Shown here piece after piece: positions 1 to 64,000 of a stretch of DNA of 64,000 nt. Positions within the stretch are counted from its first letter, which is position 1. The number at the start of each line of letters is the position of its first letter. The stretch is taken from the NCBI GenBank assembly GCA_964574655.1, contig CAZNOH010000003.1, positions 58,149 through 122,148 on the forward strand, read 5' to 3'. This DNA comes from an uncultured Candidatus Saccharibacteria bacterium (GTDB lineage Bacteria > Patescibacteriota > JABMPQ01 > JAQVVF01). A model generated the notes under the pieces. It was not told the DNA's origin and made no database searches. It saw only the letters and a program-made list of their open reading frames with translations. Both the position numbers and the translations under genes were made by a program.

Positions 1-174
1 AACCCCAATTGAAATTAGCTTTTATCACTTTTGCCAGTTCAACTTTTAATGCTTCTTTTCTTCTTGCAGATAATCCAGAAGCATCAATATATTGTCCCAA
101 CTGCTGTTCCCTTTCGCTTCTTTCTATTGCCCTCCTTTTCTCTGGACTGATATTTTCTGCCATATTTTTAAAAA

Positions 175-1920
175 TTATTTTAATCCAATCGCAAAATAAA
201 TATTTTCCGCCCACAAATTAGAAGTTGTATAAACTAGAGTATTCTTCTTCTCAAATAAATTGGCCTTCAGAATCTTCCATTCATCATCATTATAAAAATA
301 CTTTAATCTTAAATTCTTTTCTTTAGCAAATCTGTTTCTCTTTTTTAAATTTTTAAACTCTTTTTGGGTATACTTAAAAGTCAATTTTAATTTATAAATT
401 TTTCCTGAATACTTATCTAAACTATTATTCAGTTTAATATATCTTTTTAAGAAATCAGTTGTTAACTGGCTAGCATTAAAATATTTTTTATACTTCTTTA
501 CTTGTAAATAATATTTAGTCTTTTTTAATTCTTTCGGATATTTGGTAAATTTTAAAGTTAAATTATTTCCATAAAGTTTTCTGTTCTCTTTTATCAAAAC
601 CTCTTTAGACTTAGCTTTTTTTGTAACAAATTTATTAGCATAAATACTTTTTCCGCTCAAGCTAATTATTGTTGTCGCATGATCTGGATCGTTAGAAGTA
701 ATTGTCAAACTTGCTGTTTTTGATCCTGAAGTTTGCGGTTCAAAAACAACACCAACAGTACAATTTCCTTGCGGCAAAACTGCTTGATTAGAACAATTAT
801 CATCTTCCAAAATAAATTCATCGCTATCAGACTCTATTTGGCTTAAATTCAAATTTACTGTTCCTTGATTAGTAATAGTTAAGATTTTTTCTTTTTTCTC
901 GCTCGCCAAAGTTCTGGCAAAATAAAACGAAGAATTTGAAACAGAAATTATTGACTGTTGTTCAACAAAATTACCAGCTACATAAGGCTGATTACCAACA
1001 CTAATTGTATCAATTACTGTATTTGTTAAAGTGTCAATAACTAAAACATTATTTGTATCCAAATTTGCAACGTAAACTTTTGTTCCTAAATAATTAGATG
1101 CAATTCCCCATGGACCATCCCCAACTGGAATTGATGCTACTTCCAAATTATTAGCAGTATTGATTACCATGACTTCATCAATAGTATCATTAGCAACATA
1201 AAGTAAACTGCCAGAAGGATTTAATGCCACGCCAATCGGACCGCTCAAGACGCCTGTGCTAATAGTTGACAACAACAAATCACTGCTAGTATCAATTACT
1301 GAAATATAGTTGCTGCCTGTTGCCGCCACATATAATCTAGTGCCTGAAGAATTGATCACTGCATCATGGAGAAAATTTCCTGCTCCGCTTATTGTTTTTA
1401 TTACTGAATTTGTACTTAAATCAACAACAGAAACATCTCCGCCATTAAAATTAGCCGCATATAATTTTGTTCCTTGTAGATTGATTGCTAATCCTGTCGG
1501 CGTATTTCCAACAGTTATTGTTGCTTCTTGCGTGTCATTCGCTACATCAATCACTGCTAAATAGCCTGGCAACATTCCCATAGAAACATATGCTTTAGTG
1601 CCAGCTGGATTAAAAACAACTCCATAAGGCGAATCGCTTAAACTGATTGTCTTGGTCACAGATTTTGTCACTGTACTTATCACCGAAACACTTTTTGAAT
1701 TTACATTAGCAATATATACTTTTGTTCTGTCTGGACTGATTCCAACGCCAAACGGAAAATCTCCAACAGAAACTGTTTTTACTACATCATTTGTTGCTGT
1801 ATCAATTATTGAAACATCATCTGAAACTGAATTTGTTACATATGCATATGGACTTGCCCAAACCATTGCTGGCAAAAAAAACGCTCCCAAAATCGCCAAT
1901 AACAAATACCTTTTTTTCAT
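175..1920 (-). CDS. Secreted YVTN-type beta-propeller repeat protein with lysine-rich C-terminal domain
   Basis: N-terminal signal peptide (MKKRYLLLAILGAFFLPAMVWA). About 9 tandem ~40-aa repeats of the YVTN/YAxN form (YVTNSVSDDVSIIDTAT, LYVANDTIDEVMVINT...). C-terminal ~150 aa K-rich domain shared with the 37491..39332 protein. Confidence 0.6.
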   Translation of the reverse strand: MKKRYLLLAILGAFFLPAMVWASPYAYVTNSVSDDVSIIDTATNDVVKTVSVGDFPFGVGISPDRTKVYIANVNSKSVSVISTVTKSVTKTISLSDSPYGVVFNPAGTKAYVSMGMLPGYLAVIDVANDTQEATITVGNTPTGLAINLQGTKLYAANFNGGDVSVVDLSTNSVIKTISGAGNFLHDAVINSSGTRLYVAATGSNYISVIDTSSDLLLSTISTGVLSGPIGVALNPSGSLLYVANDTIDEVMVINTANNLEVASIPVGDGPWGIASNYLGTKVYVANLDTNNVLVIDTLTNTVIDTISVGNQPYVAGNFVEQQSIISVSNSSFYFARTLASEKKEKILTITNQGTVNLNLSQIESDSDEFILEDDNCSNQAVLPQGNCTVGVVFEPQTSGSKTASLTITSNDPDHATTIISLSGKSIYANKFVTKKAKSKEVLIKENRKLYGNNLTLKFTKYPKELKKTKYYLQVKKYKKYFNASQLTTDFLKRYIKLNNSLDKYSGKIYKLKLTFKYTQKEFKNLKKRNRFAKEKNLRLKYFYNDDEWKILKANLFEKKNTLVYTTSNLWAENIYFAIGLK

Positions 1921-1980
1921 TTTTATTTTTTTATTTATAAATAAATCTTATTTATTATAACACAATTATTTAAAACAAAA

Positions 1981-2010
1981 AAACCACTTTTCAGTGGCTT
2001 TTTTTCTAAA
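1981..2010. terminator. Bidirectional rho-independent terminator hairpin (ccacttttcagtgg flanked by A/T runs)
   Basis: Perfect stem-loop with T-runs on both strands, immediately downstream of the DsbA-like gene. Confidence 0.5.
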
Positions 2011-2023
2011 AATCAATATAATC

Positions 2024-2707
2024 TTATTTCTTTAATTCTTCTTCAATAATCTTCTCAAAAGCTTCATAAGGCTGTGCACCGACTATTTTTCTACCGTTAA
2101 TAAAGAATGCCGGTGTTCCGTCTACCCCAGCTGCTTCTCCATCAGCTAAATCTTTTTTAACTTCATCAGCAAATTTATTGCTATCCAGACATTCATTAAA
2201 TTTTGTTGCGTCTAATTTTAAATCAACAGCATATTTCTTTAAATCAGCAATTGTTAAAGCCTTTTGGTTAGCATAAAGCAAACCATGATAATCCCAAAAT
2301 TTTCCTTGCTCATCAGCGCATTGTGATGCTTCAGCTGCTTTTTGAGCATTCTTATGAATTGCTAATGGAAAATCTCTGTATACCAACTTCACCTTGCCTG
2401 CATATTTATCCATAATCTTTTTTAAAGTCGGCTCAACTTTTTGACAAAATGGACACTCAAAATCAGAAAATTCAATAATTGTTATTTTTGCATTGGAATC
2501 GCCTTTTACAGGATCATCATCAGCGCTCACGTTAACAACTGCCTCTTCATTAGCATTGACTGCTTGTTTTGGCTCGCCTTTTACATCATTGCCCACATCA
2601 CTACCCTTATTGCTAAAAATTATTGCACCTGCAATTATTGCCCCAGCAATAACAATTGCCAAAGGCATAAACATTGCACTAGACTTTCCTGATCTCTCTT
2701 CTGTCAT
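2024..2707 (-). CDS. Membrane-anchored DsbA-family thiol:disulfide oxidoreductase (thioredoxin fold)
   Basis: N-terminal TM helix followed by thioredoxin-like domain with CPFC active site (FSDFECPFCQK). Confidence 0.75.
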   Translation of the reverse strand: MTEERSGKSSAMFMPLAIVIAGAIIAGAIIFSNKGSDVGNDVKGEPKQAVNANEEAVVNVSADDDPVKGDSNAKITIIEFSDFECPFCQKVEPTLKKIMDKYAGKVKLVYRDFPLAIHKNAQKAAEASQCADEQGKFWDYHGLLYANQKALTIADLKKYAVDLKLDATKFNECLDSNKFADEVKKDLADGEAAGVDGTPAFFINGRKIVGAQPYEAFEKIIEEELKK

Positions 2708-2720
2708 AAAATTATTGTTA

Positions 2721-3467
2721 TTATTTTTTAGTTTTTAATTTGAATATAATAATCAACCCAACAACACCGATTAGAATAGACAACCATTGCGAAATTGTTA
2801 GGTTATAGTATCTTACATCAAAGCTTCTAAACATGTCAATAATTAAAAATCTAAATAAAGAATACCAGACTAAAAAACTAGCAAATATTATTCCATCAGT
2901 TTTAATCTTTTTTCTTAAGAACCAAAATATAATAAAAAATAATAAACATAATAATGATTCATACATCGCTGTTTCATGTCTAATAACACCATTTTCCATA
3001 TTAAGACCAAAAAACCAAGCTCTTTGCATTACAATGCCCAAATGGTCATGAATCATAAAACAACCGATTCTCCCAACAAACAACCCAAAAGATAAAGCAA
3101 TCACCAAAATATCAGCGATCTTCCAAAAATCTATTCTTTTTTTCCAGATATAAATAAAATCTAAAATAAAAGCTAAAAATAATCCGCCATAAAAAACCAT
3201 TCCGCCTTCCCAAACCTTAAAAATATCCCAAATATTTTTATATTCAGAAAAGTATTGTATTGCATAAAAAATTCTTCCTCCAACAAATCCGCCAATAAGA
3301 CTTAACAAAACTAAATTTAAGATATGGCCAGTATTTATTTTTCTTTCTTTTGCTAAATAATTAGCAACAAACCAAGCCAATACAAAAGCAAGAGCTTGAA
3401 ACAAGCCCCATACAAATATTTTAACAGGCCCTAAATTTATATACTCAAAAGTAAAATATGGAATCAT
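2721..3467 (-). CDS. lgt: Prolipoprotein diacylglyceryl transferase
   Basis: Polytopic membrane protein with Lgt-like motifs (GGRIFY; HETAMYES resembling the H-x-x-x-Y-E signature). VKOR was considered and rejected because there is no CXXC. Confidence 0.65.
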   Translation of the reverse strand: MIPYFTFEYINLGPVKIFVWGLFQALAFVLAWFVANYLAKERKINTGHILNLVLLSLIGGFVGGRIFYAIQYFSEYKNIWDIFKVWEGGMVFYGGLFLAFILDFIYIWKKRIDFWKIADILVIALSFGLFVGRIGCFMIHDHLGIVMQRAWFFGLNMENGVIRHETAMYESLLCLLFFIIFWFLRKKIKTDGIIFASFLVWYSLFRFLIIDMFRSFDVRYYNLTISQWLSILIGVVGLIIIFKLKTKK

Positions 3468-3550
3468 GCAAATGAATTATGAATCAAGAATAATGAATTA
3501 TGAATCTTTTTCGACTTTACAAACTTTATAACTTTAAAAACTTTATAAAC

Positions 3551-4429
3551 TCACAACAATACCAAAATTATTCCCATTATAACTAAAGCAATTCCCATAA
3601 TCAATTTTAATGTCTTGAGTTTTGATTCTTGCCACTCTTTCAACACTGCAATCTTTTTTCCAGCTAAAACCAAAATCCAAATTGTTATTAATGGCAAAAC
3701 AAATAATAAGTTATAAAGCAAAAGGTAAAAAATAATTCGCGCAATTCCTAAATTATCATGCATTATCTGAACAGATCCAACATACAAAGGCAAAGAACAA
3801 GGCATTTCAAATAACGTTACTAAAATTCCCAAAATAATCGTTGACGGAATGCTCGCCTTTTCCACAAATTTAGTCAACATCCATCTTCTTTTTTGCGAAA
3901 CTTCCAAAGAAAAACCCTTTCCATGCCACCAAAAATCTTTAATATTAATCAAGCCTGCAACAACAATAAAAAATGCCAAAACATATTTCAGATACAAAGA
4001 AACATCGCCAAAATAAGGCATTGTCACCAAAACATCGATAAATTTATAAAAAAACACACCAACTAAAAAATATGTTGAAAAGACAGTGATAATATAGATT
4101 CCTCCAATTTTCAAAATCTCTTTAAATTTTTTGCCATTATCCTCTTCTTCAGGATGTACAAAAATAATTAAATAACCTAACAACAAAATAATTAATCCAA
4201 TTGCGCATGGATTGATTCCATCAATCAAACCAGCGACTATTACTATTGACAAGGTTAATTGTTCTGCATTCAAATGCAACATTTGCCCAACATCACAACC
4301 AAAAATAACAATTTTTTGCGCCTTACAAGTTGCTTCTGCAGCCAAAGCAAAATTAGAAAAACTAGCAAATAGCAAGCAAGAAGCAATAACTAACAAAATT
4401 ATAAAATTTGTTTTTCTAAAATATTTCAT
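3551..4429 (-). CDS. CcdA/DsbD-family transmembrane thiol-disulfide electron transporter
   Basis: Multi-TM protein with one Cys in each of two half-repeats in a proline context (GINPCAIG and EMPCSLP), as in CcdA. Adjacent to the DsbA-like gene. Confidence 0.55.
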   Translation of the reverse strand: MKYFRKTNFIILLVIASCLLFASFSNFALAAEATCKAQKIVIFGCDVGQMLHLNAEQLTLSIVIVAGLIDGINPCAIGLIILLLGYLIIFVHPEEEDNGKKFKEILKIGGIYIITVFSTYFLVGVFFYKFIDVLVTMPYFGDVSLYLKYVLAFFIVVAGLINIKDFWWHGKGFSLEVSQKRRWMLTKFVEKASIPSTIILGILVTLFEMPCSLPLYVGSVQIMHDNLGIARIIFYLLLYNLLFVLPLITIWILVLAGKKIAVLKEWQESKLKTLKLIMGIALVIMGIILVLL

Positions 4430-4525
4430 AAACTAAAGATATCATAACAATATTAGATATTCAAGAAGCATATTTTTTACTTTTGCCTTGTAACTTTTTA
4501 CTTTTTCTTTTTTAATTTTGCCTTT

Positions 4526-6166
4526 TTATAAAATTTCTTCTCGCTTCTCTTTGATATACACAATCCAGTCTTCTATTATTTCAATCATTAATTGAAATGG
4601 GGCTTCAATCAAAAAATCCATTACAAAAATAAAAATATTAACTCTGGAAAAAGTATTTGAAATCCATCTGCCAAACCTTAAAATTGGCAAAGTAAATATA
4701 TCAAACAAAAAAGTAATAACATTCTCTTTTTCAGTTTGCAAGATTAATTCTCTAACAGATTGCCTCAATGACACTCCAAAGAAACAGACAATGCTAAATA
4801 ATACGATGAAAATAGCGCCTGAAACATAATTAAAATCTAATCTATGCAATGCCCAAATTATAAAACCAAAAGTCATTGAAAAAACAAGCAAATATAAAAA
4901 GGAAAAAATAAAATTAAAAATAAATTTTCTTTTTCTTAATAAAACTCTTTCCCTAACAAATATTTTTCTTTTTACATCATCATAAACAATTTCTTTTATG
5001 CCAGAAACTATTTTATCAGAATTCTTTTCTCCTGGCACTCGCACCAACAAAGCAACTAAAAATATCAAAAACGGCGGAATCAAAATATTTACTGTAAATG
5101 CCGAATAATTTATCAACGAAAGAAAAATCAATTCATAAGGCACTTCAATAATCAATGCCAACAAAATTTTTGTAAGCAAAATATAAATAACAGCCCGAAC
5201 AGCCTTGCGTCTTAATTTTATCTTAAATTCAGCATATTTTTCTAAACACACAGAACGCAATTTATCTTCCAAAGACAGAATATCAGGTGGCTGAAAAGGA
5301 TCAAATTCAATTGATGGTTCTGGCGGATTCAAAAATAATTCCTTTGCATTTTCCGGACTTTGATCAATAAAGCTTTTTAAAATTACAAATGGCGCAACGT
5401 ATTTTCTGACTAGCTGATATAATCTGTTCGACATTTTATGATTCAACTGTCGATCAATTCCCTCTTTTATTAAATCAATATCATTAGCAATTTTTTCAAT
5501 TGTCAAATATGACGGCTTATCAAACCAATTCGGAAAATGCAATCTAAACAGATGATAAGACAATATATCATCGTCTGACTTAATCAACGCGCGATGTATT
5601 GCTATATAAACTTGAATATCTTTTTCTCCTTCTCTAATTCCTTGCTGTTCCAAAGAAATCTTTTTCGCCAACATGTCATACATGCAATTCACCAAGGCTG
5701 ATTCCACTATTTTTGGTTTTAACAAATTATCAATTTCACAAGCTGCAATTGCCAACAACCACTCAATTTTTTTCGATGATCCAGGAACTTCTCTCTTTGC
5801 CAATTGATTGTTTAAGAAAATATATTTATTCAAGATACCGCCGATTTCATAAACAGTTTCTTCAGTCACGCTCATGTTTTCAAGATGCCTTGATCTGATT
5901 AGCTCTCTAACTAATGAATCTGCAATATTCCAAGCCTTGTTTTTATGGACAAATCTTCTTTTTATAATTCTCAAAATAGCGCTTTTTCTCAACAAATGTT
6001 CCTCCCGATAATCAACAGCTGTCCTAATTTTTTCATAGAAAAAAGACAGTGTTCCAATCACCTCATTGACTTTTATCAACGTTCCTTTTTTTTTCTTAGC
6101 CAAAGATGAAGCTTCTAAAAAAGCATCAAACAAATCATCGGCCCTTTTGGATAACCTTTTTTGCAT
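4526..6166 (-). CDS. Hypothetical protein with soluble N-terminal region and C-terminal polytopic membrane domain
   Basis: Long ORF, uniform AT-rich coding composition. About 300 aa hydrophilic then about 5 predicted TM helices. No recognisable motif. Confidence 0.5.
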   Translation of the reverse strand: MQKRLSKRADDLFDAFLEASSLAKKKKGTLIKVNEVIGTLSFFYEKIRTAVDYREEHLLRKSAILRIIKRRFVHKNKAWNIADSLVRELIRSRHLENMSVTEETVYEIGGILNKYIFLNNQLAKREVPGSSKKIEWLLAIAACEIDNLLKPKIVESALVNCMYDMLAKKISLEQQGIREGEKDIQVYIAIHRALIKSDDDILSYHLFRLHFPNWFDKPSYLTIEKIANDIDLIKEGIDRQLNHKMSNRLYQLVRKYVAPFVILKSFIDQSPENAKELFLNPPEPSIEFDPFQPPDILSLEDKLRSVCLEKYAEFKIKLRRKAVRAVIYILLTKILLALIIEVPYELIFLSLINYSAFTVNILIPPFLIFLVALLVRVPGEKNSDKIVSGIKEIVYDDVKRKIFVRERVLLRKRKFIFNFIFSFLYLLVFSMTFGFIIWALHRLDFNYVSGAIFIVLFSIVCFFGVSLRQSVRELILQTEKENVITFLFDIFTLPILRFGRWISNTFSRVNIFIFVMDFLIEAPFQLMIEIIEDWIVYIKEKREEIL

Positions 6167-6264
6167 ATCAAACTATTTTAATTAAAAATACTTATTTAGT
6201 CAACAAAAAAGACAGACTTTTCAAATCCATCTTTGACTTTATAAACTTTATAACTTTATGAACT

Positions 6265-7509
6265 TTAAACTTCGATATATCCCTTCTCCCAATTATCAAC
6301 AATCATTTTTTCCATCATTGTCTTACCACCCACATATTCATAAAAAATCTTATTCCATAAAGACTCTTGATGATGATAAAGATATTTGATCATTTCTTTC
6401 TGCTTTGCCAATCCCATCTCATTATCAATTAAATTAAAACCGATCAACTCATCCTCTAAATCTCCCTTGAAAAAACCTCCTACATAATTTAATCCTTCCC
6501 AAAAAGTGAACTCCAGTCCTTTATATTTAGCATCTAACTTTACCAATGATTCTTCAGCCTTAGACCAATGTATTGTTTCAGGATTGACATGTGGCTCAAA
6601 TAATCTAAAATCATTCTCATCGTCTTTTGCTAAATATCGCTGTACTATTCTAAAAAAACCGAATGGCAGTTTCTCGCTCAAAACATCTCCTCTTATTAAA
6701 GAAACTAAAGTCTCGCCAAAAACACTGTTTTCTTTGTGTTTTTCCAATAATTTAGTATAAAAAGGAATTTCGTTTAAATAATGCAAAATTAAAGAAAACA
6801 TTCTCAAAGTCTCGCCGCAAATTCCAGAAGAAATTGGAATAATAAAAATTAATCCTAATTCTTTCAAATGGCTGAGATTGTGATATTTTTTCTTAACAAA
6901 TTTCTGAGCAACTTTTAACCATTTTACATCTAGTACCATAATCTCAATATCACGGTATTCAAAATCAGAAGGTTTCAATTTTAAATAAGCCTTGCTAAAA
7001 ACATTATTCATCCAATCCCTTGATTCTACAAATCTTAATGCAGCGTAAACTTCTCTCCAATCTTCTTTTTCCAATAATTCTCGGGTGTTTTTATATTTTA
7101 AAGCCGACAAAATATTAGGTGGCGGATTTGTCAACAAAATTTCTTTTGCTTTATCTTTTTTAATAAAAAAACCATTCTTTTTATCAGTTATTTCTAAAGC
7201 CAAAGCTATTGCCTGATGACAACTTTCCTTTTTCTCACAATTAGGCTCGCCTAGTATTTCAAACAAATCCTTGTCATCTTTTTTCAATTTAGTAATAATT
7301 GCTTTATGGACATCAATCGCTTTGCTATTTTTAGGTACTTTTAAAATTCCCAATAGCTCTTTTATTCTAAAATTATTTTCAGCAATAATTTTATCCAAAA
7401 CCAAAGTTTTATTAAACTTCTTTTCCATCAATTCAACAGTTTTTAGAACAGTAATCTTGTCGGTCCTCAGAATTCTTGCAATTTTTTCAGCTGATATATG
7501 ATTAGCCAT
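6265..7509 (-). CDS. Hypothetical protein (414 aa, start trimmed to ATG outside the palindromic repeat)
   Basis: Long ORF. The track start at 7551 lies inside repeat element A. The internal ATG at 7507-7509 (MANHISAEK...) is more plausible. No recognised domain. Confidence 0.45.
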   Translation of the reverse strand: MANHISAEKIARILRTDKITVLKTVELMEKKFNKTLVLDKIIAENNFRIKELLGILKVPKNSKAIDVHKAIITKLKKDDKDLFEILGEPNCEKKESCHQAIALALEITDKKNGFFIKKDKAKEILLTNPPPNILSALKYKNTRELLEKEDWREVYAALRFVESRDWMNNVFSKAYLKLKPSDFEYRDIEIMVLDVKWLKVAQKFVKKKYHNLSHLKELGLIFIIPISSGICGETLRMFSLILHYLNEIPFYTKLLEKHKENSVFGETLVSLIRGDVLSEKLPFGFFRIVQRYLAKDDENDFRLFEPHVNPETIHWSKAEESLVKLDAKYKGLEFTFWEGLNYVGGFFKGDLEDELIGFNLIDNEMGLAKQKEMIKYLYHHQESLWNKIFYEYVGGKTMMEKMIVDNWEKGYIEV

Positions 7510-7526
7510 ATCTTTTTTATTACCAA

Positions 7527-7647
7527 TCACCAAGAAACAAGATACAAACAAATTTCAATACTCAATAACCAAAAAGCAAACTCGTCACTGTTTGGTTATT
7601 TTAATTTGGTTTTTGAATATTGTTTGTTTCTTGTATTTTGGTTATTT
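7527..7647. repeat. Palindromic MITE-like repeat element, copy A
   Basis: Imperfect inverted repeat with ~50-bp arms (caagaaacaagatacaaacaa ... ttgtttgtttcttgtattttgg). Shares sequence with 11561..11685 and 49563..49686. Confidence 0.6.
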
Positions 7648-7653
7648 TAATTA

Positions 7654-8601
7654 TTATAGTAGATAATCTTCAACATTTACTTTTTCAAATTTACTTAATC
7701 CGCTCTTTGTCATTAATCCATTTTTTGCTCCAATTTTTGTCACAACAGATGAAGCATTCGCCGTCGCCAACTGGATTGCATAATCAACATCATTTTTTAA
7801 AATTAATCCTGAAACAAATCCAGATCCAAAAGCATCACCAGCTCCTGTGCTTTCAACTGCTTTTCCGCCTAAAGCCTTAGCTTTATAACAAGTTTTCCCG
7901 CTACAAACCTCAACGCCTTCCATGCCATTAGTAATTACTACGATTCCGTCTGTCAAACTATCCAATTTTTCAAAAATTTCTTTCTTTTTATCAAGACCAG
8001 TTAATTCTTTTGCTTCCTCTAAATTCAAAAATAAAACTCCGACCTTAGCAAGAAAAGGTTTTAACTGATTTATTCCTTGTTTTATTTCACCACTTCCAGG
8101 ATTCCAGGCAATTCTTATTTTCTTATCAAGAGCGCAGTCAAAAATAGTTTTTAAAACCTTTAGATTAGAAGAAAGCGAAGTAACATAAAACCACTTTGCA
8201 TTAATTCTGCTGCAAGGAATATCAGACTGCTTGAAATTTTCACTAGTTCCACGATGCACCAAAGCTACTCTGCCATTTTCTGTTGAAATAATAATAGAAT
8301 AAGCAGTATAAAGATCAGAGGTTTTAACAATAAATTGCTGACTAATTCCAAATTTTTTTAAATCTTCCAACACCGCCTTGCCACCAGGATCATTGCCGAT
8401 CCTACTGATACAAGCAGTGCTTAATCCTAAATTAGAAAAAGTTGCTGCTGCATTCGTTGCTCCTCCGCCAGTAAAAAAGAAAATTTCATCAACATCATTT
8501 TTCGATCCCAAATCAAAAGACAAAATATCTTTTGTAATTGGAAATTTGCCCTTCAAAAAAACATCACGAGTCGCCGAACCAATTGTAATTACATCAAACA
8601 T
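7654..8601 (-). CDS. PfkB-family carbohydrate kinase (ribokinase/fructokinase-like)
   Basis: GGGATNAAATFSNLG (PfkB signature 1 region) and TGAGDAFGSGFVSG (signature 2). Confidence 0.8.
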   Translation of the reverse strand: MFDVITIGSATRDVFLKGKFPITKDILSFDLGSKNDVDEIFFFTGGGATNAAATFSNLGLSTACISRIGNDPGGKAVLEDLKKFGISQQFIVKTSDLYTAYSIIISTENGRVALVHRGTSENFKQSDIPCSRINAKWFYVTSLSSNLKVLKTIFDCALDKKIRIAWNPGSGEIKQGINQLKPFLAKVGVLFLNLEEAKELTGLDKKKEIFEKLDSLTDGIVVITNGMEGVEVCSGKTCYKAKALGGKAVESTGAGDAFGSGFVSGLILKNDVDYAIQLATANASSVVTKIGAKNGLMTKSGLSKFEKVNVEDYLL

Positions 8602-8738
8602 AAGTTAAAAAATTAAATTGCTAAATTGCTCAATTGTTTCATTGTTAAATTATTAAGACATTAACATTGCTAACAATTTAGCATTTAAAAATTTTGGATT
8701 GCAAAATTTTTAAACAATTTAACATTTTTATAATTTTG

Positions 8739-9749
8739 TTATTTTATTAACGCTCCAGACTTAATTACATGTTCTACCAAAGTCACCGCGTATCCCCACT
8801 CGTTATCATACCATGCCATAACCTTGACCAAATTTCCTCCAACAACTTTTGTAAGCTCTGCATCAACAATGCCAGCATGTACATTACCAATTACATCATG
8901 CGAAACAATTGGATCATTTGAAATCTCTAATAAATCTTTCCATCTGTCTTCTCTGCTTGCCTCTTCCAAAATATTGTTAACTTCTTCAACTGTTGTATCT
9001 CTTTTAGAAATAAAAGTCACATCTGCAATAGAACCGCAAACAACTGGTACGCGAACAGCAATACCATCAAAATTTCCCTCTAAATCTGTTATTGCTTCAG
9101 TCGTTGCTTTTGCCGCACCTGTTGTTGAAGGAACTAAATTTTGCGCTGCTGCTCTTCCTCTTCTCATGTCTTTCAAATCAGCCGGGCCATCAACAATGCT
9201 TTGTGTCGCAGTATAAGCATGAGTCGTATTTAGTAAAGCTTTTTCAATTCCCAATTTATCATTCAAAATTGCCACGACTGATGCAATTGCATTCGTTGTG
9301 CAAGATGCATTGGAAGTAATCACATCATCTTTCATTCTTTCCTCGTTTACTCCTAACAAAACAATCGGCACCCCATTTTTGGAAGGAGCAGAAATTACCA
9401 CTCTTTTTGCGCCAGCATCAATATGCATTTTTGCTTTTTCCTTTTCAGTAAATACGCCAGTACACTCAACAACCACATCAACATTCAATTGCTTCCATGG
9501 CAATAATTTAGGATCTTTTTCTTGGGTAAATTTTACTTTCTTTCCTTCTACAACTAAATTACCATCAGCGACTTCAACCTTCTTGTCATATTTTCCATAA
9601 ACAGTGTCGTTCTTTAAAAGATAAGCTAAATTTTCTAGATCGCCTAAATCATTAATTCCTACAATCTCTATTTCATCCTGGCGTTCAAACGCAATTTGAA
9701 AAAACTGTCGGCCGATTCGACCGAAACCATTGATTGCGACTTTTGTCAT
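8739..9749 (-). CDS. gap: Glyceraldehyde-3-phosphate dehydrogenase
   Basis: NGFGRIGR NAD-binding motif, active-site SNASCTTNA, full-length 336 aa. Confidence 0.9.
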   Translation of the reverse strand: MTKVAINGFGRIGRQFFQIAFERQDEIEIVGINDLGDLENLAYLLKNDTVYGKYDKKVEVADGNLVVEGKKVKFTQEKDPKLLPWKQLNVDVVVECTGVFTEKEKAKMHIDAGAKRVVISAPSKNGVPIVLLGVNEERMKDDVITSNASCTTNAIASVVAILNDKLGIEKALLNTTHAYTATQSIVDGPADLKDMRRGRAAAQNLVPSTTGAAKATTEAITDLEGNFDGIAVRVPVVCGSIADVTFISKRDTTVEEVNNILEEASREDRWKDLLEISNDPIVSHDVIGNVHAGIVDAELTKVVGGNLVKVMAWYDNEWGYAVTLVEHVIKSGALIK

Positions 9750-9866
9750 ATTTTTATTTTAATAAATCAATAACTTAAATAAGTATAGCACAAAATATTT
9801 ATAGCTAAAAATATTTAGCATAAATTTATTATATCAAAAAAATCTACCTTTAAAAGTAGATCTCTT

Positions 9867-9941
9867 TGGTACCGCCACGGAGAATCGAACTCCGGTTGTC
9901 AGGATGAAAACCTGATGTCCTAGCCACTAGACGATGACGGC
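9867..9941 (-). tRNA. tRNA-Glu (anticodon UUC), CCA encoded
   Basis: Manual fold of reverse complement: acceptor GCCGTCA/TGGCGGT, D-arm GTCT..GGAC, anticodon stem TCAGG/CCTGA with loop TTTTCAT (anticodon TTC), T-arm CGGAG-TTCGATT-CTCCG, 3' ACCA. Confidence 0.8.
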
Positions 9942-10042
9942 ATAATAATTCTATATACACAGAATAATACTAAATTTGCTTAAAGTCAATACCCAAACTA
10001 CATATTATTTGATATAATAAAATAAATATATATAAAAATTTC

Positions 10043-11560
10043 ATGAAAATAAAAACAACAATTATAATCTTGTTATGTTTTCTTTTTTCTCCTTTATTAA
10101 CATTAGCTTCAGAAGCTTCAGAAAATTTATTATCAGCTAAAGCATATAACTTCACTTGGCCACTTGATAAATGGTCTTTTGATATGGAAGGTCAAAAATT
10201 TGGGACTATCAGAGGTAACGGAATTTACCATCTCGGAGACGACATCGGCATTTCTGCTGGATCACCAGTTTATTCTGTTGCAACTGGAACTGTTAAAAAT
10301 ATTGGCGTTTACACTGATTTTGGCACTGTTATTTTAATTGAGCATACTCTTTCAACTTCAGAAAAAATTGTTTCTTTATATGGACACTTAGGAAGAGATG
10401 TCAAAGTTAAAGAGGGACAATTCGTTAACAAAAATCAAGTAATCGGATATATCGGCACAACCGATGTCAATGGAGGCTGGTCTGAACATCTCCATTTCGG
10501 AATTAGAAAAGGAGCTTTTGTTAATGTTGAAACTAATTGGGTCTACTGGGGATTGGGTTCCAAAAATAAATTAAACGACTGGTATAATCCAACCGAATTT
10601 TTATGGTATAAAATCAACAATCCAGACATTATCACAGGAAAAATAATTACTGCACCAAATTATCCAGGTCGATCGCACATCAGAATTTTTAACGAAAAAG
10701 GTTACGCAATTCCATCTTTTGACTTCTTTGCCTATCCTCCAAAAAATAAAAAAGGATCTCAAATTTCTTTAGGCGATATTAATAATGACAAACAGCAAGA
10801 ATTGATTATCAGCTCAAATAGTTACAAACCTCAAATAAAAATTTTTAGTAAAAATTCTCAAGACTTTATAACAAAATTCAAACCATTCTCAAAAAAATAC
10901 AATGGACAAATAAATCTAATAACAACAGATCTAAATTCAGACGGTCAAGATGAGATCATTGCCACAACTGGTCCAAGCCAATATCCAAAAATAAAAATAT
11001 TCTCTTACAACACAACAACAAATCTCTTTGAAGAAAGTATCAAGATTCCAAGTCCATTCAGCCGAAAAATAAAATGCGGGATTAACTTAACCGTCATTGA
11101 TTTAAATAATGATAACAAAAAAGAAATTCTTGCCACTCCAGCCAACAACAAAAAATCAGTTTTAAAATATTGGAATGGATCAACTTGGAAAAAATTAAAA
11201 TCAAAAATCTTCAAAAAAAATAATGCAAAATTAACAACTGGAGATATCGATGGAGATGGTATTGAAGAAATAATTGCCGGTTCTCAATCTGGCAAAAGAT
11301 CAGAAATAAAAATTATTAATAAAGATGGACATATCAGAAAAAAAACCATTAAACCATTCAAATATAATTACAAAAACGGCATAAATATTACCACAACTGA
11401 CTATAACAATGATGGAATTTTGGATATCGTCGCTTCCGTTGCAAAATCAGGCTTACCAAAAATTAAAGTCATTCAATACAAACAAAGACTTGTTTTAGCT
11501 TCTTTTTTAGCTTATAATGAAAATTTCATGGGTGGAGTAAATATCATCGGAATTAAATAA
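10043..11560 (+). CDS. Secreted M23-family metallopeptidase fused to FG-GAP/VCBS-like repeats
   Basis: Signal peptide. M23 motifs YHLGDDIG and HLHFGIRKG. C-terminal repeats of the form D(L/I)N(N/S)DGxxEIIA(T/G). Confidence 0.75.
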   Translation: MKIKTTIIILLCFLFSPLLTLASEASENLLSAKAYNFTWPLDKWSFDMEGQKFGTIRGNGIYHLGDDIGISAGSPVYSVATGTVKNIGVYTDFGTVILIEHTLSTSEKIVSLYGHLGRDVKVKEGQFVNKNQVIGYIGTTDVNGGWSEHLHFGIRKGAFVNVETNWVYWGLGSKNKLNDWYNPTEFLWYKINNPDIITGKIITAPNYPGRSHIRIFNEKGYAIPSFDFFAYPPKNKKGSQISLGDINNDKQQELIISSNSYKPQIKIFSKNSQDFITKFKPFSKKYNGQINLITTDLNSDGQDEIIATTGPSQYPKIKIFSYNTTTNLFEESIKIPSPFSRKIKCGINLTVIDLNNDNKKEILATPANNKKSVLKYWNGSTWKKLKSKIFKKNNAKLTTGDIDGDGIEEIIAGSQSGKRSEIKIINKDGHIRKKTIKPFKYNYKNGINITTTDYNNDGILDIVASVAKSGLPKIKVIQYKQRLVLASFLAYNENFMGGVNIIGIK

Positions 11561-11685
11561 CCAAGATACAAGAAACAAACAATAACCAATAACCAAACTC
11601 CAATAACCAAACTCGTCGCATTGTCCGTCGGTTTGGTTATTGGTTATTTTAATTTGAATATTGTTTGTTTCTTGTATCTTGGTTA
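11561..11685. repeat. Palindromic MITE-like repeat element, copy B
   Basis: Near-perfect inverted repeat with ~58-bp arms (ccaagatacaagaaacaaacaataaccaataaccaaac ... RC). Between the M23 gene and tsaD. May double as a terminator. Confidence 0.65.
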
Positions 11686-11700
11686 TTAGCAATTTATCAA

Positions 11701-12744
11701 ATGCTAATTCTCGGAATCGACACATCCTGTGATGACACTTCGGCCGCCATCGTAAAAGACGGTTCTTTTGTTTTATCAAATATTGTTTCTTCGCAAACAG
11801 AAATCCACAAAGAATTCGGCGGCGTTGTCCCAGAAGTTGCCGCCCGAAAACATATTGAATTAATAATTCCAGTCATCAAACAAGCAATTTCAGAAGCAAA
11901 AATAACAAAAGAACAATTAGATTTAATCGCCGTAACAAATGGTCCAGGCTTAATAACTTCTTTGATGGTTGGAATTGATACTGCGAAATCATTAGCCTAT
12001 TCTTTAAATAAAAAAATAATTGCCATTAATCATCTTGAAGGCCATATCTATGCAAATTGGCTTTATCCGCCTAATATCCGAATTTCCGAATTTCCGAATT
12101 TCCAGTTTCCCATTTTATGTTTAATAGTCAGCGGCGGTCACACAGAACTTGTTTTTATGCCTAACCATCTTAAATACAACGTCATTGGTCAAACCAGAGA
12201 TGATGCTAGCGGAGAAGCATTTGATAAAGTTGCCAAATTATTAAATATTGGCTATCCTGGCGGACCAATTGTTTCCAAATTAGCAAAATCAGGCAATGAC
12301 AAAGCCTACAATTTTCCACGTCCGATGATTAATTCAAAAGATTATGATTTCAGTTTTTCAGGACTCAAAACAGAAATTTTTAGGCTAACTCAGAAATATA
12401 AAAAATTTAACCAGCAACAAATCAATGATATCTGCTCTTCTTTTCAAAAAGCAGTTGTTGATACCTTAGTTTTCAAAACAATCAAAGCTGCAAAAGAATA
12501 CAAGATTAAAACAATTATGCTTGGAGGCGGAGTTTCCGCAAATAAACTATTGCGTCAAGAACTCAAAAACAAAATTGAAAAAGAAATTCCCAATTCTCAA
12601 TTCTCTCTTCTCAATTCTCAATTCACGTCTGACAATGGTGCGATGATCGCTGCTGCCGCTTATCAACATGCCATCGTAAGGAACAAAAATTTTTGTTCCT
12701 TACCGTACAAAAAAATAATTCCAGAAACAAATTTAAACCTATAA
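11701..12744 (+). CDS. tsaD: tRNA N6-adenosine threonylcarbamoyltransferase TsaD (Kae1/Gcp family)
   Basis: LGIDTSCDDTSAAIV N-terminus, HLEGHIYAN, SGGHTEL, GGGVSAN. Start moved to ATG 11701 outside the repeat element. Contains in-frame 8-mer x3 repeat at 12078-12103. Confidence 0.85.
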   Translation: MLILGIDTSCDDTSAAIVKDGSFVLSNIVSSQTEIHKEFGGVVPEVAARKHIELIIPVIKQAISEAKITKEQLDLIAVTNGPGLITSLMVGIDTAKSLAYSLNKKIIAINHLEGHIYANWLYPPNIRISEFPNFQFPILCLIVSGGHTELVFMPNHLKYNVIGQTRDDASGEAFDKVAKLLNIGYPGGPIVSKLAKSGNDKAYNFPRPMINSKDYDFSFSGLKTEIFRLTQKYKKFNQQQINDICSSFQKAVVDTLVFKTIKAAKEYKIKTIMLGGGVSANKLLRQELKNKIEKEIPNSQFSLLNSQFTSDNGAMIAAAAYQHAIVRNKNFCSLPYKKIIPETNLNL

Positions 12745-12790
12745 AAAAATCGCCCAAATATTTAAGCGGTTTTTAGTTTATACATCATTT

Positions 12791-13318
12791 TTATTTCGTC
12801 ATGCTTCCCATACTTTGTTTTATAACAAATTCCGCTTTGCATTTTTTATGTTTTGCTTTTGTTGCTATTCCATTGTTAAGATAAAGCGCGCTATTTTTAA
12901 ATTTCAAAGTTGCTTTGCCTGGAGCTTTTGCCAAAAAAGTAACTGTAAATAACCTCCCTTTCTTTCCAGAAAATCCTGGATAAAAAATTACTCCAGTAAA
13001 TCGCATTTTGCCATTTACGATTTTATAGCCTTCCAAATTTCTCAGCCAATAAGTCAAAACATTTCTGTCTGGAGAAGTTCTTTTTACTTCCAGCAAATTC
13101 TTTGAAAAAATAATTTCTCCGTCTATCGCATTTATCGCCTTTTCCACATCAGCGCTATTTACAACATAATTTTTAACAAAAACTTCTACCGAAAATTCTT
13201 GCCCAACCAAAATATTAGCTTTTTTAGGCGAAAAACACAACTTTTTATTTGCTGCAAAACTATAAAAGGGCGCCAACAAAAAGCAGGCTGACAAACAAAA
13301 TATTATTATTTTTTTCAT
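12791..13318 (-). CDS. Secreted cohesin-like domain protein
   Basis: Signal peptide. Beta-sandwich-like segment resembling a cohesin module (ILVGQEFSVEVFVKN...INAIDGEIIF...LLEV...GKKGRLFTVTFLAKAPGKATLKF). Confidence 0.4.
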   Translation of the reverse strand: MKKIIIFCLSACFLLAPFYSFAANKKLCFSPKKANILVGQEFSVEVFVKNYVVNSADVEKAINAIDGEIIFSKNLLEVKRTSPDRNVLTYWLRNLEGYKIVNGKMRFTGVIFYPGFSGKKGRLFTVTFLAKAPGKATLKFKNSALYLNNGIATKAKHKKCKAEFVIKQSMGSMTK

Positions 13319-13319
13319 T

Positions 13320-14207
13320 TTATTTTAATGACTTTTTACGCGCAACCAAATAAAAACTAATTATTATTAATAATAACACAAAAAATATAATTATATAAAT
13401 CAGAGAATTATTTTCTTCTTTTATTTTATCGAAATTTACTTTTTCAATTCTTTCATTTCCAGCTTTGTCAATTACTTTCACTTGTATTTCTTGATTCAAT
13501 CTTTGATTTTTCAATACATAAGGGCTTTCTGTTATTACAAAACTGCTATCTCCTTCTTTTACTTCATAATGATCAATTCCAGAATTCTTGTCAGAAGTCG
13601 CAAAACTTAAAAAATATTTTCCATTAAACAATCCATCTTTTTTGCTCATTTCAGGCTTGAAAGATTCAGGCAAAATAGTATCGCTCTTAATATCCGTCTC
13701 AATTCCATTTGAAGTTCTGCTGATTAAAAAATCTAAATTAGAAAAAACAATATTTGCCAGCTCGCCATTCTCGTTATTTTTTGCAATTTGCGAATTATCT
13801 TCAAAAAAAATATTTGCTGTTCCATCTTTAATCGCTTCAAAAGTCAAACTGCCAAGCAAGCCATTTTTTCCTTCATAACCATTAGCAATAATTCCTGCCA
13901 AATTTATTTTAGTATCATTGCTTTGAGGCCTAACAATCCAAAAATTTATTAAAGAATTTCCATCGCTAAAATCTTTATATTTCAATGTTTCAGAAGAAAA
14001 ACCAACATTTAAATCAACAGCATTTATTGCTTCAAATCCTGTATCCAAAAAAACTTTAGCAGAAAAAAAATCTGTAATTCCAATTTCTTTTTTATCCAAT
14101 TCAAAATACAATCTTGCTGCCTTCACGCCATTGCCAAAAAACAAGCATAAAAACATGCTTATTAAAACTAATACGAAAAAAGATTTTTTTTTACTTTTTA
14201 CTTGCAA
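13320..14207 (-). CDS. Membrane-anchored cohesin-like domain protein (signal peptide, C-terminal TM anchor)
   Basis: FSAKVFLDTGFEAINAVDLNVGFS...LLGSLTFEAIKDGTANIFF cohesin-like segment. C-terminal hydrophobic helix followed by RKKSLK. Apparent TTG start overlaps a dispersed repeat motif. Confidence 0.4.
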   Translation of the reverse strand: MQVKSKKKSFFVLVLISMFLCLFFGNGVKAARLYFELDKKEIGITDFFSAKVFLDTGFEAINAVDLNVGFSSETLKYKDFSDGNSLINFWIVRPQSNDTKINLAGIIANGYEGKNGLLGSLTFEAIKDGTANIFFEDNSQIAKNNENGELANIVFSNLDFLISRTSNGIETDIKSDTILPESFKPEMSKKDGLFNGKYFLSFATSDKNSGIDHYEVKEGDSSFVITESPYVLKNQRLNQEIQVKVIDKAGNERIEKVNFDKIKEENNSLIYIIIFFVLLLIIISFYLVARKKSLK

Positions 14208-14241
14208 CTTTTTACTTTTTAATTTTTAATTTTGACTTTTC

Positions 14242-15156
14242 TTAGCCTGTCCAATAATACGCCATTACGCTCAAATCTCTAATGTCAATAATTCCGTCCT
14301 TTTTAAGTCTTTCATCAACATTCTTTTTTGCCAGATCAGTTAAACCGCGCCCCCACCAATAAGCCAAAATAGACATATCAACAATATTAACCTTGCAATC
14401 AGTATTCAAATCAGCTCTTCCCGGACAAGCCCTTTCTTTTTTCTTTTTAGAAACTTCTTTGACTTCAAAGTCCACTTTTGGCGACAAATCAGAAATACTT
14501 CCGCCATTGCCAACGCTTGCCCTTGCCTTGGCTCCATAATCACCATACTCCATTGAAGAAGTATCTAAATTATAAAGCCACAAACCACTATCATCAGCAA
14601 CCGTCAAGCCAGATGTTGGCGTATTCCAAATTGAATCAAAATACACTGAAACATTAACTAACGGCTTGCTCTTTCCAAAAACACTGACAATATCTCCTCT
14701 TGCCACCTCATCTTTATCAACATCAATTGTCGGCGACAAAAAGATACCGCTGATCTGCGTTGTCACGCCAGAAGTCACTGATATTGCAAAAGCTAACGAA
14801 TTTGTCCTTCTGCCGTCTATATCATCGCCATACAAAGTAAACATATAAACTCCAGCTGACAAGCCAGTTAAAGTAATTTCAAAATTAGCATCTGGTCCAG
14901 CTTGAGTGCTTGCCGAAATCGCCCCATCTTTCAAAAGCGTTACAAAGCTTGAAGGCGCTGCCATGCCTTTGAATACTACGCTTGTTTCTGCTGGCGGAGT
15001 AATCGGCAAAATTTCAATGCGAAAATTGGAAGTATCCGAAGCTCTGCATGGAACACGTAACATAGAACATAAAACAAACGACAAAATTGCCATTAGAAAA
15101 AATTTATTCCGCATGTTCCATATTATATGTTTCATGTTATGTATTATATATTTCAC
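14242..15156 (-). CDS. Secreted protein with C-terminal dockerin-like domain
   Basis: Two Ca-binding-loop-like repeats ADLNTDCKVNIVDMSILAYWWG and KKDGIIDIRDLSVMAYYW at the C-terminus. N-terminal beta-rich domain. True start may be an internal Met (MRNKFFLMAILSF). Confidence 0.5.
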   Translation of the reverse strand: MKYIIHNMKHIIWNMRNKFFLMAILSFVLCSMLRVPCRASDTSNFRIEILPITPPAETSVVFKGMAAPSSFVTLLKDGAISASTQAGPDANFEITLTGLSAGVYMFTLYGDDIDGRRTNSLAFAISVTSGVTTQISGIFLSPTIDVDKDEVARGDIVSVFGKSKPLVNVSVYFDSIWNTPTSGLTVADDSGLWLYNLDTSSMEYGDYGAKARASVGNGGSISDLSPKVDFEVKEVSKKKKERACPGRADLNTDCKVNIVDMSILAYWWGRGLTDLAKKNVDERLKKDGIIDIRDLSVMAYYWTG

Positions 15157-15158
15157 AC

Positions 15159-17588
15159 CTAATTCGCCACAACATCAACTGTCATAGTAATCGTATATGA
15201 TCCAACTGCTTGTTCCGCTGGAATCATCTGCGAAACAGCAACTCCAGTCAAATCCCAATAACAACTTGTGCCAGCAGTAGCACCTGCAATCAATAATGTC
15301 GCGCTATTTGTAGTCCCTTCAACAAAAGAAGTTGAGCCACCTAAAGTTATACCAGTATTAGTACAACCTACTTGTGGCGTGCTAGTCGCAACAGAAGCAT
15401 TCTGCGTCATTTGTCCACCATACAAATCAGCATCAACAACGCTATCCGCGCACCCACTACTCCCATTATCATTAAAATCAAAATTAGGCGATCCTGCTGA
15501 CCATAAAGCTGTTGTTACCGAAGCAGCCGCACTTAATGTCCAAAGAGAATTGCCAGTTCCATTATTCACTCTAATTCTTTGAGAATCTATCCCAAAAGTC
15601 CCCGTTGATGTCTGGCAAGCAAAATCAAGATTCTTTGAAGACATATTTACATTTGGACTAATAACTTCTGCTCCGCCAGAATCAACAATCAACACGCTCA
15701 ATGTTCCACTTAGTTTAGTTATTGTAATCTTGCTTGAATCTTCTGCATTGCTGTCAATTGAAGTATTCATATAACTAGTTGAACTAGTCGCCGAATCGCT
15801 TCCAGTTGTAATTAAATACATAAACCCCTCTGTCGCCCCAACCTTAATATTAACATTACCGCTAGCATGAGTATTAGTAATTCTAACATTATTCGTCGTA
15901 TCCCAAGCTGCAGAGCATGTTGTGGTCCCATTATCACTGCCCGCATCATAAAAACCGCAAGTGCCAAGTGTTGTTCCAGTCGAACCAGCCCATCCCGCTT
16001 TAACATTAACATGATCAACATAATCTGAAGCTGTCCGCATTTTCGCTGTTGTCCCGCCATTATTTTTTAATAAAGCATCCACTCGATACTGCGTTGAGGG
16101 ACTAATATCAGTACCGCTAGTGCAACTGATTGTATTTGCATTTGTATCTGTCAAAGTCCCCTCGCAAGCCAAAGTACCAGCGCCCCAAGTCAAACTAGCC
16201 GACTGATAAATTTTGAAATTAACCGCGCCTGTTATCCAAGTAAAATCCAGAGCTGAAATATCCGCTACTGTATTGCCAAAATCATCATCAGGTGTTGGCG
16301 CTGACCACATTGCATACATCCGCTCATTAGACGAAGCATTAATTGAAACACCCTGAAAATCACTTGTCGTCGAACTCAATATCGTATCTGCTGTCCAAGT
16401 TGAACCGCCATTATAAGAAACAGCTGAATAAACACTTCTAGTACCAACCACTGAAGGCGCTCTGGCATAAGAGACATAAAGATCAGCGCTATTGCTATCA
16501 ATACCGATTGAAACATCAAAAATAAAAGAGGCGGCATCAGTTGTGTCCGGCCACGGATCAGTCAATTGACTCCATGTAGAACTACTATATTTCCAGGCTC
16601 TAATCTCGCTCGTATTCGCTGTTCCTGGATTAACCACATAAGAAATATAAAGATCATTAGTTGCCAAATCTACTGTTCCAGAAATAGAGCCAGGATAAGT
16701 TATGCTATCCGCCGCGCTAATATCAATATCAGTAAAATCAGTTACCCAAGTATTCGTGGCATCAGTATAAATTTTATATTCAATATCATCAGTGGCAATA
16801 TCTCGATGCACTAACATCATATTTCCACTTGCCATTGGCAACAATAATACCTCGTGGTTGTCATTAGTATCATCTCCAACATTATCCCAAGGATTAGGTG
16901 TTTGCGTTCCTCCTGTCCACGAAGCCGCCAAAGTACAATCACTAGCGCTAGGACAACTTTCTACAAAATTTGCTGGCGCTGTTGGCGCTGTAATATCACA
17001 AGTTACAACATAAAGATCTCCATTTGTTCCTTTAGCGATATTAAGATCATTAGCAGTCGTAATTGACCCTTCCGCTCCGCCTGATACATCTCTCGCTGTA
17101 CTAGCCGTATCAGTAGCAGTATTAAAACGGCTATACCAAAGTCTATCTGTGCCTATCTCAAAGAAAACCAAATGAATATAAGTACCAGTCGTATCTCCTG
17201 GCGTCCAGCGATCATACCATGCTCCCACGCCAATAAAAGTTCCTGCTGCTGCCACGCCACTCGCTGCCGCCCAGCTTGTCCCGCTATTAGTTGACTTATT
17301 CCAAAAAACATCGTCCGCGTTAGTCGCGTCAATATAAAAAGAATAGCAAACCGTATCCGAAATACAGACAATTTGACTTGTTGACCTTTGATGAACAGCT
17401 GTTATTGCAACCGTATTATCAATTGTTACCTGCGCTGCCAAAGCCTCTGGAACTTCTTGGGGAATTAAAAAAGACTTGTTTTGTTCAGCTAAATCCTTAT
17501 AAAAATCTGGCGGATAACTAAAAAACCAGCTGGCTATCATCACGAAAATTAGTAAAAATCTAGTTGTCTTTTTAATAATTTTCATCAT
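15159..17588 (-). CDS. Large secreted Ser/Thr-rich BNR(Asp-box) repeat protein with C-terminal WxL-type domain
   Basis: Asp-box motifs (KSTNSGTSW, VSYNGGSTW). The C-terminal ~210 aa are homologous to the whole 20108..20821 protein, including W-T-L and W-D-L motifs (NSLWTLSAA ... SCYWDLTGVAVSQMIPAEQ). Confidence 0.55.
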   Translation of the reverse strand: MMKIIKKTTRFLLIFVMIASWFFSYPPDFYKDLAEQNKSFLIPQEVPEALAAQVTIDNTVAITAVHQRSTSQIVCISDTVCYSFYIDATNADDVFWNKSTNSGTSWAAASGVAAAGTFIGVGAWYDRWTPGDTTGTYIHLVFFEIGTDRLWYSRFNTATDTASTARDVSGGAEGSITTANDLNIAKGTNGDLYVVTCDITAPTAPANFVESCPSASDCTLAASWTGGTQTPNPWDNVGDDTNDNHEVLLLPMASGNMMLVHRDIATDDIEYKIYTDATNTWVTDFTDIDISAADSITYPGSISGTVDLATNDLYISYVVNPGTANTSEIRAWKYSSSTWSQLTDPWPDTTDAASFIFDVSIGIDSNSADLYVSYARAPSVVGTRSVYSAVSYNGGSTWTADTILSSTTSDFQGVSINASSNERMYAMWSAPTPDDDFGNTVADISALDFTWITGAVNFKIYQSASLTWGAGTLACEGTLTDTNANTISCTSGTDISPSTQYRVDALLKNNGGTTAKMRTASDYVDHVNVKAGWAGSTGTTLGTCGFYDAGSDNGTTTCSAAWDTTNNVRITNTHASGNVNIKVGATEGFMYLITTGSDSATSSTSYMNTSIDSNAEDSSKITITKLSGTLSVLIVDSGGAEVISPNVNMSSKNLDFACQTSTGTFGIDSQRIRVNNGTGNSLWTLSAAASVTTALWSAGSPNFDFNDNGSSGCADSVVDADLYGGQMTQNASVATSTPQVGCTNTGITLGGSTSFVEGTTNSATLLIAGATAGTSCYWDLTGVAVSQMIPAEQAVGSYTITMTVDVVAN

Positions 17589-17775
17589 TATTATGAACTC
17601 ATTGTAAGTTATTCTATATTTTGACTTAAATAAAAATATAATTCATCAAAACCTAGACATAAGCTTTACCAATATTCTCAAAACATCTTCTGCATTTTCT
17701 GCGTTAGCTTCTGCGTTATTCTGCGTTAAAGATTGATTAAAAATTGCTAGATTTTATTTAAGAATATGCCAAAAT

Positions 17776-18766
17776 TTAAAATAACTCGCTATTAGTTCTA
17801 TTAATAAAAAAATCTGAAACGCCTTTTGAAATTTCACGAATCACTTCTTTCTTGCCATCAGCAATATCACCTTCTACTGACACGCATAATAAATATCGAT
17901 ATTGCTTTAAATAAACTATGCCATAATCAGTTAGAATTTTCTCGCTTTCTGCTATTCCAATTTTATGCGCTATTTTAGTTCCAGAAGGAAGACCAGATAC
18001 AATCAAATCTTTGCCTTCAGAATCAACAAGAAATGAAAGAATTAAATTGGAATTTTCTTGATTAAGAAAAGAGGCATTATAAAGCGTCCGAAAAAATAAT
18101 CGCAAACTTCTTCAATGAAAGATGAGCTTCTTCTCCCTCTGGAGCAGAAAGAGTCAAATATTCAAAAGTATCTTTATATTCCTCAGCGCTAATATAGCGA
18201 AGTAAAATATTTCTAGCAGTATTATCAGAACGATTAAGCATTGCTTGCAACACCTCACGAAAATTAACAGTATCGCCTGCTTTCTTTTCCTTGCACCAAT
18301 TTCCATAACCGCAATCTAGATCTTCTTTCTTTATTATCGGCGTCTGATCTAAAGTATAAGCCTTTTCCTCCACTTTTTTCAAAAAAGCCATTGCCAAAGG
18401 AATTTTAAGCAAGCTAGCTGGATAAAATTCTTCTTTCTCGCGCAACCCCACCCATCCGCCTCTCCGGAAAGATTCAAAATAAACTCTTGTTGTAAATTGC
18501 GGGTATTTCTTTATTATATCTTCCAGAATTTTTTTCAAAGGATCAGAAGCAATCAACAAATCCTTATATCGGCCCGCATCAGGACTAAGCAATTCAAATT
18601 CAGAATTTATTCCTGATCCTGAATCTTGTTCCTTCTGCAAAAAACCTTGAGAAGTTTTAAAAAAATTCTGTTGGCCAATAAAAAAACCGCCTAAAAATAT
18701 AACAAAAAATCCCACTGCAACTAAAACAATAATTATTTTTTTATTTTTAATTAAGCTTAATTTCAT
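17776..18766 (-). pseudogene. Class A beta-lactamase-like serine hydrolase split by a frameshift (two overlapping ORFs 18077..18766 and 17776..18105)
   Basis: Upstream ORF has S-x-x-K (SLLK) and SDN (RSDNTARN) motifs. Downstream ORF in another frame has a KTG-like KIG motif in the expected context. The ORFs overlap by 29 nt. Confidence 0.5.
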
Positions 18767-18847
18767 ATTTTATTTCCAAAAACAGCTAAACAAAACTAAA
18801 ACAAAGAGATTCTACTCTTTGTAACAGCTTTAAAAATTATATCTTTT

Positions 18848-20098
18848 TTATTTTTCTTTGCTTTTTTCATCTTTTTTCTCCTTTGGCGGAACTTTTATTT
18901 TATCGCCTAAGCCTAAAACATAAGGCGCTTTCAATTTATTCACTCCTGCTAGAATTTTCCAAGACACATCAAATTTTTTCGCCAAATTTTTTATATCATC
19001 GCCTTGTTTAATCTCATAATCAATCCAAGATTTTGCAATCCATTTTTTCCTTTCTTGGTAAAACCAATACAAAAATCCCGCAAATAATATAAAAAACGCA
19101 ATCAAACCTTGGACGATCAAACCATTTGTTTTTGGCATCACAAAAAACCAGATTGCCGGTCTTTCTAATTTAGTCAGCTCTTTGCCGCTTTCTATACCAA
19201 CTGAAGCCTCCTTATTAGCATCGTAGGAAACTTCCAAAACAGCCTTGTACCAACCTCCCCAAAACGGCTTTTTTGCTTCAAAATTCCAATCTGATGTCTC
19301 GCCTCGCAAAACCGGATGCTGCCCGCCATTTTCTGTGATTGTTACTCCAAAAATGTTTTTTAATTTAGCCTTAATATCGGCATCTATTGACACATTGCCC
19401 AAATTTTTCACCAATGGATGCAAATTATAAACGTTTAGATTGTTCTTAACTGGCAATTTCTCAAACCCAGCAATTTCTAATTTTCTCACAATCTCTCCTG
19501 GAACTGTAATAGCCATTCTCATACCAGTCCGAACTAACAAATTTACTCCGCTTTGATTTTTTGGCGCTTCTTTTTTTTCCTGAACCATAATACAACCATT
19601 GCTTTCCCCAACAGGAGCATTTTTGGGCACATTTACGACAAAAGATACTGCTTCTGTTTTAGTTGGCTCCAATGTAACTTCCTTTTTTGCCAATTTAACC
19701 CAAGTTCCTACTTCTTTTTGTTGATCCAAAAATTGACTGCAAGCAAAACCACCGCCAGACGAATGCTCCGAATCAACAGCATAAACCAACAAAGTTTTTG
19801 TTTCTTTAGTATTATTAACTACTAAAACTGCATCGTCTTTTTTATCACCAAGATTAAGATTATATATAAAAATTGATTCTGTTCTGGGATTAGAAGAATC
19901 AGGATTTGCCGGCCGCCCACCGAAACCCCCATATTCAATTGCAAAAGATGGAAATGATATCAACAAGCCAAAAATCAAAAAAACAGCTATCCAAATCCAA
20001 GAACATCTGTTTTTACACCTCACAAAAAACAAGTTCTTTACAACTATAACAAATCGCCTCAACCATTTATTGGCGTTAACATTTTTCATATTATTCAA
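18848..20098 (-). CDS. Secreted/membrane protein with DUF916-like N-terminal domain (tentative), C-proximal TM helix and C-terminal LysM domain
   Basis: Signal-anchor, then segment resembling CscA/DUF916 proteins of WxL loci (GGFGGRPANPDSSNPRTESIFIYNLNLGDKK...VLVVNNTKETKTLLVYAVDS). TM helix. LysM (YEIKQGDDIKNLAKKFDVSWKILAGVN). Confidence 0.45.
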   Translation of the reverse strand: MNNMKNVNANKWLRRFVIVVKNLFFVRCKNRCSWIWIAVFLIFGLLISFPSFAIEYGGFGGRPANPDSSNPRTESIFIYNLNLGDKKDDAVLVVNNTKETKTLLVYAVDSEHSSGGGFACSQFLDQQKEVGTWVKLAKKEVTLEPTKTEAVSFVVNVPKNAPVGESNGCIMVQEKKEAPKNQSGVNLLVRTGMRMAITVPGEIVRKLEIAGFEKLPVKNNLNVYNLHPLVKNLGNVSIDADIKAKLKNIFGVTITENGGQHPVLRGETSDWNFEAKKPFWGGWYKAVLEVSYDANKEASVGIESGKELTKLERPAIWFFVMPKTNGLIVQGLIAFFILFAGFLYWFYQERKKWIAKSWIDYEIKQGDDIKNLAKKFDVSWKILAGVNKLKAPYVLGLGDKIKVPPKEKKDEKSKEK

Positions 20099-20107
20099 AA
20101 CTCAATA

Positions 20108-20821
20108 CTAACTAGCAGCAACCGTAATTACCATAGTCAAAGCATAATCAGCTACCGTAGGTTGCTCAGCAGGGATAGTCTGCGAAACAGTTGCACCTGT
20201 TAAATACCAATCACCAATATCATCAGACAAAGCAGCTGCATTCATTATTGTTACACTATTCGTCACACCTTCTGAAAGACCAGTGGAAGCACCTTTAGTA
20301 ATATTTGCTGTTGTACAAACTGCGCATTGGCCTTTAGTGATCGTACCTACACTTGCATCGATTGTCATTTGTCCCGCTTTAACGTCAACATCAGCTCCAT
20401 CTGTACAACCAGGCGTAGCACCAGTTGAATCATTAAAATCAAAATAATTCGGTCCAGTTCCTGTCCACAAAGCTGTTGTAGCTGATCCAGCAACTGATAA
20501 AGTCCAACCAGCATTGGCAGCACTAGGATTAGAAACATACAGCCTCTGAGTATTTGTTCCAAAAGTGCCAGTAGAAGCTGAAGCGCCAGACAAACAAGTC
20601 CAACTAAAAACTTTTGAACTCATAACAACAGAAGGGGCACCAACATCTACATAAGTGGCATCAACAATTGATGTTGATAAAGAACCAGCGCTTATCACTT
20701 GAGTAAAGCTTGAAGTATCAGTCAAAGCCGCCCATGCCACCAAAGAACTGCCACTTGTAAAAGCAATAGCTACAAAAATCACCAATAGAACATTAAATCT
20801 TCTAAAAAATTTTCCAGACAT
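20108..20821 (-). CDS. Secreted WxL-domain protein
   Basis: Signal peptide, two W-x-L motifs (AGWTLSVAG and IGDWYLTGATVSQTIPAEQ). Homologous to the C-terminus of the 809-aa BNR protein. Confidence 0.55.
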   Translation of the reverse strand: MSGKFFRRFNVLLVIFVAIAFTSGSSLVAWAALTDTSSFTQVISAGSLSTSIVDATYVDVGAPSVVMSSKVFSWTCLSGASASTGTFGTNTQRLYVSNPSAANAGWTLSVAGSATTALWTGTGPNYFDFNDSTGATPGCTDGADVDVKAGQMTIDASVGTITKGQCAVCTTANITKGASTGLSEGVTNSVTIMNAAALSDDIGDWYLTGATVSQTIPAEQPTVADYALTMVITVAAS

Positions 20822-20983
20822 ATTTTTATTTTTAATAAGAATTTTTTGAAATATAATCTTTGTCGACCAAGTCCCTTAATCGGCACTTCAAAGATTACAA
20901 ATATACTTCATTATAGCCTATAACAAACAAAAAACAATACCACACTATGAAAAATGTGGATAACTTAATAAATAAAAAACCAG

Positions 20984-21364
20984 CTATTTATTTAGCTGGG
21001 AAACACAAGGAACATCATCATCAACAAATTGTTCAAGATCAAAACTAAGTTGTCCAAATTTGAAACGCAGTGACACAAAGTAACCAGTCTCTGCATCTTC
21101 ATAGGCTGTCATTGCCCAAAAAATTCGCCGATATCGACCATAATCATCATAAAAATAGACATCTGGACCATATTCCATTGCTTCTGCAAGCGACACTTCT
21201 TTCAACTCATCTATTTGAACCCATCCGCCAGGAGAATCATCATTAGCTACAAAAGAATACTTTTTCATTTCAACAACAAGATATCTTGCTTTGACAACTT
21301 TGTTATTTTTGATCCAACAAGGCTTGATAATCAAAGCTTTTACTGTTTGCTCGATTATCATCAC
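20984..21364 (-). CDS. Hypothetical protein (strong GGAGG RBS)
   Basis: ORF preceded by AGGAGGAAGTG-ATG. Followed by terminator hairpin at 20958-20990 (minus strand). Confidence 0.45.
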   Translation of the reverse strand: MMIIEQTVKALIIKPCWIKNNKVVKARYLVVEMKKYSFVANDDSPGGWVQIDELKEVSLAEAMEYGPDVYFYDDYGRYRRIFWAMTAYEDAETGYFVSLRFKFGQLSFDLEQFVDDDVPCVSQLNK

Positions 21365-21558
21365 TTCCTCCTCTTTCCTCTCAAAGAACTAACATTAAAA
21401 GGCATTCGATAAACAATTATAAACTTAAAAAAACATTTTGTCAAGTCAAATTCATCTTGTAAAAACTCTCTCCTATGTTAAAATATCAGCATATTAAAAA
21501 TTTTAAATCAGCGTAGATCAGCGTTAGAAATCAGCGTCAAATCAGCGCTTGTTATCAT

Positions 21559-24051
21559 ATGTTAAAAAAATACAACATTTTAGAACAGGAACAAAAATGG
21601 CAGAATTTTTGGGATCAAAACAATATTTACAAATATGATCCCTTTTCAAAAAAGCCAATTTTCTCAGTTGATACTCCTCCACCATACGCATCTGCCGCCC
21701 ATCTTCATGTTGGCCATGCCATGTCTTATACTCAAGCCGAATTCATCATCCGTTTCAAACGCATGCAAGGCTATAATGTTTTTTATCCAATGGGTTTTGA
21801 TGACAATGGCTTGCCAACTGAAAGATACGTTGAACAAAAATACAAAATTGCTGACAAAACCAAAATTTCCCGCGAAGAATTTATCAAATTATGTTTGCAA
21901 GAAACCAAAGAAGTTGCCAAAACTTATACTTCTCTTTGGAAATCATTAGGCCTTTCAGTTGATTGGTCATTGCTATATTCGACAATTAGTTCAATGTCTC
22001 GCCGTATTTCTCAAAAATCTTTTTTAGATTTATACAAAAAAGACTTGTTAGAACATCGCCAAGAACCAACAATCTGGTGTCCTTCCTGCCAAACAGCATT
22101 GGCCCAAGCTGATCTTGAAGATTCAGAAGAAAAATCCACACTAAATTATATAACGTTCAAACTTAAACACAGAAACACAGAAACACAGAAACATTCTGAC
22201 GCTCCGACGCTCCAAAGCTCCGAAGCTCTCATTGTTGCCACTTCCAGACCAGAATTACTACCAGCTTGTGTCGCCTTATATATCAATCCAGACGACAAAC
22301 GCTACCAAAGATTAATAAATCAAACTGCCATTGTTCCATTATTTAATTATGAAATCGAAATCAAATCTGACCCTTCTGTTGATCCAAAATTTGGCACTGG
22401 CTTAATGATGGTTTGTACTTGGGGCGATTCTGAAGATGTTGCCAAATGGAAAAAAGATCAACTTTCAACCAGACTGATCTTTGATAAATCAGGACACTTA
22501 AATGAAAAAGCAAAACCTTATCAAGGCTTAGCTATTAAAATCGCTCGTATTAAAATTTTAGAAGATTTAAAAAATAAAAATTTATTAATTAAGCAAGAAG
22601 ACATTACTCATGTTTTAAACATCCACGAACGCTGCAAAACTCCAGTTGAATTTTATTTAACAAAACAATGGTTTATTAAAATTCTTGATAATATAGAAGA
22701 TTTCAAAAAACAAGGAGACAAAATAAACTGGTATCCGGTATCAATGAAAAAGAAATATGATACTTGGCTAGATGGATTAAAATGGGATTGGAATATTTCA
22801 AGAGAAAGATATTATGGCGTTCCGTTTCCAGTTTGGTATTGTAGCAAATGTCATGAAACAATTTTGCCAGATGAAAAAGATCTGCCAGTTGATCCAATCG
22901 AAAATGAACCAAAAAATCCTTGCCCAAAATGCCAATCAAATAAATTTATTCCAGAAAAAGATGTCATGGATACTTGGATGACATCATCTTTAACACCTCA
23001 AATCAATTCGCATTGGCAAGAACAAGATGAAAACAAAAAACTTTATCCAATGTCTTTGCGTATTCAAGCTTTTGAAATTATCAGAACTTGGCTTTTTTAT
23101 ACAGTTGTAAAATCTTGGTATCATAAAAAATCTTTACCATGGCAGGATGTCATGATTTCAGGACACGGACTAGACGAACAAGGACGCAAGATTTCCAAAT
23201 CATTAGGAAATTATGAACCAGTTAATAACATCATAAAGCGTTATGGTTCTGATGCACTTAGATATTGGTCTGCAGGATCAAATCTTGGCAATAATTTAAG
23301 ATATAAGGAAGAAGAAGTTAAAGACGGCAAAAAATTAATTACCAAACTTTTCAACGCCAGCAAATTCGGCTTGATGTTCTTAAATAAGAATTCAGAATTG
23401 AGAATTGAGAATAGAGAATTTTCACCTATCGACATTTGGATTTTATCAAAACTACAAGATACAATTAAAAAAGTTACGCAATATTTCAATGATTACGAAT
23501 ACTCGAAAGCAAAGAAGGAAGTCTACAATTTCTTTTGGAAAAATTTTGCTGATAACTATATTGAGCTTGCCAAATCAAGACTCTATAATGATGAAAATAA
23601 GGAAGCTAAACAATCAGCTCAAGCAACACTTTATATTTGCTTAATAAATATTTTAAAAATGTTTGCACCAATCCTTCCACATATTACTGAAGAAATCTGG
23701 CAAGCGATAAAACAATTAAACAATGAAACAAAAAAACAATTTAACAATTTAACAATTGAACAATCAATCCACATCAGTTCTTGGCCAAAACAAGAAAACA
23801 AATTTATCAACAAAAAAATGGAATTACTTGGTGATTCTATTGTAGAAATTTTAAGTTTAGTTCGAAAAACAAAATCAAATGCCAATCTGGCAATGAATAA
23901 AGATATTAAAGAAATAATTATTGACTCTAAAGAAAAAGATTTAGAAAAATTCTTTCCAGATCTAGCCTCAGCCACTCATGCAGAGCAAATTTCTTTCGGA
24001 ACTGGTGATCAAAATATTGATGATAATCTGAAAATAAAAATTATTTTATAA
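21559..24051 (+). CDS. valS: Valyl-tRNA synthetase (class I aaRS)
   Basis: PPPYASAAHLHVGHA (HIGH-type), RFKRMQGYNV, VDPKFGTG, WCPSCQTAL, DWNISRERYYGVPFPVWYC, KISKSLGN (KMSKS). Best match to the ValRS pattern but IleRS/LeuRS not fully excluded. Carries two in-frame tandem-repeat insertions. Confidence 0.7.
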   Translation: MLKKYNILEQEQKWQNFWDQNNIYKYDPFSKKPIFSVDTPPPYASAAHLHVGHAMSYTQAEFIIRFKRMQGYNVFYPMGFDDNGLPTERYVEQKYKIADKTKISREEFIKLCLQETKEVAKTYTSLWKSLGLSVDWSLLYSTISSMSRRISQKSFLDLYKKDLLEHRQEPTIWCPSCQTALAQADLEDSEEKSTLNYITFKLKHRNTETQKHSDAPTLQSSEALIVATSRPELLPACVALYINPDDKRYQRLINQTAIVPLFNYEIEIKSDPSVDPKFGTGLMMVCTWGDSEDVAKWKKDQLSTRLIFDKSGHLNEKAKPYQGLAIKIARIKILEDLKNKNLLIKQEDITHVLNIHERCKTPVEFYLTKQWFIKILDNIEDFKKQGDKINWYPVSMKKKYDTWLDGLKWDWNISRERYYGVPFPVWYCSKCHETILPDEKDLPVDPIENEPKNPCPKCQSNKFIPEKDVMDTWMTSSLTPQINSHWQEQDENKKLYPMSLRIQAFEIIRTWLFYTVVKSWYHKKSLPWQDVMISGHGLDEQGRKISKSLGNYEPVNNIIKRYGSDALRYWSAGSNLGNNLRYKEEEVKDGKKLITKLFNASKFGLMFLNKNSELRIENREFSPIDIWILSKLQDTIKKVTQYFNDYEYSKAKKEVYNFFWKNFADNYIELAKSRLYNDENKEAKQSAQATLYICLINILKMFAPILPHITEEIWQAIKQLNNETKKQFNNLTIEQSIHISSWPKQENKFINKKMELLGDSIVEILSLVRKTKSNANLAMNKDIKEIIIDSKEKDLEKFFPDLASATHAEQISFGTGDQNIDDNLKIKIIL

Positions 24052-24087
24052 AAATAAATCACGTAGGGGTGGAGTCTCTGAATTATT

Positions 24088-24120
24088 AATAACAAAAAGA
24101 CCGCTCATCGCGGTCTTTTT
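24088..24120. terminator. Bidirectional rho-independent terminator (aaaaagaccgctcatcgcggtcttttt)
   Basis: GC-rich hairpin flanked by A-run and T-run, directly after the valS stop. Confidence 0.7.
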
Positions 24121-24192
24121 AAATCAATATTTTGAGGTTTAAAATTTCAAGCGTTCAAGAACTTAAGAATCAAGGATTCGAATTGTCCGCAA

Positions 24193-25011
24193 CTAGCGGG
24201 AAACGGAAACGCCCACAATGCCATAGGCACTCTCAGGCTCCCACCCATCCACATGCGCACCCCGAGAATCACAACCGCCAGCATGGACCAACCCCCCATC
24301 AGACGAGCGCTTCGTAGTCCACGCATAAGCAATTATTAAAGCGCTTTTTTGTGTTGCATGGATAAGAACAACTTCAAGAGGGTTAATTCGGTATTTTTGA
24401 TTAATCTTTAGTTCAGATAATTGCTTGCCTGCTTCTTTCCAGTCTGTTGCCATTAGTTGAGCTAATTCTGCTAATTTCGCATCACTGCATTCACTTAATT
24501 CATCAGCAGTTGCCAAGTTGTTTTGTCTTAAATATTCTCTGAAAAATCTTGTTCCTTCAATGTAATTTTTGTTATTTGATCCTTCAATATTGCCTTTGCT
24601 TAATAGTTTCCATGATAATGGATTAGAATCAGAAGTAAAAAAATCTTCATTTTGATGCCATCTTGTATTAAACAGTAATTTGCCTGAACCTCGTCTTTCC
24701 ATTTCTGGCTGAAATCTGTCATTCAAGCTTTTCATTGTCACAGGCGTGCCATCTTTGAATTTATCAGGAAAAAGAAACAGCTGGAATCTTTTTTGTAATT
24801 CTTCTCTTGATGTTCTTTTTATTAAATCTCTGATTTGCGGATCAGCTAGTTTTTCTCGAAGCATCTGGCTAATTCTTTGTTTTTCTTCTTCAGTATATTC
24901 AAATAGCTTTTCACCATTTCCTAAAGTAAAATGTTTTTCAATTTCATCTGGTCCCATATATCCTTCGCCAAACAGTCTTTTTGCTTCTAGTCTTGGATCT
25001 GATTCGATCAT
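24193..25011 (-). CDS. Hypothetical protein; N-terminus possibly disrupted (coding-like sequence continues upstream to an in-frame TAA at 25186-25188) and 3' end runs into a GC-rich patch
   Basis: ORF. About 58 upstream in-frame codons without a start codon. The last ~45 codons lie in the GC-rich segment 24190-24335. Confidence 0.35.
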   Translation of the reverse strand: MIESDPRLEAKRLFGEGYMGPDEIEKHFTLGNGEKLFEYTEEEKQRISQMLREKLADPQIRDLIKRTSREELQKRFQLFLFPDKFKDGTPVTMKSLNDRFQPEMERRGSGKLLFNTRWHQNEDFFTSDSNPLSWKLLSKGNIEGSNNKNYIEGTRFFREYLRQNNLATADELSECSDAKLAELAQLMATDWKEAGKQLSELKINQKYRINPLEVVLIHATQKSALIIAYAWTTKRSSDGGLVHAGGCDSRGAHVDGWEPESAYGIVGVSVSR

Positions 25012-25310
25012 CCTATCTAATGCTTTTTCTAAATCTAAAACTTGGTCTGCTGTAACATTTTCATCTCGCTCTATTTGTTCTGCCAGATTATTTGCTTCAG
25101 CGACAAACTGCTTTGATTCAGGAGTTATTGCAATTTCAAAGCCTGGAGCTTGATTTGCTTCTTCAGATTCTTTGATATCGGCTAATTATGGCTGTTGTTC
25201 TGGTGATGAGAGCATAATATTCTAATTACTTTATTTTTTTAATTTCTCATTATATTTTTAAAATAATTAGAGATAGCATTCGAAGTATTAGAGCTTTTAT
25301 TAGAGAAAAA

Positions 25311-26963
25311 TTATACAACTCTTTCTACTTCCTCAACAGTAGTTACACCTTCAACCGCCTTCAAAATTCCGTCTTGCTCCATTGTCATCATTCCTTGTGC
25401 AATTGCCGCTTTTTCAATCTCCAAATTTGAAACTCTATATCCAATCGCTTCTTCAATTTTATTATCAACCTCAAACATTTCATAAATTCCAACTCTGCCT
25501 TTATAACCAATGTTGTCACAAGCTTTACAACCTTTTGCTTTAAACATTTTTTCAATTCCCTTTTCTGGATAAAATTTTCCTAATTTTTCTTTTAATGTTT
25601 TTAATTCTTCAGCGCTTAATTCATAAGCTTCTTTGCATTTTTCACAGATTTTTCTTACTAATCTTTGCGCAATAATTAACTTTAAAGCCGGCGCCAATTC
25701 TTCAGGACGAAGACCCATGCTGATTAAACGCGGAATTGCGCCTGCTGCATCGTTAGTATGCAAAGTCGATAATACCAGATGTCCTGTTAAAGAAGCCTGC
25801 GCTGAGATTTCTGCTGTATCATTATCCCTTATTTCACCAACCATGACTACATCTGGATCTTGTCTCAAGACCGATTTCAAAGCATTGGCAAAATCAAACC
25901 CTTTGCTTGAATCAATTTCAGTCTGCGAAATTCCTTTTATTTTATATTCAATTGGATTCTCTAAAGTAATAATATTTTTTTCTGGAGAATTAACTTCATT
26001 GATGCAAGCATACAAAGTTGTTGTTTTTCCAGAACCAGTCGGTCCAGTTGTCAAAACCATGCCAGTCGTTGCCTTTATTGCCTTGCTTAATAATTTATGT
26101 TCCCGCTCTCTCATTCCTAATTTTTCCAAAGTCAAACCTGTCGCCCCAGTTCCCAACAATCTCATTACTAAAGTCTCGCCATAAGCAGTTGGCAGTGTTG
26201 AAACTCTTAAATCAACTTCCTTCCCATCAGAATCAATTGAAAACCTGCCATCTTGAGGATTATCAACAACATTAATTTTTAATTTTGCAACAAGCTTCAC
26301 TCTTGATAAAATTTTCAAAGCTACGTCATTTGGCAACTCCATAATATCCTGTAAAACTCCATCTATTCTATAACGAAGCTTTGCTTTTTCTTTTTCAGGC
26401 TCTATATGAACATCCGAAGCATCAACACTCAAAGCTCCAGCCAAAATATAATCAATCATTTCCGTAACTTTCACTTTTTTAATTGTTGCTTTAAGATCTG
26501 TTAAATTTTGTATCTGCTCTTTTGCATTTGATAATTCTTCTTTTCCAACTTTTATCTCATCTTTTTCTGGAACGACAATTTTAATTTTTTTGTAAATTTC
26601 TAAAGCGCTATTCAAACCATCTAAAGAAATTACATAAAATTGGAAGCTGTACCCCATATTAGATAACTTTTTCTCTACTAGACTTAAATTTGGATTATCT
26701 TTATTTACAATTCCAATTCTAACCTCGCTATCTTTAATCAAAAAACATACTGCTTCTGCTTTTTTAGATAAATCCTCTGGAATCAAAGTAACTGCTTCTT
26801 TATCAATCGGAAAAACTCTCAAATCAATATAAGGCAACTTAGTAACATAAGAATAAACCATTGCCTTTTTTTCTTTTATCTTTTTTTCTTCACCAGTTAA
26901 TTTTTCTTTTAATTTTCTTTCCCGTTCTTGCTCTAAAATTTTATCAGCATCATTTTTCGCCAT
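25311..26963 (-). CDS. pilB: Type II secretion / type IV pilus assembly ATPase (GspE/PilB family)
   Basis: Walker A GPTGSGKTTTLYA, VMVGEIRD, tetracysteine CEKC...CKAC. Start trimmed to MAKNDADK. Confidence 0.85.
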   Translation of the reverse strand: MAKNDADKILEQERERKLKEKLTGEEKKIKEKKAMVYSYVTKLPYIDLRVFPIDKEAVTLIPEDLSKKAEAVCFLIKDSEVRIGIVNKDNPNLSLVEKKLSNMGYSFQFYVISLDGLNSALEIYKKIKIVVPEKDEIKVGKEELSNAKEQIQNLTDLKATIKKVKVTEMIDYILAGALSVDASDVHIEPEKEKAKLRYRIDGVLQDIMELPNDVALKILSRVKLVAKLKINVVDNPQDGRFSIDSDGKEVDLRVSTLPTAYGETLVMRLLGTGATGLTLEKLGMREREHKLLSKAIKATTGMVLTTGPTGSGKTTTLYACINEVNSPEKNIITLENPIEYKIKGISQTEIDSSKGFDFANALKSVLRQDPDVVMVGEIRDNDTAEISAQASLTGHLVLSTLHTNDAAGAIPRLISMGLRPEELAPALKLIIAQRLVRKICEKCKEAYELSAEELKTLKEKLGKFYPEKGIEKMFKAKGCKACDNIGYKGRVGIYEMFEVDNKIEEAIGYRVSNLEIEKAAIAQGMMTMEQDGILKAVEGVTTVEEVERVV

Positions 26964-27138
26964 ATTTTTTAAAAATAAAAAACTATTCCTATAAATTAAG
27001 AATAGCAAATTTTAAATATTTACACCAGATTCAAATGCATTCGAAAAAGATATTCGTGTAATTCGAAAAGGTATTCGTGTGAAAACTAAAAAGGGCAACG
27101 CGCCCTTTTCTGAATATTAGCAAATTATTAGCATAAAT

Positions 27139-27164
27139 TCGCACCTGCCTGCCGGCAGGCAGGA
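27139..27164. repeat. GC-rich perfect palindrome CACCTGCCTGCCGGCAGGCAGG, copy 1
   Basis: Same palindrome recurs at 46951-46976. Directly downstream of gdh, so it may act as a terminator. Confidence 0.5.
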
Positions 27165-27177
27165 ATGATTAGTGATT

Positions 27178-28455
27178 TTATTTCTTTATCTTTTTTATTA
27201 TTCTTTCTACTGCCAACGCATCCGCTCCCATCCTCAAATCAACCTTATATTTCTCACTCATCTTCCAAACATCGGCAAAAGATTTTTTCATTGTCTTTTC
27301 TAGCTTTTTATTTACATCAACAAGACTCCAATATTTTCCATCCATATTTTGTAACCATTCAAAATAAGAAACGGTCACGCCTCCAGCATTTGCCAAAATA
27401 TCAGGAATTACCACTTTTTTCTTTTTAAACAAAATTCTGTCAGCATCAGGAGTTGTTGGACCATTTGCCATTTCCAAAATAATATTAGCTTTTATTCTAT
27501 TGGCGTTATCTTTCGTAATTTGATTTTCAATAGCTGCTGGCACTAGAACATCAACATCTAATTCTAACAATTCCGCATTTGTAATCTTCTGTGTATCAAC
27601 TAGACCACTAACACTACCTGTCTTCTCTTTTTGTTTCATTACCTTCTCAAGATCAATACCATCTTTTTTATACACTCCACTTCTTGAATCAGAAACCGCG
27701 ACAACAACGAACCTTTTGTCTTTAGAAATAATTTCCGCAATATTATATCCTACATTTCCAACACCTTGCACTGCAACAGTTATTTTTTCATTTGCTTTAA
27801 TCTTTTTCAACGCCTCGTTTAATGTAAAATATCCGCCTAAAGCAGTTGCTTCCGTTCTCCCCAAAGATCCGCCCTTAGATATTGGCTTTCCAGTAAAAGT
27901 TGGTAGCCACTCATTATCAGCGATTTTTGAATTTTTACTTGTAGCTTTTACCTTTTTACTTTTAACTTTTAACTTTTTAAATTCATCGCTCATCCATGCC
28001 ATTATTTCCGGAGTTGTATTTACATCAGGTGCTGGAATATCCTTATTTGGTCCGATACAATCAAAAATTGCCTTAACATAACCTCTTGATAAATTTTCCA
28101 ATTCTTTTTTTGATAATTTTTTTGGATCAACAATTACTCCGCCTTTTCCACCGCCCAAAGGAATGTTTGCAACTGCGCATTTCATTGCCATCCAAAAAGA
28201 CAAAGCTTTTACTTCAAAATCAGAAACTTCCTGATGAAATCTAATACCGCCTTTATACGGGCCTCTTGCAGAATTATATTGCATTCTAAATCCTTGAAAC
28301 ATCCTAATCTTTCCATCATCCATTTTCACTGGGAAATTAACATAAACTGCTCTTTCTGGTTTTGATAAAATTTCCAAATAGGTTTTATCCAACTTCATCA
28401 AATCAGCTACTCTCCCAAGCTGAACTAATGCATTCTCAAAAACATTTTCAGACAT
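27178..28455 (-). CDS. gdhA: NAD(P)-specific glutamate dehydrogenase
   Basis: KGGIRFH, GGGKGG, GVGNVG Rossmann motif. Contains an in-frame insertion (KKLKVKSKKVKATSKNSKIADNE) encoded by a copy of the dispersed TTTTTACTTTT-type motif. Confidence 0.9.
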   Translation of the reverse strand: MSENVFENALVQLGRVADLMKLDKTYLEILSKPERAVYVNFPVKMDDGKIRMFQGFRMQYNSARGPYKGGIRFHQEVSDFEVKALSFWMAMKCAVANIPLGGGKGGVIVDPKKLSKKELENLSRGYVKAIFDCIGPNKDIPAPDVNTTPEIMAWMSDEFKKLKVKSKKVKATSKNSKIADNEWLPTFTGKPISKGGSLGRTEATALGGYFTLNEALKKIKANEKITVAVQGVGNVGYNIAEIISKDKRFVVVAVSDSRSGVYKKDGIDLEKVMKQKEKTGSVSGLVDTQKITNAELLELDVDVLVPAAIENQITKDNANRIKANIILEMANGPTTPDADRILFKKKKVVIPDILANAGGVTVSYFEWLQNMDGKYWSLVDVNKKLEKTMKKSFADVWKMSEKYKVDLRMGADALAVERIIKKIKK

Positions 28456-28528
28456 ATTGCTTTAGTTAATTAGTTAATTAGTTAATTAGTTTATTAGTAA
28501 TTAGGTAACAATGGAACAATTTAACAAT

Positions 28529-28723
28529 TTATTTCTTGTTGATCTCATCAATTATAGCCTGGATCTTTTTTTCATCAAGTCCATGTGCTAAAGAACCCTG
28601 TTCGATTGTTTCTCCATGAGCCATCAAACAACCAACGCAATGCATTCCATGCTTAACTAAAATATCAACCGTTTCTGGTTTTTCTTCAACTGCCTTGCTG
28701 ATTAAAGTATCTTTTGTAATCAT
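28529..28723 (-). CDS. DUF1858-type small redox-disulfide protein (hybrid-cluster-protein-associated domain)
   Basis: 64 aa with MHCVGC motif in the DUF1858 context (KHGMHCVGCLMAHGETIEQG). Confidence 0.55.
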   Translation of the reverse strand: MITKDTLISKAVEEKPETVDILVKHGMHCVGCLMAHGETIEQGSLAHGLDEKKIQAIIDEINKK

Positions 28724-28830
28724 AATTTTTTGTAAGAAACAAAAATTTCTTGCCCTGTCGAATGACAGGGTTGTTCCCTATTTTTTTATTATTATAATTT
28801 AGCCTGCCCGCCGTAGCTAAAACTTTAGTT

Positions 28831-29034
28831 TTAGCGAAGGCGGGTTATCTTAATGCATTGCACAGGACAAGCATCTGAAGCTTCCTGACTGCATCCTATT
28901 TGATCTAATTCTGATTTTTTTACAAAAGATTTATTATCTGCGCCTTTTAGTTCATAATTATCAGGACAAATTGTTGTACAAGCTCCGCAACTAATACACT
29001 TTTCTTGATCAATTTCGATTTTAAATTTCGCCAT
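28831..29034 (-). CDS. 4Fe-4S ferredoxin
   Basis: CISCGACTTICP and CPVQC cluster-binding motifs in 67 aa. Confidence 0.8.
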   Translation of the reverse strand: MAKFKIEIDQEKCISCGACTTICPDNYELKGADNKSFVKKSELDQIGCSQEASDACPVQCIKITRLR

Positions 29035-29039
29035 AGCTT

Positions 29040-29160
29040 TTTGTTTTACTTAATTATAATACGAATGAGATACGAATAATGCAAATGATACGAATTGCAA
29101 ATCGTCGTATTCGTAATTCGCAACATTCGCATTATTCGTACTTTCATTCGTATTATATAT
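29040..29160. promoter_or_regulatory. Iteron-like array: three ATACGAAT repeats followed by four inverted ATTCGTA repeats
   Basis: Seen directly: atacgaatgagatacgaataatgcaaatgatacgaatt...cgtattcgtaattcgcaacattcgcattattcgtactttcattcgtatt. Confidence 0.35.
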
Positions 29161-30302
29161 CAAAAACTAAACTGCCTCAACTTCTCCAACACCACTTTTT
29201 CCACATCAAGCAAACTTATATTATCAAAATCAACTAAAATTAACCCATTGACTTTCTTGCCCATAAAAATATCCCTGATTTTTTCTTTTACAGAATCTTT
29301 ATTAGTTTTAAAAATTGCCTTAACTCTTCCTTGCTGAAATTCATAAAAAATTATCACAATTTCAGCCAAATTGACCGACATCGCGATTTCCTCTTCAACG
29401 CCCAAAATATCATTTTCATTTTTTGATCCAGTCTTCTCAAAATCTTGATAATTCACTAAAGTCCAAGCAATCTTTTTATTGTCATCGAATTTTACTCTCG
29501 CCAATGCTCTTCCCCAAAGTTTCAAAGTTGATAAAGACTTATTCTTAAAAATAGATTTAATAATTTTTTGCTGATCAGCGCCAAGCGCAATTAATTGCGC
29601 TGCAATTGTAAAAGACCTTGGAGTTGTCGTTGATGTTTGAAAACTTTTTGTTGAAGATATAATGCCCGTCAACAAACAATTTGCAATATCCTCATCAATC
29701 ATTTTTTCACCAAAAGATTCTAGCAAAGTATAAACAACTTCTGCAGTTGAAGAAGCTGTTACGTCGACTAAATTAACCTCGCCATATTGCTCATTAGATG
29801 AACTGCTATCAACATTGATAATCGGAGTTTCATAAAATAATTCTGTATTTTCTTCATAAATTTTGCCAAGCTTTTCTAAATCGCAAACATCAACACAAAT
29901 TATCAAATCATATTTAAATCCTGAAGGCCTAGTCAAAACATTGCTTGCATCATAATTGCCTTTTTCTGGAGTAATATAAATATTCAATTTATTTCCATCT
30001 TCATCAAAATCATAAGAAAATTGAGCTACTTTGGCTTTTGAAGTATCCAAAGTAATAACAAAATTCTTAGAACCATCAACAGTATTTCCTAGCTTGGAAA
30101 TATTAGGTAAAAAAAACAATGTCGAAGAAATCGAAGCTGAACAAACCATGTCAACTTCATGTCCGCCAATTTTTTCTAAAGTTAAACCCAAAGCTAACAT
30201 GCTGCCAATCGAATCATCATTAAAATCAGCCCGCGTAACGAGCAGAATATTTTTACTTTTCTTTATTAATTCAAAAATCTGTTGCTTAGAAGATAATTCC
30301 AT
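29160..30302 (-). CDS. DHH-family phosphoesterase (NrnA-like)
   Basis: N-terminal motif TRADFNDDSIGSMLAL resembling H-x-x-P-D-x-D-x-x-GS of DHH proteins. Size and layout fit DHH-DHHA1, but motifs are degenerate. Confidence 0.45.
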   Translation of the reverse strand: MELSSKQQIFELIKKSKNILLVTRADFNDDSIGSMLALGLTLEKIGGHEVDMVCSASISSTLFFLPNISKLGNTVDGSKNFVITLDTSKAKVAQFSYDFDEDGNKLNIYITPEKGNYDASNVLTRPSGFKYDLIICVDVCDLEKLGKIYEENTELFYETPIINVDSSSSNEQYGEVNLVDVTASSTAEVVYTLLESFGEKMIDEDIANCLLTGIISSTKSFQTSTTTPRSFTIAAQLIALGADQQKIIKSIFKNKSLSTLKLWGRALARVKFDDNKKIAWTLVNYQDFEKTGSKNENDILGVEEEIAMSVNLAEIVIIFYEFQQGRVKAIFKTNKDSVKEKIRDIFMGKKVNGLILVDFDNISLLDVEKVVLEKLRQFSF

Positions 30303-30469
30303 ATTTTTTTATAATTCTAAAATATTAAGGATTAAATCATATTATAACTCCAAAAAAAATCTGTCAAATGTGCATAAAATTACTTAATAATATTCGCGAT
30401 AACATTCTCAAACATTCGAAAAAAAATTAGAATGAGGCAATAAAAAAACTGCCTAAACTTTATAGACAG

Positions 30470-32857
30470 TTATACTGATTCACAAAGTGCATTTAAACCT
30501 CTTACTAAATCAACATAGCGTGCATATTCTTTAATTGCCCTATACTGGCTCTCTCCATCCAATCCTGCTTCTTTCAAAACCATTGCTGCCTGCCCACTGC
30601 CCAAATAATGCCCCTTTTTAAAAGGATGCAAGGTAACCAATCTACCCGATATTGACATTATCCATCTATCCATTGTTGGCTTTGTAAACCCAGTAACACC
30701 CATTGCAAAAGAAGCAACTCTTTCTGGAAAAATCTGTTCCTGAACTTCCAAATCAAGCCTGGCAAAAAGTTCTGCTGAAGCAACATAATAAACATTCGGA
30801 TCAATACCATCTGCCAAAAGCCTTGGCAAAGTGTCAACCACAAAAGCATATGTCACTCCGCTTTCCTGCAAAATGATATTAACATCTGGCTTATTATTTG
30901 TTGCCTTCCGCAATAAATAAACGCCATTAATTGACTCTTCAAATCCTGACAATCCAAGTGCTTTTCGATCCAGCACTTTCTTTGGCGGACGAGTTACAAA
31001 GATTGCAATAATTGCCGGCCAAAGCGATAAAGCTTTTGCCAGCAATGGCCAAATTTCCTGAGGCTCCCAAGGAGTCAAGGTGATCATCGTATCACCAGGG
31101 AAATTCTCTTGCAACAATTGCAAGGCCTGAACATCAGCATGAGTTGGACCATCTTCTCCGGTTTCCAATCCAGCATGTCCACAAACCAAAATAAAAGGAT
31201 TATATGACTGACCTGTTACTACCTTTTTCGCCTGCTGACCAATTGCATGCAACCTTGCTGCAATATGTCCAAGCGGTGCCATAAAAGCAGCATATGACCC
31301 GCCAACACCAATATGATGGCCATTGGCTGACAGTCCTGCTAGAATTGCAGACATTGCATCTTCACAAATCCCACCTGTCGAAAGCTTCCTTGAATCAGGA
31401 TTCCTTTCAGCATGGAAAAATCCATCAGGAAATCCATTTCCAATATTTCCAACACTGACTGAATCCAAGAGATCAGCAGCTGCACAAAGAATTGCTCCAT
31501 AACTTCCTCTATTCAGGAAGTTCAAAGCATCCCCTAAAACACCTCGCAAAGTTACATCATTGCCCGGCGTCAAAATCAAAGATTCTGGAGTATCGCCTTC
31601 TAACAAATCAATTGCTCCGTAGACATTACCAATTTCTGGAGCAAAAATTTTCTTTTCTCTACCATCTTCATTCAAACACGTCTGCGCAATTACCAAATCA
31701 TTCGACAATCTTTTTATTATTTCATAATTACTAATTTCCATCGCCGAACGAATACTTAACAATGCTTGTGCATAACACACTTCAATCCTTTCCTGATCAC
31801 TACCACTTTGGCACAAATTTTCACCAAAGCAGTTTGGCAAAGAAATAACACCTAATTCACGAAGCTCTTCTGTCGCTTCATAAAATCCCGAAGTGCAAAG
31901 CTTGTGGCCTGCACCATGAGATTTTTTGCCAGTAATTCCATATTTGTAACCTTTTTCAGTTCGATAGACAATCATTGTCGGTTGACCATTCTCCCTGTCT
32001 CCCAAAATAGCAAAAGCAGCATTAACTTGTGTAAAGCTCATGCCATCAGGTACATAGATTACGTTCCAATCATGAAGCTGTCCTAACTCCATTGGAGTCC
32101 ATTGGACATAATCGCCAAATTGATCATCTTCTGCACAAACTCGATCCGAATCAATTGATGACTGATTCCAATCAACATGCAAAACAATATTGCTAAGACC
32201 CATTGCTGACGCAGCTGCCATAGCTTCAGAAACACGACCAGGAGTAAGTCCTCCCTCGCCTTCCAAAATATGGACTTTTGGTGCTTTTTCTTTTCCATAG
32301 TAATCGATTCTACCCAAAGCCAAACCAACAGCTGTAGCCAATCCCACTCCCGAAGCACCAGTCGCAATCCTTACAAACGGTGTTGCTGGCGTTGAATGTC
32401 CATCAAGCGCTCTTGCCCTGTATTGCTTAAACAATGGCAAATCAGTTTCAGGATTTCGCCTGAATCCCAACAAATCTTCTAATCGCAATCTGTCCTTCAT
32501 ATCCTCTGGCAATAAATGACTTGCCCCAATTCGAACAACCTCATCCATCAAAGCTAAGGCTGTATAGAGTCCCAAAGCCTTATGACCTGCAGCTTCTACC
32601 CAAACATCAGCATCTTCTCGATTTGGATTTGAAATATCAAAATACAAACCATGATACAACAGATAATTACGAATTACGCCAGAAGAAATTGATCCTCCAG
32701 GATGACCCGAAGTTGGCACAAAGTTGTACAAAATTGCACACAAGCTTCTATACAACTTGAACAGAAATTCCAGATCAGAAAAAGTTGAAGGACCTAAGAG
32801 CTGTCCGTTTTTCACTAGCTTTCCAACATCATGATAACTGCTTCTTCGCTGACTCAT
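30470..32857 (-). CDS. tkt: Transketolase-family thiamine-diphosphate enzyme (long form)
   Basis: GHPGGSISSG, AAGHKALGLYTALAL, EGEGGLTPGRVSEA, GEDGPTHADVQALQ. Strong GGAGGG RBS and higher GC than neighbours. Confidence 0.65.
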   Translation of the reverse strand: MSQRRSSYHDVGKLVKNGQLLGPSTFSDLEFLFKLYRSLCAILYNFVPTSGHPGGSISSGVIRNYLLYHGLYFDISNPNREDADVWVEAAGHKALGLYTALALMDEVVRIGASHLLPEDMKDRLRLEDLLGFRRNPETDLPLFKQYRARALDGHSTPATPFVRIATGASGVGLATAVGLALGRIDYYGKEKAPKVHILEGEGGLTPGRVSEAMAAASAMGLSNIVLHVDWNQSSIDSDRVCAEDDQFGDYVQWTPMELGQLHDWNVIYVPDGMSFTQVNAAFAILGDRENGQPTMIVYRTEKGYKYGITGKKSHGAGHKLCTSGFYEATEELRELGVISLPNCFGENLCQSGSDQERIEVCYAQALLSIRSAMEISNYEIIKRLSNDLVIAQTCLNEDGREKKIFAPEIGNVYGAIDLLEGDTPESLILTPGNDVTLRGVLGDALNFLNRGSYGAILCAAADLLDSVSVGNIGNGFPDGFFHAERNPDSRKLSTGGICEDAMSAILAGLSANGHHIGVGGSYAAFMAPLGHIAARLHAIGQQAKKVVTGQSYNPFILVCGHAGLETGEDGPTHADVQALQLLQENFPGDTMITLTPWEPQEIWPLLAKALSLWPAIIAIFVTRPPKKVLDRKALGLSGFEESINGVYLLRKATNNKPDVNIILQESGVTYAFVVDTLPRLLADGIDPNVYYVASAELFARLDLEVQEQIFPERVASFAMGVTGFTKPTMDRWIMSISGRLVTLHPFKKGHYLGSGQAAMVLKEAGLDGESQYRAIKEYARYVDLVRGLNALCESV

Positions 32858-32899
32858 CTGTCTTCCCTCCTTTTTTGTGGGGATCTAATCAATAAATTT

Positions 32900-34201
32900 C
32901 TAGTACAACCGACCGCCACTTGCAACATAATCAGAAAAACCATTTACATCAAAAGCAGCTCTTCTTATTCTTTCCACTGCCAACTTCAACTCGTCCATGC
33001 TAGTTGCAAAAGAAATCCGCAAGAAATGCGAGTCTTCAACGCCAATGCTTCCAAATGATTTTCGATCCATTGTTGCTACTCCATAACAATACAGCAAGAA
33101 CATTTGTAACAAAGTTGAAGGACTGGTTTTGCACCTCTCAACTTCCGGCAATCCATTATAGATCTTGATGATACCAAGATGATGACAAAGACTTTCCACA
33201 GCCGGAAAAACATAAAACGCTCCACCAGGATTTTGACAAGCAATTCCAGAAATTCGATTCAAAGCAGGAACAATAAAATCTCTCCGCCTTTGGAATTCCG
33301 CAACCATTCTTGCCAATTCAAGTTTGCTTCTTCTATCTTCCAAAGCAACTTGCGCTCCCATTTGCGTAAAAGCTGGCACGCAAGAAAAGAAATTAATATT
33401 GAACATCTTAAACATTCGCGCCTCTTCAACTGTTGGAAATATTGCCCATCCAACTCTGCCTCCAGTCCAAGCATATGACTTGGAAACTCCTGAAACAATA
33501 ATTGTCAATTTTTCCATTCCAGGAACCGAAGCGATTGAAAAATGATGCCTACCATCAAACAGAATATCTTCATAAACTTCATCAGAATAAACTCTGATAT
33601 CATTTCGCCCTAGACCCAATATAGCTTCCGCTATGTGTGTCAATTGTTCCTGAGTCGCTACTCCGCCAGTCGGATTGGAAGGAAAATTCAGAATAACCAA
33701 CTTTGTTTTTGCATTCATCTGCAAAGACAATTGCTGACCAGAAAAAGTAAATTCATCCCTCGGATTCAAATACAATGCTCGAGGAATTGCTCCGACAAAT
33801 CTTATAAAAGATTCATAAATCGGAAATCCAGGACTTGGATAGACAACTTCTTCACCAGAATTGCAATAAACCATCTCACAAAAACCAATCGGCGGTTTTG
33901 CACCAGGAAAAACAACCACTTGATCAGGACTGATTTTTAAACCGCGCCTTAAACCCATTGTTCTTGCAATTGCTTGACGCAAAGACAAAATCCCTTGCGG
34001 ATCACAATAATGAGTCATTCCCTTATCAATCGCATCCTTCACTGCATTTCGAATATACTCAGGAACTTCGAAATCCGGCTCGCCCAAATTGCATCTGATA
34101 ACTCTCATTCCTAATTTTGTTTCTGCTTCTGCAATATATGGTCCAACTTTGAAAGCATTCTCAGTACCCAAGTCATAACATCTTTGTGCAAACAGTTTCA
34201 T
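32900..34201 (-). CDS. Class I/II pyridoxal-phosphate aminotransferase (aspartate/aromatic type)
   Basis: SKSYAWTGGRVGW PLP-lysine motif, NPTGG. Start trimmed to ATG 34199-34201 preceded by AAAGGGAGGGG. Confidence 0.8.
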   Translation of the reverse strand: MKLFAQRCYDLGTENAFKVGPYIAEAETKLGMRVIRCNLGEPDFEVPEYIRNAVKDAIDKGMTHYCDPQGILSLRQAIARTMGLRRGLKISPDQVVVFPGAKPPIGFCEMVYCNSGEEVVYPSPGFPIYESFIRFVGAIPRALYLNPRDEFTFSGQQLSLQMNAKTKLVILNFPSNPTGGVATQEQLTHIAEAILGLGRNDIRVYSDEVYEDILFDGRHHFSIASVPGMEKLTIIVSGVSKSYAWTGGRVGWAIFPTVEEARMFKMFNINFFSCVPAFTQMGAQVALEDRRSKLELARMVAEFQRRRDFIVPALNRISGIACQNPGGAFYVFPAVESLCHHLGIIKIYNGLPEVERCKTSPSTLLQMFLLYCYGVATMDRKSFGSIGVEDSHFLRISFATSMDELKLAVERIRRAAFDVNGFSDYVASGGRLY

Positions 34202-34395
34202 CTCTCCCCTCCCTTTTTGTCTCGGGTTTTTTAAACCCTTGGCTGCTTCGTCTCTTTTAGATACCACAAATTTTAAAAGAACCTGCCTAATCATACATCA
34301 TTAGATTCTAATATATTACACCATCATAAGTCAATTAATCTGTGGATTATTCTCAAAAATCTTGCTATCATAAATTTAGTTTTAATAATGTAGCA

Positions 34396-34425
34396 ATTAA
34401 AAATTTTGGAATGCAAAATTTTTAG
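34396..34425. promoter_or_regulatory. Palindromic motif TTAAAAATTTTGGAATGCAAAATTTTTA (second copy at 8685-8714)
   Basis: Inverted repeat arms ttaaaaatttt/aaaatttttaa around a 7-nt core ggaWtgc. Both copies lie in intergenic promoter regions. Confidence 0.4.
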
Positions 34426-34448
34426 TAATTTTGTTGTTTAGTTATTTA

Positions 34449-34480
34449 TCACCCCGCAGGGTGATCACCCTGCGGGGTGA
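34449..34480. promoter_or_regulatory. Perfect 32-bp palindrome TCACCCCGCAGGGTGATCACCCTGCGGGGTGA in a divergent promoter region
   Basis: Two 16-bp half sites with no spacer, between the aminotransferase start (34201, minus) and the uppP start (34500, plus). Confidence 0.5.
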
Positions 34481-34499
34481 TAATTTAGTTATTAATTTA

Positions 34500-35282
34500 G
34501 TGGACATCTTTCAAGCCATAATTTTAGGCATAATTCAAGGCATTACTGAGTTCGTTCCTGTCTCATCAGACGGCCATCTTATTATTGCCAGAGAAATATT
34601 AGGTTTCAAAGATCAAGGACTTTTTTTTGATATCTTCTTGCATCTAGCAACACTTCTTGCTGTTATTATATATTTCTGGAAAGATATAATTGAAATAATC
34701 AAAAAAATCAATCAAAAAAACAGTTTATTTTGGAAAATAGTTGTCGGTACAATTCCAGCTGTCATCTTCGGATATTATGGCGAAAAATTAGTTGAAGGAT
34801 ATTTTAGAAGCATCAATTGGACAGCTTTATTCTTAATTATTAATGGCCTATTTTTTATTCTTGCTGAAAAAATTTCTCATCCCCAAAAAGAAGTTAAAGA
34901 AATTACTTTCAAAGATTCAATTTGGATTGGCCTAGCTCAAGCAGCAGCAATCCTGCCTGGAATTTCCAGATCAGGTTCAACAGTTGCAACAGGTTTGCTC
35001 CGAGGAATTAAACGTGATTCAGCAGCCAAATTTTCATTTATTCTTTCCATTATTGCAATTCTAGGAGCCGGAACATTATCAGCAATAAAGGTTTTTGTTG
35101 ACAAAGAAAAAGTTAATGGCAGTCTTCCGGAACTTATTTTTGGCGCCATCTTTGCATTTCTAGCTGGCTATCTGGCCATCAAATTCTTAATGAACTTTTT
35201 CAAAAAACATGGCTTAATTCCCTTTGCAATTTATATTATTTCTTTAGGATCAATAATTTTGATTTATAATTTTGTTAAATAA
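34500..35282 (+). CDS. uppP: Undecaprenyl-diphosphatase
   Basis: GITEFVPVSSDGHL and PGISRSGSTVATGL motifs, 8 TM. GTG start at 34500 chosen so that the ORF does not cover the palindrome. Confidence 0.75.
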   Translation: MDIFQAIILGIIQGITEFVPVSSDGHLIIAREILGFKDQGLFFDIFLHLATLLAVIIYFWKDIIEIIKKINQKNSLFWKIVVGTIPAVIFGYYGEKLVEGYFRSINWTALFLIINGLFFILAEKISHPQKEVKEITFKDSIWIGLAQAAAILPGISRSGSTVATGLLRGIKRDSAAKFSFILSIIAILGAGTLSAIKVFVDKEKVNGSLPELIFGAIFAFLAGYLAIKFLMNFFKKHGLIPFAIYIISLGSIILIYNFVK

Positions 35283-35701
35283 TGGAAATAATTTCAAAGT
35301 CTTCAGAACAAACTCAAAAAATAGCACAAGAATTAGCCTCTAATCTTCAAGGCGGAGAAATTTTATGTTTTTCTGGTGAATTAGGAGCTGGCAAGACAAC
35401 TTTTATTCAAGGATTAGCAAAAGGATTAGAAATAAAAGAAAATCTAACCAGCCCAACATTTGTCATTTTCAAAAAATATCAAGCTAAAAATAATCTAGAG
35501 TTTTATCATTTTGATCTTTATAGGATTCAAGATCCTCAAGAAATTTTGGATTTGGGTTTTACTGAAATTATCAATAACAAAAAAAATATTACGGCTATCG
35601 AGTGGTCAGAAAAAATTAAGGATCAAATTCCGCTTAAAAATGTTATTTATATTAAATTAGAGTACTTAGATAAAGATCAAAGAAAGATAACTATAAAATA
35701 A
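35282..35701 (+). CDS. tsaE: tRNA threonylcarbamoyladenosine biosynthesis ATPase TsaE
   Basis: GELGAGKTTFIQGLAKGL P-loop in a 139-aa protein. Start overlaps the uppP stop. Confidence 0.8.
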   Translation: MEIISKSSEQTQKIAQELASNLQGGEILCFSGELGAGKTTFIQGLAKGLEIKENLTSPTFVIFKKYQAKNNLEFYHFDLYRIQDPQEILDLGFTEIINNKKNITAIEWSEKIKDQIPLKNVIYIKLEYLDKDQRKITIK

Positions 35702-36075
35702 TGAACATTGTTTCTCAACAACAAGCATTGAATATCACCAAACCTTCGGGAATAAAAGTTTTGTATTATCTTTTTAACGAATACGAACTTCATTATAACG
35801 AACAGCCTGCAAATACAAAACAAGATTGGCATCATCACGAAAAAATTTCCGAAACTATTTACATTATTGATAACGAATTAACTTTGAAATGGAAAGAAAA
35901 TGATAAAATAAAATCAATAATTGTTAGGCAAGGAGATTTAATTGAAACACAAAAGAATCCACATTGTTTTAGCAACAACACAAATAGAATCACAAAATTC
36001 ATTGTTTTTAAACAAGTTTTTTCTGGACAAAATAAAAAAGAAATATTAAAAAACGATAAAATATTGGATGAATAA
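35701..36075 (+). CDS. Small cupin-fold protein
   Basis: WHHHEKISETIYII and PHCF motifs that fit a two-motif cupin. Confidence 0.4.
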   Translation: MNIVSQQQALNITKPSGIKVLYYLFNEYELHYNEQPANTKQDWHHHEKISETIYIIDNELTLKWKENDKIKSIIVRQGDLIETQKNPHCFSNNTNRITKFIVFKQVFSGQNKKEILKNDKILDE

Positions 36076-36135
36076 AAATTTTTATTTTTTACTTGCAACT
36101 TTTTACTTTTTAATTTTGACTTTTAATTTTTTCAA

Positions 36136-36621
36136 ATGAAAATAACCATTTGCGGCAGTATTGCATTTTATGATCAAATGCAAGAAATAAAAAATAAATT
36201 AGAAAAAATTGGGCATGAAGTAAAAATTCCGCCAAATCAAATTTTAAATAACCAAAAAAAATTTATTCCGGTTTCAAAGTATTATCAACTTAGAAAAACT
36301 AAAAATGAAAATTGGATTTGGAAAGAATTAGGAATCTGTATGAAAAATCATTATCAGAAAATTAAAAATTCTGATGCTGTTCTAATTTTAAATTATGATA
36401 AAAATAAAATAAAAAATTATATTGGCGGAAATACTTTAATAGAAATTGCCACAGCTTTTAATCTAAATAAAAAAATCTTTTTTATTTATCCAATACCAAA
36501 ATTATCTTATACCGAAGAAATCAAAGCCATGCAGCCAATTATTATAAATAACAACTTATCAAAAATATTAGACTATTCAATTAATTCTACAAAACAAAAA
36601 ATGCAATTGTTTAAAAATTAA
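36136..36621 (+). CDS. Hypothetical protein (possibly nucleoside 2-deoxyribosyltransferase-like Rossmann fold)
   Basis: MKITICGSIAFYDQM N-terminus typical of that fold. Weak. Confidence 0.3.
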   Translation: MKITICGSIAFYDQMQEIKNKLEKIGHEVKIPPNQILNNQKKFIPVSKYYQLRKTKNENWIWKELGICMKNHYQKIKNSDAVLILNYDKNKIKNYIGGNTLIEIATAFNLNKKIFFIYPIPKLSYTEEIKAMQPIIINNNLSKILDYSINSTKQKMQLFKN

Positions 36622-36708
36622 TTATTAAGAATTTAATAGAGTTAAAAGCGCCCTTAGAAGCTTTTAACGGGTAGCAACCCTTTAAAATTAGAAATTAGAA
36701 ATTATTTT

Positions 36709-37404
36709 ATGATTTACTTATGGTACATCTTTGTCGCCTTGCTTCCCGGCCTTTTCTGGCTCTGGTTTTATCGTCGCAAAGATAGCAAAAATCCAGAACC
36801 ATTAAAAGCAATTTTTAAAATATTTGTTTGGGGAATGGCTGCAACGATTCCAGCAATTGCCTTAGAATTCGCAGTTGAATTTTTTATTCCATATGCTTCC
36901 TCAACAAAATATATCGCAATGGTTCTAAGCTCCTTTTTGATTGTTGCGCCGATAGAAGAATACATGAAATACTTAGTCTTGAAATATAAAGCTTCCACAA
37001 GCAAAGAGTTCAACGAACCGATTGACGGAATTATTTATGGCGTTGTCGCAGGATTAGGATTCGCAACTTTAGAAAATTTCTTAGTCACTTTAAGCGATGG
37101 TGGCACAATTATAATTTTACGTTTCGCTACTGCGACTCTAATGCATGCAATCTGTTCTGGTATTGTCGGATATTATCTTGCTCGTCAAAAATTCCATCCT
37201 CAAGGAAATGGCTCAAGCGTTACTAGAGGCTTATTGCTAGCAATTTTCTTGCATGGTCTTTACAATTCTGTAGCATCTTACAACTCTTCATATTCTATAA
37301 TTTTACTCGCAATATTGATCGTTGTTATGTATCTCATGTTTTCCCAAGACATTAAAAAAATAAAAAGATTAAAAATTACAACTCAACAAAATAATCAATC
37401 TTAA
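36709..37404 (+). CDS. PrsW-family intramembrane protease
   Basis: EEYMKY (E-E-x-x-K), LMHAICSG and FLHGLYN (H-x-x-x-N) motifs across multiple TM helices. Confidence 0.6.
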   Translation: MIYLWYIFVALLPGLFWLWFYRRKDSKNPEPLKAIFKIFVWGMAATIPAIALEFAVEFFIPYASSTKYIAMVLSSFLIVAPIEEYMKYLVLKYKASTSKEFNEPIDGIIYGVVAGLGFATLENFLVTLSDGGTIIILRFATATLMHAICSGIVGYYLARQKFHPQGNGSSVTRGLLLAIFLHGLYNSVASYNSSYSIILLAILIVVMYLMFSQDIKKIKRLKITTQQNNQS

Positions 37405-37422
37405 AAAAAATTTTTAAACTAA

Positions 37423-37456
37423 AACTCCAAGAAATTTCCTGGAGTTTTTTTATTTG
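37423..37456. terminator. Rho-independent terminator (ctccaagaaatttcctggag + T-run)
   Basis: Hairpin followed by TTTTTTTATTT after the PrsW gene. Confidence 0.6.
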
Positions 37457-37490
37457 TGAAATTTGTGTTTAATTTGTGCAGATTTGAGAT

Positions 37491-39332
37491 TTACCTACCA
37501 ATTACATAATATCTTTCTGAGAAATTAAACAGAGAATTCAGATAAATAGTGAAAGTATGATCTGTAGTATTCGGCGCAACCTGCAAATCTGCCCACTCCT
37601 TAGATTCAGAATTATAGTATTTCAAATATAAATCTTTCTCTTTCAGGCCTTTAACTTTTTTCTTCAAAACTTTAAATTCAGCCGTTGTATATTCAAAAAC
37701 TAATTTTAATCTAGTTTGTTTGTTTGACTTATATTTATTAAAATCAGTCGTCACTTTCCAATATTTTTTTAACAAATTATTTTTTGCATTCGCATAAAGC
37801 TTTGTATATTTCTTTTGTCTTTCTGCCAAAAAATATCTTTTAGTACTTTTAAATTTAGTTGGATATTTTTTAAAATTTAAATAATAATCCTTGCCATAAT
37901 ATTTTGTATTTTTTGTTTTAACTTTCACTTCATCGGTTTTTGTCGCTTTTTTGGTCACAAATTTTGGATTTCCGACATATTTAATAGCTTGTGAAACAAC
38001 TGCTGTCTCAGCATGCCAAGAATCTCTAAATTTTAGATAAATAGTTTTATTGCCTTTTTCCGAAGACAGTCTAAAAATTTTGTCCGCATTATAAGTCTCC
38101 CAAGACGCACCAACAAAATCGCTTTTCTCTGAAACAATCATTTCTGTTGGACTGCCTGTCAAAGAAGATTCAATACTAATGTTTCTATATGCGGAATAGC
38201 TTCGACCACTATTTATAGAAGTTGAAGAAACAGTTGGACCAGGAGTATAAGTATATTTCAAATCAGTTGGAGTTTTAAAATACGAAACATGTGTTTTATT
38301 ATTTGAATCAAGAAACAATGAAAATTGATTATAATAACCCAAAAGAATAGCCAAAGCAAAATTTCCAGATGTATCTAAAGTAGTATATGTCCATTGCCCG
38401 GAAAAATTAGTTGCATATTTTAATGTTAAACTTGTTAATTCATAATAAACAATTCGCACTGCATTATCACTGTCAACGCCGATAAAAGTATCATAACCTG
38501 ACTGATTAGAGGTATCTAAACTTGTTGCTACCCAAACTCCTGAAGAATTAGTAATGTATTTCAAATCAGCATTTGTTGCGTCAAGATAACTGATATGAAT
38601 TTTATCATTATTTCCAATTGCCAAAGACATAAAAGCGCCAACTGAATTAGAATTGTCTATAGTGCTAACAGACCAAGCACCACTTAAACTATTAGTTGCA
38701 TATTTTAAAGCAGTGTTAGTCACATCATAATAACCAATATGCACATTATTATTGCTATCTAGTGCAAGAGAACTATATTCTCCGACATTTCCATTGCTAT
38801 CTATCGTTATAATCACCCATGATCCAGAAACATTTGTTATATATTTTAAATCAAGATTCGTTGAATCATAATAGCTGATATAGGCCTTATTATTACTATC
38901 TAATCCCAAAGAAGTAATATTCGCCTGAAAAAGACCAACAGAAATAGTTCCAGAATTATCAATCGTCGTTACCACCCAAGATCCAGAAGAATTGGAAGCA
39001 TACTTTAAATTACTACTTGTATAATCAATGTAAGCAATATGAGCTTTATTATTGCTATCCATTTTGATTGATATTCCAAGACCAACATTCCCAACGCTAT
39101 CAATTGTTGTTGCTACCCAAGTGCCGCTTTCATTAGTAATATATTTCAAATCAGCATTAGCAGTATCATAATAAGCAATATGAACATAGCCATTATTATC
39201 AACTGCCACAGCATTCATAACACCAACATTGCCTGTATCCAATGTTGATGTTTGCCAATCCGCAGCCAAAACATTTTGACCAAAAATTAATAAACCAAAA
39301 ATAGCCACCAGAATTAATAATCCTTTTTTCAT
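37491..39332 (-). CDS. Secreted beta-propeller-type repeat protein (about 8 copies of a ~43-aa LKYATN repeat) with lysine-rich C-terminal domain
   Basis: Signal peptide. Repeats of the form NNxVHIAYYDxTNxxLKYATNxSGxWxxTTID. The C-terminal ~150 aa align with the C-terminus of the 175..1920 protein. Confidence 0.6.
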   Translation of the reverse strand: MKKGLLILVAIFGLLIFGQNVLAADWQTSTLDTGNVGVMNAVAVDNNGYVHIAYYDTANADLKYITNESGTWVATTIDSVGNVGLGISIKMDSNNKAHIAYIDYTSSNLKYASNSSGSWVVTTIDNSGTISVGLFQANITSLGLDSNNKAYISYYDSTNLDLKYITNVSGSWVIITIDSNGNVGEYSSLALDSNNNVHIGYYDVTNTALKYATNSLSGAWSVSTIDNSNSVGAFMSLAIGNNDKIHISYLDATNADLKYITNSSGVWVATSLDTSNQSGYDTFIGVDSDNAVRIVYYELTSLTLKYATNFSGQWTYTTLDTSGNFALAILLGYYNQFSLFLDSNNKTHVSYFKTPTDLKYTYTPGPTVSSTSINSGRSYSAYRNISIESSLTGSPTEMIVSEKSDFVGASWETYNADKIFRLSSEKGNKTIYLKFRDSWHAETAVVSQAIKYVGNPKFVTKKATKTDEVKVKTKNTKYYGKDYYLNFKKYPTKFKSTKRYFLAERQKKYTKLYANAKNNLLKKYWKVTTDFNKYKSNKQTRLKLVFEYTTAEFKVLKKKVKGLKEKDLYLKYYNSESKEWADLQVAPNTTDHTFTIYLNSLFNFSERYYVIGR

Positions 39333-39497
39333 AATTTTTAAATTTGTTTTTAAAACTTTTTAATTACTAATAATATAACACATTTCAAAGATTTTAACAA
39401 AAGCTATCCACTCCCAAAATTTACATTTATCTTAAAATAATGTATAATAAGATAAAGAAAAAGTTTTTATTAAAAACAAAAGTAAAGTTTATCCAAT

Positions 39498-40031
39498 ATG
39501 ACAAAAAAATCTTTTTTCGCGAGATTTTTACAATCCAAACAGGTCTCAGACAATCCAACGCCACCGAAGCCACCAGTCTCTCATTTACCAACTCCGCAAA
39601 CATCAAAACCAGAAGCCCAGCCAATTCAAGTTCAACAACAACAACCAGCAGAGCCTCAGACCCAAAATAATCAAGAAAGTGAAAATTATGAAGGCCAGCT
39701 GGCTATTGACGTTTTTCAAACTCCTCAAGAAATTGTTATTAAATCAACCATTGCTGGCGTCAATCCAGAAAATATTGACATCAATATTGATAACGACATG
39801 GTTACAATAAAAGGCGAAAGAAAAAACATCAACGAAGCAAAAGAAAATGATTATTATTACCAAGAATGCTACTGGGGCGCTTTTGCCAGATCTATAATTT
39901 TGCCAGAAGAGGTTGATGCTGATTCCTCAACGGCTGAATTAAAAAATGGCATCTTAACAATTCGCCTGCCAAAATTAAGCGCCATCAAAACCAAAAAAAT
40001 AGAAGTTAAAATGGCCAACGATCAAATTTAA
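39498..40031 (+). CDS. Hsp20/alpha-crystallin small heat-shock protein with Q/P-rich N-terminal extension
   Basis: GQLAIDVFQTPQEIVIKSTIAGVNPENIDINIDNDMVTIKGER ... GILTIRLPK is a typical ACD. Confidence 0.85.
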   Translation: MTKKSFFARFLQSKQVSDNPTPPKPPVSHLPTPQTSKPEAQPIQVQQQQPAEPQTQNNQESENYEGQLAIDVFQTPQEIVIKSTIAGVNPENIDINIDNDMVTIKGERKNINEAKENDYYYQECYWGAFARSIILPEEVDADSSTAELKNGILTIRLPKLSAIKTKKIEVKMANDQI

Positions 40032-40046
40032 AACAATAATATCTTG

Positions 40047-40079
40047 TAGGGGCACAAAATCTTGTGCCCCTGCTTTATT
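40047..40079. terminator. Rho-independent terminator (ggggcacaaaatcttgtgcccc + T-rich tail)
   Basis: Seen directly after the Hsp20 stop. Confidence 0.65.
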
Positions 40080-40158
40080 TATTTGCCAAAACAAGAATTC
40101 ATTGCTACAATAATTAATCCAAAAACACCCGCACCTTCCCAAAAAAAGGAGGAATTAA

Positions 40159-41250
40159 ATGCCACAAAGAAGCTATGAAAATAGTCAACCTATTGATACT
40201 TATACTTGGCAAGAATGCAAGGACTTAATTGATAGAGTAGCAAGAGATATCAAAAATAGTGGTTTCTCTCCCAATCAAGGATTTTGCATTGCCCGAGGCA
40301 GTGTAATTTTCGGTTATGGATTAGCAATCAAACTCGATATTCCTATGGCAATTCTAGCTGCTGAAAGTTACAGAGCCAAAGATCCTTCAGCCACGATAGA
40401 AAGTCCTTCTGCTGAAATTACATTCAGCCGAGAAATAGCTATCACTCAACAATTTATCGGCAATCGCGCTCTCTTGCTTGACGACTTGACAGAAAGAGGA
40501 TTAACGCTAGACCTTGGAAAAGATTTTATTCAATGCCGTTATCCCAATGAACCAGATGAAACAAATAGGATTGAAAAAATAAGAACTGCAACTATCTGGC
40601 ACAAAAATCTCTGCCAAGCACCAGATTTTTTTGCAAAGTCAGTCCAACCTGATGAACAAACCGGTCTTCTACCATACATTGTCCAACCGCACGAATTATT
40701 TGGCCCGCATGATCTAGAGAGAACGATCGAAATCTGTCCCATCCTCCCCAACGCAGATATTTTTAGAACCTGGGAACCTTACACAAATGATATTGTCAAA
40801 ATGGTACAGCTTGCAATTCAGTTAACTCACAAAAAAGGTATCAAAATCAATCAAATTATTGCCCTTACCTCCGGTGGAGTCATTCCAGGCATTCTTGCAA
40901 CAAGAATCTTGGATGCTTATTATGCAATTCTTGCTGCCAAAGATCTTTCAAGCTTGGGCATTCCAGATCATGTTCCATTTGCAAGAGACCTAGTCAAAAC
41001 CTCCAGAGTTCTAGGAAATCATGTTCTCGTTGTTGATGATCGCACTTGGACGCCAACCACTTTGCAACACAGCCTCAAATGGCTCAATAAACAATATGGC
41101 TGGGCCATCAAATCTTTGCATACCGCTGTTATCTATCAAGGCCCAAATGGTTTTCCTGTTGATATCGCAGTTCACAAAGTCCAACCACTCGCCAATGGCA
41201 AAATGCCAAATCTCACTCAACCAATGAAGTCCGAATTCCAGCCCCTCTAG
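40159..41250 (+). CDS. Protein with two tandem type-I phosphoribosyltransferase-like domains
   Basis: Two PRPP-binding-like motifs (ALLLDDLTERGLTLD and HVLVVDDRTWTPTTL). Strong AAGGAGG RBS and higher GC. Confidence 0.5.
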   Translation: MPQRSYENSQPIDTYTWQECKDLIDRVARDIKNSGFSPNQGFCIARGSVIFGYGLAIKLDIPMAILAAESYRAKDPSATIESPSAEITFSREIAITQQFIGNRALLLDDLTERGLTLDLGKDFIQCRYPNEPDETNRIEKIRTATIWHKNLCQAPDFFAKSVQPDEQTGLLPYIVQPHELFGPHDLERTIEICPILPNADIFRTWEPYTNDIVKMVQLAIQLTHKKGIKINQIIALTSGGVIPGILATRILDAYYAILAAKDLSSLGIPDHVPFARDLVKTSRVLGNHVLVVDDRTWTPTTLQHSLKWLNKQYGWAIKSLHTAVIYQGPNGFPVDIAVHKVQPLANGKMPNLTQPMKSEFQPL

Positions 41251-41271
41251 CAAGGAAGGAGAGAGAAAAGA

Positions 41272-42090
41272 ATGAAAAGAGCGCCAAAGCCTGAAGTATT
41301 GTTTCATCTCGCAGTAGACATCAATCAACCTTTCCCAAAAGACGTTTTGATCTGTGGCGATCCCAATCGAGTCAATTTAATGCTTGAAAAATTCTCTACC
41401 GGAACAATTGTCACTGATCCCAAAAAAGATCGAGGCCTAAGGATTGCTACTGGCACAATTGCCTGTCCTGAATTTCCAAAACATCCATTAGAAATTGCTG
41501 CCGTTGGTTGTGGCATGGGTGGACCGACAACTGCTATTGTTGTCGAAGAATTAATTCACCTTGATATTGAGCGTTGTATTAGAGTCGGAACTTGTGGGCT
41601 CTTGGACAAAAGACTGCAACTTCATGACCTTATTTTATCTCAAGCAGCCTATCGTGGCGATGCCACTGGCGATGACTATACTGGCTGTCTAGGCAAAGCT
41701 TTTCCTGCTGTTTCAAGTTATGAACTTCTAAAATACGCCGAACAAGCTGCCTGCCAGCTTCAATATCACTTTGCCATCGGTGTTACTGCTCAGATTGCTG
41801 GTTTTTATCCATTCAATTTTCCTGCTTATGCACTTGATGATACCAACACCAAGAAAAAACAAGCCTTGATTGACATGGATTGTCTGGCATTGTCTATGGA
41901 AGAAGACACAATTGATCTTCTTGCTCAATTGAGAAGAATCCTAGTATTGTCAATTCTTGCTGCGACTGACGTTGCTTATGAATGCCAAGAAAAACATATT
42001 GACGGACCAGGTGTTAACAATGCAATCGATACCGCAATTCAAACGCTCCTTAACATGCACATTTATAGACTAAGAAAAAAATTAGCCTAA
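41272..42090 (+). CDS. PNP/UDP-family nucleoside phosphorylase-like protein
   Basis: ILICGDPNRVNLM and RVGTCGLL motifs of the PNP_UDP_1 fold. GGAAGGAGAG RBS. Confidence 0.65.
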   Translation: MKRAPKPEVLFHLAVDINQPFPKDVLICGDPNRVNLMLEKFSTGTIVTDPKKDRGLRIATGTIACPEFPKHPLEIAAVGCGMGGPTTAIVVEELIHLDIERCIRVGTCGLLDKRLQLHDLILSQAAYRGDATGDDYTGCLGKAFPAVSSYELLKYAEQAACQLQYHFAIGVTAQIAGFYPFNFPAYALDDTNTKKKQALIDMDCLALSMEEDTIDLLAQLRRILVLSILAATDVAYECQEKHIDGPGVNNAIDTAIQTLLNMHIYRLRKKLA

Positions 42091-42116
42091 CAGAGTTTTA
42101 CTCTGTTTTTTATTCT
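42091..42116. terminator. Rho-independent terminator (cagagttttactctg + TTTTTT)
   Basis: Seen directly after the stop. Confidence 0.65.
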
Positions 42117-42225
42117 TTACAAATCAAAAAAATCTTGTTATATTATCACATTAAGATTTCAGTAATTTTTTTTAATTTTTACTTGGAACTTTTTACTTTT
42201 TAATTTTTACTTTTACCTTTTAATA

Positions 42226-42501
42226 ATGCAGACTATTAAAGTTATTTTAGACCGATTTTTTGACGATTCAGTTATTCTAATCACTGAATCTGGCAAACAA
42301 ATTTTATGGCCAAAAGAAAAGCTTCCAGAAGAAGCTGAACTCGGCCAGACTTTGCATTTAACTTTAAATTCTAACCAGCCAGCAAAAAATATTTCGGAAA
42401 ATAAATTAATTACTGCAGAATCAAAACAAGACCATATCAAAATCGCCAAAGCAATATTAGAAGAAATATTAAATGGCAGCGAACAAGAAAAAATAGAATA
42501 A
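42226..42501 (+). CDS. Hypothetical small protein
   Basis: ORF preceded by a dispersed TTTTTACTTTT motif copy. No motifs. Confidence 0.35.
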   Translation: MQTIKVILDRFFDDSVILITESGKQILWPKEKLPEEAELGQTLHLTLNSNQPAKNISENKLITAESKQDHIKIAKAILEEILNGSEQEKIE

Positions 42502-42523
42502 GATCAAGACAGGAGGAGAAAAA

Positions 42524-42895
42524 GTGGAACCGCAAGATGGAATTGAAATGTTTGATTTTTCTATAGATCCATCTCAAAGAAGAAAATGGGCAACCGGATT
42601 TTTTCTTGATCCAAAATCACCCCTTTTTTCTAAACATACAGAAATTTGCATTGGCACTCGTGATTCAAAATCACAACCAGAGCCTCTCCATTTTCATCAC
42701 GAAACTCAAGAATTCTATCTTGTTTTTTCTGGACAATTAACTCTCCAGATCCAAAATCAAAAGATAGATCTCTTGCCAATGCAATTGCTTGCTGTCTCGC
42801 CCACAATTCCTCACGCAATAATAGAAGCCACTGATAACACAAAATTTGTCGCCATCAAATCCCCTTCCAAACTCAATGACAAAGTCGTTCTTTAA
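42524..42895 (+). CDS. Cupin-domain protein (GTG start with GGAGGAG RBS)
   Basis: HFHHETQEFYLVFSG and PTIPHAI cupin motifs. Confidence 0.5.
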   Translation: MEPQDGIEMFDFSIDPSQRRKWATGFFLDPKSPLFSKHTEICIGTRDSKSQPEPLHFHHETQEFYLVFSGQLTLQIQNQKIDLLPMQLLAVSPTIPHAIIEATDNTKFVAIKSPSKLNDKVVL

Positions 42896-42911
42896 TTCTA
42901 TATTCATAGAA

Positions 42912-42938
42912 TTAAATCCTACATCCGTAGGATTTTTT
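42912..42938. terminator. Rho-independent terminator (atcctacatccgtaggat + T-run)
   Basis: Seen directly. Confidence 0.6.
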
Positions 42939-43010
42939 TTACCTGCCTGTCAATAGGCAGTTTCTCTATTCACAATTCTCTATTCACAATTCTCATGTTA
43001 AAATATATTA

Positions 43011-44759
43011 ATGCCCAAAAAAATAATCAAAACATTTTTAATTCTATTAATCATTTTCTTAACGACATTAAGTGTCTATTTAATTATTCTAAATTTTTAT
43101 TACAAAGATAAATTTTATCCAGGAACAACAATTGCAAATTTCAACGTTTCTGGAAAAACAAAAGAACAAACCATAAAATTTTTAAATAAAAAACTAGAAA
43201 AATTTAATAATGGCATTATTTTTCAGTCAAAAAATTACAACAAAAAAATCCAACCAGAACTTTTTGGCGTAGAAATTGATTTGGAAAAAACAATTAATCA
43301 AGCTTTCAATAAAACAAATTCTGGTCAAAAACATAGTCGCACTAAAAATATTGTCAGAACTTTAATCTTTAAAAATAATAATGATTTAATTTACTCAATT
43401 CTGCCAGTTAAATTAAGTAATTTTTATGATCAAGAACTTGTCCAGCTTAATCAAAAAAAGCAGGAAACAAATATCGCCTATCAAGATAATGATTTTAAAA
43501 TAGTTTTGGGCAAATCAGGCTATTCTCTAAATAAAGAATTCTTGACAAGTTTAATTAATAAACGCGTCAAAAATTTATCAACAACAGAAATCAAAATTCC
43601 ATTCCAAAAAATTAATCCTGTCAAAAATAAAAAAGAAATTTTCAAAGCCAAATTAGAAGCAAAAAATATAACCTCGCAAAATATACTTTTAGAATTAGAA
43701 AATAATCAATGGGAAATCAATCCAGAAATTCTAACATCTTGGGCTAATTTTGCCATGCAAAAAAGTCTTCAAAATAATCGTTTAAATTTAGAAAATAATT
43801 TAAGGTTGCAAGAAATTATTTTAAACGCTTTAGCCACAAAACAAAAGTCTTATCAATATAATCTCATTGCCTATTTTGACCGCCAAAAAATTGGCAATTA
43901 TTTATCAAAAAATATCGCGCCAACAATTAATCAAGCTCCTTTAAATATCCGCTTGCAAATGCAAAATAATAAACTAGTTGTCCTGTCGCCTGCCAAAAAA
44001 GGACGCGAATTATTAATCGAAGGCAATTTGAAAAACATTATTAGTAATATAAAAAAAGAAAACACAACAATAAAATTGATAACCAAATCATTAGGCGCTG
44101 AAATTAATGAAAAAAATATAGAATCTCTAGGCATTAAAGAATTGCTAGGCAAAGGCGAATCAAATTTTTCTGGAAGTCCAAAAAATAGAATCCAAAACAT
44201 TACTATCGCCTCCCAAAAATTAAATGGCATTTTAGTAAAACCAGACGAAGAATATTCATTAGTAGATAATTTAGGCGAGGTCAATGCTGAAGCTGGCTAT
44301 TTGCCAGAACTAGTCATCAAAGAAAACAAAACAATTCCAGAATACGGCGGAGGATTATGCCAAATTGCTACAACAAATTTTAGAACTGCTATAAACTCAG
44401 CTCTGCCAATTACAGAACGCCAATCACATTCCTATGCTGTCCAATATTACGATCCTCAAGGAACAGATGCCGCAATCTACATTCCACATCCTGATTTAAA
44501 ATTTCACAACAATACAAAAAATTACATCTTAATTCAAACTTCTATTTTTAACGATATCTTAACTTTTGAATTTTATGGAACCAAAGATGGCCGTTCTGTA
44601 AAATTTGAAGGCCCAGAATATTGGGATCAAAAACCTGACAAATCTTTTAAAGCAAAATATACACAAATAATTACCTATTCTGACAAATCAGAAAAAAAGT
44701 CAATCTTTTATAGCTTTTACGACAATCCAGACAAATACAAACACGAAAATCAACCATAA
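43011..44759 (+). CDS. VanW-family protein with N-terminal membrane anchor
   Basis: VanW core EYGGGLCQIATTNFRTAINSALPITERQSHSY. N-terminal TM. Confidence 0.75.
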   Translation: MPKKIIKTFLILLIIFLTTLSVYLIILNFYYKDKFYPGTTIANFNVSGKTKEQTIKFLNKKLEKFNNGIIFQSKNYNKKIQPELFGVEIDLEKTINQAFNKTNSGQKHSRTKNIVRTLIFKNNNDLIYSILPVKLSNFYDQELVQLNQKKQETNIAYQDNDFKIVLGKSGYSLNKEFLTSLINKRVKNLSTTEIKIPFQKINPVKNKKEIFKAKLEAKNITSQNILLELENNQWEINPEILTSWANFAMQKSLQNNRLNLENNLRLQEIILNALATKQKSYQYNLIAYFDRQKIGNYLSKNIAPTINQAPLNIRLQMQNNKLVVLSPAKKGRELLIEGNLKNIISNIKKENTTIKLITKSLGAEINEKNIESLGIKELLGKGESNFSGSPKNRIQNITIASQKLNGILVKPDEEYSLVDNLGEVNAEAGYLPELVIKENKTIPEYGGGLCQIATTNFRTAINSALPITERQSHSYAVQYYDPQGTDAAIYIPHPDLKFHNNTKNYILIQTSIFNDILTFEFYGTKDGRSVKFEGPEYWDQKPDKSFKAKYTQIITYSDKSEKKSIFYSFYDNPDKYKHENQP

Positions 44760-44777
44760 TTTTTGCCAAATAAAAAA

Positions 44778-44940
44778 CTGTAGGCTAAATGTCCAGCACC
44801 TTCTTCCTTGAATAAAACATTCTTTCAAATGCTTCAGGGAAAAAGGTGCTGGACGAAGTAACAATCCCAAGTGATTCAGTAGTAAAACACCACCGAATCC
44901 TTTCTGATTGTTCCTTATAAAAACTGCCTACAGATTTTTA
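44778..44940 (+). ncRNA. Candidate structured RNA (three-way junction closed by ctgtaggc/gcctacag helix, then T-run); identity unknown
   Basis: Long-range 8-bp closing helix. Internal hairpins tccagcacc...ggtgctgga and aacaatc...gattgtt. Ends in ATTTTT. Located between the VanW gene and ruvB. Confidence 0.25.
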
Positions 44941-45054
44941 TTCACGAATATTATTCATGAACAGTAAAACTTAACATAAGATATTCTCATTGTCAATACT
45001 TTTTGTTATAATGTCATAAATTGACCAAAATAATAAGCAACCAAAACTTTTTTC

Positions 45055-46080
45055 ATGATAAAAAATACATCTCCAAAAATCATTGCGCCAGAAGAAAAAC
45101 AAGAAGATAAAGCTCTTGATTTTACTTTACGTCCCAAAAAATTAGATGAATTTATCGGCCAAAACAAGCTAAAAGAAAACCTTAAAATTTTAATTCAAGC
45201 TGCAAAACAACGAAAAGAACAAATTGATCATTTGCTACTTTATGGCCCGCCAGGGACAGGAAAAACAACCCTTGCTAATATTATTGCCTGCGAAACTAAT
45301 GTCAACATTAGAATTACATCCGGCCCAGCTTTAGAAAAAACTGGCGATCTCGCTGCAATACTCACAAATTTACAAGATAATGATATTTTATTCATTGATG
45401 AAATTCATCGCATGAATAAAAACATTGAAGAAGTTTTATATCCTGCCATGGAAGACTATGCCTTAGACATTATTTTAGGCAAAGGTCCTTCTGCAAAAAC
45501 AGTCCGCCTAGATTTACCAAAATTTACATTAATTGGCGCGACTACAAGAATTGGCCTTTTATCCTCGCCTCTTCGTGATCGTTTTGGCGCAATTTATCAT
45601 TTAGATTTTTACGAAGACCATGAACTAGAAAAGATTGTTACTAGATCAGCAAATATTTTAAACATAAAAATTGAAAAATCTGGCTCGCAAGAAATAGCAA
45701 AAAGATCCAGAAAAACTCCACGCATTGCTAATAGATTGCTAAAACGTGTCCGCGATTTTTCACAAGTAAAATCAGATGGTACGATTACGATGGAAACAGC
45801 CAAACAAGCCTTAGCTTTATTAGAAATAGATAGTCTAGGATTAGATGCAGTTGACCGCAAAATTCTAAAAACTATAATCCAAAAATTCAACGGCGGGCCA
45901 GTAGGTGTTAAAACAATTTCTCAAGCAACTGCTGAAGAACAAGATACATTAGAAGAAGTTGTTGAACCATTCTTATTGCAACTTGGCTTTATAAATCGCA
46001 CTGCCAAAGGTCGAGAAACAACCAGTCTCGCTTATCAGCATCTTGGCCTAACTAATCTAAAAGATTGGAGTGAAAAATAA
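45055..46080 (+). CDS. ruvB: Holliday junction branch-migration ATPase RuvB
   Basis: [18 protein letters not shown] Walker A, DEIHRM Walker [16 protein letters not shown], full RuvB length. Confidence 0.9.
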
Positions 46081-46112
46081 TATTTTTACTTTTTAATTTT
46101 TACTTTTTTAAC

Positions 46113-46337
46113 ATGCCAATTTATATTATCTACATAATTTTCTACATTCTTCTCGCAATTTATATTATTGCTAGTTTTTTAGTTATTAACTATATTTATA
46201 AATACAAACATTTAGGTCCAGCTGTAAAATATATTATCCCAATGTATATTATTACCTCATTAATCATCGTAATAGTCGCAAATTTCTATATCATCAAAAC
46301 AGGCTTTTCAGAAATAATAACGCTAAACATTTTTTAA
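46113..46337 (+). CDS. Small hydrophobic membrane protein
   Basis: 74 aa, two predicted TM helices. Preceded by a dispersed motif copy. Confidence 0.35.
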   Translation: MPIYIIYIIFYILLAIYIIASFLVINYIYKYKHLGPAVKYIIPMYIITSLIIVIVANFYIIKTGFSEIITLNIF

Positions 46338-46342
46338 TTATC

Positions 46343-46861
46343 ATGCTAACTTTTACTCTCCATCCTGAAGAAAAATTAGTAATGCTTATTAGAAAGCACA
46401 AAATTTATTATCTAAAACATCTTCTTGTTTTAATATTTCTTTTCAGCTTACCAATCTTAGGCTACATTGCCCTAGCCTCTTTTTTTGAAAATTTATTTAA
46501 TCCTACTATCAGTACTTTATATATAATTTTGGGTTCAATATATTATCTTACTGCCCTCTTTTTTTCACTCCTCAGTTGGATGAATTATTATCTTGATGTC
46601 TGGCTCATAACAAATGAAAGAATAATCGAATACGAACAAAAAAGCCCTTTTCATCGAGAGACTTCCGAATTAATGTTAGAATCAATCGAAGATGTTTCTG
46701 TCAGAATAGAAGGCATATTTCCTTCATTAATCAAATCCGGAAATGTCTATGTTCAAACAGCTGGCCAAGCAGAAAGATTCATTTTTGTTGATGCGCCAAA
46801 TCCAGAGGTAATAAAAGAAACAATAATCAAACTCACTCATCAATCAATTCATCAAAAATAA
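46343..46861 (+). CDS. Membrane-anchored bacterial PH-domain protein (bPH_2/YdbS-like)
   Basis: Two N-terminal TM helices followed by YYLDVWLITNERIIEYEQKS...GNVYVQTAG, typical of DUF304/bPH_2. Confidence 0.5.
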   Translation: MLTFTLHPEEKLVMLIRKHKIYYLKHLLVLIFLFSLPILGYIALASFFENLFNPTISTLYIILGSIYYLTALFFSLLSWMNYYLDVWLITNERIIEYEQKSPFHRETSELMLESIEDVSVRIEGIFPSLIKSGNVYVQTAGQAERFIFVDAPNPEVIKETIIKLTHQSIHQK

Positions 46862-46950
46862 TTTACGCATAAATAAAATAAGCCTTGAAAATATTCAAGG
46901 CTTTTGTTATATTTATATGCAAAATTGACATTGTCATTCCGAAGCCTCAA

Positions 46951-46976
46951 CCGCCTGCCTACCGGCAGGCAGGTGT
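46951..46976. repeat. GC-rich palindrome CGCCTGCCTACCGGCAGGCAGGTG, copy 2
   Basis: Near-identical to 27139-27164. Lies ~125 bp left of the GC-rich island. Confidence 0.5.
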
Positions 46977-47099
46977 CTAATCAATTTCAAATTATAAATT
47001 ATAAAATTAGTTATTAAAAATTGATTAGTAATTAGATATTAGTAATTTTTAGCCATAAAAAAAGACTCCGGTCAACACGACACGAAGTCTAAAACAAAG

Positions 47100-48055
47100 A
47101 ACAAATTTATTTGGGAATTTTAAGAATTGGAGGTAGGCAGAATTGCAGATTGCAGGTAGGTCTTCTAGAAGACGACCGGCACGAACCCATTGGGGTTGTG
47201 CCACTCCGGTCGTTCGCCGATCGCGAACCCGAACGGGTCCTCGAATCGACGATTCTCTTCGTCCTCGATCTCGGGTGCCTTCATAACACAACTGGCCTCA
47301 CGCTTCCCGTTGATGAGCCTGGACCATCCGGACTTGCTCACGGAGCATCGCCGACCCACGCAGTGCTTGCCGCCCTTCACCTCGATCCCCATCTCCAGCA
47401 TGAACTGGATCTGAGTCTCGAAGGTGCTACAACCGTTGTTGTTCCCGTCCTCTCTGTCGCTCTCGCCACCACAGTCCTCCAGCCCCTCTGTCTCCACCTC
47501 ATCTCCCTCCTCTCCCTCGTCGTCCCAGCCACCGATCCAGCAGAACTGCTTGACCGGCTCGTTCTCACGCGACTTCTGGAGCTCGTCCTCCGCCGCCATC
47601 CAACGATCGATCTCCTCCTCCCACTTCTCGAACGTGGAGTCATCGACATCCGAGACCGCACCACGCAACTGCACCTCACGCTCGAGCTCCTTCCGTCGAT
47701 CCTGCTTGATCTGCCACGACGCCTGATAGTTCCGGCTTTTTCCATGTCCACCGATCAGCCGACCCCCACACTTGAGCCTCAAGCTCGAGTACGGAGTACC
47801 GTCGCCATTGTCGAAGCGATGCTTCCCTGTCCCCTCGATCGGCTCACCCCGCACCGGATCCTTCCTCCACTGCGCCACTGCCTTCTTCTTCTCCCTCTCC
47901 TGCTTCTCCCGCTGTTGCCGATAAGAGTCTTCGGTGCTATATTCACTGTCTGCGGACATCTCTCTTTCCCTCCGACCCATCAAAGCTCTGTGCTTGTGGG
48001 CATTTCTCGCCTTTTCCCTAGCGAGTCCCAAGGTTTTCGTACCCAAATATAGATA
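47100..48055. other. Sharply bounded GC-rich island of foreign composition
   Basis: Base composition switches abruptly from AT-rich to strongly GC-rich and back. Long ORFs on both strands, as expected for high-GC DNA. Confidence 0.7.
47165..48046 (-). CDS. High-GC, charged hypothetical protein of foreign (eukaryote- or high-GC-organism-like) origin; function unknown
   Basis: Only frame with protein-like composition (E/D/K/R-rich, G/C at third codon positions). The other island ORFs look like antisense artefacts. No recognisable domain. Confidence 0.35.
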   Translation of the reverse strand: MGTKTLGLAREKARNAHKHRALMGRREREMSADSEYSTEDSYRQQREKQEREKKKAVAQWRKDPVRGEPIEGTGKHRFDNGDGTPYSSLRLKCGGRLIGGHGKSRNYQASWQIKQDRRKELEREVQLRGAVSDVDDSTFEKWEEEIDRWMAAEDELQKSRENEPVKQFCWIGGWDDEGEEGDEVETEGLEDCGGESDREDGNNNGCSTFETQIQFMLEMGIEVKGGKHCVGRRCSVSKSGWSRLINGKREASCVMKAPEIEDEENRRFEDPFGFAIGERPEWHNPNGFVPVVF

Positions 48056-48322
48056 GAACTATCACAAAATATAGCATATTATTGTAGCATTACTAACTAA
48101 TAATGTCAAGACAAAAAACAAACCATCGTTTTTACCTTATTCAAGCCAAAAATATTAGTAATTAAGATATGGAAGATGTCTTGTTCTTCAATCTTGCAAA
48201 CCACTCACTAATTTAGTAAATTTATTATTTTACAAAAATTTAAAAAATTGCTATTATGACTTAATCTATTTTTACCTGCTCCTTGAAAACAAGGAGAGAT
48301 TGTCAAGACAGGAGGGAGAGAA

Positions 48323-49348
48323 ATGCAACTGCCGTTAAACCAAATCGATTTACTTAATACTTTTTCTCCTGAAGAACAACAATTTTTCCAACGTTTTTTT
48401 GTTCGCGATGGACATAGCATACACTTTGCTCCGAATGCATCGATCATTCAAAAAGGTGAAGAACACAATACCCACCTCTATGTTATTGTCTCTGGAACTG
48501 TTCTTGTCAATGTCGCTCGCCGGCGCATCACTCTGGAAACTGGCCGCTGTTTTGGCGAAATCAACTTCTTTGCAAAAAGCGGAAGAACTGCTACTATCAA
48601 TGCCGGACCTTCCGGAGCAATTGTTCTGGTCATCCCGAGAAAACTGTTCGATATCTACATGCTCAATCGTCCTGCTACCGCTCAAGTCGTCATCGAAAAT
48701 CTCGACAGCTTGATTGCAGAAAGACTTGCTCAGATCACCCAATTCTTGAGAAACGAACAAGAAAAACTCAATCAACTCCTCCCAGCAGATGAAGCTAATC
48801 TCCAAAGCAAGGCTTTTATTGGCCAGCTTTCTCAATCACTGCTCAAAGAAACTGTCACATTGTTGGCTGGACTCACTTCTGAAGAAATTGAACAGTTGAA
48901 TCTAGCCTTCAAAATCAAGAGATTCAAACCAAACCAACAATTCATTTTTGAAGGCGAAAGATCCAAAGAACTTTTGCATATTGTTTCCGGAACAGCAATC
49001 GTTCAAGATGTTGTCCGTTTGAATGTCGGCCAAAGTCTTGGCGATATTGCCTTTATTACCGATCTTCCCCGTACTGCCAATGTCTTTGCCGGACCTGTTG
49101 AACTAGAAGTTCGAGTTTTCACTCCTGAAACATTCAAAGAATTTGCCAGTTTCCTGCCATCAACAGCTGGAAAGATCAGACTCAACCTTGCTGAAATTCT
49201 AGCCACCCGCCTCCGTGCCACCCTCGAAATTATTGAAGGCTATCAAGAAAGAATCCATGAAACTGAAGAACAAGAAGAAGAAGAACCTCGCACTTTCACC
49301 GGTCGCCTCTTGCGCACCCTCACCAAGCCAATCAAATTTAATCGTTAG
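48323..49348 (+). CDS. Protein with two tandem cyclic-nucleotide-binding (CAP/PKA-R-type) domains and no obvious effector domain
   Basis: Two CNB cores (RCFGEINFFAKSGRTATINAGPSGAIVLVI and GQSLGDIAFITDLPRTANVFAGPVELEV). GGAGGGAGAG RBS. Confidence 0.7.
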   Translation: MQLPLNQIDLLNTFSPEEQQFFQRFFVRDGHSIHFAPNASIIQKGEEHNTHLYVIVSGTVLVNVARRRITLETGRCFGEINFFAKSGRTATINAGPSGAIVLVIPRKLFDIYMLNRPATAQVVIENLDSLIAERLAQITQFLRNEQEKLNQLLPADEANLQSKAFIGQLSQSLLKETVTLLAGLTSEEIEQLNLAFKIKRFKPNQQFIFEGERSKELLHIVSGTAIVQDVVRLNVGQSLGDIAFITDLPRTANVFAGPVELEVRVFTPETFKEFASFLPSTAGKIRLNLAEILATRLRATLEIIEGYQERIHETEEQEEEEPRTFTGRLLRTLTKPIKFNR

Positions 49349-49354
49349 CACCTA

Positions 49355-49378
49355 CTCGCATCTTGCGAGTTTTTTTGT
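49355..49378. terminator. Rho-independent terminator (ctcgcatcttgcgag + TTTTTTT)
   Basis: Seen directly. Confidence 0.65.
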
Positions 49379-49428
49379 ACAAAAAAATCGCCAGACAGCG
49401 ATACTTTTTACTTTTGCCTTTTTACTTT

Positions 49429-50835
<1,407 letters not shown>

Positions 50836-50863
50836 AATATTTAATATTTAATATCCGCAATAT

Positions 50864-52747
50864 TTACTTCTCAGGAATATGAAATACTAATATCGATCCT
50901 CCAATATTTTCAACAGGAACATACTTATCAATCCAAGAATAATCCTTTTCGAAATTTACTCGCGCATAATATTTCGAATTTTGATAATAAGTTGCTGAAA
51001 CTGCCAACCAACCAGTTGTTTCTCCAAAGCTAGATCTCCATGTTTCTTGCTTGTCACCCAAATAATATGCTGGCACAGATCCACCAAAATAATCAACCTT
51101 AATTTTTTCAATATTATTATCATCAACAAATTTTGCCAGTCTTTTTAAATCCTGACCCCAATCAGTATTAGAATCAACAGAATATTTATAGCCATTTTTA
51201 TATCCTCCGACCATTTCATTATAATAAGATAAATAATACGGCCAAATTTGAATTTGCACTATGATGCACCACAAAACCAAGACAACGCCAAAAATAATTC
51301 TAGGAATTTTAAACTTTTTCGAAATGAAACATTGATCATTGCCCTTATCCTCTCGCATTAGAGATTCCTTAGAAAAGGGAATTAAGCAAATTTTCGAAAA
51401 TCCCCACCCGCACAACATTATCATAAAAGGCCATAAACCCAAAATATGCCTTAAGCCAATATTTAAGTTCCCTAAAACTCCAACCATCATAAACATTAAC
51501 ATGCAAGTGATTGCAATAAAGAAAAACAAATAATCATTCGCTATCTTCACAAATCCAGTCCAAACTCTATTCCATCTGCCTTGTACATCAAGTTGTTCTC
51601 GATCTTTTTTTGCTCGCTTAAAAATACAAAAAGCTAAAATAATTAATGACAGCCACATCAAAATCTGCAAGACTAGCGTTGTTTTGATTAAAAATGAAAC
51701 TGGGTAAAAATACCACCAAGACTGATTAGATGTTTGACCCAAAAAATATGTCGTATTTCCGCCAGAAACTCTTGCAAAAACCATCCGAAGCCCTAAACCA
51801 TAATAAGCATAAGGCCGTAAAATATTATTGTCTGACATTTTATGCAAAACATTTTTTACCTGAATGGACAAATTATCATCTTGCTGCAACGATCCATCAA
51901 TTGTCTGATGAATTTTTGCAACCGGCATATTACTTGTGAATACTGCATACACCGCTCCAACAAGAGAAAATCCAATCGCGCAAATCAAAATAAAAGAAAT
52001 TGAAAACATCCATAATCTGCCAAGCCAAGCTCTTTTAAATTTATTATATCCCAAAAAAGTTATTGGGCTAGTTGGCCTCCACACAAATAACAAAACAAAA
52101 ATCAACAACATCATATAAACAACCAACAAAATATTAGAAAATTTTGCCAATTGCGCTATTCCAAAAAATATCCCGCTCGCCCACAAATACCAGCCTTGCG
52201 GTTTTTTAATGAATTTATAAAAATAATAAATTGCAAAGAAGAAAGTTGCCATGGCACCCAAATCAGTTGTTACTAATCTAGAATGGGCTAAAATATTTGG
52301 CGATAAACAATAGAAGAATAAACAAATAAGTCCGACTTTCCAACCCCAAAGCTCTCTTGCAAATCGATAAATAAACAATCCTAATATTAATGCCAAAATC
52401 AAAACCGGAATTCTTGTTAATAACAAAATTTGATCAGCATTATTGCCCAACCTATAAATAAATTCCCATCCGCATTCCCACTGGCCATTTGTATCTATTG
52501 TCCAGCAAATTTTATCCAATGGGAACTTTAAATCTTTAACAAACAAAAGTGGCAAGGCATCCCAAGCTTTAATCAACGGCGGATGTTCTGGATTCAATCT
52601 ATAATCAAAATACTTAATGTAAGAATAACCAGCTGGAATATGCGCCACTTCATCAGTTGTGCCAGAATCATTCATCAAAGAAAAAAGGCCCAAAACAAAC
52701 ATTGCGCCTAACATTAGTAAAACGAATAACCATTGAAATTTTTTCAT
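50864..52747 (-). CDS. GT-C fold glycosyltransferase of the PMT/ArnT family (polyprenyl-phosphate-sugar dependent)
   Basis: Polytopic N-terminal domain with a DE motif in the first loop (TTDEVAHIPAGYSY). Large C-terminal soluble domain. Confidence 0.55.
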   Translation of the reverse strand: MKKFQWLFVLLMLGAMFVLGLFSLMNDSGTTDEVAHIPAGYSYIKYFDYRLNPEHPPLIKAWDALPLLFVKDLKFPLDKICWTIDTNGQWECGWEFIYRLGNNADQILLLTRIPVLILALILGLFIYRFARELWGWKVGLICLFFYCLSPNILAHSRLVTTDLGAMATFFFAIYYFYKFIKKPQGWYLWASGIFFGIAQLAKFSNILLVVYMMLLIFVLLFVWRPTSPITFLGYNKFKRAWLGRLWMFSISFILICAIGFSLVGAVYAVFTSNMPVAKIHQTIDGSLQQDDNLSIQVKNVLHKMSDNNILRPYAYYGLGLRMVFARVSGGNTTYFLGQTSNQSWWYFYPVSFLIKTTLVLQILMWLSLIILAFCIFKRAKKDREQLDVQGRWNRVWTGFVKIANDYLFFFIAITCMLMFMMVGVLGNLNIGLRHILGLWPFMIMLCGWGFSKICLIPFSKESLMREDKGNDQCFISKKFKIPRIIFGVVLVLWCIIVQIQIWPYYLSYYNEMVGGYKNGYKYSVDSNTDWGQDLKRLAKFVDDNNIEKIKVDYFGGSVPAYYLGDKQETWRSSFGETTGWLAVSATYYQNSKYYARVNFEKDYSWIDKYVPVENIGGSILVFHIPEK

Positions 52748-52756
52748 CTTTTTGTT

Positions 52757-53368
52757 TTATTTTTTTATCTCTTCTTTCTCCACAACTTTAAACAATTGTT
52801 TCTTCAAAAACATCACGATAAAAACAATTATTAGTCCAATTACAAAAATCAATGTCATAAACAACACGCCATTCTGAACATACTGCCTTAATACTTGCCA
52901 AGACTCTCCGAAAAAATAACCTAATAAAGTCATTACAGTTGCCCAAACAAAACTGCCGATTGCATTTAACAATAAAAATTTTCCAAAATTCATTTTCAAT
53001 GCTCCAGCCAAAATCAAAACCATCGCTCTAACTCCATACACAAATCTAACTAACAAAATTGTTTTGCTCGCATTTTCTTTTAAAAGTTGATCAAGGCCAA
53101 TTGCTTTTTCTTTTTTTCCAATCAATACTTTTTGCAATCTTGCAACTAACGCTTTTTCACCAAATCTGCCAAGAAAATACCATACAATATCAACTAACAA
53201 TACTGCAACAGTCGCCAGAAGAATAACTAAAAAAACATTAAAATAACCTTGAGCAGCTAAAAATCCAGCTGCCAAAAGTAAAATTTCTCCACCAACAACA
53301 ACGCCGGCAAAAACACCGATATAGCCATATTGTATTAAAAGCGCCGAAAGCGCAGGTAATTCTAACAT
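52757..53368 (-). CDS. DedA/TVP38-family membrane protein
   Basis: FVYGVRAMVLILAGALKMNFGKFLLLNAIGSFVWA core. Confidence 0.7.
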   Translation of the reverse strand: MLELPALSALLIQYGYIGVFAGVVVGGEILLLAAGFLAAQGYFNVFLVILLATVAVLLVDIVWYFLGRFGEKALVARLQKVLIGKKEKAIGLDQLLKENASKTILLVRFVYGVRAMVLILAGALKMNFGKFLLLNAIGSFVWATVMTLLGYFFGESWQVLRQYVQNGVLFMTLIFVIGLIIVFIVMFLKKQLFKVVEKEEIKK

Positions 53369-53374
53369 AAGTAA

Positions 53375-54895
53375 TTAATTATTTTGTTTTTTTAATGCTA
53401 AACTCTGTCCAGCAATTATTAGACCTATCAAAAACCAAATATGAATAATATATAAAGATGAAAATGTCATATATTGAATTAGGATGCCAGCAAAAGCAAT
53501 TGTCATGCCGATAACTAAAGTTTTAACAATAAAATCATTGCTTTTCATCCAAACTTTGATTGTTCTAAAAAATATAAAAAATATCATTCCTAAAAAAATC
53601 AACAAACCAAAAATCCCATTCTCTGCCCAAATTTCCAAATATTCATTATTAACAATTGCCCAACCATTTTTAGGAACTGACATCGCACCTTGTGCCACTT
53701 CTGGTCCAAAGCCTCCGACAGAAACTCCAAGCAAAGGATTTCTTTGAATTATAAACCAAGCTTGCTTATATGTTGAATATCTTTCTTCTATCGATGCGCC
53801 TTCTTCAAACTCTGTTGCTTGCTCTGTGAAATTTTTAAGATTAACATCTTTCCTAGTAAATTTTAATAAATAGATTGTCGAAACAATCGCAATGATCGCA
53901 ATCGTTGCAATTATAATAATTCTTTTAGGCGAAAAAAATGATTTAAAATAAAATATTGCGAACAAAACAAGCATGCCTGCAAATCCCAAATATGCGCCTC
54001 TAGAAACGGTTAGAACTAAATTCAATGTCGTCAAACCCAAAATAATAAATAGCACTGCCGAACCACCAAGTTCAAAAATTATTTTTTGCGTTTTCGTTAA
54101 CTTCTTTTTTCCTTCTTCTGCAATAGATATATTATCTTTAACATCGCCTTTTTTTCTAGCTAATATCAAAGCCAAACAAATTCCAATTGGTATCAGCAAA
54201 AAGTTAGCAAAATACAATGGCTCGCTAGATGTTCCTTGAATTCTTGGAAAACCAAAGACTTCAGATGTGTAGATATTTCTAAGTCCGGTAATTTCTTTCG
54301 GAATGCCAATCATATCCCCCACAAATTGAAAAAGACCATAGATTGCAACAACTAGACTAGACAATAATATTACCCAAACCATTTTTTTAAATAATTCTTT
54401 TGAATTAATTAAGCTCGGAATAATCAACGCCACTAACATTACAAAAAAATTAAAACCAAGAATAGTCAAACTTCTAGTAATATTTTGCGCATTCACTAAT
54501 GACAAAACTGAAACACCAGTAAACAAAAAAACAAAAATTACTAATGGATTTTTAACATAATTATTTTTTTTAAAAGCTAATGAAACCATTGCAAAAACAA
54601 GCAAAGTAATCATTGCAAAAACTTGCGAAATTCTAACTGTCATACTGCCAACTTCAAACGATCCTAATCTCTCAAATGGCAAAAAAAATGCTACCAAAAA
54701 TAATCCAAAATATGGCTTTTTAAATATTATTAAAGACAATCCGATAAAAATCATTGCCCCGATCAAAAAAACAAAAACAGACTTGTACTGATTATTAACT
54801 AAAACGCCAGTTATCGCGCACACAACCAAAACAACGATAGTTTTTACTATGTTTTCTTTGCTAAAAATATTCAGTTTTTCAATTGCTAGAGCCAT
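53375..54895 (-). CDS. O-antigen ligase/polymerase-family membrane protein (second copy)
   Basis: NEYLEIWAENGIFGLL motif. About 12 TM. Confidence 0.5.
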   Translation of the reverse strand: MALAIEKLNIFSKENIVKTIVVLVVCAITGVLVNNQYKSVFVFLIGAMIFIGLSLIIFKKPYFGLFLVAFFLPFERLGSFEVGSMTVRISQVFAMITLLVFAMVSLAFKKNNYVKNPLVIFVFLFTGVSVLSLVNAQNITRSLTILGFNFFVMLVALIIPSLINSKELFKKMVWVILLSSLVVAIYGLFQFVGDMIGIPKEITGLRNIYTSEVFGFPRIQGTSSEPLYFANFLLIPIGICLALILARKKGDVKDNISIAEEGKKKLTKTQKIIFELGGSAVLFIILGLTTLNLVLTVSRGAYLGFAGMLVLFAIFYFKSFFSPKRIIIIATIAIIAIVSTIYLLKFTRKDVNLKNFTEQATEFEEGASIEERYSTYKQAWFIIQRNPLLGVSVGGFGPEVAQGAMSVPKNGWAIVNNEYLEIWAENGIFGLLIFLGMIFFIFFRTIKVWMKSNDFIVKTLVIGMTIAFAGILIQYMTFSSLYIIHIWFLIGLIIAGQSLALKKQNN

Positions 54896-55036
54896 AACAA
54901 AAATAGTTTAGGCTTCAAAAAACTTAGCTTTATTTTACCTTATTTTTAACAATTTAACAATTGGGCAATTCAACAATTCAAGATATTAAAAAAGAGCATA
55001 AATTGCTCTTACTTTTTACTTTATAACTTTAAAACC

Positions 55037-56125
55037 TTATAAACTTTCGTACACGCTCAACGTCTCTCTCGCACATTTTTCCCACGAAAAGTTACTAGCT
55101 TGTTTTAATCCATCAGCCTTCATCATTATTTGCTTCTCGCCATTATTTAAAACATCAATAATATTTTTTATCCATAATTCTTTATTTTCCGGATCCAACA
55201 AGATTCCGGCATTACTAACAACTTCCGGCAACGATGAAGAATTTGAAGAAATAACTGGCACACCGCATTTCATTGCTTCCAAAATCGGCAAACCAAAACC
55301 TTCATAAATTGATGGAAACGCAAACAATTTAGCGCCATTATATAAATATGGCAGATCCAAATCATCAACGTAATTCGTAAAAATCACTTTATCTTTAATC
55401 CCTAAATTTTCAATTTCACGAAACAAATTTTCATATCTCCAACCTTTTTTTCCAGCAACAACAAGTTTCAAATCACCAATACCCGAATTTCCAAATTTCC
55501 GAATATCTTTTACCACATCAGCGAAAACTTTAACGAAAAATTCCAAATTCTTTCTCGGCTCCAAAGTTCCAACATTCAAAATATAATCTCCGCTAATTTT
55601 ATATCTTTTCTTCACTTGTTCAATTTTATTTAAGTCAGTTATCACTTTAAATTCATCGCCAGCTGCTTCATAAATTACTTTTATTTTATTAGAATCTAAT
55701 CCCAATTTTTCAACCAAATCTTTTTTTGCACTTTCTGAAATCGTAATATAATAATCAGCAAATTTATACGACCAAGGCATTAATTTTGTAAAATAAAATC
55801 TTGAAGCTCTGGAAAAATTTTCCGGATAAATTAATGGAATAATGTCATGAATTGTCACAACCTTTTTAAATTTTCCAAATCTTGGCACCGAAAAACAAGT
55901 TTTATGAATAATATCAGCCTTAACTTTTTTTGCTTTTTTAACAAAACCAACTTGATCCCACCAAATTCTTTCATAAGTTCTCAAGTCTTTTTCTTTTCCT
56001 GAATCAATTAAAAAATATTCATTTTGAGTATCAATTTTTTTCAAATTTTCAACCAAATTTTTAACGTAAAAACCAAAACCGCTCTTCTTCCCTAACATTG
56101 TTTGTGTATCAATTACGATCTTCAT
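55037..56125 (-). CDS. GT4-family glycosyltransferase (GT-B, group 1)
   Basis: EGFGLPILEAMKCGVPVISSNSSSLPEV. Confidence 0.8.
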   Translation of the reverse strand: MKIVIDTQTMLGKKSGFGFYVKNLVENLKKIDTQNEYFLIDSGKEKDLRTYERIWWDQVGFVKKAKKVKADIIHKTCFSVPRFGKFKKVVTIHDIIPLIYPENFSRASRFYFTKLMPWSYKFADYYITISESAKKDLVEKLGLDSNKIKVIYEAAGDEFKVITDLNKIEQVKKRYKISGDYILNVGTLEPRKNLEFFVKVFADVVKDIRKFGNSGIGDLKLVVAGKKGWRYENLFREIENLGIKDKVIFTNYVDDLDLPYLYNGAKLFAFPSIYEGFGLPILEAMKCGVPVISSNSSSLPEVVSNAGILLDPENKELWIKNIIDVLNNGEKQIMMKADGLKQASNFSWEKCARETLSVYESL

Positions 56126-57592
56126 TTATAAATCATTATTTTTAATAACAACACCTTCTTTTGATAATTCATCTTTGCGCATAGAAATAATTTCTTTTAC
56201 CTCGCCAATCAAAATCGCTTTGATCAAGAATGCTATTCCAAAATAAACTGCCATTGCAATTAATCCTCTAATGGCAAAATTCCAAGAATCAGGCATTAGA
56301 AATAAAACTATTACCATAAAAATTCCAGCAAATAAAGACTTACCAGCAATTTTATAATTCAAGCCAACTTTTTCTAACCGCCAAATAATCAAGGCTGTAA
56401 GTATCGCCACAGACACTTCAGAAACAACAGTTGCGATTGCCGCGCCATAATATGAATATTTTGGAATCAGCCATAAACATAAAACAACTGCTAAAATTGC
56501 TGTAAAAATATAAACCCACATTGTCTTATGCTGTCTGTTAGCTGCGACTGCTGCATTGCCAAAAAGATGAGAGAAAAAAATCGCGCCAGTAGCAATAATT
56601 AATAATTTCAAAACATTCCCAGAATCTGCAAAATCAACGCCTCCAAAAAATGCCATTATCGGTTCAGCTAAAAAGAGTGTTCCAATAATTAACGGCACAA
56701 CAAAAATTATCAAAACATCAAACCCTTTTTTGTAAATTTCAGCAAACTTTTTTCTATCTTCTTCAAAAAACTTTGACATTACCGGCAATAGCAATCCAGC
56801 AAATATTGCTGCAAAAGTAATCAAGACTTCCAGAACTTTATAAGCAGCGCCATAAACACCGACATCGCTTTCTGATTTCATAATTGATAAAAACAAAGTA
56901 TCAACTTTAAAATAAATCAAATTAAAAACAACAGAAAAAGCTAAAGGCGCAGTCATTATTAATATTTTTTTCCATAATGAAAAATCAAAAGCTAGCTTTA
57001 CTTTCACATATTTTCTAGAATAAAAAAATAAAACTAAAAAATTAACTAAATTAGACAATGCAATTCCAAAAATCATGTACAAAATTGAAGACTGCGTATA
57101 GATAACTAATACTACTGCTATCAACCAAACTATTCTGCCTGCAACTTCTGCAACAGCAACCTTATACATTGAAAAATATTTTTGAAAAACGCCAATCAAA
57201 GTCTGATTCAATAAAATAAATAAATAAGAAGAAGCTCCAACCACAACGCCCCATTTTACAATTGGATCATAAGGAAAAAGCCAAATTACTAAAGAACCAA
57301 TTGTCAATATTACTAAACCAGACAACCCCTTTATTGTCATCGCATTGCTGACAAACTTATCTTGATCAATATTCTTCTTAGATATTTCACGAGTCACAAC
57401 CAAATACAAACCCAAATCAGCCATAATCGAAAAAACAGACAAATAAGCCATAATTGTCGTGTATTGTCCAAATCCTGATCGGCCTAGATACCTCAACATT
57501 AATGAAACAGTCACTAATGCCAAAACCATGCCGATCCCTTTTCCCACAAATTGTATTAAAGTATTATGCGCTACTTTTTGAGCTAAAGACAT
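56126..57592 (-). CDS. Polysaccharide biosynthesis flippase (Wzx/MOP family)
   Basis: 488 aa, about 14 TM, typical Wzx architecture. Start overlaps the GT4 stop. Confidence 0.65.
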   Translation of the reverse strand: MSLAQKVAHNTLIQFVGKGIGMVLALVTVSLMLRYLGRSGFGQYTTIMAYLSVFSIMADLGLYLVVTREISKKNIDQDKFVSNAMTIKGLSGLVILTIGSLVIWLFPYDPIVKWGVVVGASSYLFILLNQTLIGVFQKYFSMYKVAVAEVAGRIVWLIAVVLVIYTQSSILYMIFGIALSNLVNFLVLFFYSRKYVKVKLAFDFSLWKKILIMTAPLAFSVVFNLIYFKVDTLFLSIMKSESDVGVYGAAYKVLEVLITFAAIFAGLLLPVMSKFFEEDRKKFAEIYKKGFDVLIIFVVPLIIGTLFLAEPIMAFFGGVDFADSGNVLKLLIIATGAIFFSHLFGNAAVAANRQHKTMWVYIFTAILAVVLCLWLIPKYSYYGAAIATVVSEVSVAILTALIIWRLEKVGLNYKIAGKSLFAGIFMVIVLFLMPDSWNFAIRGLIAMAVYFGIAFLIKAILIGEVKEIISMRKDELSKEGVVIKNNDL

Positions 57593-57728
57593 TCCTAAAA
57601 AGTTAAATCTAAAAAATCAAAATTAAAAAATATTTCTTTCTTTAAAATTTTACCATTTTTTCAAATTACCTTCAATAAAAAACAGATTTAAAAAAATCTG
57701 CATATTTAATATCCAAGTATCAGATTTT

Positions 57729-58292
57729 CTACTCTGTATCTTTCATTACCACGTCCGACACCATTTCTTTATGTTCAATTTTGGCAACTTCCGGCATCAA
57801 AATTTTATCTTTAACAAAATCATCTTTTACAACTATTGCGCTTTTACTTATTGAAACAATTTTGTCAAAAGAAATAATTAACCTTCCCTTGAACAAATCT
57901 CGCAAAAAATTAGTTTTTACGTACAACTTATCAATCTTATAAGAAATATTATCAAGGAAAAAATTAAAAACAATCCCTAATTCCTTATTGCTTTCTGTTA
58001 CCACATTATTGCCTTTTATTTTAATATCTTTTTTCAAAAGCTCTTCGAATAAACTAAAATTTCTTAAAGGCTTCACTGCAACATCACTTGCAACAAAAAT
58101 GCCATCATCTTTAAATTCTTTAATTTCTTCCAACCTCAAAATTCTTTGCTCCTTCAAAAGACCTTCTGAAAGTTGCAGTCCTAATAATTTGCCAGTCTCA
58201 AAATTAATAATCAATTCTTTCACTCTGCCAACTTCATTACTGCCTCCAAAAATCATAATTGGCAACCCGATTGTCTTGTTATAATTAATCAT
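57729..58292 (-). CDS. PRC-barrel domain protein
   Basis: GLPIMIFGGSNEVGRVKELIINFETGKLLGLQL resembles YlmC/YmxH-type PRC barrels. Confidence 0.4.
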   Translation of the reverse strand: MINYNKTIGLPIMIFGGSNEVGRVKELIINFETGKLLGLQLSEGLLKEQRILRLEEIKEFKDDGIFVASDVAVKPLRNFSLFEELLKKDIKIKGNNVVTESNKELGIVFNFFLDNISYKIDKLYVKTNFLRDLFKGRLIISFDKIVSISKSAIVVKDDFVKDKILMPEVAKIEHKEMVSDVVMKDTE

Positions 58293-58338
58293 AACATTTT
58301 AAAAACATAAAAATAAAATTTTTTATATTTTTAGTTTT

Positions 58339-58842
58339 TTAGATTTTTAAGTCTCTTGGCTTTACAATTATTTTTCTATTTGGATCTTCTCCAATACTTT
58401 CTGTACAAACTCTTTCGTCATTGGCAAGAAACATATGAACTACCCTTCTTTCATACGCTGTCATTGGTCTTAAAACAATTTGCTTGTTCATCATCACCAC
58501 TCTCTCAGAAACATCAAATGCTAATTTTCTTAAATACTCTTCTTTTTCCTGCCTATAATTATTTACATCAATATAAAATGGAATTTCAGAAACATTTTTT
58601 CTTTTTAAAAATACTTTTGCCAAATACTGAATTGCAAATAAATTGCAACCCCTTTGACCAATTAAATAATTTGCGTCATCTGCTTCAATATTAAAACAAA
58701 CAATTTCCTTTCCTTCTTTTTCATCAATCTTAGTATTAATTTTTGCAGAAATTCCCATTTTAATTACTAAATCGTCAACTACTCCTTTTACCTCCTCAAT
58801 ACTTGTTGCATTGATCTCGTTCATAAATTTGACAGTTAACAA
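58339..58842 (-). CDS. jag: Jag/KhpB-like RNA-binding protein (KH + R3H)
   Basis: C-terminal R3H motif YERRVVHMFLANDERVCTESIGEDPNRKIIVKP. Position next to yidC. Confidence 0.7.
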   Translation of the reverse strand: MLTVKFMNEINATSIEEVKGVVDDLVIKMGISAKINTKIDEKEGKEIVCFNIEADDANYLIGQRGCNLFAIQYLAKVFLKRKNVSEIPFYIDVNNYRQEKEEYLRKLAFDVSERVVMMNKQIVLRPMTAYERRVVHMFLANDERVCTESIGEDPNRKIIVKPRDLKI

Positions 58843-58898
58843 TTAACTCTTAACAACTAACAAACATTAATTGCCAAATTGTTAAATGTTAACCAAAT

Positions 58899-59204
58899 TT
58901 ATTTTTTCAATAATTTTTGTTCTTCCTCAATAATTTTTAAAATGAGTTCTTCAATATTTATACCTCGCTGATAAGCTAACATAACTAATTGCATCAATGA
59001 ATCACCAATTGCATTATCAAGTTTCTGTTCGCTAAATTTTTCTTTACGAGATTCTTGATTCACATATTCTCGCGCTAATTCACCAATTTCTTCAACAACA
59101 TGATTAAAAATAAGTTGTTCATTTGATTTAATTTTTCTTTTTTTATCCCAAGCTAAAACAAATTCTACTATTTTATTCTGAAAATCATTAACTTTCATCG
59201 ACAT
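58899..59204 (-). CDS. MazG-like nucleotide pyrophosphohydrolase domain protein
   Basis: EEIGELAREY...DSLMQLVMLAY pattern of the MazG all-alpha NTP-PPase. Confidence 0.55.
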   Translation of the reverse strand: MSMKVNDFQNKIVEFVLAWDKKRKIKSNEQLIFNHVVEEIGELAREYVNQESRKEKFSEQKLDNAIGDSLMQLVMLAYQRGINIEELILKIIEEEQKLLKK

Positions 59205-59234
59205 AAATTTAATTATTGGTTATTGATTATTATT

Positions 59235-59963
59235 CTAAGCCGTTATTCCTGTCACGCCAGTCTTTTTTGTCATAATATACTGTTGTACAATTGCAAATAA
59301 AGTCGTTGTAATCCAATAAACTGCCAACCCAGCAGGCAAACTCATCGCAATAAACACTGTCATAAAAGGCATAAAATATGTCATCTGCTTGCCCAACATT
59401 CCAGCCATTTTATCTTTAGTTTTTTTCTGTTTTGAAAAGACCATCCATGATTGTACAAATTGCAAAAATCCAGCAATTATTGCCAAAATTAGATTTGGGG
59501 CAAGCATGCTCACTAATCCGAGAAACATCGGATTAATACTTGCTGGATGACTGACAAAAGAATAAAGCATATCCATATTAGAATTCATCAGACCCTTCTG
59601 AAATACTCCATATAATGCAAAAATAATTGGCAATTGAACTAACAAAGGAAGACAAGATGACATTGGATTTATTTTATTATCCTTGTAGAACTTCATCAAT
59701 TCTGCGCTTTGTTTTTGTTTATCATCTTTATATTTGCTTTTGATCTCCTCCATCTTCGGCTGTAAACCTTGCAAAGATTGTTGAGACTTCATCGACTTTA
59801 AAGATAATGGCAACAAAAGAAAACGAATCAAAATCGTTACAATAATAATTGCCACGCCAATATCGCCTATCAGATTATAAAGCCATACTAATAAATTCAG
59901 TAATGGTTGGAATAAAATAATATTATATAGTTGAATCATAATTTTGTTAAAAATTCTAAACAC
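59235..59963 (-). CDS. yidC: Membrane protein insertase YidC (short form)
   Basis: PMSSCLPLLVQLPIIFALYGVF and surrounding 5-TM core. In rnpA-yidD-yidC synteny. Confidence 0.85.
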   Translation of the reverse strand: MFRIFNKIMIQLYNIILFQPLLNLLVWLYNLIGDIGVAIIIVTILIRFLLLPLSLKSMKSQQSLQGLQPKMEEIKSKYKDDKQKQSAELMKFYKDNKINPMSSCLPLLVQLPIIFALYGVFQKGLMNSNMDMLYSFVSHPASINPMFLGLVSMLAPNLILAIIAGFLQFVQSWMVFSKQKKTKDKMAGMLGKQMTYFMPFMTVFIAMSLPAGLAVYWITTTLFAIVQQYIMTKKTGVTGITA

Positions 59964-60072
59964 TAAATCCTAAATTCTAAATAAATTCAAAACTCAAATT
60001 CCAAATTTTCAAAAACGCTTTAGAATTTTTAATTTTGTCCTTTGAATTTATTTAGGATTTTGTGCTTAGAAT

Positions 60073-60327
60073 TTAGAATTTTTCAGGAATATTATCAATT
60101 CCTCCCTTGCTCCATGGATTACACCTTAATACTCGCCAGCCAGCCAATAACACGCCTTTACAAATTCCATGTTTTTCAATTACCTGATATCCATATTCTG
60201 AACAAGTCGGATGATATTTGCAAACTCCATATGGAATATAATGAGAAATAAATCCATGGTCAGGAGAAATAGTTTTCTGATAAACTCGAATTAAAAATAA
60301 AAATGGAATTCTTAAATAATACAACAT
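60073..60327 (-). CDS. yidD: Membrane protein insertion efficiency factor YidD
   Basis: YQKTISPDHG...CKYHPTCSEYGYQVIEKHG...CNPWSKGG. Confidence 0.85.
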   Translation of the reverse strand: MLYYLRIPFLFLIRVYQKTISPDHGFISHYIPYGVCKYHPTCSEYGYQVIEKHGICKGVLLAGWRVLRCNPWSKGGIDNIPEKF

Positions 60328-60348
60328 CGAAATTTAATATTTAATATT

Positions 60349-60696
60349 TCAAATAACCAATCCAGCTTCAATCAAAACTCTGTCTATCGCTTCTGCAATT
60401 TCAGAATATTTTTTATCCACAATTTCAGGTTTCACAAGCACAATAATCTCAAATCCCTTTTTTAAATTACAATTTTTTATTTTTAATCTAAAAATTTCTC
60501 TCAAAATTCTTTTTATCTTATTCCTCACAACTGCCTTTTTCGAAATTTTCAGTCCAACCAAAAAACCAACACGCGTTATTTCTAATTTGCTTGGTACAAC
60601 TTTGATTGCTAGATACTTGTCCTTAAAAAATCTGCCTTTCTGATGAATGCGCGAAAAATTATCTTTTTTAGTTAATCTATTCTCTTTTGAAAGCAT
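60349..60696 (-). CDS. rnpA: RNase P protein component
   Basis: RNR motif region KAVVRNKIKRILREIFR. 115 aa. Between rpmH and yidD. Confidence 0.8.
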   Translation of the reverse strand: MLSKENRLTKKDNFSRIHQKGRFFKDKYLAIKVVPSKLEITRVGFLVGLKISKKAVVRNKIKRILREIFRLKIKNCNLKKGFEIIVLVKPEIVDKKYSEIAEAIDRVLIEAGLVI

Positions 60697-60734
60697 AATT
60701 AAAAATTAATGCAAAAGAATTTTTCGCAAGATTG

Positions 60735-60875
60735 CTAAACAGTCAGTCTTTTTCGACCTTTGGCTCTTCTTCTTTTCAATACATTCCTTCCGCCCTTTGT
60801 GCTCATCTTTTTCAAGAAGCCATGAGTTCTAGCTCTTTTTCTCTTTTTCGGTTGATATGTTCTTTTTGTTGCCAT
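60735..60875 (-). CDS. rpmH: 50S ribosomal protein L34 (not in ORF track, <60 aa)
   Basis: Manual translation: [46 protein letters not shown], canonical L34. Confidence 0.85.
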
Positions 60876-60982
60876 ATGTTTTAATTTACCAGAAAAAAAC
60901 TCTTCCGTCAATCCAATTCCGTTGTTGAAGAATCATCAAAATTTTGTTAATATTAGTAAAAGTTTATTTATATCAAAACAAA

Positions 60983-62065
60983 ATGCCACAAACAACAATA
61001 CCTCCAATAAAACCTCAACAAAACAGAGATGCGAAAAAAAATAAAAAACTAATCATCGCCTGCTGTTCAATTTTCGGTGCATTTTTTGTTATTCTTGTTG
61101 CCTCATTCATTATCCTCTGGATTGTCAGCTTTTCTAAAGATTTAAAACCAAACACAAATCTTCCTAATATTTCGCAAAATATTGCTCAAGTTGAACCAAT
61201 AAAATCACAATCTCAAATTTACAACATTACTGAAAACATAAATTTGCAAAACACTGGCCTTGAAGATTCTTATATGCAAACAGTTTATATTGCTAAATTT
61301 CACGACTTAGCTCCATATCAAGATGTCTTAGAAGAAACAATCTCTCCAACAAATTATGAATTGCTTAAAGATGAAAATAATAATGAATATCTAAAATACA
61401 CTTTTTATAATTTATCGCCTAATAGCTCAAGGACTTTTGATCTTCAATATAAAATAAAATTAAATAATGTTAATTATGATTTAAAAGATTGCCAAGGCGA
61501 ATCTATTAATCAGTTCTTACTTCCTGAAAAATCAGTTGAATCAAATAGTCCAGAAATTATAAACTTAGCGCAAAATATAACTAAAAATTCCAAGAATCAA
61601 TGCCAAGCATCAAAAGATATTTACAATTGGATTGGCAATAATATCAGCTATCCAGGCTACATTCCTGATGCCAAAGGCGCTTTTTGGGCATTACAAAACA
61701 AACAAGGAGACTGCACTGAATTTGCTGATTTAAATATTGCTTTAAATCGCGCTGACAATATTCCAGCCCGTTTTATCGAAGGCCTTGTTTACCAATCAGA
61801 TCAAGAAACAGATCCATCCCAAATGAAACATGACTGGACAGAAGTCTATCTGCCAAATACTGGTTGGGTACCTATTGATCCAACTTTTGGCAGGATAAAA
61901 TCAAAACGAAATGATTATTTTGCTAAACTTCCAGATACTCATGCGACTTTAACAGTCGGCCAAAATCTAGATATGTTGCATGGATATTATTTTTATTATT
62001 ATGAGTATAATGGCTCAACGATTGAAACCATTTCTGAACAATGGAGAATGCAAAAAGTAAAATAA
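60983..62065 (+). CDS. Membrane-anchored transglutaminase-like cysteine protease domain protein
   Basis: Cys-His-Asp triad context QGDCTEFADL ... KHDWTEVYLPNTGWVPIDPT. N-terminal TM. Start trimmed to MPQTTIPP. Confidence 0.65.
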   Translation: MPQTTIPPIKPQQNRDAKKNKKLIIACCSIFGAFFVILVASFIILWIVSFSKDLKPNTNLPNISQNIAQVEPIKSQSQIYNITENINLQNTGLEDSYMQTVYIAKFHDLAPYQDVLEETISPTNYELLKDENNNEYLKYTFYNLSPNSSRTFDLQYKIKLNNVNYDLKDCQGESINQFLLPEKSVESNSPEIINLAQNITKNSKNQCQASKDIYNWIGNNISYPGYIPDAKGAFWALQNKQGDCTEFADLNIALNRADNIPARFIEGLVYQSDQETDPSQMKHDWTEVYLPNTGWVPIDPTFGRIKSKRNDYFAKLPDTHATLTVGQNLDMLHGYYFYYYEYNGSTIETISEQWRMQKVK

Positions 62066-62082
62066 ATAATCTTAAAAATACC

Positions 62083-62110
62083 TTAACTAGGTATTTTTTG
62101 ATATAAAAAA
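62083..62110. terminator. Pair of facing terminator hairpins (taccttaactaggta+T-run for plus; aactagattatatctagtt+T-run for minus)
   Basis: Seen directly between convergent genes. Confidence 0.6.
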
Positions 62111-62127
62111 ACTAGATATAATCTAGT

Positions 62128-62427
62128 TCAAGGAACTTTTATTTCTTGTTTCGCCAAAGCAATATTTACTAACACCGAAATCCCTTGTTCAGTAATCCGA
62201 TAATAATTTCTCAAAACCTTAGCATATCTTCCATTGCTCGGTTTTAAATTAATTTGAATATCGCAATGCAGAACCATTTTCATTAACCATTTTCTAATCG
62301 AATATGCGTCTAATCTATTGCCAGAACAAGCTACAATATCATCACAACACATTTCCTCGCCATTTTCATGTAAAACTTCCAAGATCGCTCTTTCTTGCCA
62401 AGAATAATCGCTAGCGTTTTCGCTCAT
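62128..62427 (-). CDS. Hypothetical small protein (possible winged-helix fold), strong RBS
   Basis: GAGGAGGGAAAG upstream of ATG. No motif. Confidence 0.4.
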   Translation of the reverse strand: MSENASDYSWQERAILEVLHENGEEMCCDDIVACSGNRLDAYSIRKWLMKMVLHCDIQINLKPSNGRYAKVLRNYYRITEQGISVLVNIALAKQEIKVP

Positions 62428-62453
62428 CTCAGCTTTCCCTCCTCTTTCTAATT

Positions 62454-62927
62454 TCAGGAAATCGCAGAATTAATTCTGTGATAGAGATACCTAAAACGCA
62501 GAGGCAGATGACTTCTTTTTTGATCTTCCACAAACTGCTTTTTTGCTTCCAAAATAAATCCAGCCCAGCATATAATACTTGGCACATTCAAAAGCCTAAT
62601 CCAATCCATAAGTTCGCTAACAGAAATTCCTACCTTTCGTCTGTCACAAGAAATGTTACGCAAGCCATACCCAATTCCTCTAGCATTATCATTCACACCA
62701 GCAAAATAAACATTTTTCAAATTTTGCGTATCTCGTATAATGCCAAAGCCAATCATTCCGCATGACGAATCCACAGCCTCTGTCCATTCAACAACCAAGA
62801 TAGTTCCAGAGCTTACAATTTCAGTAACCACATCATCTACCAACAATCTCTCCAAAAATTCACGAATTGTCATGTTATACAGACAATTCCTCACCTGTTT
62901 TTCGTTACCGGAAAACATCGTTGCCAT
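62454..62927 (-). CDS. Hypothetical protein (start trimmed to ATG preceded by AAAAGGAGGAGAG)
   Basis: ORF with strong SD before internal MATMFSGNE. No motif. Confidence 0.4.
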   Translation of the reverse strand: MATMFSGNEKQVRNCLYNMTIREFLERLLVDDVVTEIVSSGTILVVEWTEAVDSSCGMIGFGIIRDTQNLKNVYFAGVNDNARGIGYGLRNISCDRRKVGISVSELMDWIRLLNVPSIICWAGFILEAKKQFVEDQKRSHLPLRFRYLYHRINSAIS

Positions 62928-63063
62928 CGTCTCTCCTCCTTTTTTCTGCAGCAAAAATTTTTCAAAGAACATTGTCATAGATTAACTAATTTTTACCAAA
63001 AAGTCAACAATCATTTTCAAAAAAGAATTAAAATAAAAAAAACTAGATCAAATTCAATCTAGT

Positions 63064-63420
63064 TTACGAAATAATTCTGAGGTAAAGATCAGCTACCTCC
63101 TTCAAACGCCTGACAACTTCATCATGAGTGATGCTATTTAATGCCATCTCTCTTGCAACTGTCTCCTCGCTCACAATGTCTCCATCGCTGTCAACTTCAT
63201 CTTGAGGATCCTTAATATGGCAAGTGAAAACCAATCTTGTCCCATTTCTCTTTATCCGATAGTTGCGATCACTTTTGCGAAAAATGACTATCGAACCATT
63301 CCTCGTGATCGAAAAAACAAGATCATCGTTCAACACATTTCTCAAAAACTCCAAGTTGCCATAAGCAAAATTCGCTCTTGCAATTTTGTCTCTCATTTCT
63401 TCAAGGTACGAGTTTGCCAT
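63064..63420 (-). CDS. Hypothetical protein (start trimmed to MANSYLEE preceded by AAAGGAGGAAATA)
   Basis: ORF, strong SD, followed by terminator aaactagat...atctagttt. Weak similarity to the next ORF. Confidence 0.4.
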   Translation of the reverse strand: MANSYLEEMRDKIARANFAYGNLEFLRNVLNDDLVFSITRNGSIVIFRKSDRNYRIKRNGTRLVFTCHIKDPQDEVDSDGDIVSEETVAREMALNSITHDEVVRRLKEVADLYLRIIS

Positions 63421-63526
63421 TATTTCCTCCTTTTGCAACCAGTCTAACTATATTCTAGCTGACCAAAAAAGCTAAAACAATAGCTTTCAACAAAAAAAAC
63501 AAGGCCAAAACCTTGTAAAAAGAACT

Positions 63527-63889
63527 TTACTTTGAAAGATGCTCAAAAATAACTTCAACTGCCTTCAAAATATTTGCTTCACATTTTTCTGTCCACCTTA
63601 CCACATCAGCGATGCTAACCTTTTGTTTACCTCGCTGCTGATCATCATTGTCCTGAACAAACAAGTCAAAGTAAATTTTTCCCTTCTCCTCATAGCAAAC
63701 TACAATTAATCTTTTCAACCCATAAAAAAAGCTATCAATATCAACCGAACAATCAACAATGTATGGAGCCCCCTTGAATCTTGCGATCAGAATTTCATCT
63801 TCCTGAACAAGCCTCAAAAATGCCTGCCAAGACATATCCTTCACAAATTCAAGGACTTCTTCTTTCGTGTTTGAAAACAAAATCGACAT
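63527..63889 (-). CDS. Hypothetical protein, possible paralog of 63064..63420
   Basis: AAAGGAGGCAGCG-ATG. Similar size and pattern (GxRLVFTCHIKD vs GKIYFDLFVQD; VVRRLKEVADLYL vs VVRWTEKCEANILKAVEVIFEHL). Terminator caaggccaaaaccttg downstream. Confidence 0.4.
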   Translation of the reverse strand: MSILFSNTKEEVLEFVKDMSWQAFLRLVQEDEILIARFKGAPYIVDCSVDIDSFFYGLKRLIVVCYEEKGKIYFDLFVQDNDDQQRGKQKVSIADVVRWTEKCEANILKAVEVIFEHLSK

Positions 63890-64000
63890 CGCTGCCTCCT
63901 TTATCTGCTACACTCCTCGTGTAGCAAAAAATGATTTAAAGAGCATACTTCAAGATACCTCAATTTGAATAAAAAAGCAAGGCCAATACCTTGTTTTATA

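Follow-up and report, generated by a model that had tools for sequence, protein, structure and literature searches.

A lysine-rich loop of a Patescibacteria glutamate dehydrogenase is encoded by a heptamer array related to a family of spacer repeats

The proteins of the CPR (Patescibacteria) are known for their lineage-specific insertions. Elsewhere, in Rickettsia, genes carry in-frame inserts of palindromic elements of about 150 bp, the Rickettsia palindromic elements or RPEs (PMC10969869). Intergenic heptameric SSRs have been described in Xanthomonas and Nostoc, where arrays of GGGAATC and GGGGAYT lie near ORF ends and slippage has been suggested to create them; within ORFs, under-representation is the norm for repeats with units above 3 nt (PMC4692102). 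Here we describe a family of short heptamer arrays in a 64,000-nt stretch of DNA from an uncultured Candidatus Saccharibacteria bacterium (the window, in what follows), in which six copies are associated with spacers and one is translated in frame within the gene for glutamate dehydrogenase (gdh). The heptamers of cyanobacterial STRRs offer a further analogue. A literature search found no description of such arrays, or of in-frame use of them, in Patescibacteria.

The gene and the array that it contains are placed as follows.

27178..28455, minus strand: gdh, an intact hexameric-type glutamate dehydrogenase of 425 aa (ORF, Pfam, PDB matches, AF2 model).
27925..27978, minus strand: array in heptamer phase, coding for K160-K177 (KKLKVKSKKVKATSKNSK) and the family's one in-frame copy (TRF, self-identity, profile).

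The product of this ORF is a true GDH, an ELFV dehydrogenase of the hexameric, about 47 kDa class. It scores 187.9 and 250.5 bits against PF02812 and PF00208 (curated cut-offs of 25.3 and 23.4), matches the P. furiosus enzyme 1GTM at E=5e-130, and keeps every column that is invariant in its best 120 GDH homologs, a set that spans several Patescibacteria groups. The AF2 model built from these 120 homologs has a pLDDT of 95.9 and agrees with solved GDHs at a TM of 0.93 and an rmsd of 1.3-1.9 A. The two Pfam domains cover residues 33-161 and 195-423, and the extra residues form the linker between them, which is 29 residues long in the window GDH versus 13-14 in canonical GDHs; indeed, the alignment to 1GTM opens a 12-residue gap at the extra loop residues. 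Within the linker, the peptide KKLKVKSKKVKATSKNSK is flanked by MAWMSDEF and IADNEWLPTFTGKPISKGGSLGR in the minus-strand ORF. Mapped on the AF2 model, the segment sits in this linker, where the helix of residues 149-170 continues through KKLKVKSKKVK and gives way to coil; model confidence drops only in blocks 161-170 (89) and 171-180 (79). We propose that the loop lengthens a surface helix and places a short stretch of coil between the two GDH domains.

At the DNA level, the loop is a tandem array. Tandem Repeats Finder reports both period 7 (6.6 copies) and period 21 (2.6 copies, 82% matches) at 27925-27979, and the array together with the next 9 nt divides into three 21-nt units encoding KKLKVKS, KKVKATS and KNSKIAD. 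Its lag-7 self-identity is 0.78, whereas coding DNA averages 0.28 and has its 99.9th percentile at 0.70. The gdh DNA shows the build of one CPR insertion, a heptamer array with a 21-nt super-period; when such an array grows by three units at a time, each step amounts to 21 nt, or 7 codons, and the reading frame is kept. The array has 79-82% matches, rather than forming the long perfect non-triplet tract of a phase-variable locus, and its length is identical in the window and in the relatives L001 and L035. An earlier, sequence-only reading of the window had drawn attention to a 49-nt motif inside gdh, translated on the minus strand, and this holds: the quoted string occupies 27932-27980 within the ORF, and is its single occurrence in the window at up to 3 mismatches.

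Long lysine-rich linkers prove to be common among the best 120 homologs, 78 of which have a Lys-rich linker of at least 20 aa (from Gottesmanbacteria, Microgenomates, Dojkabacteria, Parcubacteria and unnamed groups), compared with 24 that have the canonical 13-aa linker. Distant loops still start with AAAGTTAAAAGTTAAAAGT, heptamer-phased DNA is kept at the start of others as well (ATAAAGTTAAAAGTTAAAAGT in L032), and K-x-K-x-[T/S] recurs in 12 divergent GDHs at the offset of the window's KVKAT. The closest counterpart outside the near relatives is L030, whose GDH is 56% identical to that of the window and lies in a different gene neighbourhood, none of its ten neighbouring genes being detected in the window. 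Its loop, IKLKTKSEKVKTTTKNSKLTD, matches 13 of 18 window residues; DNA identity is 77% in the loop versus 62% elsewhere in the gene, and codons at common non-Lys residues of the loop are identical in 6/6 cases versus 45% elsewhere. An exhaustive protein search with a 61-aa query returned no further window-type loop among its 37 matches. A near-identical loop is seen in just one distant lineage, and its codon excess might stem from lateral exchange or from nucleotide-level selection instead of ancestry. Taken together, these comparisons show a loop type that is old and widespread in CPR GDHs.

In the nearest relatives, where the gene order DHH-gdh-T2SSE ATPase is conserved, the loop measures 26-34 aa throughout, so among them there is no empty site and no net insertion, and family-like sequence goes with no gain in length. 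This bears directly on the sequence-only reading, in which a repeat had inserted into gdh and lengthened the loop in the manner of an RPE. The loop is indeed long against the canonical 13-14 aa, but its lengthening by a repeat landing in this gene is not supported: no close relative is without the long loop, K-rich loops recur in orthologs from several Patescibacteria groups (the 78 of 120 homologs and the L030 loop), which largely refutes that reading by its own test, and the segment is non-palindromic and about 50 nt long versus about 150 nt for an RPE.

The remaining members of the family lie along the plus strand as listed here.

4474..4528, plus strand: spacer copy c1 (profile E=7e-8, as a training copy; stops in all minus-strand frames).
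14188..14240, plus strand: spacer copy c2 (2 mismatches against the 39-nt core; profile).
36079..36132, plus strand: spacer copy c4, reading KKLKVKIKK*KVASKK*K in the gdh frame.
42169..42222, plus strand: spacer copy c5 (profile E=4.5e-10), reading *KVKVKIKK*KVPSKN*K in the gdh frame.
46083..46108, plus strand: short spacer copy c6, of 3.7 units (weak profile match, E=0.075).
49402..49451, plus strand: family copy c7 (profile, core match, neighbouring hairpin scan).

These six copies either lie in spacers or reach into a gene by no more than its stop codon or final few codons. Copy c1 begins at the stop codon of gene 4526..6166 (minus strand) and is 45 nt upstream of gene 3551..4429 (minus strand), c2 follows immediately after the stop codon of gene 14242..15156 (minus strand), and c4 occupies the entire spacer from the stop of a Cupin gene (36075) to the next ATG (36136). 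Copy c5 ends 3 nt short of the ATG of a DUF3006 gene (42226) and c6 lies immediately 3' of the ruvB stop codon. In c7, the first part forms the 3' end of a Wzy_C ligase gene (49429..50835, minus strand), giving it its last 7 codons and its stop, and the remainder runs from there towards a terminator-like hairpin at 49387-49402 that was confirmed by scan; a terminator read by eye beside c2 was not confirmed by the scan. The spacer copies do not resemble small ORFs or K-rich tails, as the minus-strand frames are all closed and the plus-strand ORFs have at most 55 codons. Classified by coding state, as bears on the description of the motif as otherwise intergenic, the minus strand is open only in the gdh copy and closed by stops in the six others. 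That description therefore stands for six diverged copies but not for the exact motif, which is nowhere else in the window at up to 3 mismatches; it takes shorter or looser patterns to bring out the family.

The seven loci are related by more than their period. Tandem Repeats Finder gives period 7 at all of them (3.7-7.9 copies), and those outside gdh lie in spacers close to ORF ends, as is typical of heptameric SSRs and STRRs. The copies are 67-88% identical over 48 nt, and a 20-mer of the motif has 18 matches in the window at up to 3 mismatches, versus 0.09 expected, all of them within these loci. Furthermore, the copies have in common an ordered core, TTTTTAC TTGCAAC TTTTTAC TTTTTAA TTTTGAC TTTT, from whose 39 nt c2, c4, c5, c7 and L017 (a copy from the L001 genome) differ at 0-4 positions and the gdh copy at 6. 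As this order of variant units is conserved among loci, the copies form a true dispersed family rather than a set of arrays of one unit. At 26-55 nt, they are well below a palindromic element of about 100-150 bp.

Could the gdh loop and the spacer arrays nevertheless be independent slippage products of a favoured heptamer, AAAAAGT/TTTTTAC, in a genome of 32% GC where Lys-rich coding DNA would then resemble the spacer arrays? We regard such convergence as improbable. The loop and the spacer copies are identical at 40 of 48 positions, a value that was reached in 4 of 20,000 trials when the same peptide was back-translated with the codon usage of the window (P about 2e-4), so that codon choice matches beyond the constraint of the peptide, and in 0 of 20,000 trials with shuffled peptides. 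No other Lys-rich coding stretch comes near: the best other coding 48-mer in the window, across about 57 kb of CDS, reaches 31/48 at most. An nhmmer profile trained on five spacer copies, with gdh left out, matches gdh loops with E-values around 1e-4 (window 6.9e-5, L035 4.4e-5, L001 1.3e-4), and the same profile matches the spacer copy L017, on another contig of the L001 genome, at E about 1e-5. The nucleotide similarity that the sequence-only reading had supposed is thus significant. Identity between gdh and spacers (40-45/56) also compares well with that among spacers (36-48/56).

Independent origin is further opposed by the order of the variant units and the odd unit TTG-N-A-N-C, which loop and spacers have in common. 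When translated as gdh is, the spacer copies align colinearly with the entire loop, a spacer copy of L035, for example, reading KFKLKLKSKKVKVTSQN*K. The family's sole non-periodic unit (GTT GCA/ACA AGT) coincides exactly with the conserved Thr/Ser of the loop, with ACA at that place in three spacer copies, and this unit is matched exactly by AAAAGTTGCAAGTAAAAA in the gdh loop of L035. We take this to show that loop DNA and spacer copies are homologous along their whole length.

Convergence does find some support in how readily such arrays arise. Some bacteria have an excess of heptameric SSRs, for which polymerase slippage is a possible cause (PMC4692102). A plain (GTAAAAA)3 translates as VKSKK*, and simple (TTTTTAC/TTTTTAA)n arrays, built of the AAAAAGT/TTTTTAC unit, are present in many unrelated metagenomic contigs, so that part of the loop-spacer similarity is due to the common unit. 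With a looser 21-base core, the matches listed included generic arrays in unrelated metagenomic contigs (GC 0.36-0.54), and the full ordered architecture was absent among the matches listed. The simple unit therefore arises often and the ordered element alone is lineage-specific.

Indeed, an exact-match scan for the core TTGNAACTTTTTACTTTTTAA (20 bases with the odd unit) in one genome per species, 185,579 species in all, gave 24 matches, of which 23 were single matches in unrelated phyla. The remaining match lies directly 3' of the secF stop codon in GCA_028699085.1, the genome of an 89%-identical relative. The L017 copy has 3 mismatches to the core, and the spacer profile found no match in 21 kb of L002 and 11 kb of L004. 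As judged by this census, which comprises exact-match scans and a few tens of kb per relative, the ordered spacer family appears confined to this genus-level group. Since the full family is found only in this genome and one sister species, it looks younger than the loop.

Within the group, the spacer upstream of gdh offers a comparison of sites with and without family copies. It measures 147 nt in L035 versus 31-32 nt in L001 and L034, with gdh genes that are 93-96% identical outside their loops. The extra 115 nt of L035, located about 500 nt upstream of the loop, form a clean block in which two family copies are inverted relative to each other; one arm has the gdh-type AAGGTAAAAG, and no target-site duplication is evident when the filled site is compared with the empty sites of L001 and L034. 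The inverted pair is foldable, although not significantly better than shuffles (z=-1.4). This polymorphism shows the family to be mobile as a discrete unit. On the plus strand, every one of the seven window copies is T-rich, which suggested a replication-linked polarity; L035 has both orientations side by side, so this polarity is not relied on.

As to which partner gave rise to the other, we lean towards the gdh loop as the older one, its DNA having been copied into spacers where the copies then gained stops. The loop is taken as the source on the grounds that the family is colinear with all of it, including the CPR-conserved first heptad and the Thr/Ser odd unit. No flanking gdh codons (e.g., GATGAATTT 5' or ATCGCTGATAATGAG 3') are kept in any spacer copy, so the direction of copying is unproven. 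We infer the direction from loop to spacer, as we do the copying mechanism and the status of the spacer copies as largely neutral, unstructured filler. According to this proposal, the loop would be a native and old Lys-rich expansion loop of Patescibacteria GDH, on which no foreign repeat has landed, and its array would have originated long ago by slippage-type expansion and been kept open by selection. Loop DNA may then have passed into spacers through template switching or non-reciprocal recombination between A/T-rich heptamer arrays, after which the spacer copies would spread and then decay; occasionally, a copy may convert the gdh loop back, as in L035. To our knowledge, there is no established mechanism that exports a 50-nt coding segment to many spacers, and the usual direction is from multi-copy to single-copy sequence.

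The opposite direction, from spacer to gene, we hold to be unlikely, if still worth serious consideration. In that case, the ancestor of the window, L001 and L035 would already have had a long, heptamer-phased loop, a family copy would have replaced its centre through insertion or through gene conversion, aided by microhomology, and selection would then have removed the two stop codons of the copy; it is a weaker form of the sequence-only reading, with replacement in place of lengthening. The copy numbers, six in spacers versus one in a gene, agree with it, as does the insertion of the family as a discrete unit. So, too, do the loops of the relatives. Across the genus, both ends of the loop are conserved (KKLK[VI]K ... 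K[IL].D.EWL[PG]TF) and the centre is variable, each genome building it from short tandem units, with AAAAAGT-type units in the window, L001 and L035, AAAAATC in L004 and CACAAAAG in L002, as if the loop centres of close relatives had been overwritten by different arrays; L034 groups with L001 and L035 yet has a different loop centre.

Comparison of the gdh genes along their length bears out that sequence has moved at this place. L035 and L034 are 97-100% identical at both gene ends and 65-69% identical across the loop, whereas identity between the window and L001 is 93% in the loop bin versus 84% overall. The alignments thus show that gdh is a recombination mosaic in which sequence has been exchanged at the loop. 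The L035 loop additionally has the family states GTC, GTT GCA and AAA, at places where the window and the distant L030 agree on GTA, ACA and AAT; we read it as partly converted by a spacer copy, and these family-specific states count in favour of transfer from spacer to gene. Transfer in that direction is harder to reconcile with the window loop itself, which matches that of L030 throughout, including positions off the family consensus (GTA, ACA, AAT TCA). The first heptad of the loop, conserved in the CPR, is matched by spacer copies as well, and there is neither an empty site nor a change of length. On these grounds we keep to the gdh loop as the likelier source.

A different kind of explanation would have the array of about 50 nt function as a nucleotide element, recognised by a DNA- or RNA-binding factor or serving as a leader or trailer without structure, and selected in spacers and in gdh alike. 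We see little probability in it. The excess codon identity with L030 in the loop (6/6 versus 45% elsewhere) and the raised window-L001 identity in the loop bin (93% versus 84% overall) are what such selection might leave, and the core is conserved between species, with 3 mismatches in L017. Copies also lie exactly at stops or just ahead of starts: c4, c5 and c6 end 3-4 nt before ATGs, and those plus-strand genes have no Shine-Dalgarno sequence. The single copies are unstructured, with no hairpin potential (folding energies of 0 to -1.4 kcal/mol, no better than shuffles). Against it, the copies lack a consistent orientation with respect to transcription, four being A-rich and three T-rich in the mRNA sense, and quite different loop DNA is tolerated in close relatives. 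Rfam and tRNA scans of the window found just one tRNA-Glu and no match at any copy, and promoter signal at the copies was no better than in shuffles.

Arrays of this kind are not restricted to gdh; in-frame period-7/8 arrays were found in three further genes of the window, where they too encode variable loops.

22165-22228, 23383-23420 and 23710-23764: class-I aaRS, in-frame period-7/8 arrays.
12073-12103 and 12585-12624: TsaD, in-frame period-7/8 arrays.
49563-49665 and 50178-50208: Wzy-type ligase, in-frame period-7/8 arrays.

Those of the aaRS and TsaD fall on indel hotspots that emerge when the orthologs of L001 and L002 are compared, and the presence of in-frame arrays at such hotspots in other genes is again in line with transfer from spacer to gene. 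A second gdh loop behaves likewise, with a perfect (AAAAATC)x4.9 in L001, where slippage would shift the frame, and AAACACNN octamers in L002. Other array families of this genome have coding and intergenic members, an observation that fits arrays entering genes.

A broader and more speculative idea, which we hold to be unlikely but worth weighing, is that in this Patescibacteria lineage 7-8-nt arrays are copied both ways between spacers and the surface loops of essential enzymes, namely GDH, class-I aaRS, TsaD and the Wzy-type ligase. If this is true, spacer-type DNA would be a standing source of new loop sequence, a coding loop could seed a dispersed non-coding repeat family, and the lineage-specific insertions typical of CPR proteins would have a concrete mechanism at the level of DNA. 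Copying from gene to spacer, if true, would be an unusual origin for a bacterial repeat family; copying from spacer to gene, if true, would extend RPE-like behaviour to a new phylum and to a non-palindromic element.

How, then, does the family compare with the systems described so far? It resembles RPEs in being a dispersed family of short elements that lies in spacers and also, in frame, on the surface of a conserved metabolic enzyme whose fold accommodates it (PMC10969869); six spacer copies and the gdh copy give it both intergenic and in-frame intragenic members. It differs in that RPEs are missing from orthologs without the insertion, whereas the GDH loop is found in all relatives and in distant lineages, and, unlike in RPEs, the gene copy is probably older than the spacer copies.

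The likeness to heptameric SSRs lies in tandem 7-nt units that occupy spacers no more than about 50 bp from ORF ends, for the most part where the neighbouring genes are co-directional, and in arrays that vary between close relatives. The arrays of Xanthomonas and Nostoc, however, are G-rich and form G-quadruplexes, whereas the family here is A/T-rich and unstructured, has a fixed order of variant units and is used in frame in housekeeping genes. With MITE, ERIC and BOX elements, it has in common a small size, non-autonomy and presence or absence among close relatives (the 115-nt block of L035), as well as occasional fusion to an ORF, c7 giving the Wzy gene its C-terminus and stop. Unlike a MITE, single copies are without terminal inverted repeats, and no target-site duplication is evident at the L035 site; nor was any link of a transposase to the family found.

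Contingency loci, too, have non-triplet tandem units within ORFs, and the perfect (AAAAATC)x4.9 of the L001 gdh is of that type; the window gdh array, by contrast, is imperfect and of the same length in the window, L001 and L035, and its host gene encodes a housekeeping enzyme, not a surface antigen. Finally, the loop resembles the expansion segments of CPR proteins as a clade-wide insertion in the surface linker of a conserved enzyme, and what sets it apart is that its DNA reveals a 7-nt-phased build and a link to spacer repeats.

Tandem arrays with a non-triplet unit of 7-8 nt lie within housekeeping genes of the window and are translated there in frame. In the aaRS and TsaD genes, the array sites coincide with the indel hotspots found on comparison with the orthologs on L001 and L002, two gdh-bearing contigs of close relatives.

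Tandem arrays with 7-8-nt units in the window
22165-22228, 23383-23420 and 23710-23764: in frame, aaRS gene (21559..24051, +)
12073-12103 and 12585-12624: in frame, TsaD
49563-49595, 49612-49665 and 50178-50208: in frame, Wzy_C ligase gene (49429..50835, -)
3472-3548, 8613-8656, 21505-21549, 42962-42994 and 54948-54981: further examples in upstream spacers

Outside coding sequence, most genes are without a Shine-Dalgarno sequence and have a differing 7-8-nt tandem array immediately 5' of the ATG, that of gdh being TTAACTAA x6 (window 28462-28536); a strong AAGGAGG is present in a minority of genes. The orthologous spacers of the relatives hold arrays with other units.

Several array units recur at both intergenic and coding sites of the window, for example AACAATTT at 23710-23764, 28499-28536 and 54940-54981, and an AATT core is common to many units across the window (AATTCTC, AGAATTG, CAATTTC, AAATTCT, ATGAATT, AATTTCCG, AAACAATT and TTAAATTG). 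Long palindromic spacers at two sites consist of a heptamer array and its own inverted copy (59949-60083, arms of 65 nt, 75% complementary; 11556-11687, arms of 57 nt, 82% complementary).

The seven family copies of the window, the related ~50-nt heptamer arrays of the gdh loop and six spacers, are all T-rich on the + strand irrespective of gene direction (chance about 1 in 64), and GC skew is negative across the entire window. A replication-linked polarity of these copies is nevertheless doubtful, because L035, the gdh contig of another close relative, carries both orientations side by side. There, a 115-nt insertion (L035:3880-3995) in the spacer immediately 5' of gdh comprises two inverted family copies; the block is missing in L001 and L034 (a further relative's gdh contig), giving a clean filled versus empty site, with no target-site duplication evident in comparison with these two. 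Copies of the family whose mRNA-sense strand is A-rich adjoin the upstream gene's stop codon or provide it (window 4526-4528, 14242-14244 and 49429-49451; L017:2056-2058, on another contig of the L001 genome), and c7 (49402-49451) codes for the final seven residues of the Wzy-type ligase.

Compared with L001, the window has additional gene blocks in the tsaD-aaRS interval (12791-21364), within which family copy c2 sits, and in the DHH gene-bacA interval (30470-34294). Elsewhere, a 613-aa protein (37491..39332, -) contains internal tandem repeats of 141-144 nt (~47 aa; 38406-39227), and repeats of this length also occur at L002:3021-3334. Several 614-616-aa paralogs are arranged in tandem on L002; no Pfam match for the protein was found in the relatives.

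Along gdh itself, nucleotide identity forms a mosaic among the close relatives (window, L001, L034, L035 and L002): L035 and L034 share 97-100% identity at the gene ends and 65-90% mid-gene, a pattern that indicates recombination within the gene. A 62%-identical GDH (L033:2843-4237) has an extra insert of ~40 aa elsewhere in the protein (..NLASSPTGQAGPAYRSGRWQAGLAYRQAGKLQLTNYKYG..), which contains a repeat and differs in composition. In L001, the gene (8140-9426) includes a perfect (AAAAATC)x4.9 array (8789-8822) that codes for KSKIKNQKSK within a second loop of GDH, 3 aa longer than in the window; the equivalent site of L002 gdh holds octamers of AAACACNN. Since slippage by one unit would shift the frame, the L001 array is possibly a phase-variable tract.

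Follow-up and report, generated by a model that had tools for sequence, protein, structure and literature searches.

Seven T-rich sites in a Candidatus Saccharibacteria contig are tandem heptamer arrays of a known bacterial repeat type

What is the T-rich sequence that recurs, in one orientation and mostly beside genes, along this contig of an uncultured Candidatus Saccharibacteria bacterium? In the window, by which we mean the whole 64,000-nt stretch that was analysed, the first-pass annotation had described a dispersed motif of ~45 bp at seven related sites, and the sequence carries it at every one. The sites stand, but what was taken for a ~45-bp motif is in each case a run of degenerate 7-nt units in tandem. 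At all seven the unit is the heptamer TTTT[T/G]A[C/A], chiefly in the forms TTTTTAC, TTTTTAA and TTTTGAC, with 4-8 units per array (Table 1). Tandem Repeats Finder returns a period of 7 or 21 at 7/7 sites with unit matches of 66-89%, and a 21-nt super-period is visible in several of the arrays. Five of the seven copies have a common, lineage-specific unit order, TTTTTAC-TTGNAAC-TTTTTAC-TTTTTAA-TTTTKAC-TTTTACC, and a TTGNAAC-type unit occupies an equal position in 5/7 copies versus 2/129 arrays elsewhere among the matches listed.

The AT-rich composition of the window, which had been named as the possible trivial explanation, fails to account for the family. A 28-mer core allowing <=3 mismatches has six matches in the window, all on the plus strand (two overlap inside the array at 14188), and none in 100 dinucleotide-preserving shuffles of the window. 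A looser T-rich heptamer-run pattern has eight matches, the longest 49 nt, against a mean of 0.16-0.18 and none longer than 21 nt in order-3 and order-5 Markov shuffles. When an nhmmer profile of the seven sites is run on the window, it recovers exactly those seven, all on the plus strand, with E-values of 3e-11 to 7e-9 (0.008 for the short copy at 46082), and no minus-strand match at E<=10, so that the window holds no inverted partner. That all copies share one orientation is likewise correct, 7/7 lying on the plus strand (two-sided binomial p = 0.016), a bias that is real but weak.

Table 1. Positions of the seven arrays and of associated features in the window
Feature	Coordinates	Strand	Description
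Array copy 1	4474..4528	+	TTTTTAC TTTTGCC TTGTAAC TTTTTAC TTTTTCT TTTTTAA TTTTGCC TTTTTAT
Array copy 2	14188..14240	+	7-8 units
Coding part of copy 2	14184..14207	-	TTG CAA GTA AAA AGT AAA AAA AAA = (M)QVKSKKK
Array copy 3	27932..27982	+	within gdh (minus-strand gene 27178..28455)
Array copy 4	36085..36132	+	whole 60-nt spacer from cupin gene stop (36075) to ATG 36136
Promoter-like site	42116..42144	+	TTTACA-17-TATATT (with TG), upstream of copy 5; kept in array-less relatives
Array copy 5	42168..42222	+	5' UTR of DUF3006 gene (ATG at 42226)
Array copy 6	46081..46112	+	shortest, about 4 units
Hairpin ATCGCCAGACAGCGAT	49387..49402		A7 at left, copy 7 at right
Array copy 7	49404..49450	+	between convergent genes

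One copy lies inside gdh; the other six are in intergenic DNA or run across the end of a gene. In all six intergenic copies the right end, that is the 3' end of the T-rich strand, is <=4 nt from a coding edge or overlaps it. Copy 1 thus overlaps the stop codon (4526-4528) of the minus-strand gene 4526..6166, its left end being 44 nt from the ATG (4429) of the minus-strand gene 3551..4429; copy 2 occupies the 33-nt spacer between the stop of the minus-strand gene 14242..15156 and a TTG start (14205-14207) and extends into the first codons of the minus-strand gene 13320..14207; copy 6 takes up all 32 nt from the ruvB stop (46080) to the ATG at 46113. Copies 4, 5 and 6 leave 3-4 nt between array end and ATG, so the abutment of the starts at 36136, 42226 and 46113 was rightly observed. 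No Shine-Dalgarno motif precedes the genes at copies 2, 4, 5 and 6, and the one after copy 4 is missing at the corresponding place in a relative (L121). The transcript sense of the arrays varies, being U-rich before three genes and A-rich at three others.

The seven arrays are one T-rich class among many 7-8-nt gene-boundary arrays in this Patescibacteria lineage. The window contains 97 tandem arrays versus about 30-36 in Markov shuffles, including 20 of period 7 (about 4 in the shuffles), 18 of period 8 (about 4.5) and 6 of period 21 (0.1-0.4), and 27 of the 65 stronger ones are intergenic, where intergenic DNA makes up 10% of the window. Across the clade, arrays of the period-7/8 type number 20-50 per 100 kb and cluster at gene boundaries, versus 3-4 per 100 kb in other low-GC loci recovered through RuvB, an excess of 5-15 times. 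Because the seven sites are one 7-8-base repeat class among many, they represent a known repeat type and not a new kind of element, and the T-rich heptamer arrays are a fresh example of that type in a CPR bacterium.

Bacterial intergenic regions hold more heptameric simple-sequence repeats (SSRs) than expected, with polymerase slippage as the proposed cause (PMC4692102); that paper, citing Mrazek et al. 2007, names the GGGAATC arrays of Xanthomonas and the GGGGA(T/C)T arrays of Nostoc. Their 7-nt head-to-tail period, over-representation, intergenic location and length change in unit steps are all found here. As in those SSRs (PMC4692102), the units are degenerate, the loci many and mostly intergenic, the arrays lie between the same genes in relatives with varying length and sequence, and some form inverted pairs capable of hairpins; the published arrays run from a few to tens of units, those described here from 4 to 8. 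Unlike the Xanthomonas and Nostoc repeats (PMC4692102), ours are T-rich, G-poor, without quadruplex potential, short, and hosted by Patescibacteria. A literature search for the unit sequences themselves found nothing.

The TAACTGA direct repeats of Beggiatoaceae, cyanobacteria and some Bacteroidetes (MacGregor 2015, PMC4679880) are close in position. They stand mostly a few nucleotides upstream of start codons that have no ribosome-binding site, with occasional sets just after stops, reversed, or inside ORFs, and they differ between strains by indels in 7-nt steps and share spacers with other heptamer arrays (PMC4679880). The arrays here are likewise mostly intergenic heptamer direct repeats before starts without Shine-Dalgarno motifs (copies 2, 4, 5 and 6), but copies 1 and 7 do not fit the start-codon position. 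Moreover, TAACTGA repeats are near-perfect and mostly keep one orientation to the downstream gene, whereas here the same strand serves both orientations. The unit sequences differ, and by unit the arrays do not belong to the TAACTGA repeats. Cyanobacterial STRR sequences are tandem heptanucleotide arrays at many intergenic sites, built of specific G/C-containing heptamers. We rejected membership among them also, the units here being TTTTTAC/TTTTTAA/TTTTGAC, the host one of the Patescibacteria, and STRR sequences absent. Calothrix heptanucleotides are mentioned in PMC4692102.

Two further systems resemble single copies. The (ATCTTTC)n tracts of hmw1A and hmw2A in the 5' UTR of Haemophilus influenzae are perfect, comprise 11-63 units, are hypervariable within populations, and make one side of an RNase III hairpin whose other arm is G-rich (PMC12721329). 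Copy 5 is like them in placing pyrimidine-rich heptamers in a transcribed leader between promoter and start codon. The arrays of the window differ from them in their few, degenerate units and their lack of structure, and a second assembly of the strain shows copy 5 unchanged. We therefore rejected a phase-variable contingency SSR on the degenerate units and on the invariance of copy 5 in the one same-strain comparison available. The tandem repeats of Borg elements are pervasive, fast-evolving and of in-place origin, and occur both between genes and, in frame, as low-complexity or disordered peptide (PMC9879509); the in-frame ones are comparable to the gdh loop and an insertion in the O-antigen-ligase gene described below. 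Borgs are, however, archaeal extrachromosomal elements whose repeats are perfect, with longer and varied units.

Comparison with relatives shows that the arrays arise and change in place, through gain, loss and replacement of units. The same-strain comparison used Logan contigs of 3-4 kb. Copy 5 (42169-42222) is identical in an independent same-strain assembly from a separate sequencing run (L158) and is therefore not an assembly artefact. It is missing at the orthologous place in both relative lineages, which retain the promoter and ATG context, and it is thus a lineage-specific insertion or expansion. Other sites keep their arrays. At the ruvB site (copy 6) a T-rich heptamer array is present in 3/3 lineages, with one extra unit plus one T in the lineage of L125 and L162, and the O-antigen-ligase (Wzy_C) site at copy 7 also has a T-rich array in 3/3; at these two sites and at 14188 the arrays persist between lineages with their units replaced. 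Copy 2 is conserved over about 30% protein divergence. Upstream of gdh, a TTAGTTAA array is present six times here versus once in L121; the comparison for unit-step change in length between relatives covers a few sites. Copy 5, for its part, is a recent insertion in a 5' UTR that works without the array in relatives.

We think it probable that the seven sites are heptameric simple-sequence arrays born of slippage and retained as structure-free spacers or leaders. Slippage would generate such arrays, to judge by the footprint expected of it, and the T-rich unit may descend from duplicated terminator U-tracts. As to function, we infer that a G-poor, AU-rich, structure-free stretch would be tolerated, and might bring a slight benefit, as a spacer or leader, and the arrays may persist for that reason. 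Directly before four start codons they could provide a landing zone for Shine-Dalgarno-independent initiation, and at one site the A-tract side of a bidirectional terminator. A Shine-Dalgarno-like motif is found in 8/62 window genes, and an array lies within -50..-1 in 0/8 of these versus 18/54 of the genes without one, a difference that is not significant at such small numbers. Genes with arrays and genes lacking them show no difference in the structure predicted around their start codons, and leaders in the genome are on average slightly A-rich, which makes the three U-rich array leaders outliers and not the norm. These results, together with the absence of an array from the DUF3006 gene in its relatives, leave the functional part of the reading weak. 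Slippage alone, moreover, leaves unexplained the common position of the TTGNAAC-type unit in 5/7 copies, the recurrence of the same three dominant units in other phyla, and the polarity of the arrays. If the slippage reading is true, its meaning is mostly descriptive: a CPR lineage and T-rich units join the bacteria with heptameric repeats at gene boundaries.

An alternative built on selection is that the units are heptad sites for a putative protein and are kept by selection and not by slippage alone. In one variant the reader would be an OB-fold single-strand binder (cold-shock protein or S1) with a footprint of ~7 nt on the U- or A-rich transcript; in the other, a nucleoid or regulatory protein on T-tracts of the DNA, for which the TTTTGAT heptads of cholera toxin are the model. 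The strict period of 7, the narrow unit vocabulary recurring among phyla (among the matches listed), the unit order common to copies in the window's genome, the conservation of copy 2 and the persistence of arrays at the ruvB and Wzy_C sites all point this way. Bacillus subtilis CspB has been reported on T-rich heptamers with one protein per heptamer (PMC4679880), and TTTTGAT heptads at the ctxAB promoter of Vibrio cholerae recruit regulators (10.1101/2021.05.14.444153). The latter are tandem, T-rich, upstream of a gene and very near in sequence to the TTTTGAC unit, but they are a DNA site of transcription regulators at a single promoter, a role that would be putative for the arrays here. Against a protein site, both transcript senses are used, U-rich at three genes and A-rich at three; copy 5 is dispensable in relatives; and orthologous arrays exchange unit types freely. 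We therefore regard a protein site as unlikely.

Termination had been suggested as a role for the motif, and the corresponding alternative is that the arrays are extended U-tract or A-tract arms of intrinsic, often bidirectional, terminators. For copy 7 the suggestion is sound: it follows directly on a hairpin (49387-49402), with A7 on the other side, that relatives also keep and that resembles a terminator whichever way it is read. For the other six it is not, as no upstream hairpin was found at 6/7 window copies, and the combination of a G+C-rich hairpin and U-tract is missing there. Elsewhere in the window, a different heptamer pair folds, immediately behind a stop codon, into a hairpin of -32.7 kcal/mol, and in the CPR locus L080 a hairpin is followed by the 21-mer. 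The array 3' end lies flush with the next coding edge, which also fits a terminator arm, but three copies sit in very short same-strand spacers that end at the next ATG, copy 5 belongs to a 5' UTR with a promoter ahead of it, and inverted partners are absent from the whole window. For the seven arrays as a group, terminator arms are thus a quite improbable explanation.

Other phyla add an argument for terminator arms, in a contig scan that yielded at least 120 loci with rough taxon proportions. TTTTTAC, TTTTTAA and TTTTGAC dominate arrays in Bacteroidota, Ignavibacteriota, cyanobacteria and CPR among the matches listed. Among the matches listed, the 3' end of the T-rich strand is flush with a coding edge in 70/100 cases versus 7/100 for the 5' end, and 46/120 of the T-rich 21-mers have an inverted A-rich arm on their 5' side but 2/120 on their 3' side, the pairs forming long hairpins of -13 to -39 kcal/mol. 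A short-loop detector (loop <=9 nt), which misses long-loop hairpins, found no enrichment (10 vs 11). From the flushness of 3' ends (70/100 vs 7/100) and the arm order (46 vs 2), both among the matches listed, one might derive a cross-phylum cis-element that would be more than a by-product of slippage, read by a single-strand binder with a 7-nt footprint, that couples termination to Shine-Dalgarno-independent initiation of the next gene. Its candidate reader would be a conserved protein of cold-shock-domain type, and the CPR copies would represent, without the hairpin, a system consisting of A-arm, hairpin and T-arm. We give this extension the same small chance as terminator arms themselves. 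The cross-phylum polarity and the order of A-arm and T-arm offer a handle on the still unexplained preference for period 7 in bacteria.

The orientation of the arrays could instead reflect replication, the T-rich arrays being a replication-oriented signal or the product of strand-specific mutation, confined to the C-rich (lagging) strand. The plus strand, which carries 7/7 copies, has an excess of C over the whole window (GC skew -0.13 to -0.33), and an independent extra array in the relative L160 (946-973) is also on the C-rich strand. Yet a T-rich array in L121 (18372-18406) lies on the G-rich strand, directly before a start codon, and a replication-strand rule for orientation is not upheld in relatives. 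In other phyla, 65 vs 48 of the 113 loci listed lean toward the C-rich strand (p = 0.13), and 35 vs 21 of those with clearer skew (p = 0.08), a trend that is weak and not significant, and the count is confounded by gene orientation. Less T-rich arrays lie flush with coding edges on the opposite strand (for example at 3472 and 59951). Little probability attaches to a replication signal on this evidence. Within the window, these less T-rich arrays obey the same flush-to-coding-edge rule as the T-rich ones.

A REP-like function had also been raised, and a dispersed mobile element of REP, MITE or Rickettsia palindromic element (RPE) type, inserting in frame in genes as well, would agree with dispersed copies of common unit order, with the in-frame copy in gdh and with the lineage-specific insertion of copy 5. 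REP, BIME, REPIN and MITE repeats are palindromic hairpins or have terminal inverted repeats, and spread by transposase. Like the arrays, they are short intergenic sequences at many sites per genome, but their defining palindromes and termini are absent here. All seven copies, folded in both senses, have minimum free energies of 0 to -0.6 kcal/mol with z-scores near 0. When they are aligned with 40-nt flanks, similarity is confined to the array, with no shared flanks, terminal inverted repeats or target duplications. Rfam at gathering thresholds returns one tRNA and no array match. Because they do not fold and have neither terminal repeats nor common flanks, the arrays are not REP- or MITE-like; they have no secondary structure and, on these features, are not mobile elements. 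Unit number varies and single units expand in place, and the T-rich 21-mer has one match in 2.9 million viral contigs. As regards RPEs, the copy in gdh keeps the reading frame and falls in a loop that is variable; it is non-palindromic, and the loop is lysine-rich in more distant relatives too. A mobile element is very improbable.

The weakest alternative, the TTGACT -35 box proposed in the first-pass annotation or an AT-rich UP element, has next to no probability, and the arrays are not promoters: TTGAC occurs in copies 2, 4 and 7 only; the sole scan match in an array (TTGACT-16-GAAAAT, 36116-36143) has its -10 inside coding sequence; promoter-like sites in the scanned region (71 vs 54 +/- 7 in shuffles) are near expectation; copies 4 and 6 leave no room before the ATG; the better promoter at copy 5 stands ahead of the array and is kept by relatives that lack the array; and, although copy 1 read on the minus strand is upstream of the gene 3551..4429, the scan lists no minus-strand site beside copies 1 or 2.

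Where the arrays meet reading frames, they enter coding sequence only where the minus-strand reading is lysine-rich, as a signal-peptide n-region, a C-terminal tail or a surface loop. The peptide (M)QVKSKKK encoded by copy 2 is the positively charged start of an N-terminus resembling a signal peptide. The overlap with the TTG start at 14207 had been correctly noted, and comparison with two relatives of ~70% identity, which keep the start codon (TTG or GTG) and frame, supports that TTG as the real start; an internal ATG is missing in one of the two. The copy reported inside gdh is also confirmed. Read on the minus strand, it is a lysine-rich loop, KKLKVKS KKVKATS KN, whose 21-nt period is one of 7 residues and which covers residues about 158-175, in the interval separating the two Glu/Leu/Phe/Val dehydrogenase Pfam domains; the loop is variable, and shorter in distant homologues. 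In copy 7 the right part (49429-49450) supplies the minus-strand O-antigen-ligase gene with its stop codon and its lysine-rich C-terminus KGKSQN*, and the remainder is that gene's A-rich 3' UTR. Other heptamer arrays of the window are also in frame in ORFs, for example as a 10-residue Wzy_C insertion at 50178-50208. In this way the arrays visibly supply conserved proteins with new lysine-rich segments, namely the GDH loop and the Wzy insert. At arrays of this kind gene callers may put a start or stop in the wrong place: the TTG start at 14207 is genuine, and the lysine-rich termini derive from arrays. A minus-strand ORF of 79 residues at 35859..36098, with a TTG start in copy 4, overlaps the opposite-strand cupin gene and was judged spurious.

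The seven sites that the first-pass annotation had read as copies of a 45-bp motif belong to one real family of related tandem arrays, built of degenerate heptamers. Its observation is confirmed, in that the shared sequence was read at each site, but the single motif did not survive: Tandem Repeats Finder reports a period of 7 or 21 at every one of the 7 sites, and in register each copy resolves into 4-8 degenerate heptamers of the type TTTT(T/G)A(C/A), for example TTTTTAC TTGCAAC TTTTTAC TTTTTAA TTTTGAC TTTTAAT at 36086. A 28-nt core with ≤3 mismatches has 6 matches in the window, all on the plus strand and 2 of them overlapping within the 14188 array, and none in 100 dinucleotide-preserving shuffles. 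Searched with a profile of these sites, the window yields the seven and no others, with the claimed plus-strand orientation in 7/7, at E-values of 3e-11 to 7e-9 (0.008 for the short copy at 46082). A looser pattern of ≥3 T-rich heptamers gives 8 matches, the longest 49 nt, against a mean of 0.16-0.18 matches and a maximum of 21 nt in order-3 and order-5 Markov shuffles, which preserve T-runs, placing the family far above expectation for an AT-rich background. In a second, independent assembly of this strain the sequence of copy 5 is unchanged, which rules out assembly artefacts. Because a TTGNAAC-type unit holds the same relative position in 5/7 copies and occurs in only 2/129 comparable arrays of other genomes, the window copies are mutually related beyond unit vocabulary. 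With flanks aligned, similarity stops where the array stops; the seven copies have neither flanks in common nor inverted termini or target duplications, Rfam gave no match at the arrays, and minimum folding energies (0 to -0.6 kcal/mol, both senses, all copies) are no better than those of shuffles. The arrays are unstructured and are neither mobile elements nor promoters, and the REP-like structure once suggested is not supported.

The arrays lie flush with coding edges and add lysine-rich peptide where they overlap coding sequence. In 6/6 intergenic copies the T-rich strand has its 3' end ≤4 nt from a coding edge or overlapping it, with the opposite end 1-78 nt from the neighbouring gene. The reported abutment on start codons holds for copies 4, 5 and 6, which end 3-4 nt before the ATG of plus-strand genes lacking a Shine-Dalgarno sequence; because a promoter-like TTTACA-17-TATATT site precedes copy 5, we place that copy in a 5' UTR. 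Copy 1 comes after the stop codon of one minus-strand gene and 44 nt upstream of the start of the next. Copy 2 takes up all 33 nt between a minus-strand stop codon and the next minus-strand gene, and extends into that gene to include its TTG start and first eight codons, (M)QVKSKKK. This start, proposed earlier, is real, since the frame and a TTG or GTG start codon there are kept in two relatives (~70% identity), one of which lacks an internal ATG; copy 2 encodes the charged start of a signal-peptide-like N-terminus. Copy 3, correctly assigned to gdh, encodes, in a 21-nt period, the loop KKLKVKS KKVKATS KN, which separates GDH's two dehydrogenase domains and is variable, and shorter in distant homologues. 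The genes on either side of copy 7 converge: the right part of the array supplies the stop codon and lysine-rich C-terminus of the O-antigen-ligase gene, and the remainder forms the A-rich 3' UTR of that gene, reaching a conserved hairpin that, read in either direction, resembles a terminator. The suggestion of termination is thus borne out for this copy only in its running into a terminator-like hairpin, and fails for the family.

GDH and VanW homologues assign the window to a Patescibacteria MAG, with GCA_028699085.1 (L121) and one JGI contig as close relatives. Arrays after ruvB and at the Wzy_C stop, the latter following the conserved hairpin, are present in all three lineages with differing units, one lineage having an extra unit and an extra T after ruvB. 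Copy 2 is nearly constant among relatives except for unit-type swaps. Another array, upstream of gdh, is TTAGTTAA x6 in the window and one copy in L121, which shows expansion in place; in the VanW leader one relative has a T-rich array where the window has a different array family. Judged from these alignments, arrays change in place by units. Copy 5 is missing in both relative lineages, where promoter and ATG context are otherwise kept; it is a recent insertion or expansion, and its absence there means that it is not required for its gene.

Short tandem repeats are far more numerous than the T-rich family, which is one class of them. There are 97 tandem arrays in the window against ~30-36 in Markov shuffles, the excess being concentrated at periods 7 (20 against ~4), 8 (18 against ~4.5) and their multiples. 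The intergenic 10% of the window contains 27/65 of the stronger arrays, mostly directly 5' of a start codon or directly 3' of a stop codon. Array density is 20-50 per 100 kb in the window and close relatives, and 3-4 per 100 kb in other RuvB-recovered loci of similar or higher G+C. A ACTTTATA-type family recurs three times (3514, 6236, 55018), each time at the stop of a minus-strand gene, and the array at 50178-50208, ATTCGGA x4.4, is a 10-residue in-frame insertion in the O-antigen ligase relative to two relatives. Inverted heptamer arrays at 11558-11668 form a hairpin (-32.7 kcal/mol, z = -6.5), a predicted terminator-like stem made of tandem heptamers.

Tandem arrays and other features of the window; 7-8-nt arrays at starts or stops are unrelated in sequence to copies 1-7
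Position	Feature	Context
4474 (+)	copy 1	intergenic
14188 (+)	copy 2	TTG at 14207
27932 (+)	copy 3	in gdh
36085 (+)	copy 4	ATG at 36136
42168 (+)	copy 5	ATG at 42226, DUF3006 gene
46081 (+)	copy 6	after ruvB, ATG at 46113
49404 (+)	copy 7	beside Wzy_C
3472-3505	7-8-nt array	start/stop
3514-3548	7-8-nt array	start/stop
6236-6272	7-8-nt array	start/stop
7589-7651	7-8-nt array	start/stop
8613-8656	7-8-nt array	start/stop
28462-28531	7-8-nt array	start/stop
36685-36704	7-8-nt array	start/stop
42962-42994	7-8-nt array	start/stop
55018-55047	7-8-nt array	start/stop
58319-58349	7-8-nt array	start/stop
59951-60007	7-8-nt array	start/stop
12073-12103	near-perfect 7-8-nt array	within ORF
12585-12624	near-perfect 7-8-nt array	within ORF
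22165-22228	near-perfect 7-8-nt array	within ORF
23383-23420	near-perfect 7-8-nt array	within ORF
23710-23764	near-perfect 7-8-nt array	within ORF
49563-49665	near-perfect 7-8-nt array	within ORF
50178-50208	near-perfect 7-8-nt array	within ORF
11558-11668	inverted arrays, CAATAAC... / ...TTGGTTA	just 3' of stop of gene 10043..11560
9867-9941 (-)	tRNA-Glu (anticodon TTC)	

An exact scan for the 21-mer TTTTTACTTTTTAATTTTKAC, with one genome per species, found at least 120 loci in other genomes, and 1 match in 2.9 million viral contigs. Among the matches listed, about three quarters are Bacteroidota by title (Chitinophagaceae, Sphingobacteriales), with a few Ignavibacteriota and cyanobacteria and 3 CPR genomes. 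In these listed loci the heptamer arrays extend beyond the 21-mer, with TTTTTAC, TTTTTAA and TTTTGAC as the main units, and a coding edge lies ≤10 nt from the 3' end of the T-rich strand in 70/100 and from its 5' end in 7/100, the edge being an antisense-gene stop in 66 cases and a sense-gene start in 34. An A-rich inverted arm precedes the T-rich arm in 46/120 listed loci and follows it in 2/120; such pairs fold into long hairpins, and bidirectional intrinsic terminators with long A-/U-tracts would be expected to show this order. In the Chitinophagaceae and Sphingobacteriales, where the 21-mer is common among the matches listed (e.g. L008, L035, L045, L057, L088), it often flanks a G+C-rich centre together with its reverse complement, as long hairpins directly 3' of stop codons. 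Orientation of the listed arrays shows a weak, non-significant trend with local GC skew. In the window itself the skew is -0.13 to -0.33 (1-64000) irrespective of gene strand, so the plus strand is C-rich throughout with no skew switch. Several of the loci with these arrays (L015, L020, L045, L048, L078) belong to MAGs under the titles Streptomyces griseus, Citrobacter freundii or Caulobacter sp.; their G+C of only 37-46% points to contigs that were binned or labelled wrongly.

REP, MITE, terminator, promoter and contingency locus were each considered, and each definition fails on a tested feature; the promoter element that the annotation had named as possible is not supported. Among the closest known kinds are cyanobacterial STRRs, a sequence-specific family that the window copies do not match. 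Others are heptameric intergenic SSRs (PMC4692102), whose defining features the copies share; TAACTGA repeats, which lie just upstream of starts without ribosome-binding sites (PMC4679880) and differ in sequence; the hmw ATCTTTC 5'-UTR repeat (PMC12721329); and the ctx TTTTGAT heptads (10.1101/2021.05.14.444153). The annotation's interpretation is partly supported.

We propose that slippage would give rise to the arrays, that the T-rich unit may stem from duplicated terminator U-tracts, and that arrays would be kept because structure-free AU-rich spacers are tolerated and possibly of use, at four starts as leaders for initiation independent of a Shine-Dalgarno sequence and at one site as a terminator A-tract. 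The case for a function is thin: U-rich leaders are not typical of this genome, mutual exclusion of arrays and Shine-Dalgarno motifs is not significant among the 62 window genes, and leader structure does not differ between window genes with and without arrays. That copy 5 is dispensable in relatives weakens a functional reading. This reading leaves unaccounted for the unit order shared within the genome, the vocabulary shared across phyla, array polarity and the period of 7. The most interesting rival is that a protein with a 7-nt footprint, for example a candidate cold-shock-domain protein, would read the heptads; CspB is reported to bind T-rich heptamers, one protein per heptamer (PMC4679880).

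Shine-Dalgarno-like motifs precede only 8/62 window genes and are strong where present (e.g. GGAGG before 30470..32857, 40159, 48323 and 63064), so the genome seems to use two initiation modes. No RNA gene other than the tRNA gene was detected in the window. For the 161-residue product of the gene following copy 4 (36136-36621) there is no Pfam match; this gene and two large ones, 30470..32857 and 32900..34294, are missing from the otherwise syntenic region of L121.

Follow-up and report, generated by a model that had tools for sequence, protein, structure and literature searches.

A GC-rich gene in AT-rich Patescibacteria: a possibly resident, hypervariable family that may be kept GC-rich by local bias

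The relative roles of biased gene conversion and selection in shaping bacterial GC content have long been debated. In the amelioration framework of Lawrence and Ochman, atypical genes are reportedly acquired horizontally and ameliorated thereafter, and Lassalle and colleagues are said to have advanced, in 2015, the hypothesis of GC-biased gene conversion in recombining bacterial genes. Control of expression by a rare codon is known from bldA and TTA in Streptomyces, RNA genes commonly account for GC-rich islands in AT-rich genomes, and diversity-generating retroelements (DGRs), whose mutagenesis is adenine-directed, are common in the Candidate Phyla Radiation. In the literature we found nothing specific on GC-richness confined to one gene, nor on the habitat of the related MAGs. 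Here we compare these systems, together with hypervariable conflict and contingency loci (surface, toxin-immunity, defence), with a GC-rich gene in the window, i.e. the whole 64-kb stretch of DNA that was analysed. The reading that we favor, with a probability of roughly 55%, is that of a resident hypervariable gene of an AT-rich Patescibacteria clade, kept GC-rich by local bias.

GC content in 300-bp windows averages 0.334 (sd 0.06) across the 64 kb, and the segment described here is the sole stretch at 0.5 or above; in 200-bp windows, GC rises from ~0.31-0.34 to 0.52-0.62 across ~47100-48000, and falls back to 0.26-0.32. A two-change-point maximum-likelihood fit (log-likelihood gain 106) delimits a strand-neutral GC-rich segment at 47129-48043, with a GC of 0.589 versus 0.286 outside. 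The windowed values and the fitted bounds both bear out the ~0.95-kb GC-rich island in AT-rich DNA that the first-pass annotation of this sequence had described. The upstream edge of the segment (~48043) falls inside the 5' leader of its gene and the other edge (47129) inside the 3'UTR; GC-richness is limited to the ORF and adjoining transcribed bases, and the regulatory DNA is conserved and not enriched in GC. Sharp compositional boundaries are the only feature in favor of an assembly chimera or contaminant fragment, an option raised in that annotation, and we give it next to no probability. An independent contig (L001), from the Logan assembly of SRR13723394, reproduces window positions 46521-48642 at 100% identity, both junctions included, and no junction k-mer (15, 21 or 31 bases) is repeated in the window. 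Moreover, both boundaries fall on functional elements of a single transcription unit, and the same design is present in seven other assemblies from other samples.

The segment carries one gene on the minus strand (47165..47959), a member of a small undescribed family, that encodes a 264-aa acidic protein identical to P0001 and has a GC of ~0.6 and a GC3 of ~0.76-0.77. The open reading frame originally reported, 47165-48046, does exist as a single minus-strand gene, but its true start is ATG 47959-47957 (264 aa) and not TTG 48046. A conserved GGAGGG Shine-Dalgarno sequence precedes the ATG, and the 87 nt up to the TTG are part of a non-coding leader, the length of which differs among homologues by non-multiples of three. 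GC at codon positions 1, 2 and 3 is 0.59, 0.43 and 0.76, respectively, with a host GC3 of 0.22-0.30. Glutamate is written GAG 35 times and GAA 6 times, AAG occurs 19 times and AAA twice, and ATC 10 times with ATT and ATA absent; among arginine codons CGG accounts for 0.59 and CGC for 0.05, and GGC is not dominant. Per thousand codons, CGG reaches 26.5 in the gene versus 1.4 in the host, and GAG 129 versus 10, so that the G/C-ending codons and the usage wholly unlike that of the host, both noted at the outset, are plain from the counts. The only tRNA within the window is tRNA-Glu(UUC). The gene resembles the bldA/TTA system in being built almost wholly from host-rare codons, and its translation could conceivably depend on a particular tRNA supply; unlike that system, the codons are GC-rich in an AT-rich host, which is the inverse situation, and all codons are affected instead of one.

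Codon periodicity, a dN/dS below 1 and amino-acid conservation despite very different nucleotide compositions indicate that the ORF is protein-coding. The same features speak against a segment that is mainly structured non-coding RNA, as might be suggested by a leader with two hairpins and some covariation. No Rfam match was obtained at gathering scores or at E values up to 1 for the island, the leader or the homologous loci, and the ORF does not fold with consistently lower energy than its synonymous shuffles (z of -1.4, -0.8, -3.3, -0.2 and -0.1), nor was there a consistent signal of selection on mRNA structure or G-quadruplexes. Avoidance of A and hypervariability also recall the adenine-directed mutagenesis of a DGR target; against this, the 64 kb contain no related copy of any part of 47050-48120 (the best match, of 18 nt, is at chance level) and no RT-like ORF, and we regard both the RNA and the DGR explanation as highly improbable. 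Dual coding by the antisense strand was rejected as well: the antisense ORF 47111-48052 is fully open in the window because the sense codons TTA, CTA and TCA are absent, and the frame is interrupted in the AT-richer (moderate) homologues.

Judged from its sequence, the island appears to be the transcribed core of a self-contained, natively regulated cassette of promoter, leader, ORF, 3'UTR and terminator, all on the minus strand. The predicted sigma-70-type promoter (48081..48109), strong and close to consensus, comprises a -35 box, TTGACA, at 48109-48104, a 17-nt spacer and an extended -10 element, TG-n-TACAAT, ending at 48081 (11 of 12 consensus matches in addition to the TG), and is located in AT-rich DNA just upstream of the GC-rich segment. 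Both boxes have counterparts, by alignment, in the homologous cassettes of the related loci L009/L005, L008 and L002, and the promoter of L010 was read directly from sequence. With transcription starting at ~48074, as the -10 box would imply, the non-coding 5' leader measures ~115 nt (47960..48074) and holds hairpin 1 (48025-48006), hairpin 2 (48000-47976) and the Shine-Dalgarno sequence (47973-47968), which makes for a strong ribosome-binding site. This leader is specific to the gene family, with one copy per locus that is always upstream of a family gene; the distance from hairpin 1 to the ATG is 70-76 nt among homologues, not in multiples of three, and compensatory changes occur at 2 of the 13 predicted hairpin pairs, in a set of six sequences that is too small for a statistical test. 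On the other side of the ORF, a conserved pyrimidine-rich 3'UTR (47091..47164), whose first ~36 nt (as far as 47129) lie within the GC-rich segment, aligns with those of L004 and L007 and is 81% identical to that of L010. It leads into a predicted intrinsic terminator (47056..47090), with a hairpin at 47090-47063 in the fold prediction and U7 at 47062-47056; hairpin and T-run are conserved in L004 and L007, and those of L010 were read from sequence. Compared with L010, the cassette of the window has 75-81% identity in leader and 3'UTR but only 55% in the ORF.

An exhaustive HMMER search of 1.84 billion representative proteins yielded six homologues, all of them in AT-rich Patescibacteria contexts of the same clade; no GC-rich organism was among their sources. 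The family emerged only in this search, a word-indexed protein search having returned only the protein itself and P0008. Where contigs carry flanking genes, synteny places the family at the same site in L002, L005, L009, L010 and L098: it lies between bPH_2/QueA and Wzy_C/PMT_2 in L009, L005 and L010, while L098 shows the QueA-bPH_2-RuvB-VanW side and L002 the Wzy_C side. For the short contigs L007 and L008, clade membership is based on shared cassette non-coding DNA alone. Four divergent GC-rich alleles (43-78% identical, GC3 0.75-0.81) are found in eight assemblies, three of these alleles in seven assemblies other than that of the window (including L004, L007, L010, L098, L099 and L100), and the DNA around them has a GC of 0.32-0.33, or 0.41 in the ~200 flanking bases of L007. 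Moderate alleles have a GC3 of 0.37-0.46, which brings the overall range to 0.37-0.81 over the only ~8 distinct alleles known. GC-richness is a heritable property of an allele sub-family.

Searches of INPHARED phages and PLSDB plasmids gave no family match, and those of IMG/VR and the GTDB representative genomes no homologue in a GC-rich context. One pattern scan of genomes and viral contigs (A2) produced no family homologue, and another of genomes (A3) led to L010; in two scans of JGI metagenome contigs there was no homologue among the matches listed, which carries little weight with low-complexity, saturating patterns. At the DNA level, the Shine-Dalgarno block matched viral contigs 87 times, by chance and never together with a family protein or leader, and the terminator motif did not match at all. 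These results bear on the suggestion in the first-pass annotation of a recent transfer from a eukaryote (e.g. a fungus) or an actinobacterium. The high GC3 is compatible with such a source, as is the charged, low-complexity, eukaryote-looking protein, whose sub-threshold Pfam matches, Pal1 and SDE2 (E = 0.06), are to eukaryotic families only. However, no homologue was found outside the Patescibacteria clade, with phages and plasmids negative, and relatives whose flanking genes have a dS of 0.8-1.2 carry the gene at the same site, within a native, conserved promoter, leader, 3'UTR and terminator. CGC is nearly unused where CGG dominates, and strand asymmetry is strong and host-like; typical actinobacterial or fungal codon usage would, in general terms, be unlike a CGG of 0.59, a CGC of 0.05 and a G4/C4 of ~2.5. 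We therefore consider this origin very improbable, and what is left of the transfer idea is a possible replacement of alleles from an unsampled pool.

The cassette occupies a hypervariable slot between two conserved blocks, VanW-RuvB-bPH_2(-QueA) and Wzy_C-PMT_2, and in L009 there are two tandem family members. The neighboring gene at 48323-49348 has two cNMP-binding domains, in agreement with its earlier description as a tandem cNMP-binding gene, and its cNMP-binding domain gives the sole match to Pycsar effector models in PADLOC. A palindrome that had been placed on the flank of the island at 46951-46976 is real (46954-46973, fold z = -3.4) but separate from it, being a small hairpin that recurs at 27144-27163. 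A 12-nt direct repeat, ATATTAGTAATT, flanks the cassette at 47036 and 48152. It is an instance of ATTAGTAAT, a motif with raised frequency throughout the window; around the family genes of L009, L010 or L004, no exact copy of it occurs to a distance of ~1 kb. The repeat was thus rejected as a target-site duplication, and ATTAnTAAT was rejected as an operator of the cassette. A transposable element, MITE or integron cassette was rejected too, since terminal inverted repeats and a transposase are both lacking, and the flanking repeat is this window-wide motif.

In its fixed position with varying content, copy number and alleles, in its fast protein evolution and C-terminal module shuffling, and in having its own promoter and terminator per unit, the locus resembles conflict and contingency loci; unlike these, the gene has no toxin, immunity, defence or surface domain (Pfam, PADLOC, PHROGs, NCBIfam), no signal peptide and no conserved adjoining partner gene. 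The protein evolves 4-14 times faster than its neighbors, with a dN between window and L010 of 0.58 versus 0.04-0.15 in six flanking genes, yet is under purifying selection, as judged from the closest pair, L010 and L004 (dS 0.54, dN 0.13, dN/dS 0.24). The alleles of the window and of L010 are mosaic relative to each other, with an identity per 60-nt block from 0.38 to 0.95, and L004 and L010 share 81-85% nucleotide identity over the whole cassette versus 93% in the adjacent gene.

The product is acidic and highly charged (57 D+E, 41 K+R) and, as was remarked initially, resembles nothing described: Pfam, PHROGs, NCBIfam, PADLOC and PDB sequence profiles gave no above-threshold match for the family protein, and none of the seven family members has a Pfam, NCBIfam or PHROG domain. 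Most of it is predicted to form helices or to be disordered, and it lacks a signal peptide and any known domain. AlphaFold2 models, of helices and disorder, reached a pLDDT of 43 from the single sequence and 52 from the 7-sequence alignment and are uninformative, as is a Foldseek search of the predicted model against PDB and BFVD, with nothing better than E = 2. A homing endonuclease or other selfish nuclease was rejected, as the seven members contain no LAGLIDADG, GIY-YIG, HNH, His-Cys box or PD-(D/E)xK domain; Cys and His residues are not conserved across the family. Also rejected was an anti-phage defence component, with PADLOC negative for P0001, P0003, P0005 and the variable-region neighbors, and no conserved partner gene.

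Divergence among the four GC-rich alleles is substantial (dS 0.5-1.4), while GC3 stays at 0.75-0.81. Where two GC-rich alleles encode the same residue, their codons differ at the third position in 24-43% of cases, and GC3 at those sites is 0.72-0.83; S>W and W>S differences are alike in size (8-19 vs 8-19), and G<->C changes are many. Calibrated on ~600 flanking 4-fold sites, which may not be neutral, a simple two-state decay model has a per-lineage decay factor of 0.48, by which an ancestor with a GC3 of 1.0 would be at 0.62 today, and both lineages show 0.77-0.78; neutral vertical decay is, under this model, excluded as the cause of the GC-rich alleles. Host genes on the strand of this gene have a G/C ratio at 4-fold sites of 1.9-3.1, and those on the other strand one of ~0.2; the GC-rich alleles, at 1.7-4.3 (pooled 2.5, G4 0.43-0.63), share the host's extreme strand asymmetry. 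The locus is like an amelioration islet in that a single gene, far from the host in composition and codon usage, sits in a variable slot between conserved genes, and the GC3 range of the homologues and some GC>AT excess resemble amelioration stages. It is unlike one in that the regulatory DNA of the cassette is native and conserved, homologues occur only in the recipient clade, divergent alleles keep an extreme GC3 and carry the host strand asymmetry, and simple amelioration from a common ancestor is arithmetically excluded for the gene.

In the main rival to long residence, the ORF would have been replaced time and again by horizontal transfer from a GC-rich reservoir that has escaped sampling (a high-GC relative, episome or phage), through recombination in the conserved leader and 3'UTR. 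GC-rich alleles would then be recent arrivals that are now decaying, and moderate alleles older arrivals or imports from relatives like L002. Such import would account for the excluded neutral vertical descent, for the wide GC3 spread, for the mosaic alleles and for an L004/L010 cassette that is more diverged than the adjacent gene. It would also fit the moderate alleles, whose base composition resembles that of the genes of L002 itself, a relative in which the family gene is close to equilibrium, and the polarised synonymous changes in L010/L004, 17 GC>AT vs 5 AT>GC, a count biased by GC-rich outgroups and to be read against a neutral expectation of roughly 11:1. On the other hand, no homologue in a GC-rich context was found among the 1.84 billion proteins, the GTDB representatives, IMG/VR, INPHARED or PLSDB, and each GC-rich allele is joined to the same non-GC-rich leader, 3'UTR and terminator. 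The 4-fold G/C of ~2.5 and the G4 values are those of the clade's strand asymmetry, when ordinary GC-rich genomes have a G/C ratio near 1, and the four alleles cluster in GC3 despite their dS. On this balance we hold import to be unlikely.

GC-biased conversion would share with this locus a mosaic, recombining gene with raised synonymous GC and little-affected strand asymmetry, the latter two being what a symmetric AT-to-GC bias would yield. Unlike it, a GC3 of 0.77 vs 0.22 greatly exceeds the effects reported so far, the UTRs show no enrichment, and the purine axis of the gene is shifted more than the pyrimidine axis. Compared with the host, the odds are shifted ~18-fold for G over A and ~6-fold for C over T; the moderate alleles keep the G-over-A shift only, with host-like pyrimidine-ending codons and yet a preference for G among purine-ending ones. 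Because of this purine-axis excess, and of the G-over-A shift alone in the moderate alleles, an extra strand-specific or mRNA-level component would be needed. Third-position A falls to 0.05-0.09 in GC-rich and 0.12-0.20 in moderate alleles, from 0.37 in host genes.

If the gene is indeed resident and kept GC-rich by local bias, its alleles would have lived for long on the G-rich strand of such genomes, and a local bias toward AT-to-GC changes would keep them GC-rich. Two sources of this bias, alone or combined, are conceivable: GC-biased gene conversion that accompanies frequent recombination between alleles, and selection acting on the composition of the mRNA or of its codons. A selection component is pointed to by the family-wide avoidance of third-position A. 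Against the favored reading, the 17:5 excess in L010/L004 looks like ongoing decay more than equilibrium, and against gene conversion in particular, the UTRs, which would likewise be exposed, lack GC enrichment; to our knowledge, GC-biased conversion of such size is undocumented in bacteria. As for selection, no consistent signal from mRNA structure or G-quadruplexes points to a specific target. Only tentatively, and with more doubt than belief, do we suggest that synonymous sites may have been held at ~77% GC over a long time in a ~30% GC genome, in one ORF only, through a local process. Candidates for this would be biased conversion at a hyper-recombining locus, or an A-poor, rare-codon mRNA selected as a regulatory or protective device. 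If true, few natural examples of one gene decoupled from genomic mutation bias would be as clean or as extreme.

An island of sharply different composition is not necessarily a contaminant or a recent distant transfer, a caution for pipelines of MAG curation in which such regions are trimmed. Should GC-richness be maintained in place, the locus would offer a compact natural experiment on how genome-wide AT mutation pressure is overridden. Hypervariability, mosaicism and copy-number change hint that the product might be an abundantly expressed protein in a conflict-type or partner-specific interaction. Both the protein family and its family-specific leader RNA would be new in the Candidate Phyla Radiation, and this undescribed family, with its candidate cis-regulatory leader, sits at a hypervariable site beside envelope-glycosylation genes, a setting in which determinants of interaction with partners or phages would not be surprising.

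The island proved to be genuine. Measured in 200-bp windows, GC rises from ~0.32 to 0.52–0.62 at ~47100–48000 and falls back to 0.26–0.32, and a two-change-point likelihood fit placed the bounds at 47129–48043 (GC 0.589 inside vs 0.286 outside; log-likelihood gain 106), confirming the sharp delimitation reported in the first-pass annotation. Across all 64 kb, 300-bp windows had a mean GC of 0.334 (sd 0.06), and no other stretch reached a GC of at least 0.5. That annotation had also considered a chimeric assembly or contamination, a reading that is now effectively excluded: the Logan assembly of SRR13723394 contains an identical protein, and its 2,122-bp contig spans both junctions, matching window positions 46521–48642 at 100% identity; no k-mer repeated within the window (k = 15, 21, 31) lies at either junction, so that there is no reason to expect a de Bruijn mis-join; and the same GC-rich-ORF design was found again in other assemblies. 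The gene is also present on a 161,998-bp contig at NCBI.

The island takes up the part of a natively regulated cassette that centres on the ORF: it runs from the distal leader through the whole ORF and ends ~36 nt into the 3'UTR. A near-consensus minus-strand promoter (48109–48081; TTGACA, 17 nt, TG-n-TACAAT; 11 of 12 positions matching) sits just beyond the edge of the GC-rich segment. It is followed by a ~115-nt leader that ends in GGAGGG, 8 nt and an ATG, which therefore identifies ATG 47959–47957 as the true start. The single minus-strand gene previously placed at 47165–48046 thus stands as an ORF but not with its start at TTG 48046; the distance from the first leader hairpin to the ATG varies from 70 to 76 nt among members, by steps not divisible by three, and the extension up to the TTG is therefore non-coding. 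Read from this ATG, the minus-strand coding sequence yields a 264-aa product identical to the acidic family protein P0001. Downstream of the stop codon, folding predicts a terminator hairpin (47090–47063, minus strand) followed by U7. In alignments of the homologous loci, promoter, leader, and 3'UTR with terminator are all conserved at the DNA level. Two leader hairpins are predicted (48025–48006 and 48000–47976, minus strand), with 2 of 13 pairs compensatory, and an nhmmer profile of the leader gave exactly one match per locus, each time 5' of a family gene; Rfam returned nothing, even at E values of up to 1. The pyrimidine-rich 3'UTR (47091–47164, minus strand), itself conserved, carries an anti-Shine-Dalgarno-like ACCUCC in the window copy, replaced by ACCUCG in L007 and L010, two loci with homologous genes; we speculate that ACCUCC might base-pair with the leader in its purine-rich GGAGGG region. 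An antisense ORF (47111–48052) in the codon-for-codon complementary frame is open only because the sense strand lacks TTA, CTA and TCA, and was rejected as a second gene, its frame being broken in AT-richer homologues.

Several repeats occur nearby. The GC-rich palindrome said to flank the island on the left is real (46954–46973; fold z = -3.4) but unrelated to the island. It is one of two intergenic copies (the other at 27144–27163) of CCTGCC(T)(A/G)CCGGCAGGCAGG, a pattern with 4 overlapping matches vs 0.01 expected that was not found in related loci and resembles a REP-type repetitive hairpin. In the window, 26 copies of the palindromic 9-mer ATTAnTAAT (mostly ATTAGTAAT) were counted vs 5.9 expected from shuffles, with three copies flanking the cassette (e.g. 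47024, 47038, 48154); its position next to the cassette is not conserved in relatives. The motif may serve in methylation or in binding of a regulator, or may reflect mere oligomer bias. Two of the flanking copies make up the direct repeat ATATTAGTAATT (12 nt; 47036 and 48152). A transposon or integron cassette was dropped, as there are no terminal repeats and the flanking direct repeat belongs to this window-wide motif.

The encoded protein belongs to a family that is undescribed, as is its leader. Consistent with the earlier impression of a product resembling nothing recognisable, searches of Pfam, PHROGs, NCBIfam, PADLOC and a PDB sequence profile returned no match, and a word-indexed search of 5.8 billion clusters retrieved only the protein itself. 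Exhaustive HMMER searching of 1.84 billion representatives yielded six homologues at 30–45% identity, annotated in their sources only as 'hypothetical protein'; IMG/VR, INPHARED phages and PLSDB plasmids yielded no family member. Recent transfer from a eukaryote or actinobacterium, which the first-pass annotation had proposed from codon usage and amino-acid composition, is very improbable; the family is confined to this lineage. Common motifs are DPVRGxPVxGTGKH, RLKCGxRLIG and DDSTFxEWExEIDR, plus an acidic tract, with QIQxMLxxGLxVKGG and/or EDPFGxxxGERxxWHNPxGFVPV in family members, and C-terminal modules are shuffled between members. AlphaFold2 predicted helices at 10–31, 81–102, 108–132 and 179–189 and disorder elsewhere; a structure-based function was dropped, given pLDDT 43–52, pTM of at most 0.23 and Foldseek matches all at E of at least 2.

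In the homologues' contigs and in one GTDB representative ('Patescibacteria group bacterium STF1_73', L010), the gene's surroundings correspond to those in the window, in the order VanW, RuvB, bPH_2, (QueA), family gene(s) with a few small unknown genes, (cNMP-binding gene), Wzy_C and PMT_2; L007 (987 bp) and L008 (1,437 bp) are too short for flanking genes and are linked to the clade through a shared leader, 3'UTR or second-type cassette. The genomes are closely related (protein identity 93% for RuvB, 86–89% for PMT_2, 77–78% for VanW), and the site is hypervariable yet syntenic, a hotspot of gene gain and loss. The slot holds one family member and the cNMP gene in the window, without QueA at that place, and two tandem members with QueA, without the cNMP gene, in the homologous locus L009. 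In L009, L010 and L098, QueA (queuosine synthesis) separates bPH_2 from the cassette, whereas the window has none at this position (46862–47055); L098 has an additional PDDEXK_3 gene between RuvB and VanW. The tandem cNMP-binding protein gene noted beside the island is indeed present at 48323–49348 (plus strand), divergently transcribed and mildly GC-enriched (GC 0.43, GC3 0.37), encoding two cNMP-binding domains without a recognised output domain; Pycsar effector models matched in the cNMP-binding portion only, and the gene occurs in L010 (76% aa identity). P0006 (178 aa; L009 10001–10537, L008 ~1143–1436), a shorter member of the family, retains just the N-terminal motifs; its leader is conserved but of another type, and it follows the main member in tandem, so that the slot can hold a cassette array. 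In relatives (L010 9715–9775; L009 ~8650–8740 and ~9770–9850; also L008 and L002), tandem runs of an 8-nt unit (~CGTCGGAG or CGTGGGAG, 6–10 copies) occur upstream of the cassette promoter, after the preceding terminator; the window's cassette lacks them.

GC-richness is recurrent and limited to the ORF. In the window, GC at codon positions 1/2/3 is 0.59/0.43/0.76, a classic coding signature, and synonymous codons are one-sided (GAG 35 vs GAA 6, AAG 19 vs AAA 2, CAG 11 vs CAA 1; Ile as ATC 10, ATT 0, ATA 0), bearing out the claim of G/C-ending codons unlike the host, whose neighbouring genes have a GC3 of 0.22–0.30. Four GC-rich alleles share only 43–78% identity: the window allele (gene GC ~0.60, GC3 0.77, surrounding GC ~0.29), one allele in four assemblies, L004/L098/L099/L100 (0.603, 0.77, 0.32–0.33), L010 (~0.60, 0.78, ~0.33) and L007 (0.635, 0.81, and 0.41 over ~200 flanking bases only). 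Moderate values were found in L005/L009 and L008 (gene GC 0.43–0.46, GC3 0.37–0.46, surroundings 0.31–0.41) and in L002 (0.51, 0.42, 0.37), where the family gene is near equilibrium with the host, whose own genes have a 4-fold GC of 0.39. Third-position A is 0.05–0.09 in GC-rich alleles, 0.12–0.20 in moderate alleles and 0.37 in host genes; moderate alleles have host-like pyrimidine-ending codons (GAT 0.86, ATT 0.71) and prefer G among purine-ending ones (AAG 0.76, CAG 0.64; host ~0.1). The GC-rich alleles also carry the host's strand signature, with a 4-fold G/C ratio of 1.7–4.3 (pooled 2.5; G4 0.43–0.63), compared with 1.9–3.1 in host genes on the same strand and ~0.2 on the opposite one. 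In ordinary GC-rich genomes G4 is close to C4, so that this asymmetry makes the 4-fold sites look host-equilibrated save for the AT/GC balance. The window as a whole, like L009 and L010, is extremely asymmetric (in the window, 4-fold G/C 1.87 in 28 minus-strand genes, 0.21 in 11 plus-strand genes), most of its genes lie on the G-rich strand, and GC skew is negative throughout 64 kb without a switch, placing it within one replichore. The next-highest GC3 (0.36–0.43) is found in three adjacent ORFs of 120–174 aa (62454–63889, minus strand), which may be highly expressed.

The family gene evolves rapidly. Between L010 and L004, dS was 0.54 and dN 0.13, and the resulting dN/dS of 0.24 identifies a real protein-coding gene; that the segment is an RNA gene or a DGR target is highly unlikely, and for the latter neither a template repeat nor a reverse transcriptase was found within 64 kb. 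The adjacent 141-aa gene in this pair had dS 0.29 and dN 0.02. Between the window and L010, family-gene dN was 0.58, vs 0.04–0.15 (dS 0.8–1.2) in six flanking genes, and identity was lower in the ORF (0.55) than in the leader (0.75) or 3'UTR (0.81). Alleles are mosaic, with identities of 0.38–0.95 per 60-nt block. Pairs of GC-rich alleles differ in third position at 24–43% of same-amino-acid codons, with similar S>W and W>S differences and 7–10 G<->C changes per pair, and GC3 at these codons stays at 0.72–0.83 in all of them. Neutral vertical decay is insufficient to explain this: a two-state S/W model fitted to ~600 flanking 4-fold sites of the window and L010 gave (u+v)2t = 1.45 and a per-lineage decay factor of 0.48, by which even an ancestral GC3 of 1.0 would now be 0.62, vs 0.77–0.78 observed in both lineages. 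Selection on mRNA structure or G-quadruplexes was dropped (z = -1.4, -0.8, -3.3, -0.2, -0.1; no G4 excess).

We favour, at roughly 55%, the reading that this clade has harboured the alleles for a long time and that a local bias toward AT-to-GC changes keeps them GC-rich. Such a bias could stem from biased gene conversion, coupled to the recombination that is evident here, and/or from selection in mRNA, which would act against A or for rare codons. Its main rival, which we consider possible but unlikely, is that the ORF has been replaced again and again by copies from an unsampled, GC-rich pool, with the conserved UTRs as the sites of recombination. The range of GC3 among alleles would fit import, as would the GC>AT excess among polarised synonymous changes in L010/L004 (17 vs 5, a count biased by GC-rich outgroups), which suggests some net decay in this pair and is weaker than the ~11:1 that we calculated from host mutation bias. 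However, no homologue at all was found in a GC-rich context in the collections searched, the UTRs are invariably non-GC-rich, and the G/C asymmetry is of host type.

As to function, a strong promoter and Shine-Dalgarno sequence, an acidic disordered product, hypervariability, mosaicism and copy-number variation lead us to conjecture an abundant protein in a conflict-type or partner-specific interaction. The gene belongs to a known kind, the compositionally atypical orphans at variable sites, but is unusual among them in its extreme ORF-confined GC-richness, in sharing this across several divergent alleles, and in lying within conserved native regulatory DNA. The persistence and sharpness of the anomaly would surprise a specialist, and the locus gives the debate between biased conversion and selection a concrete case for testing.
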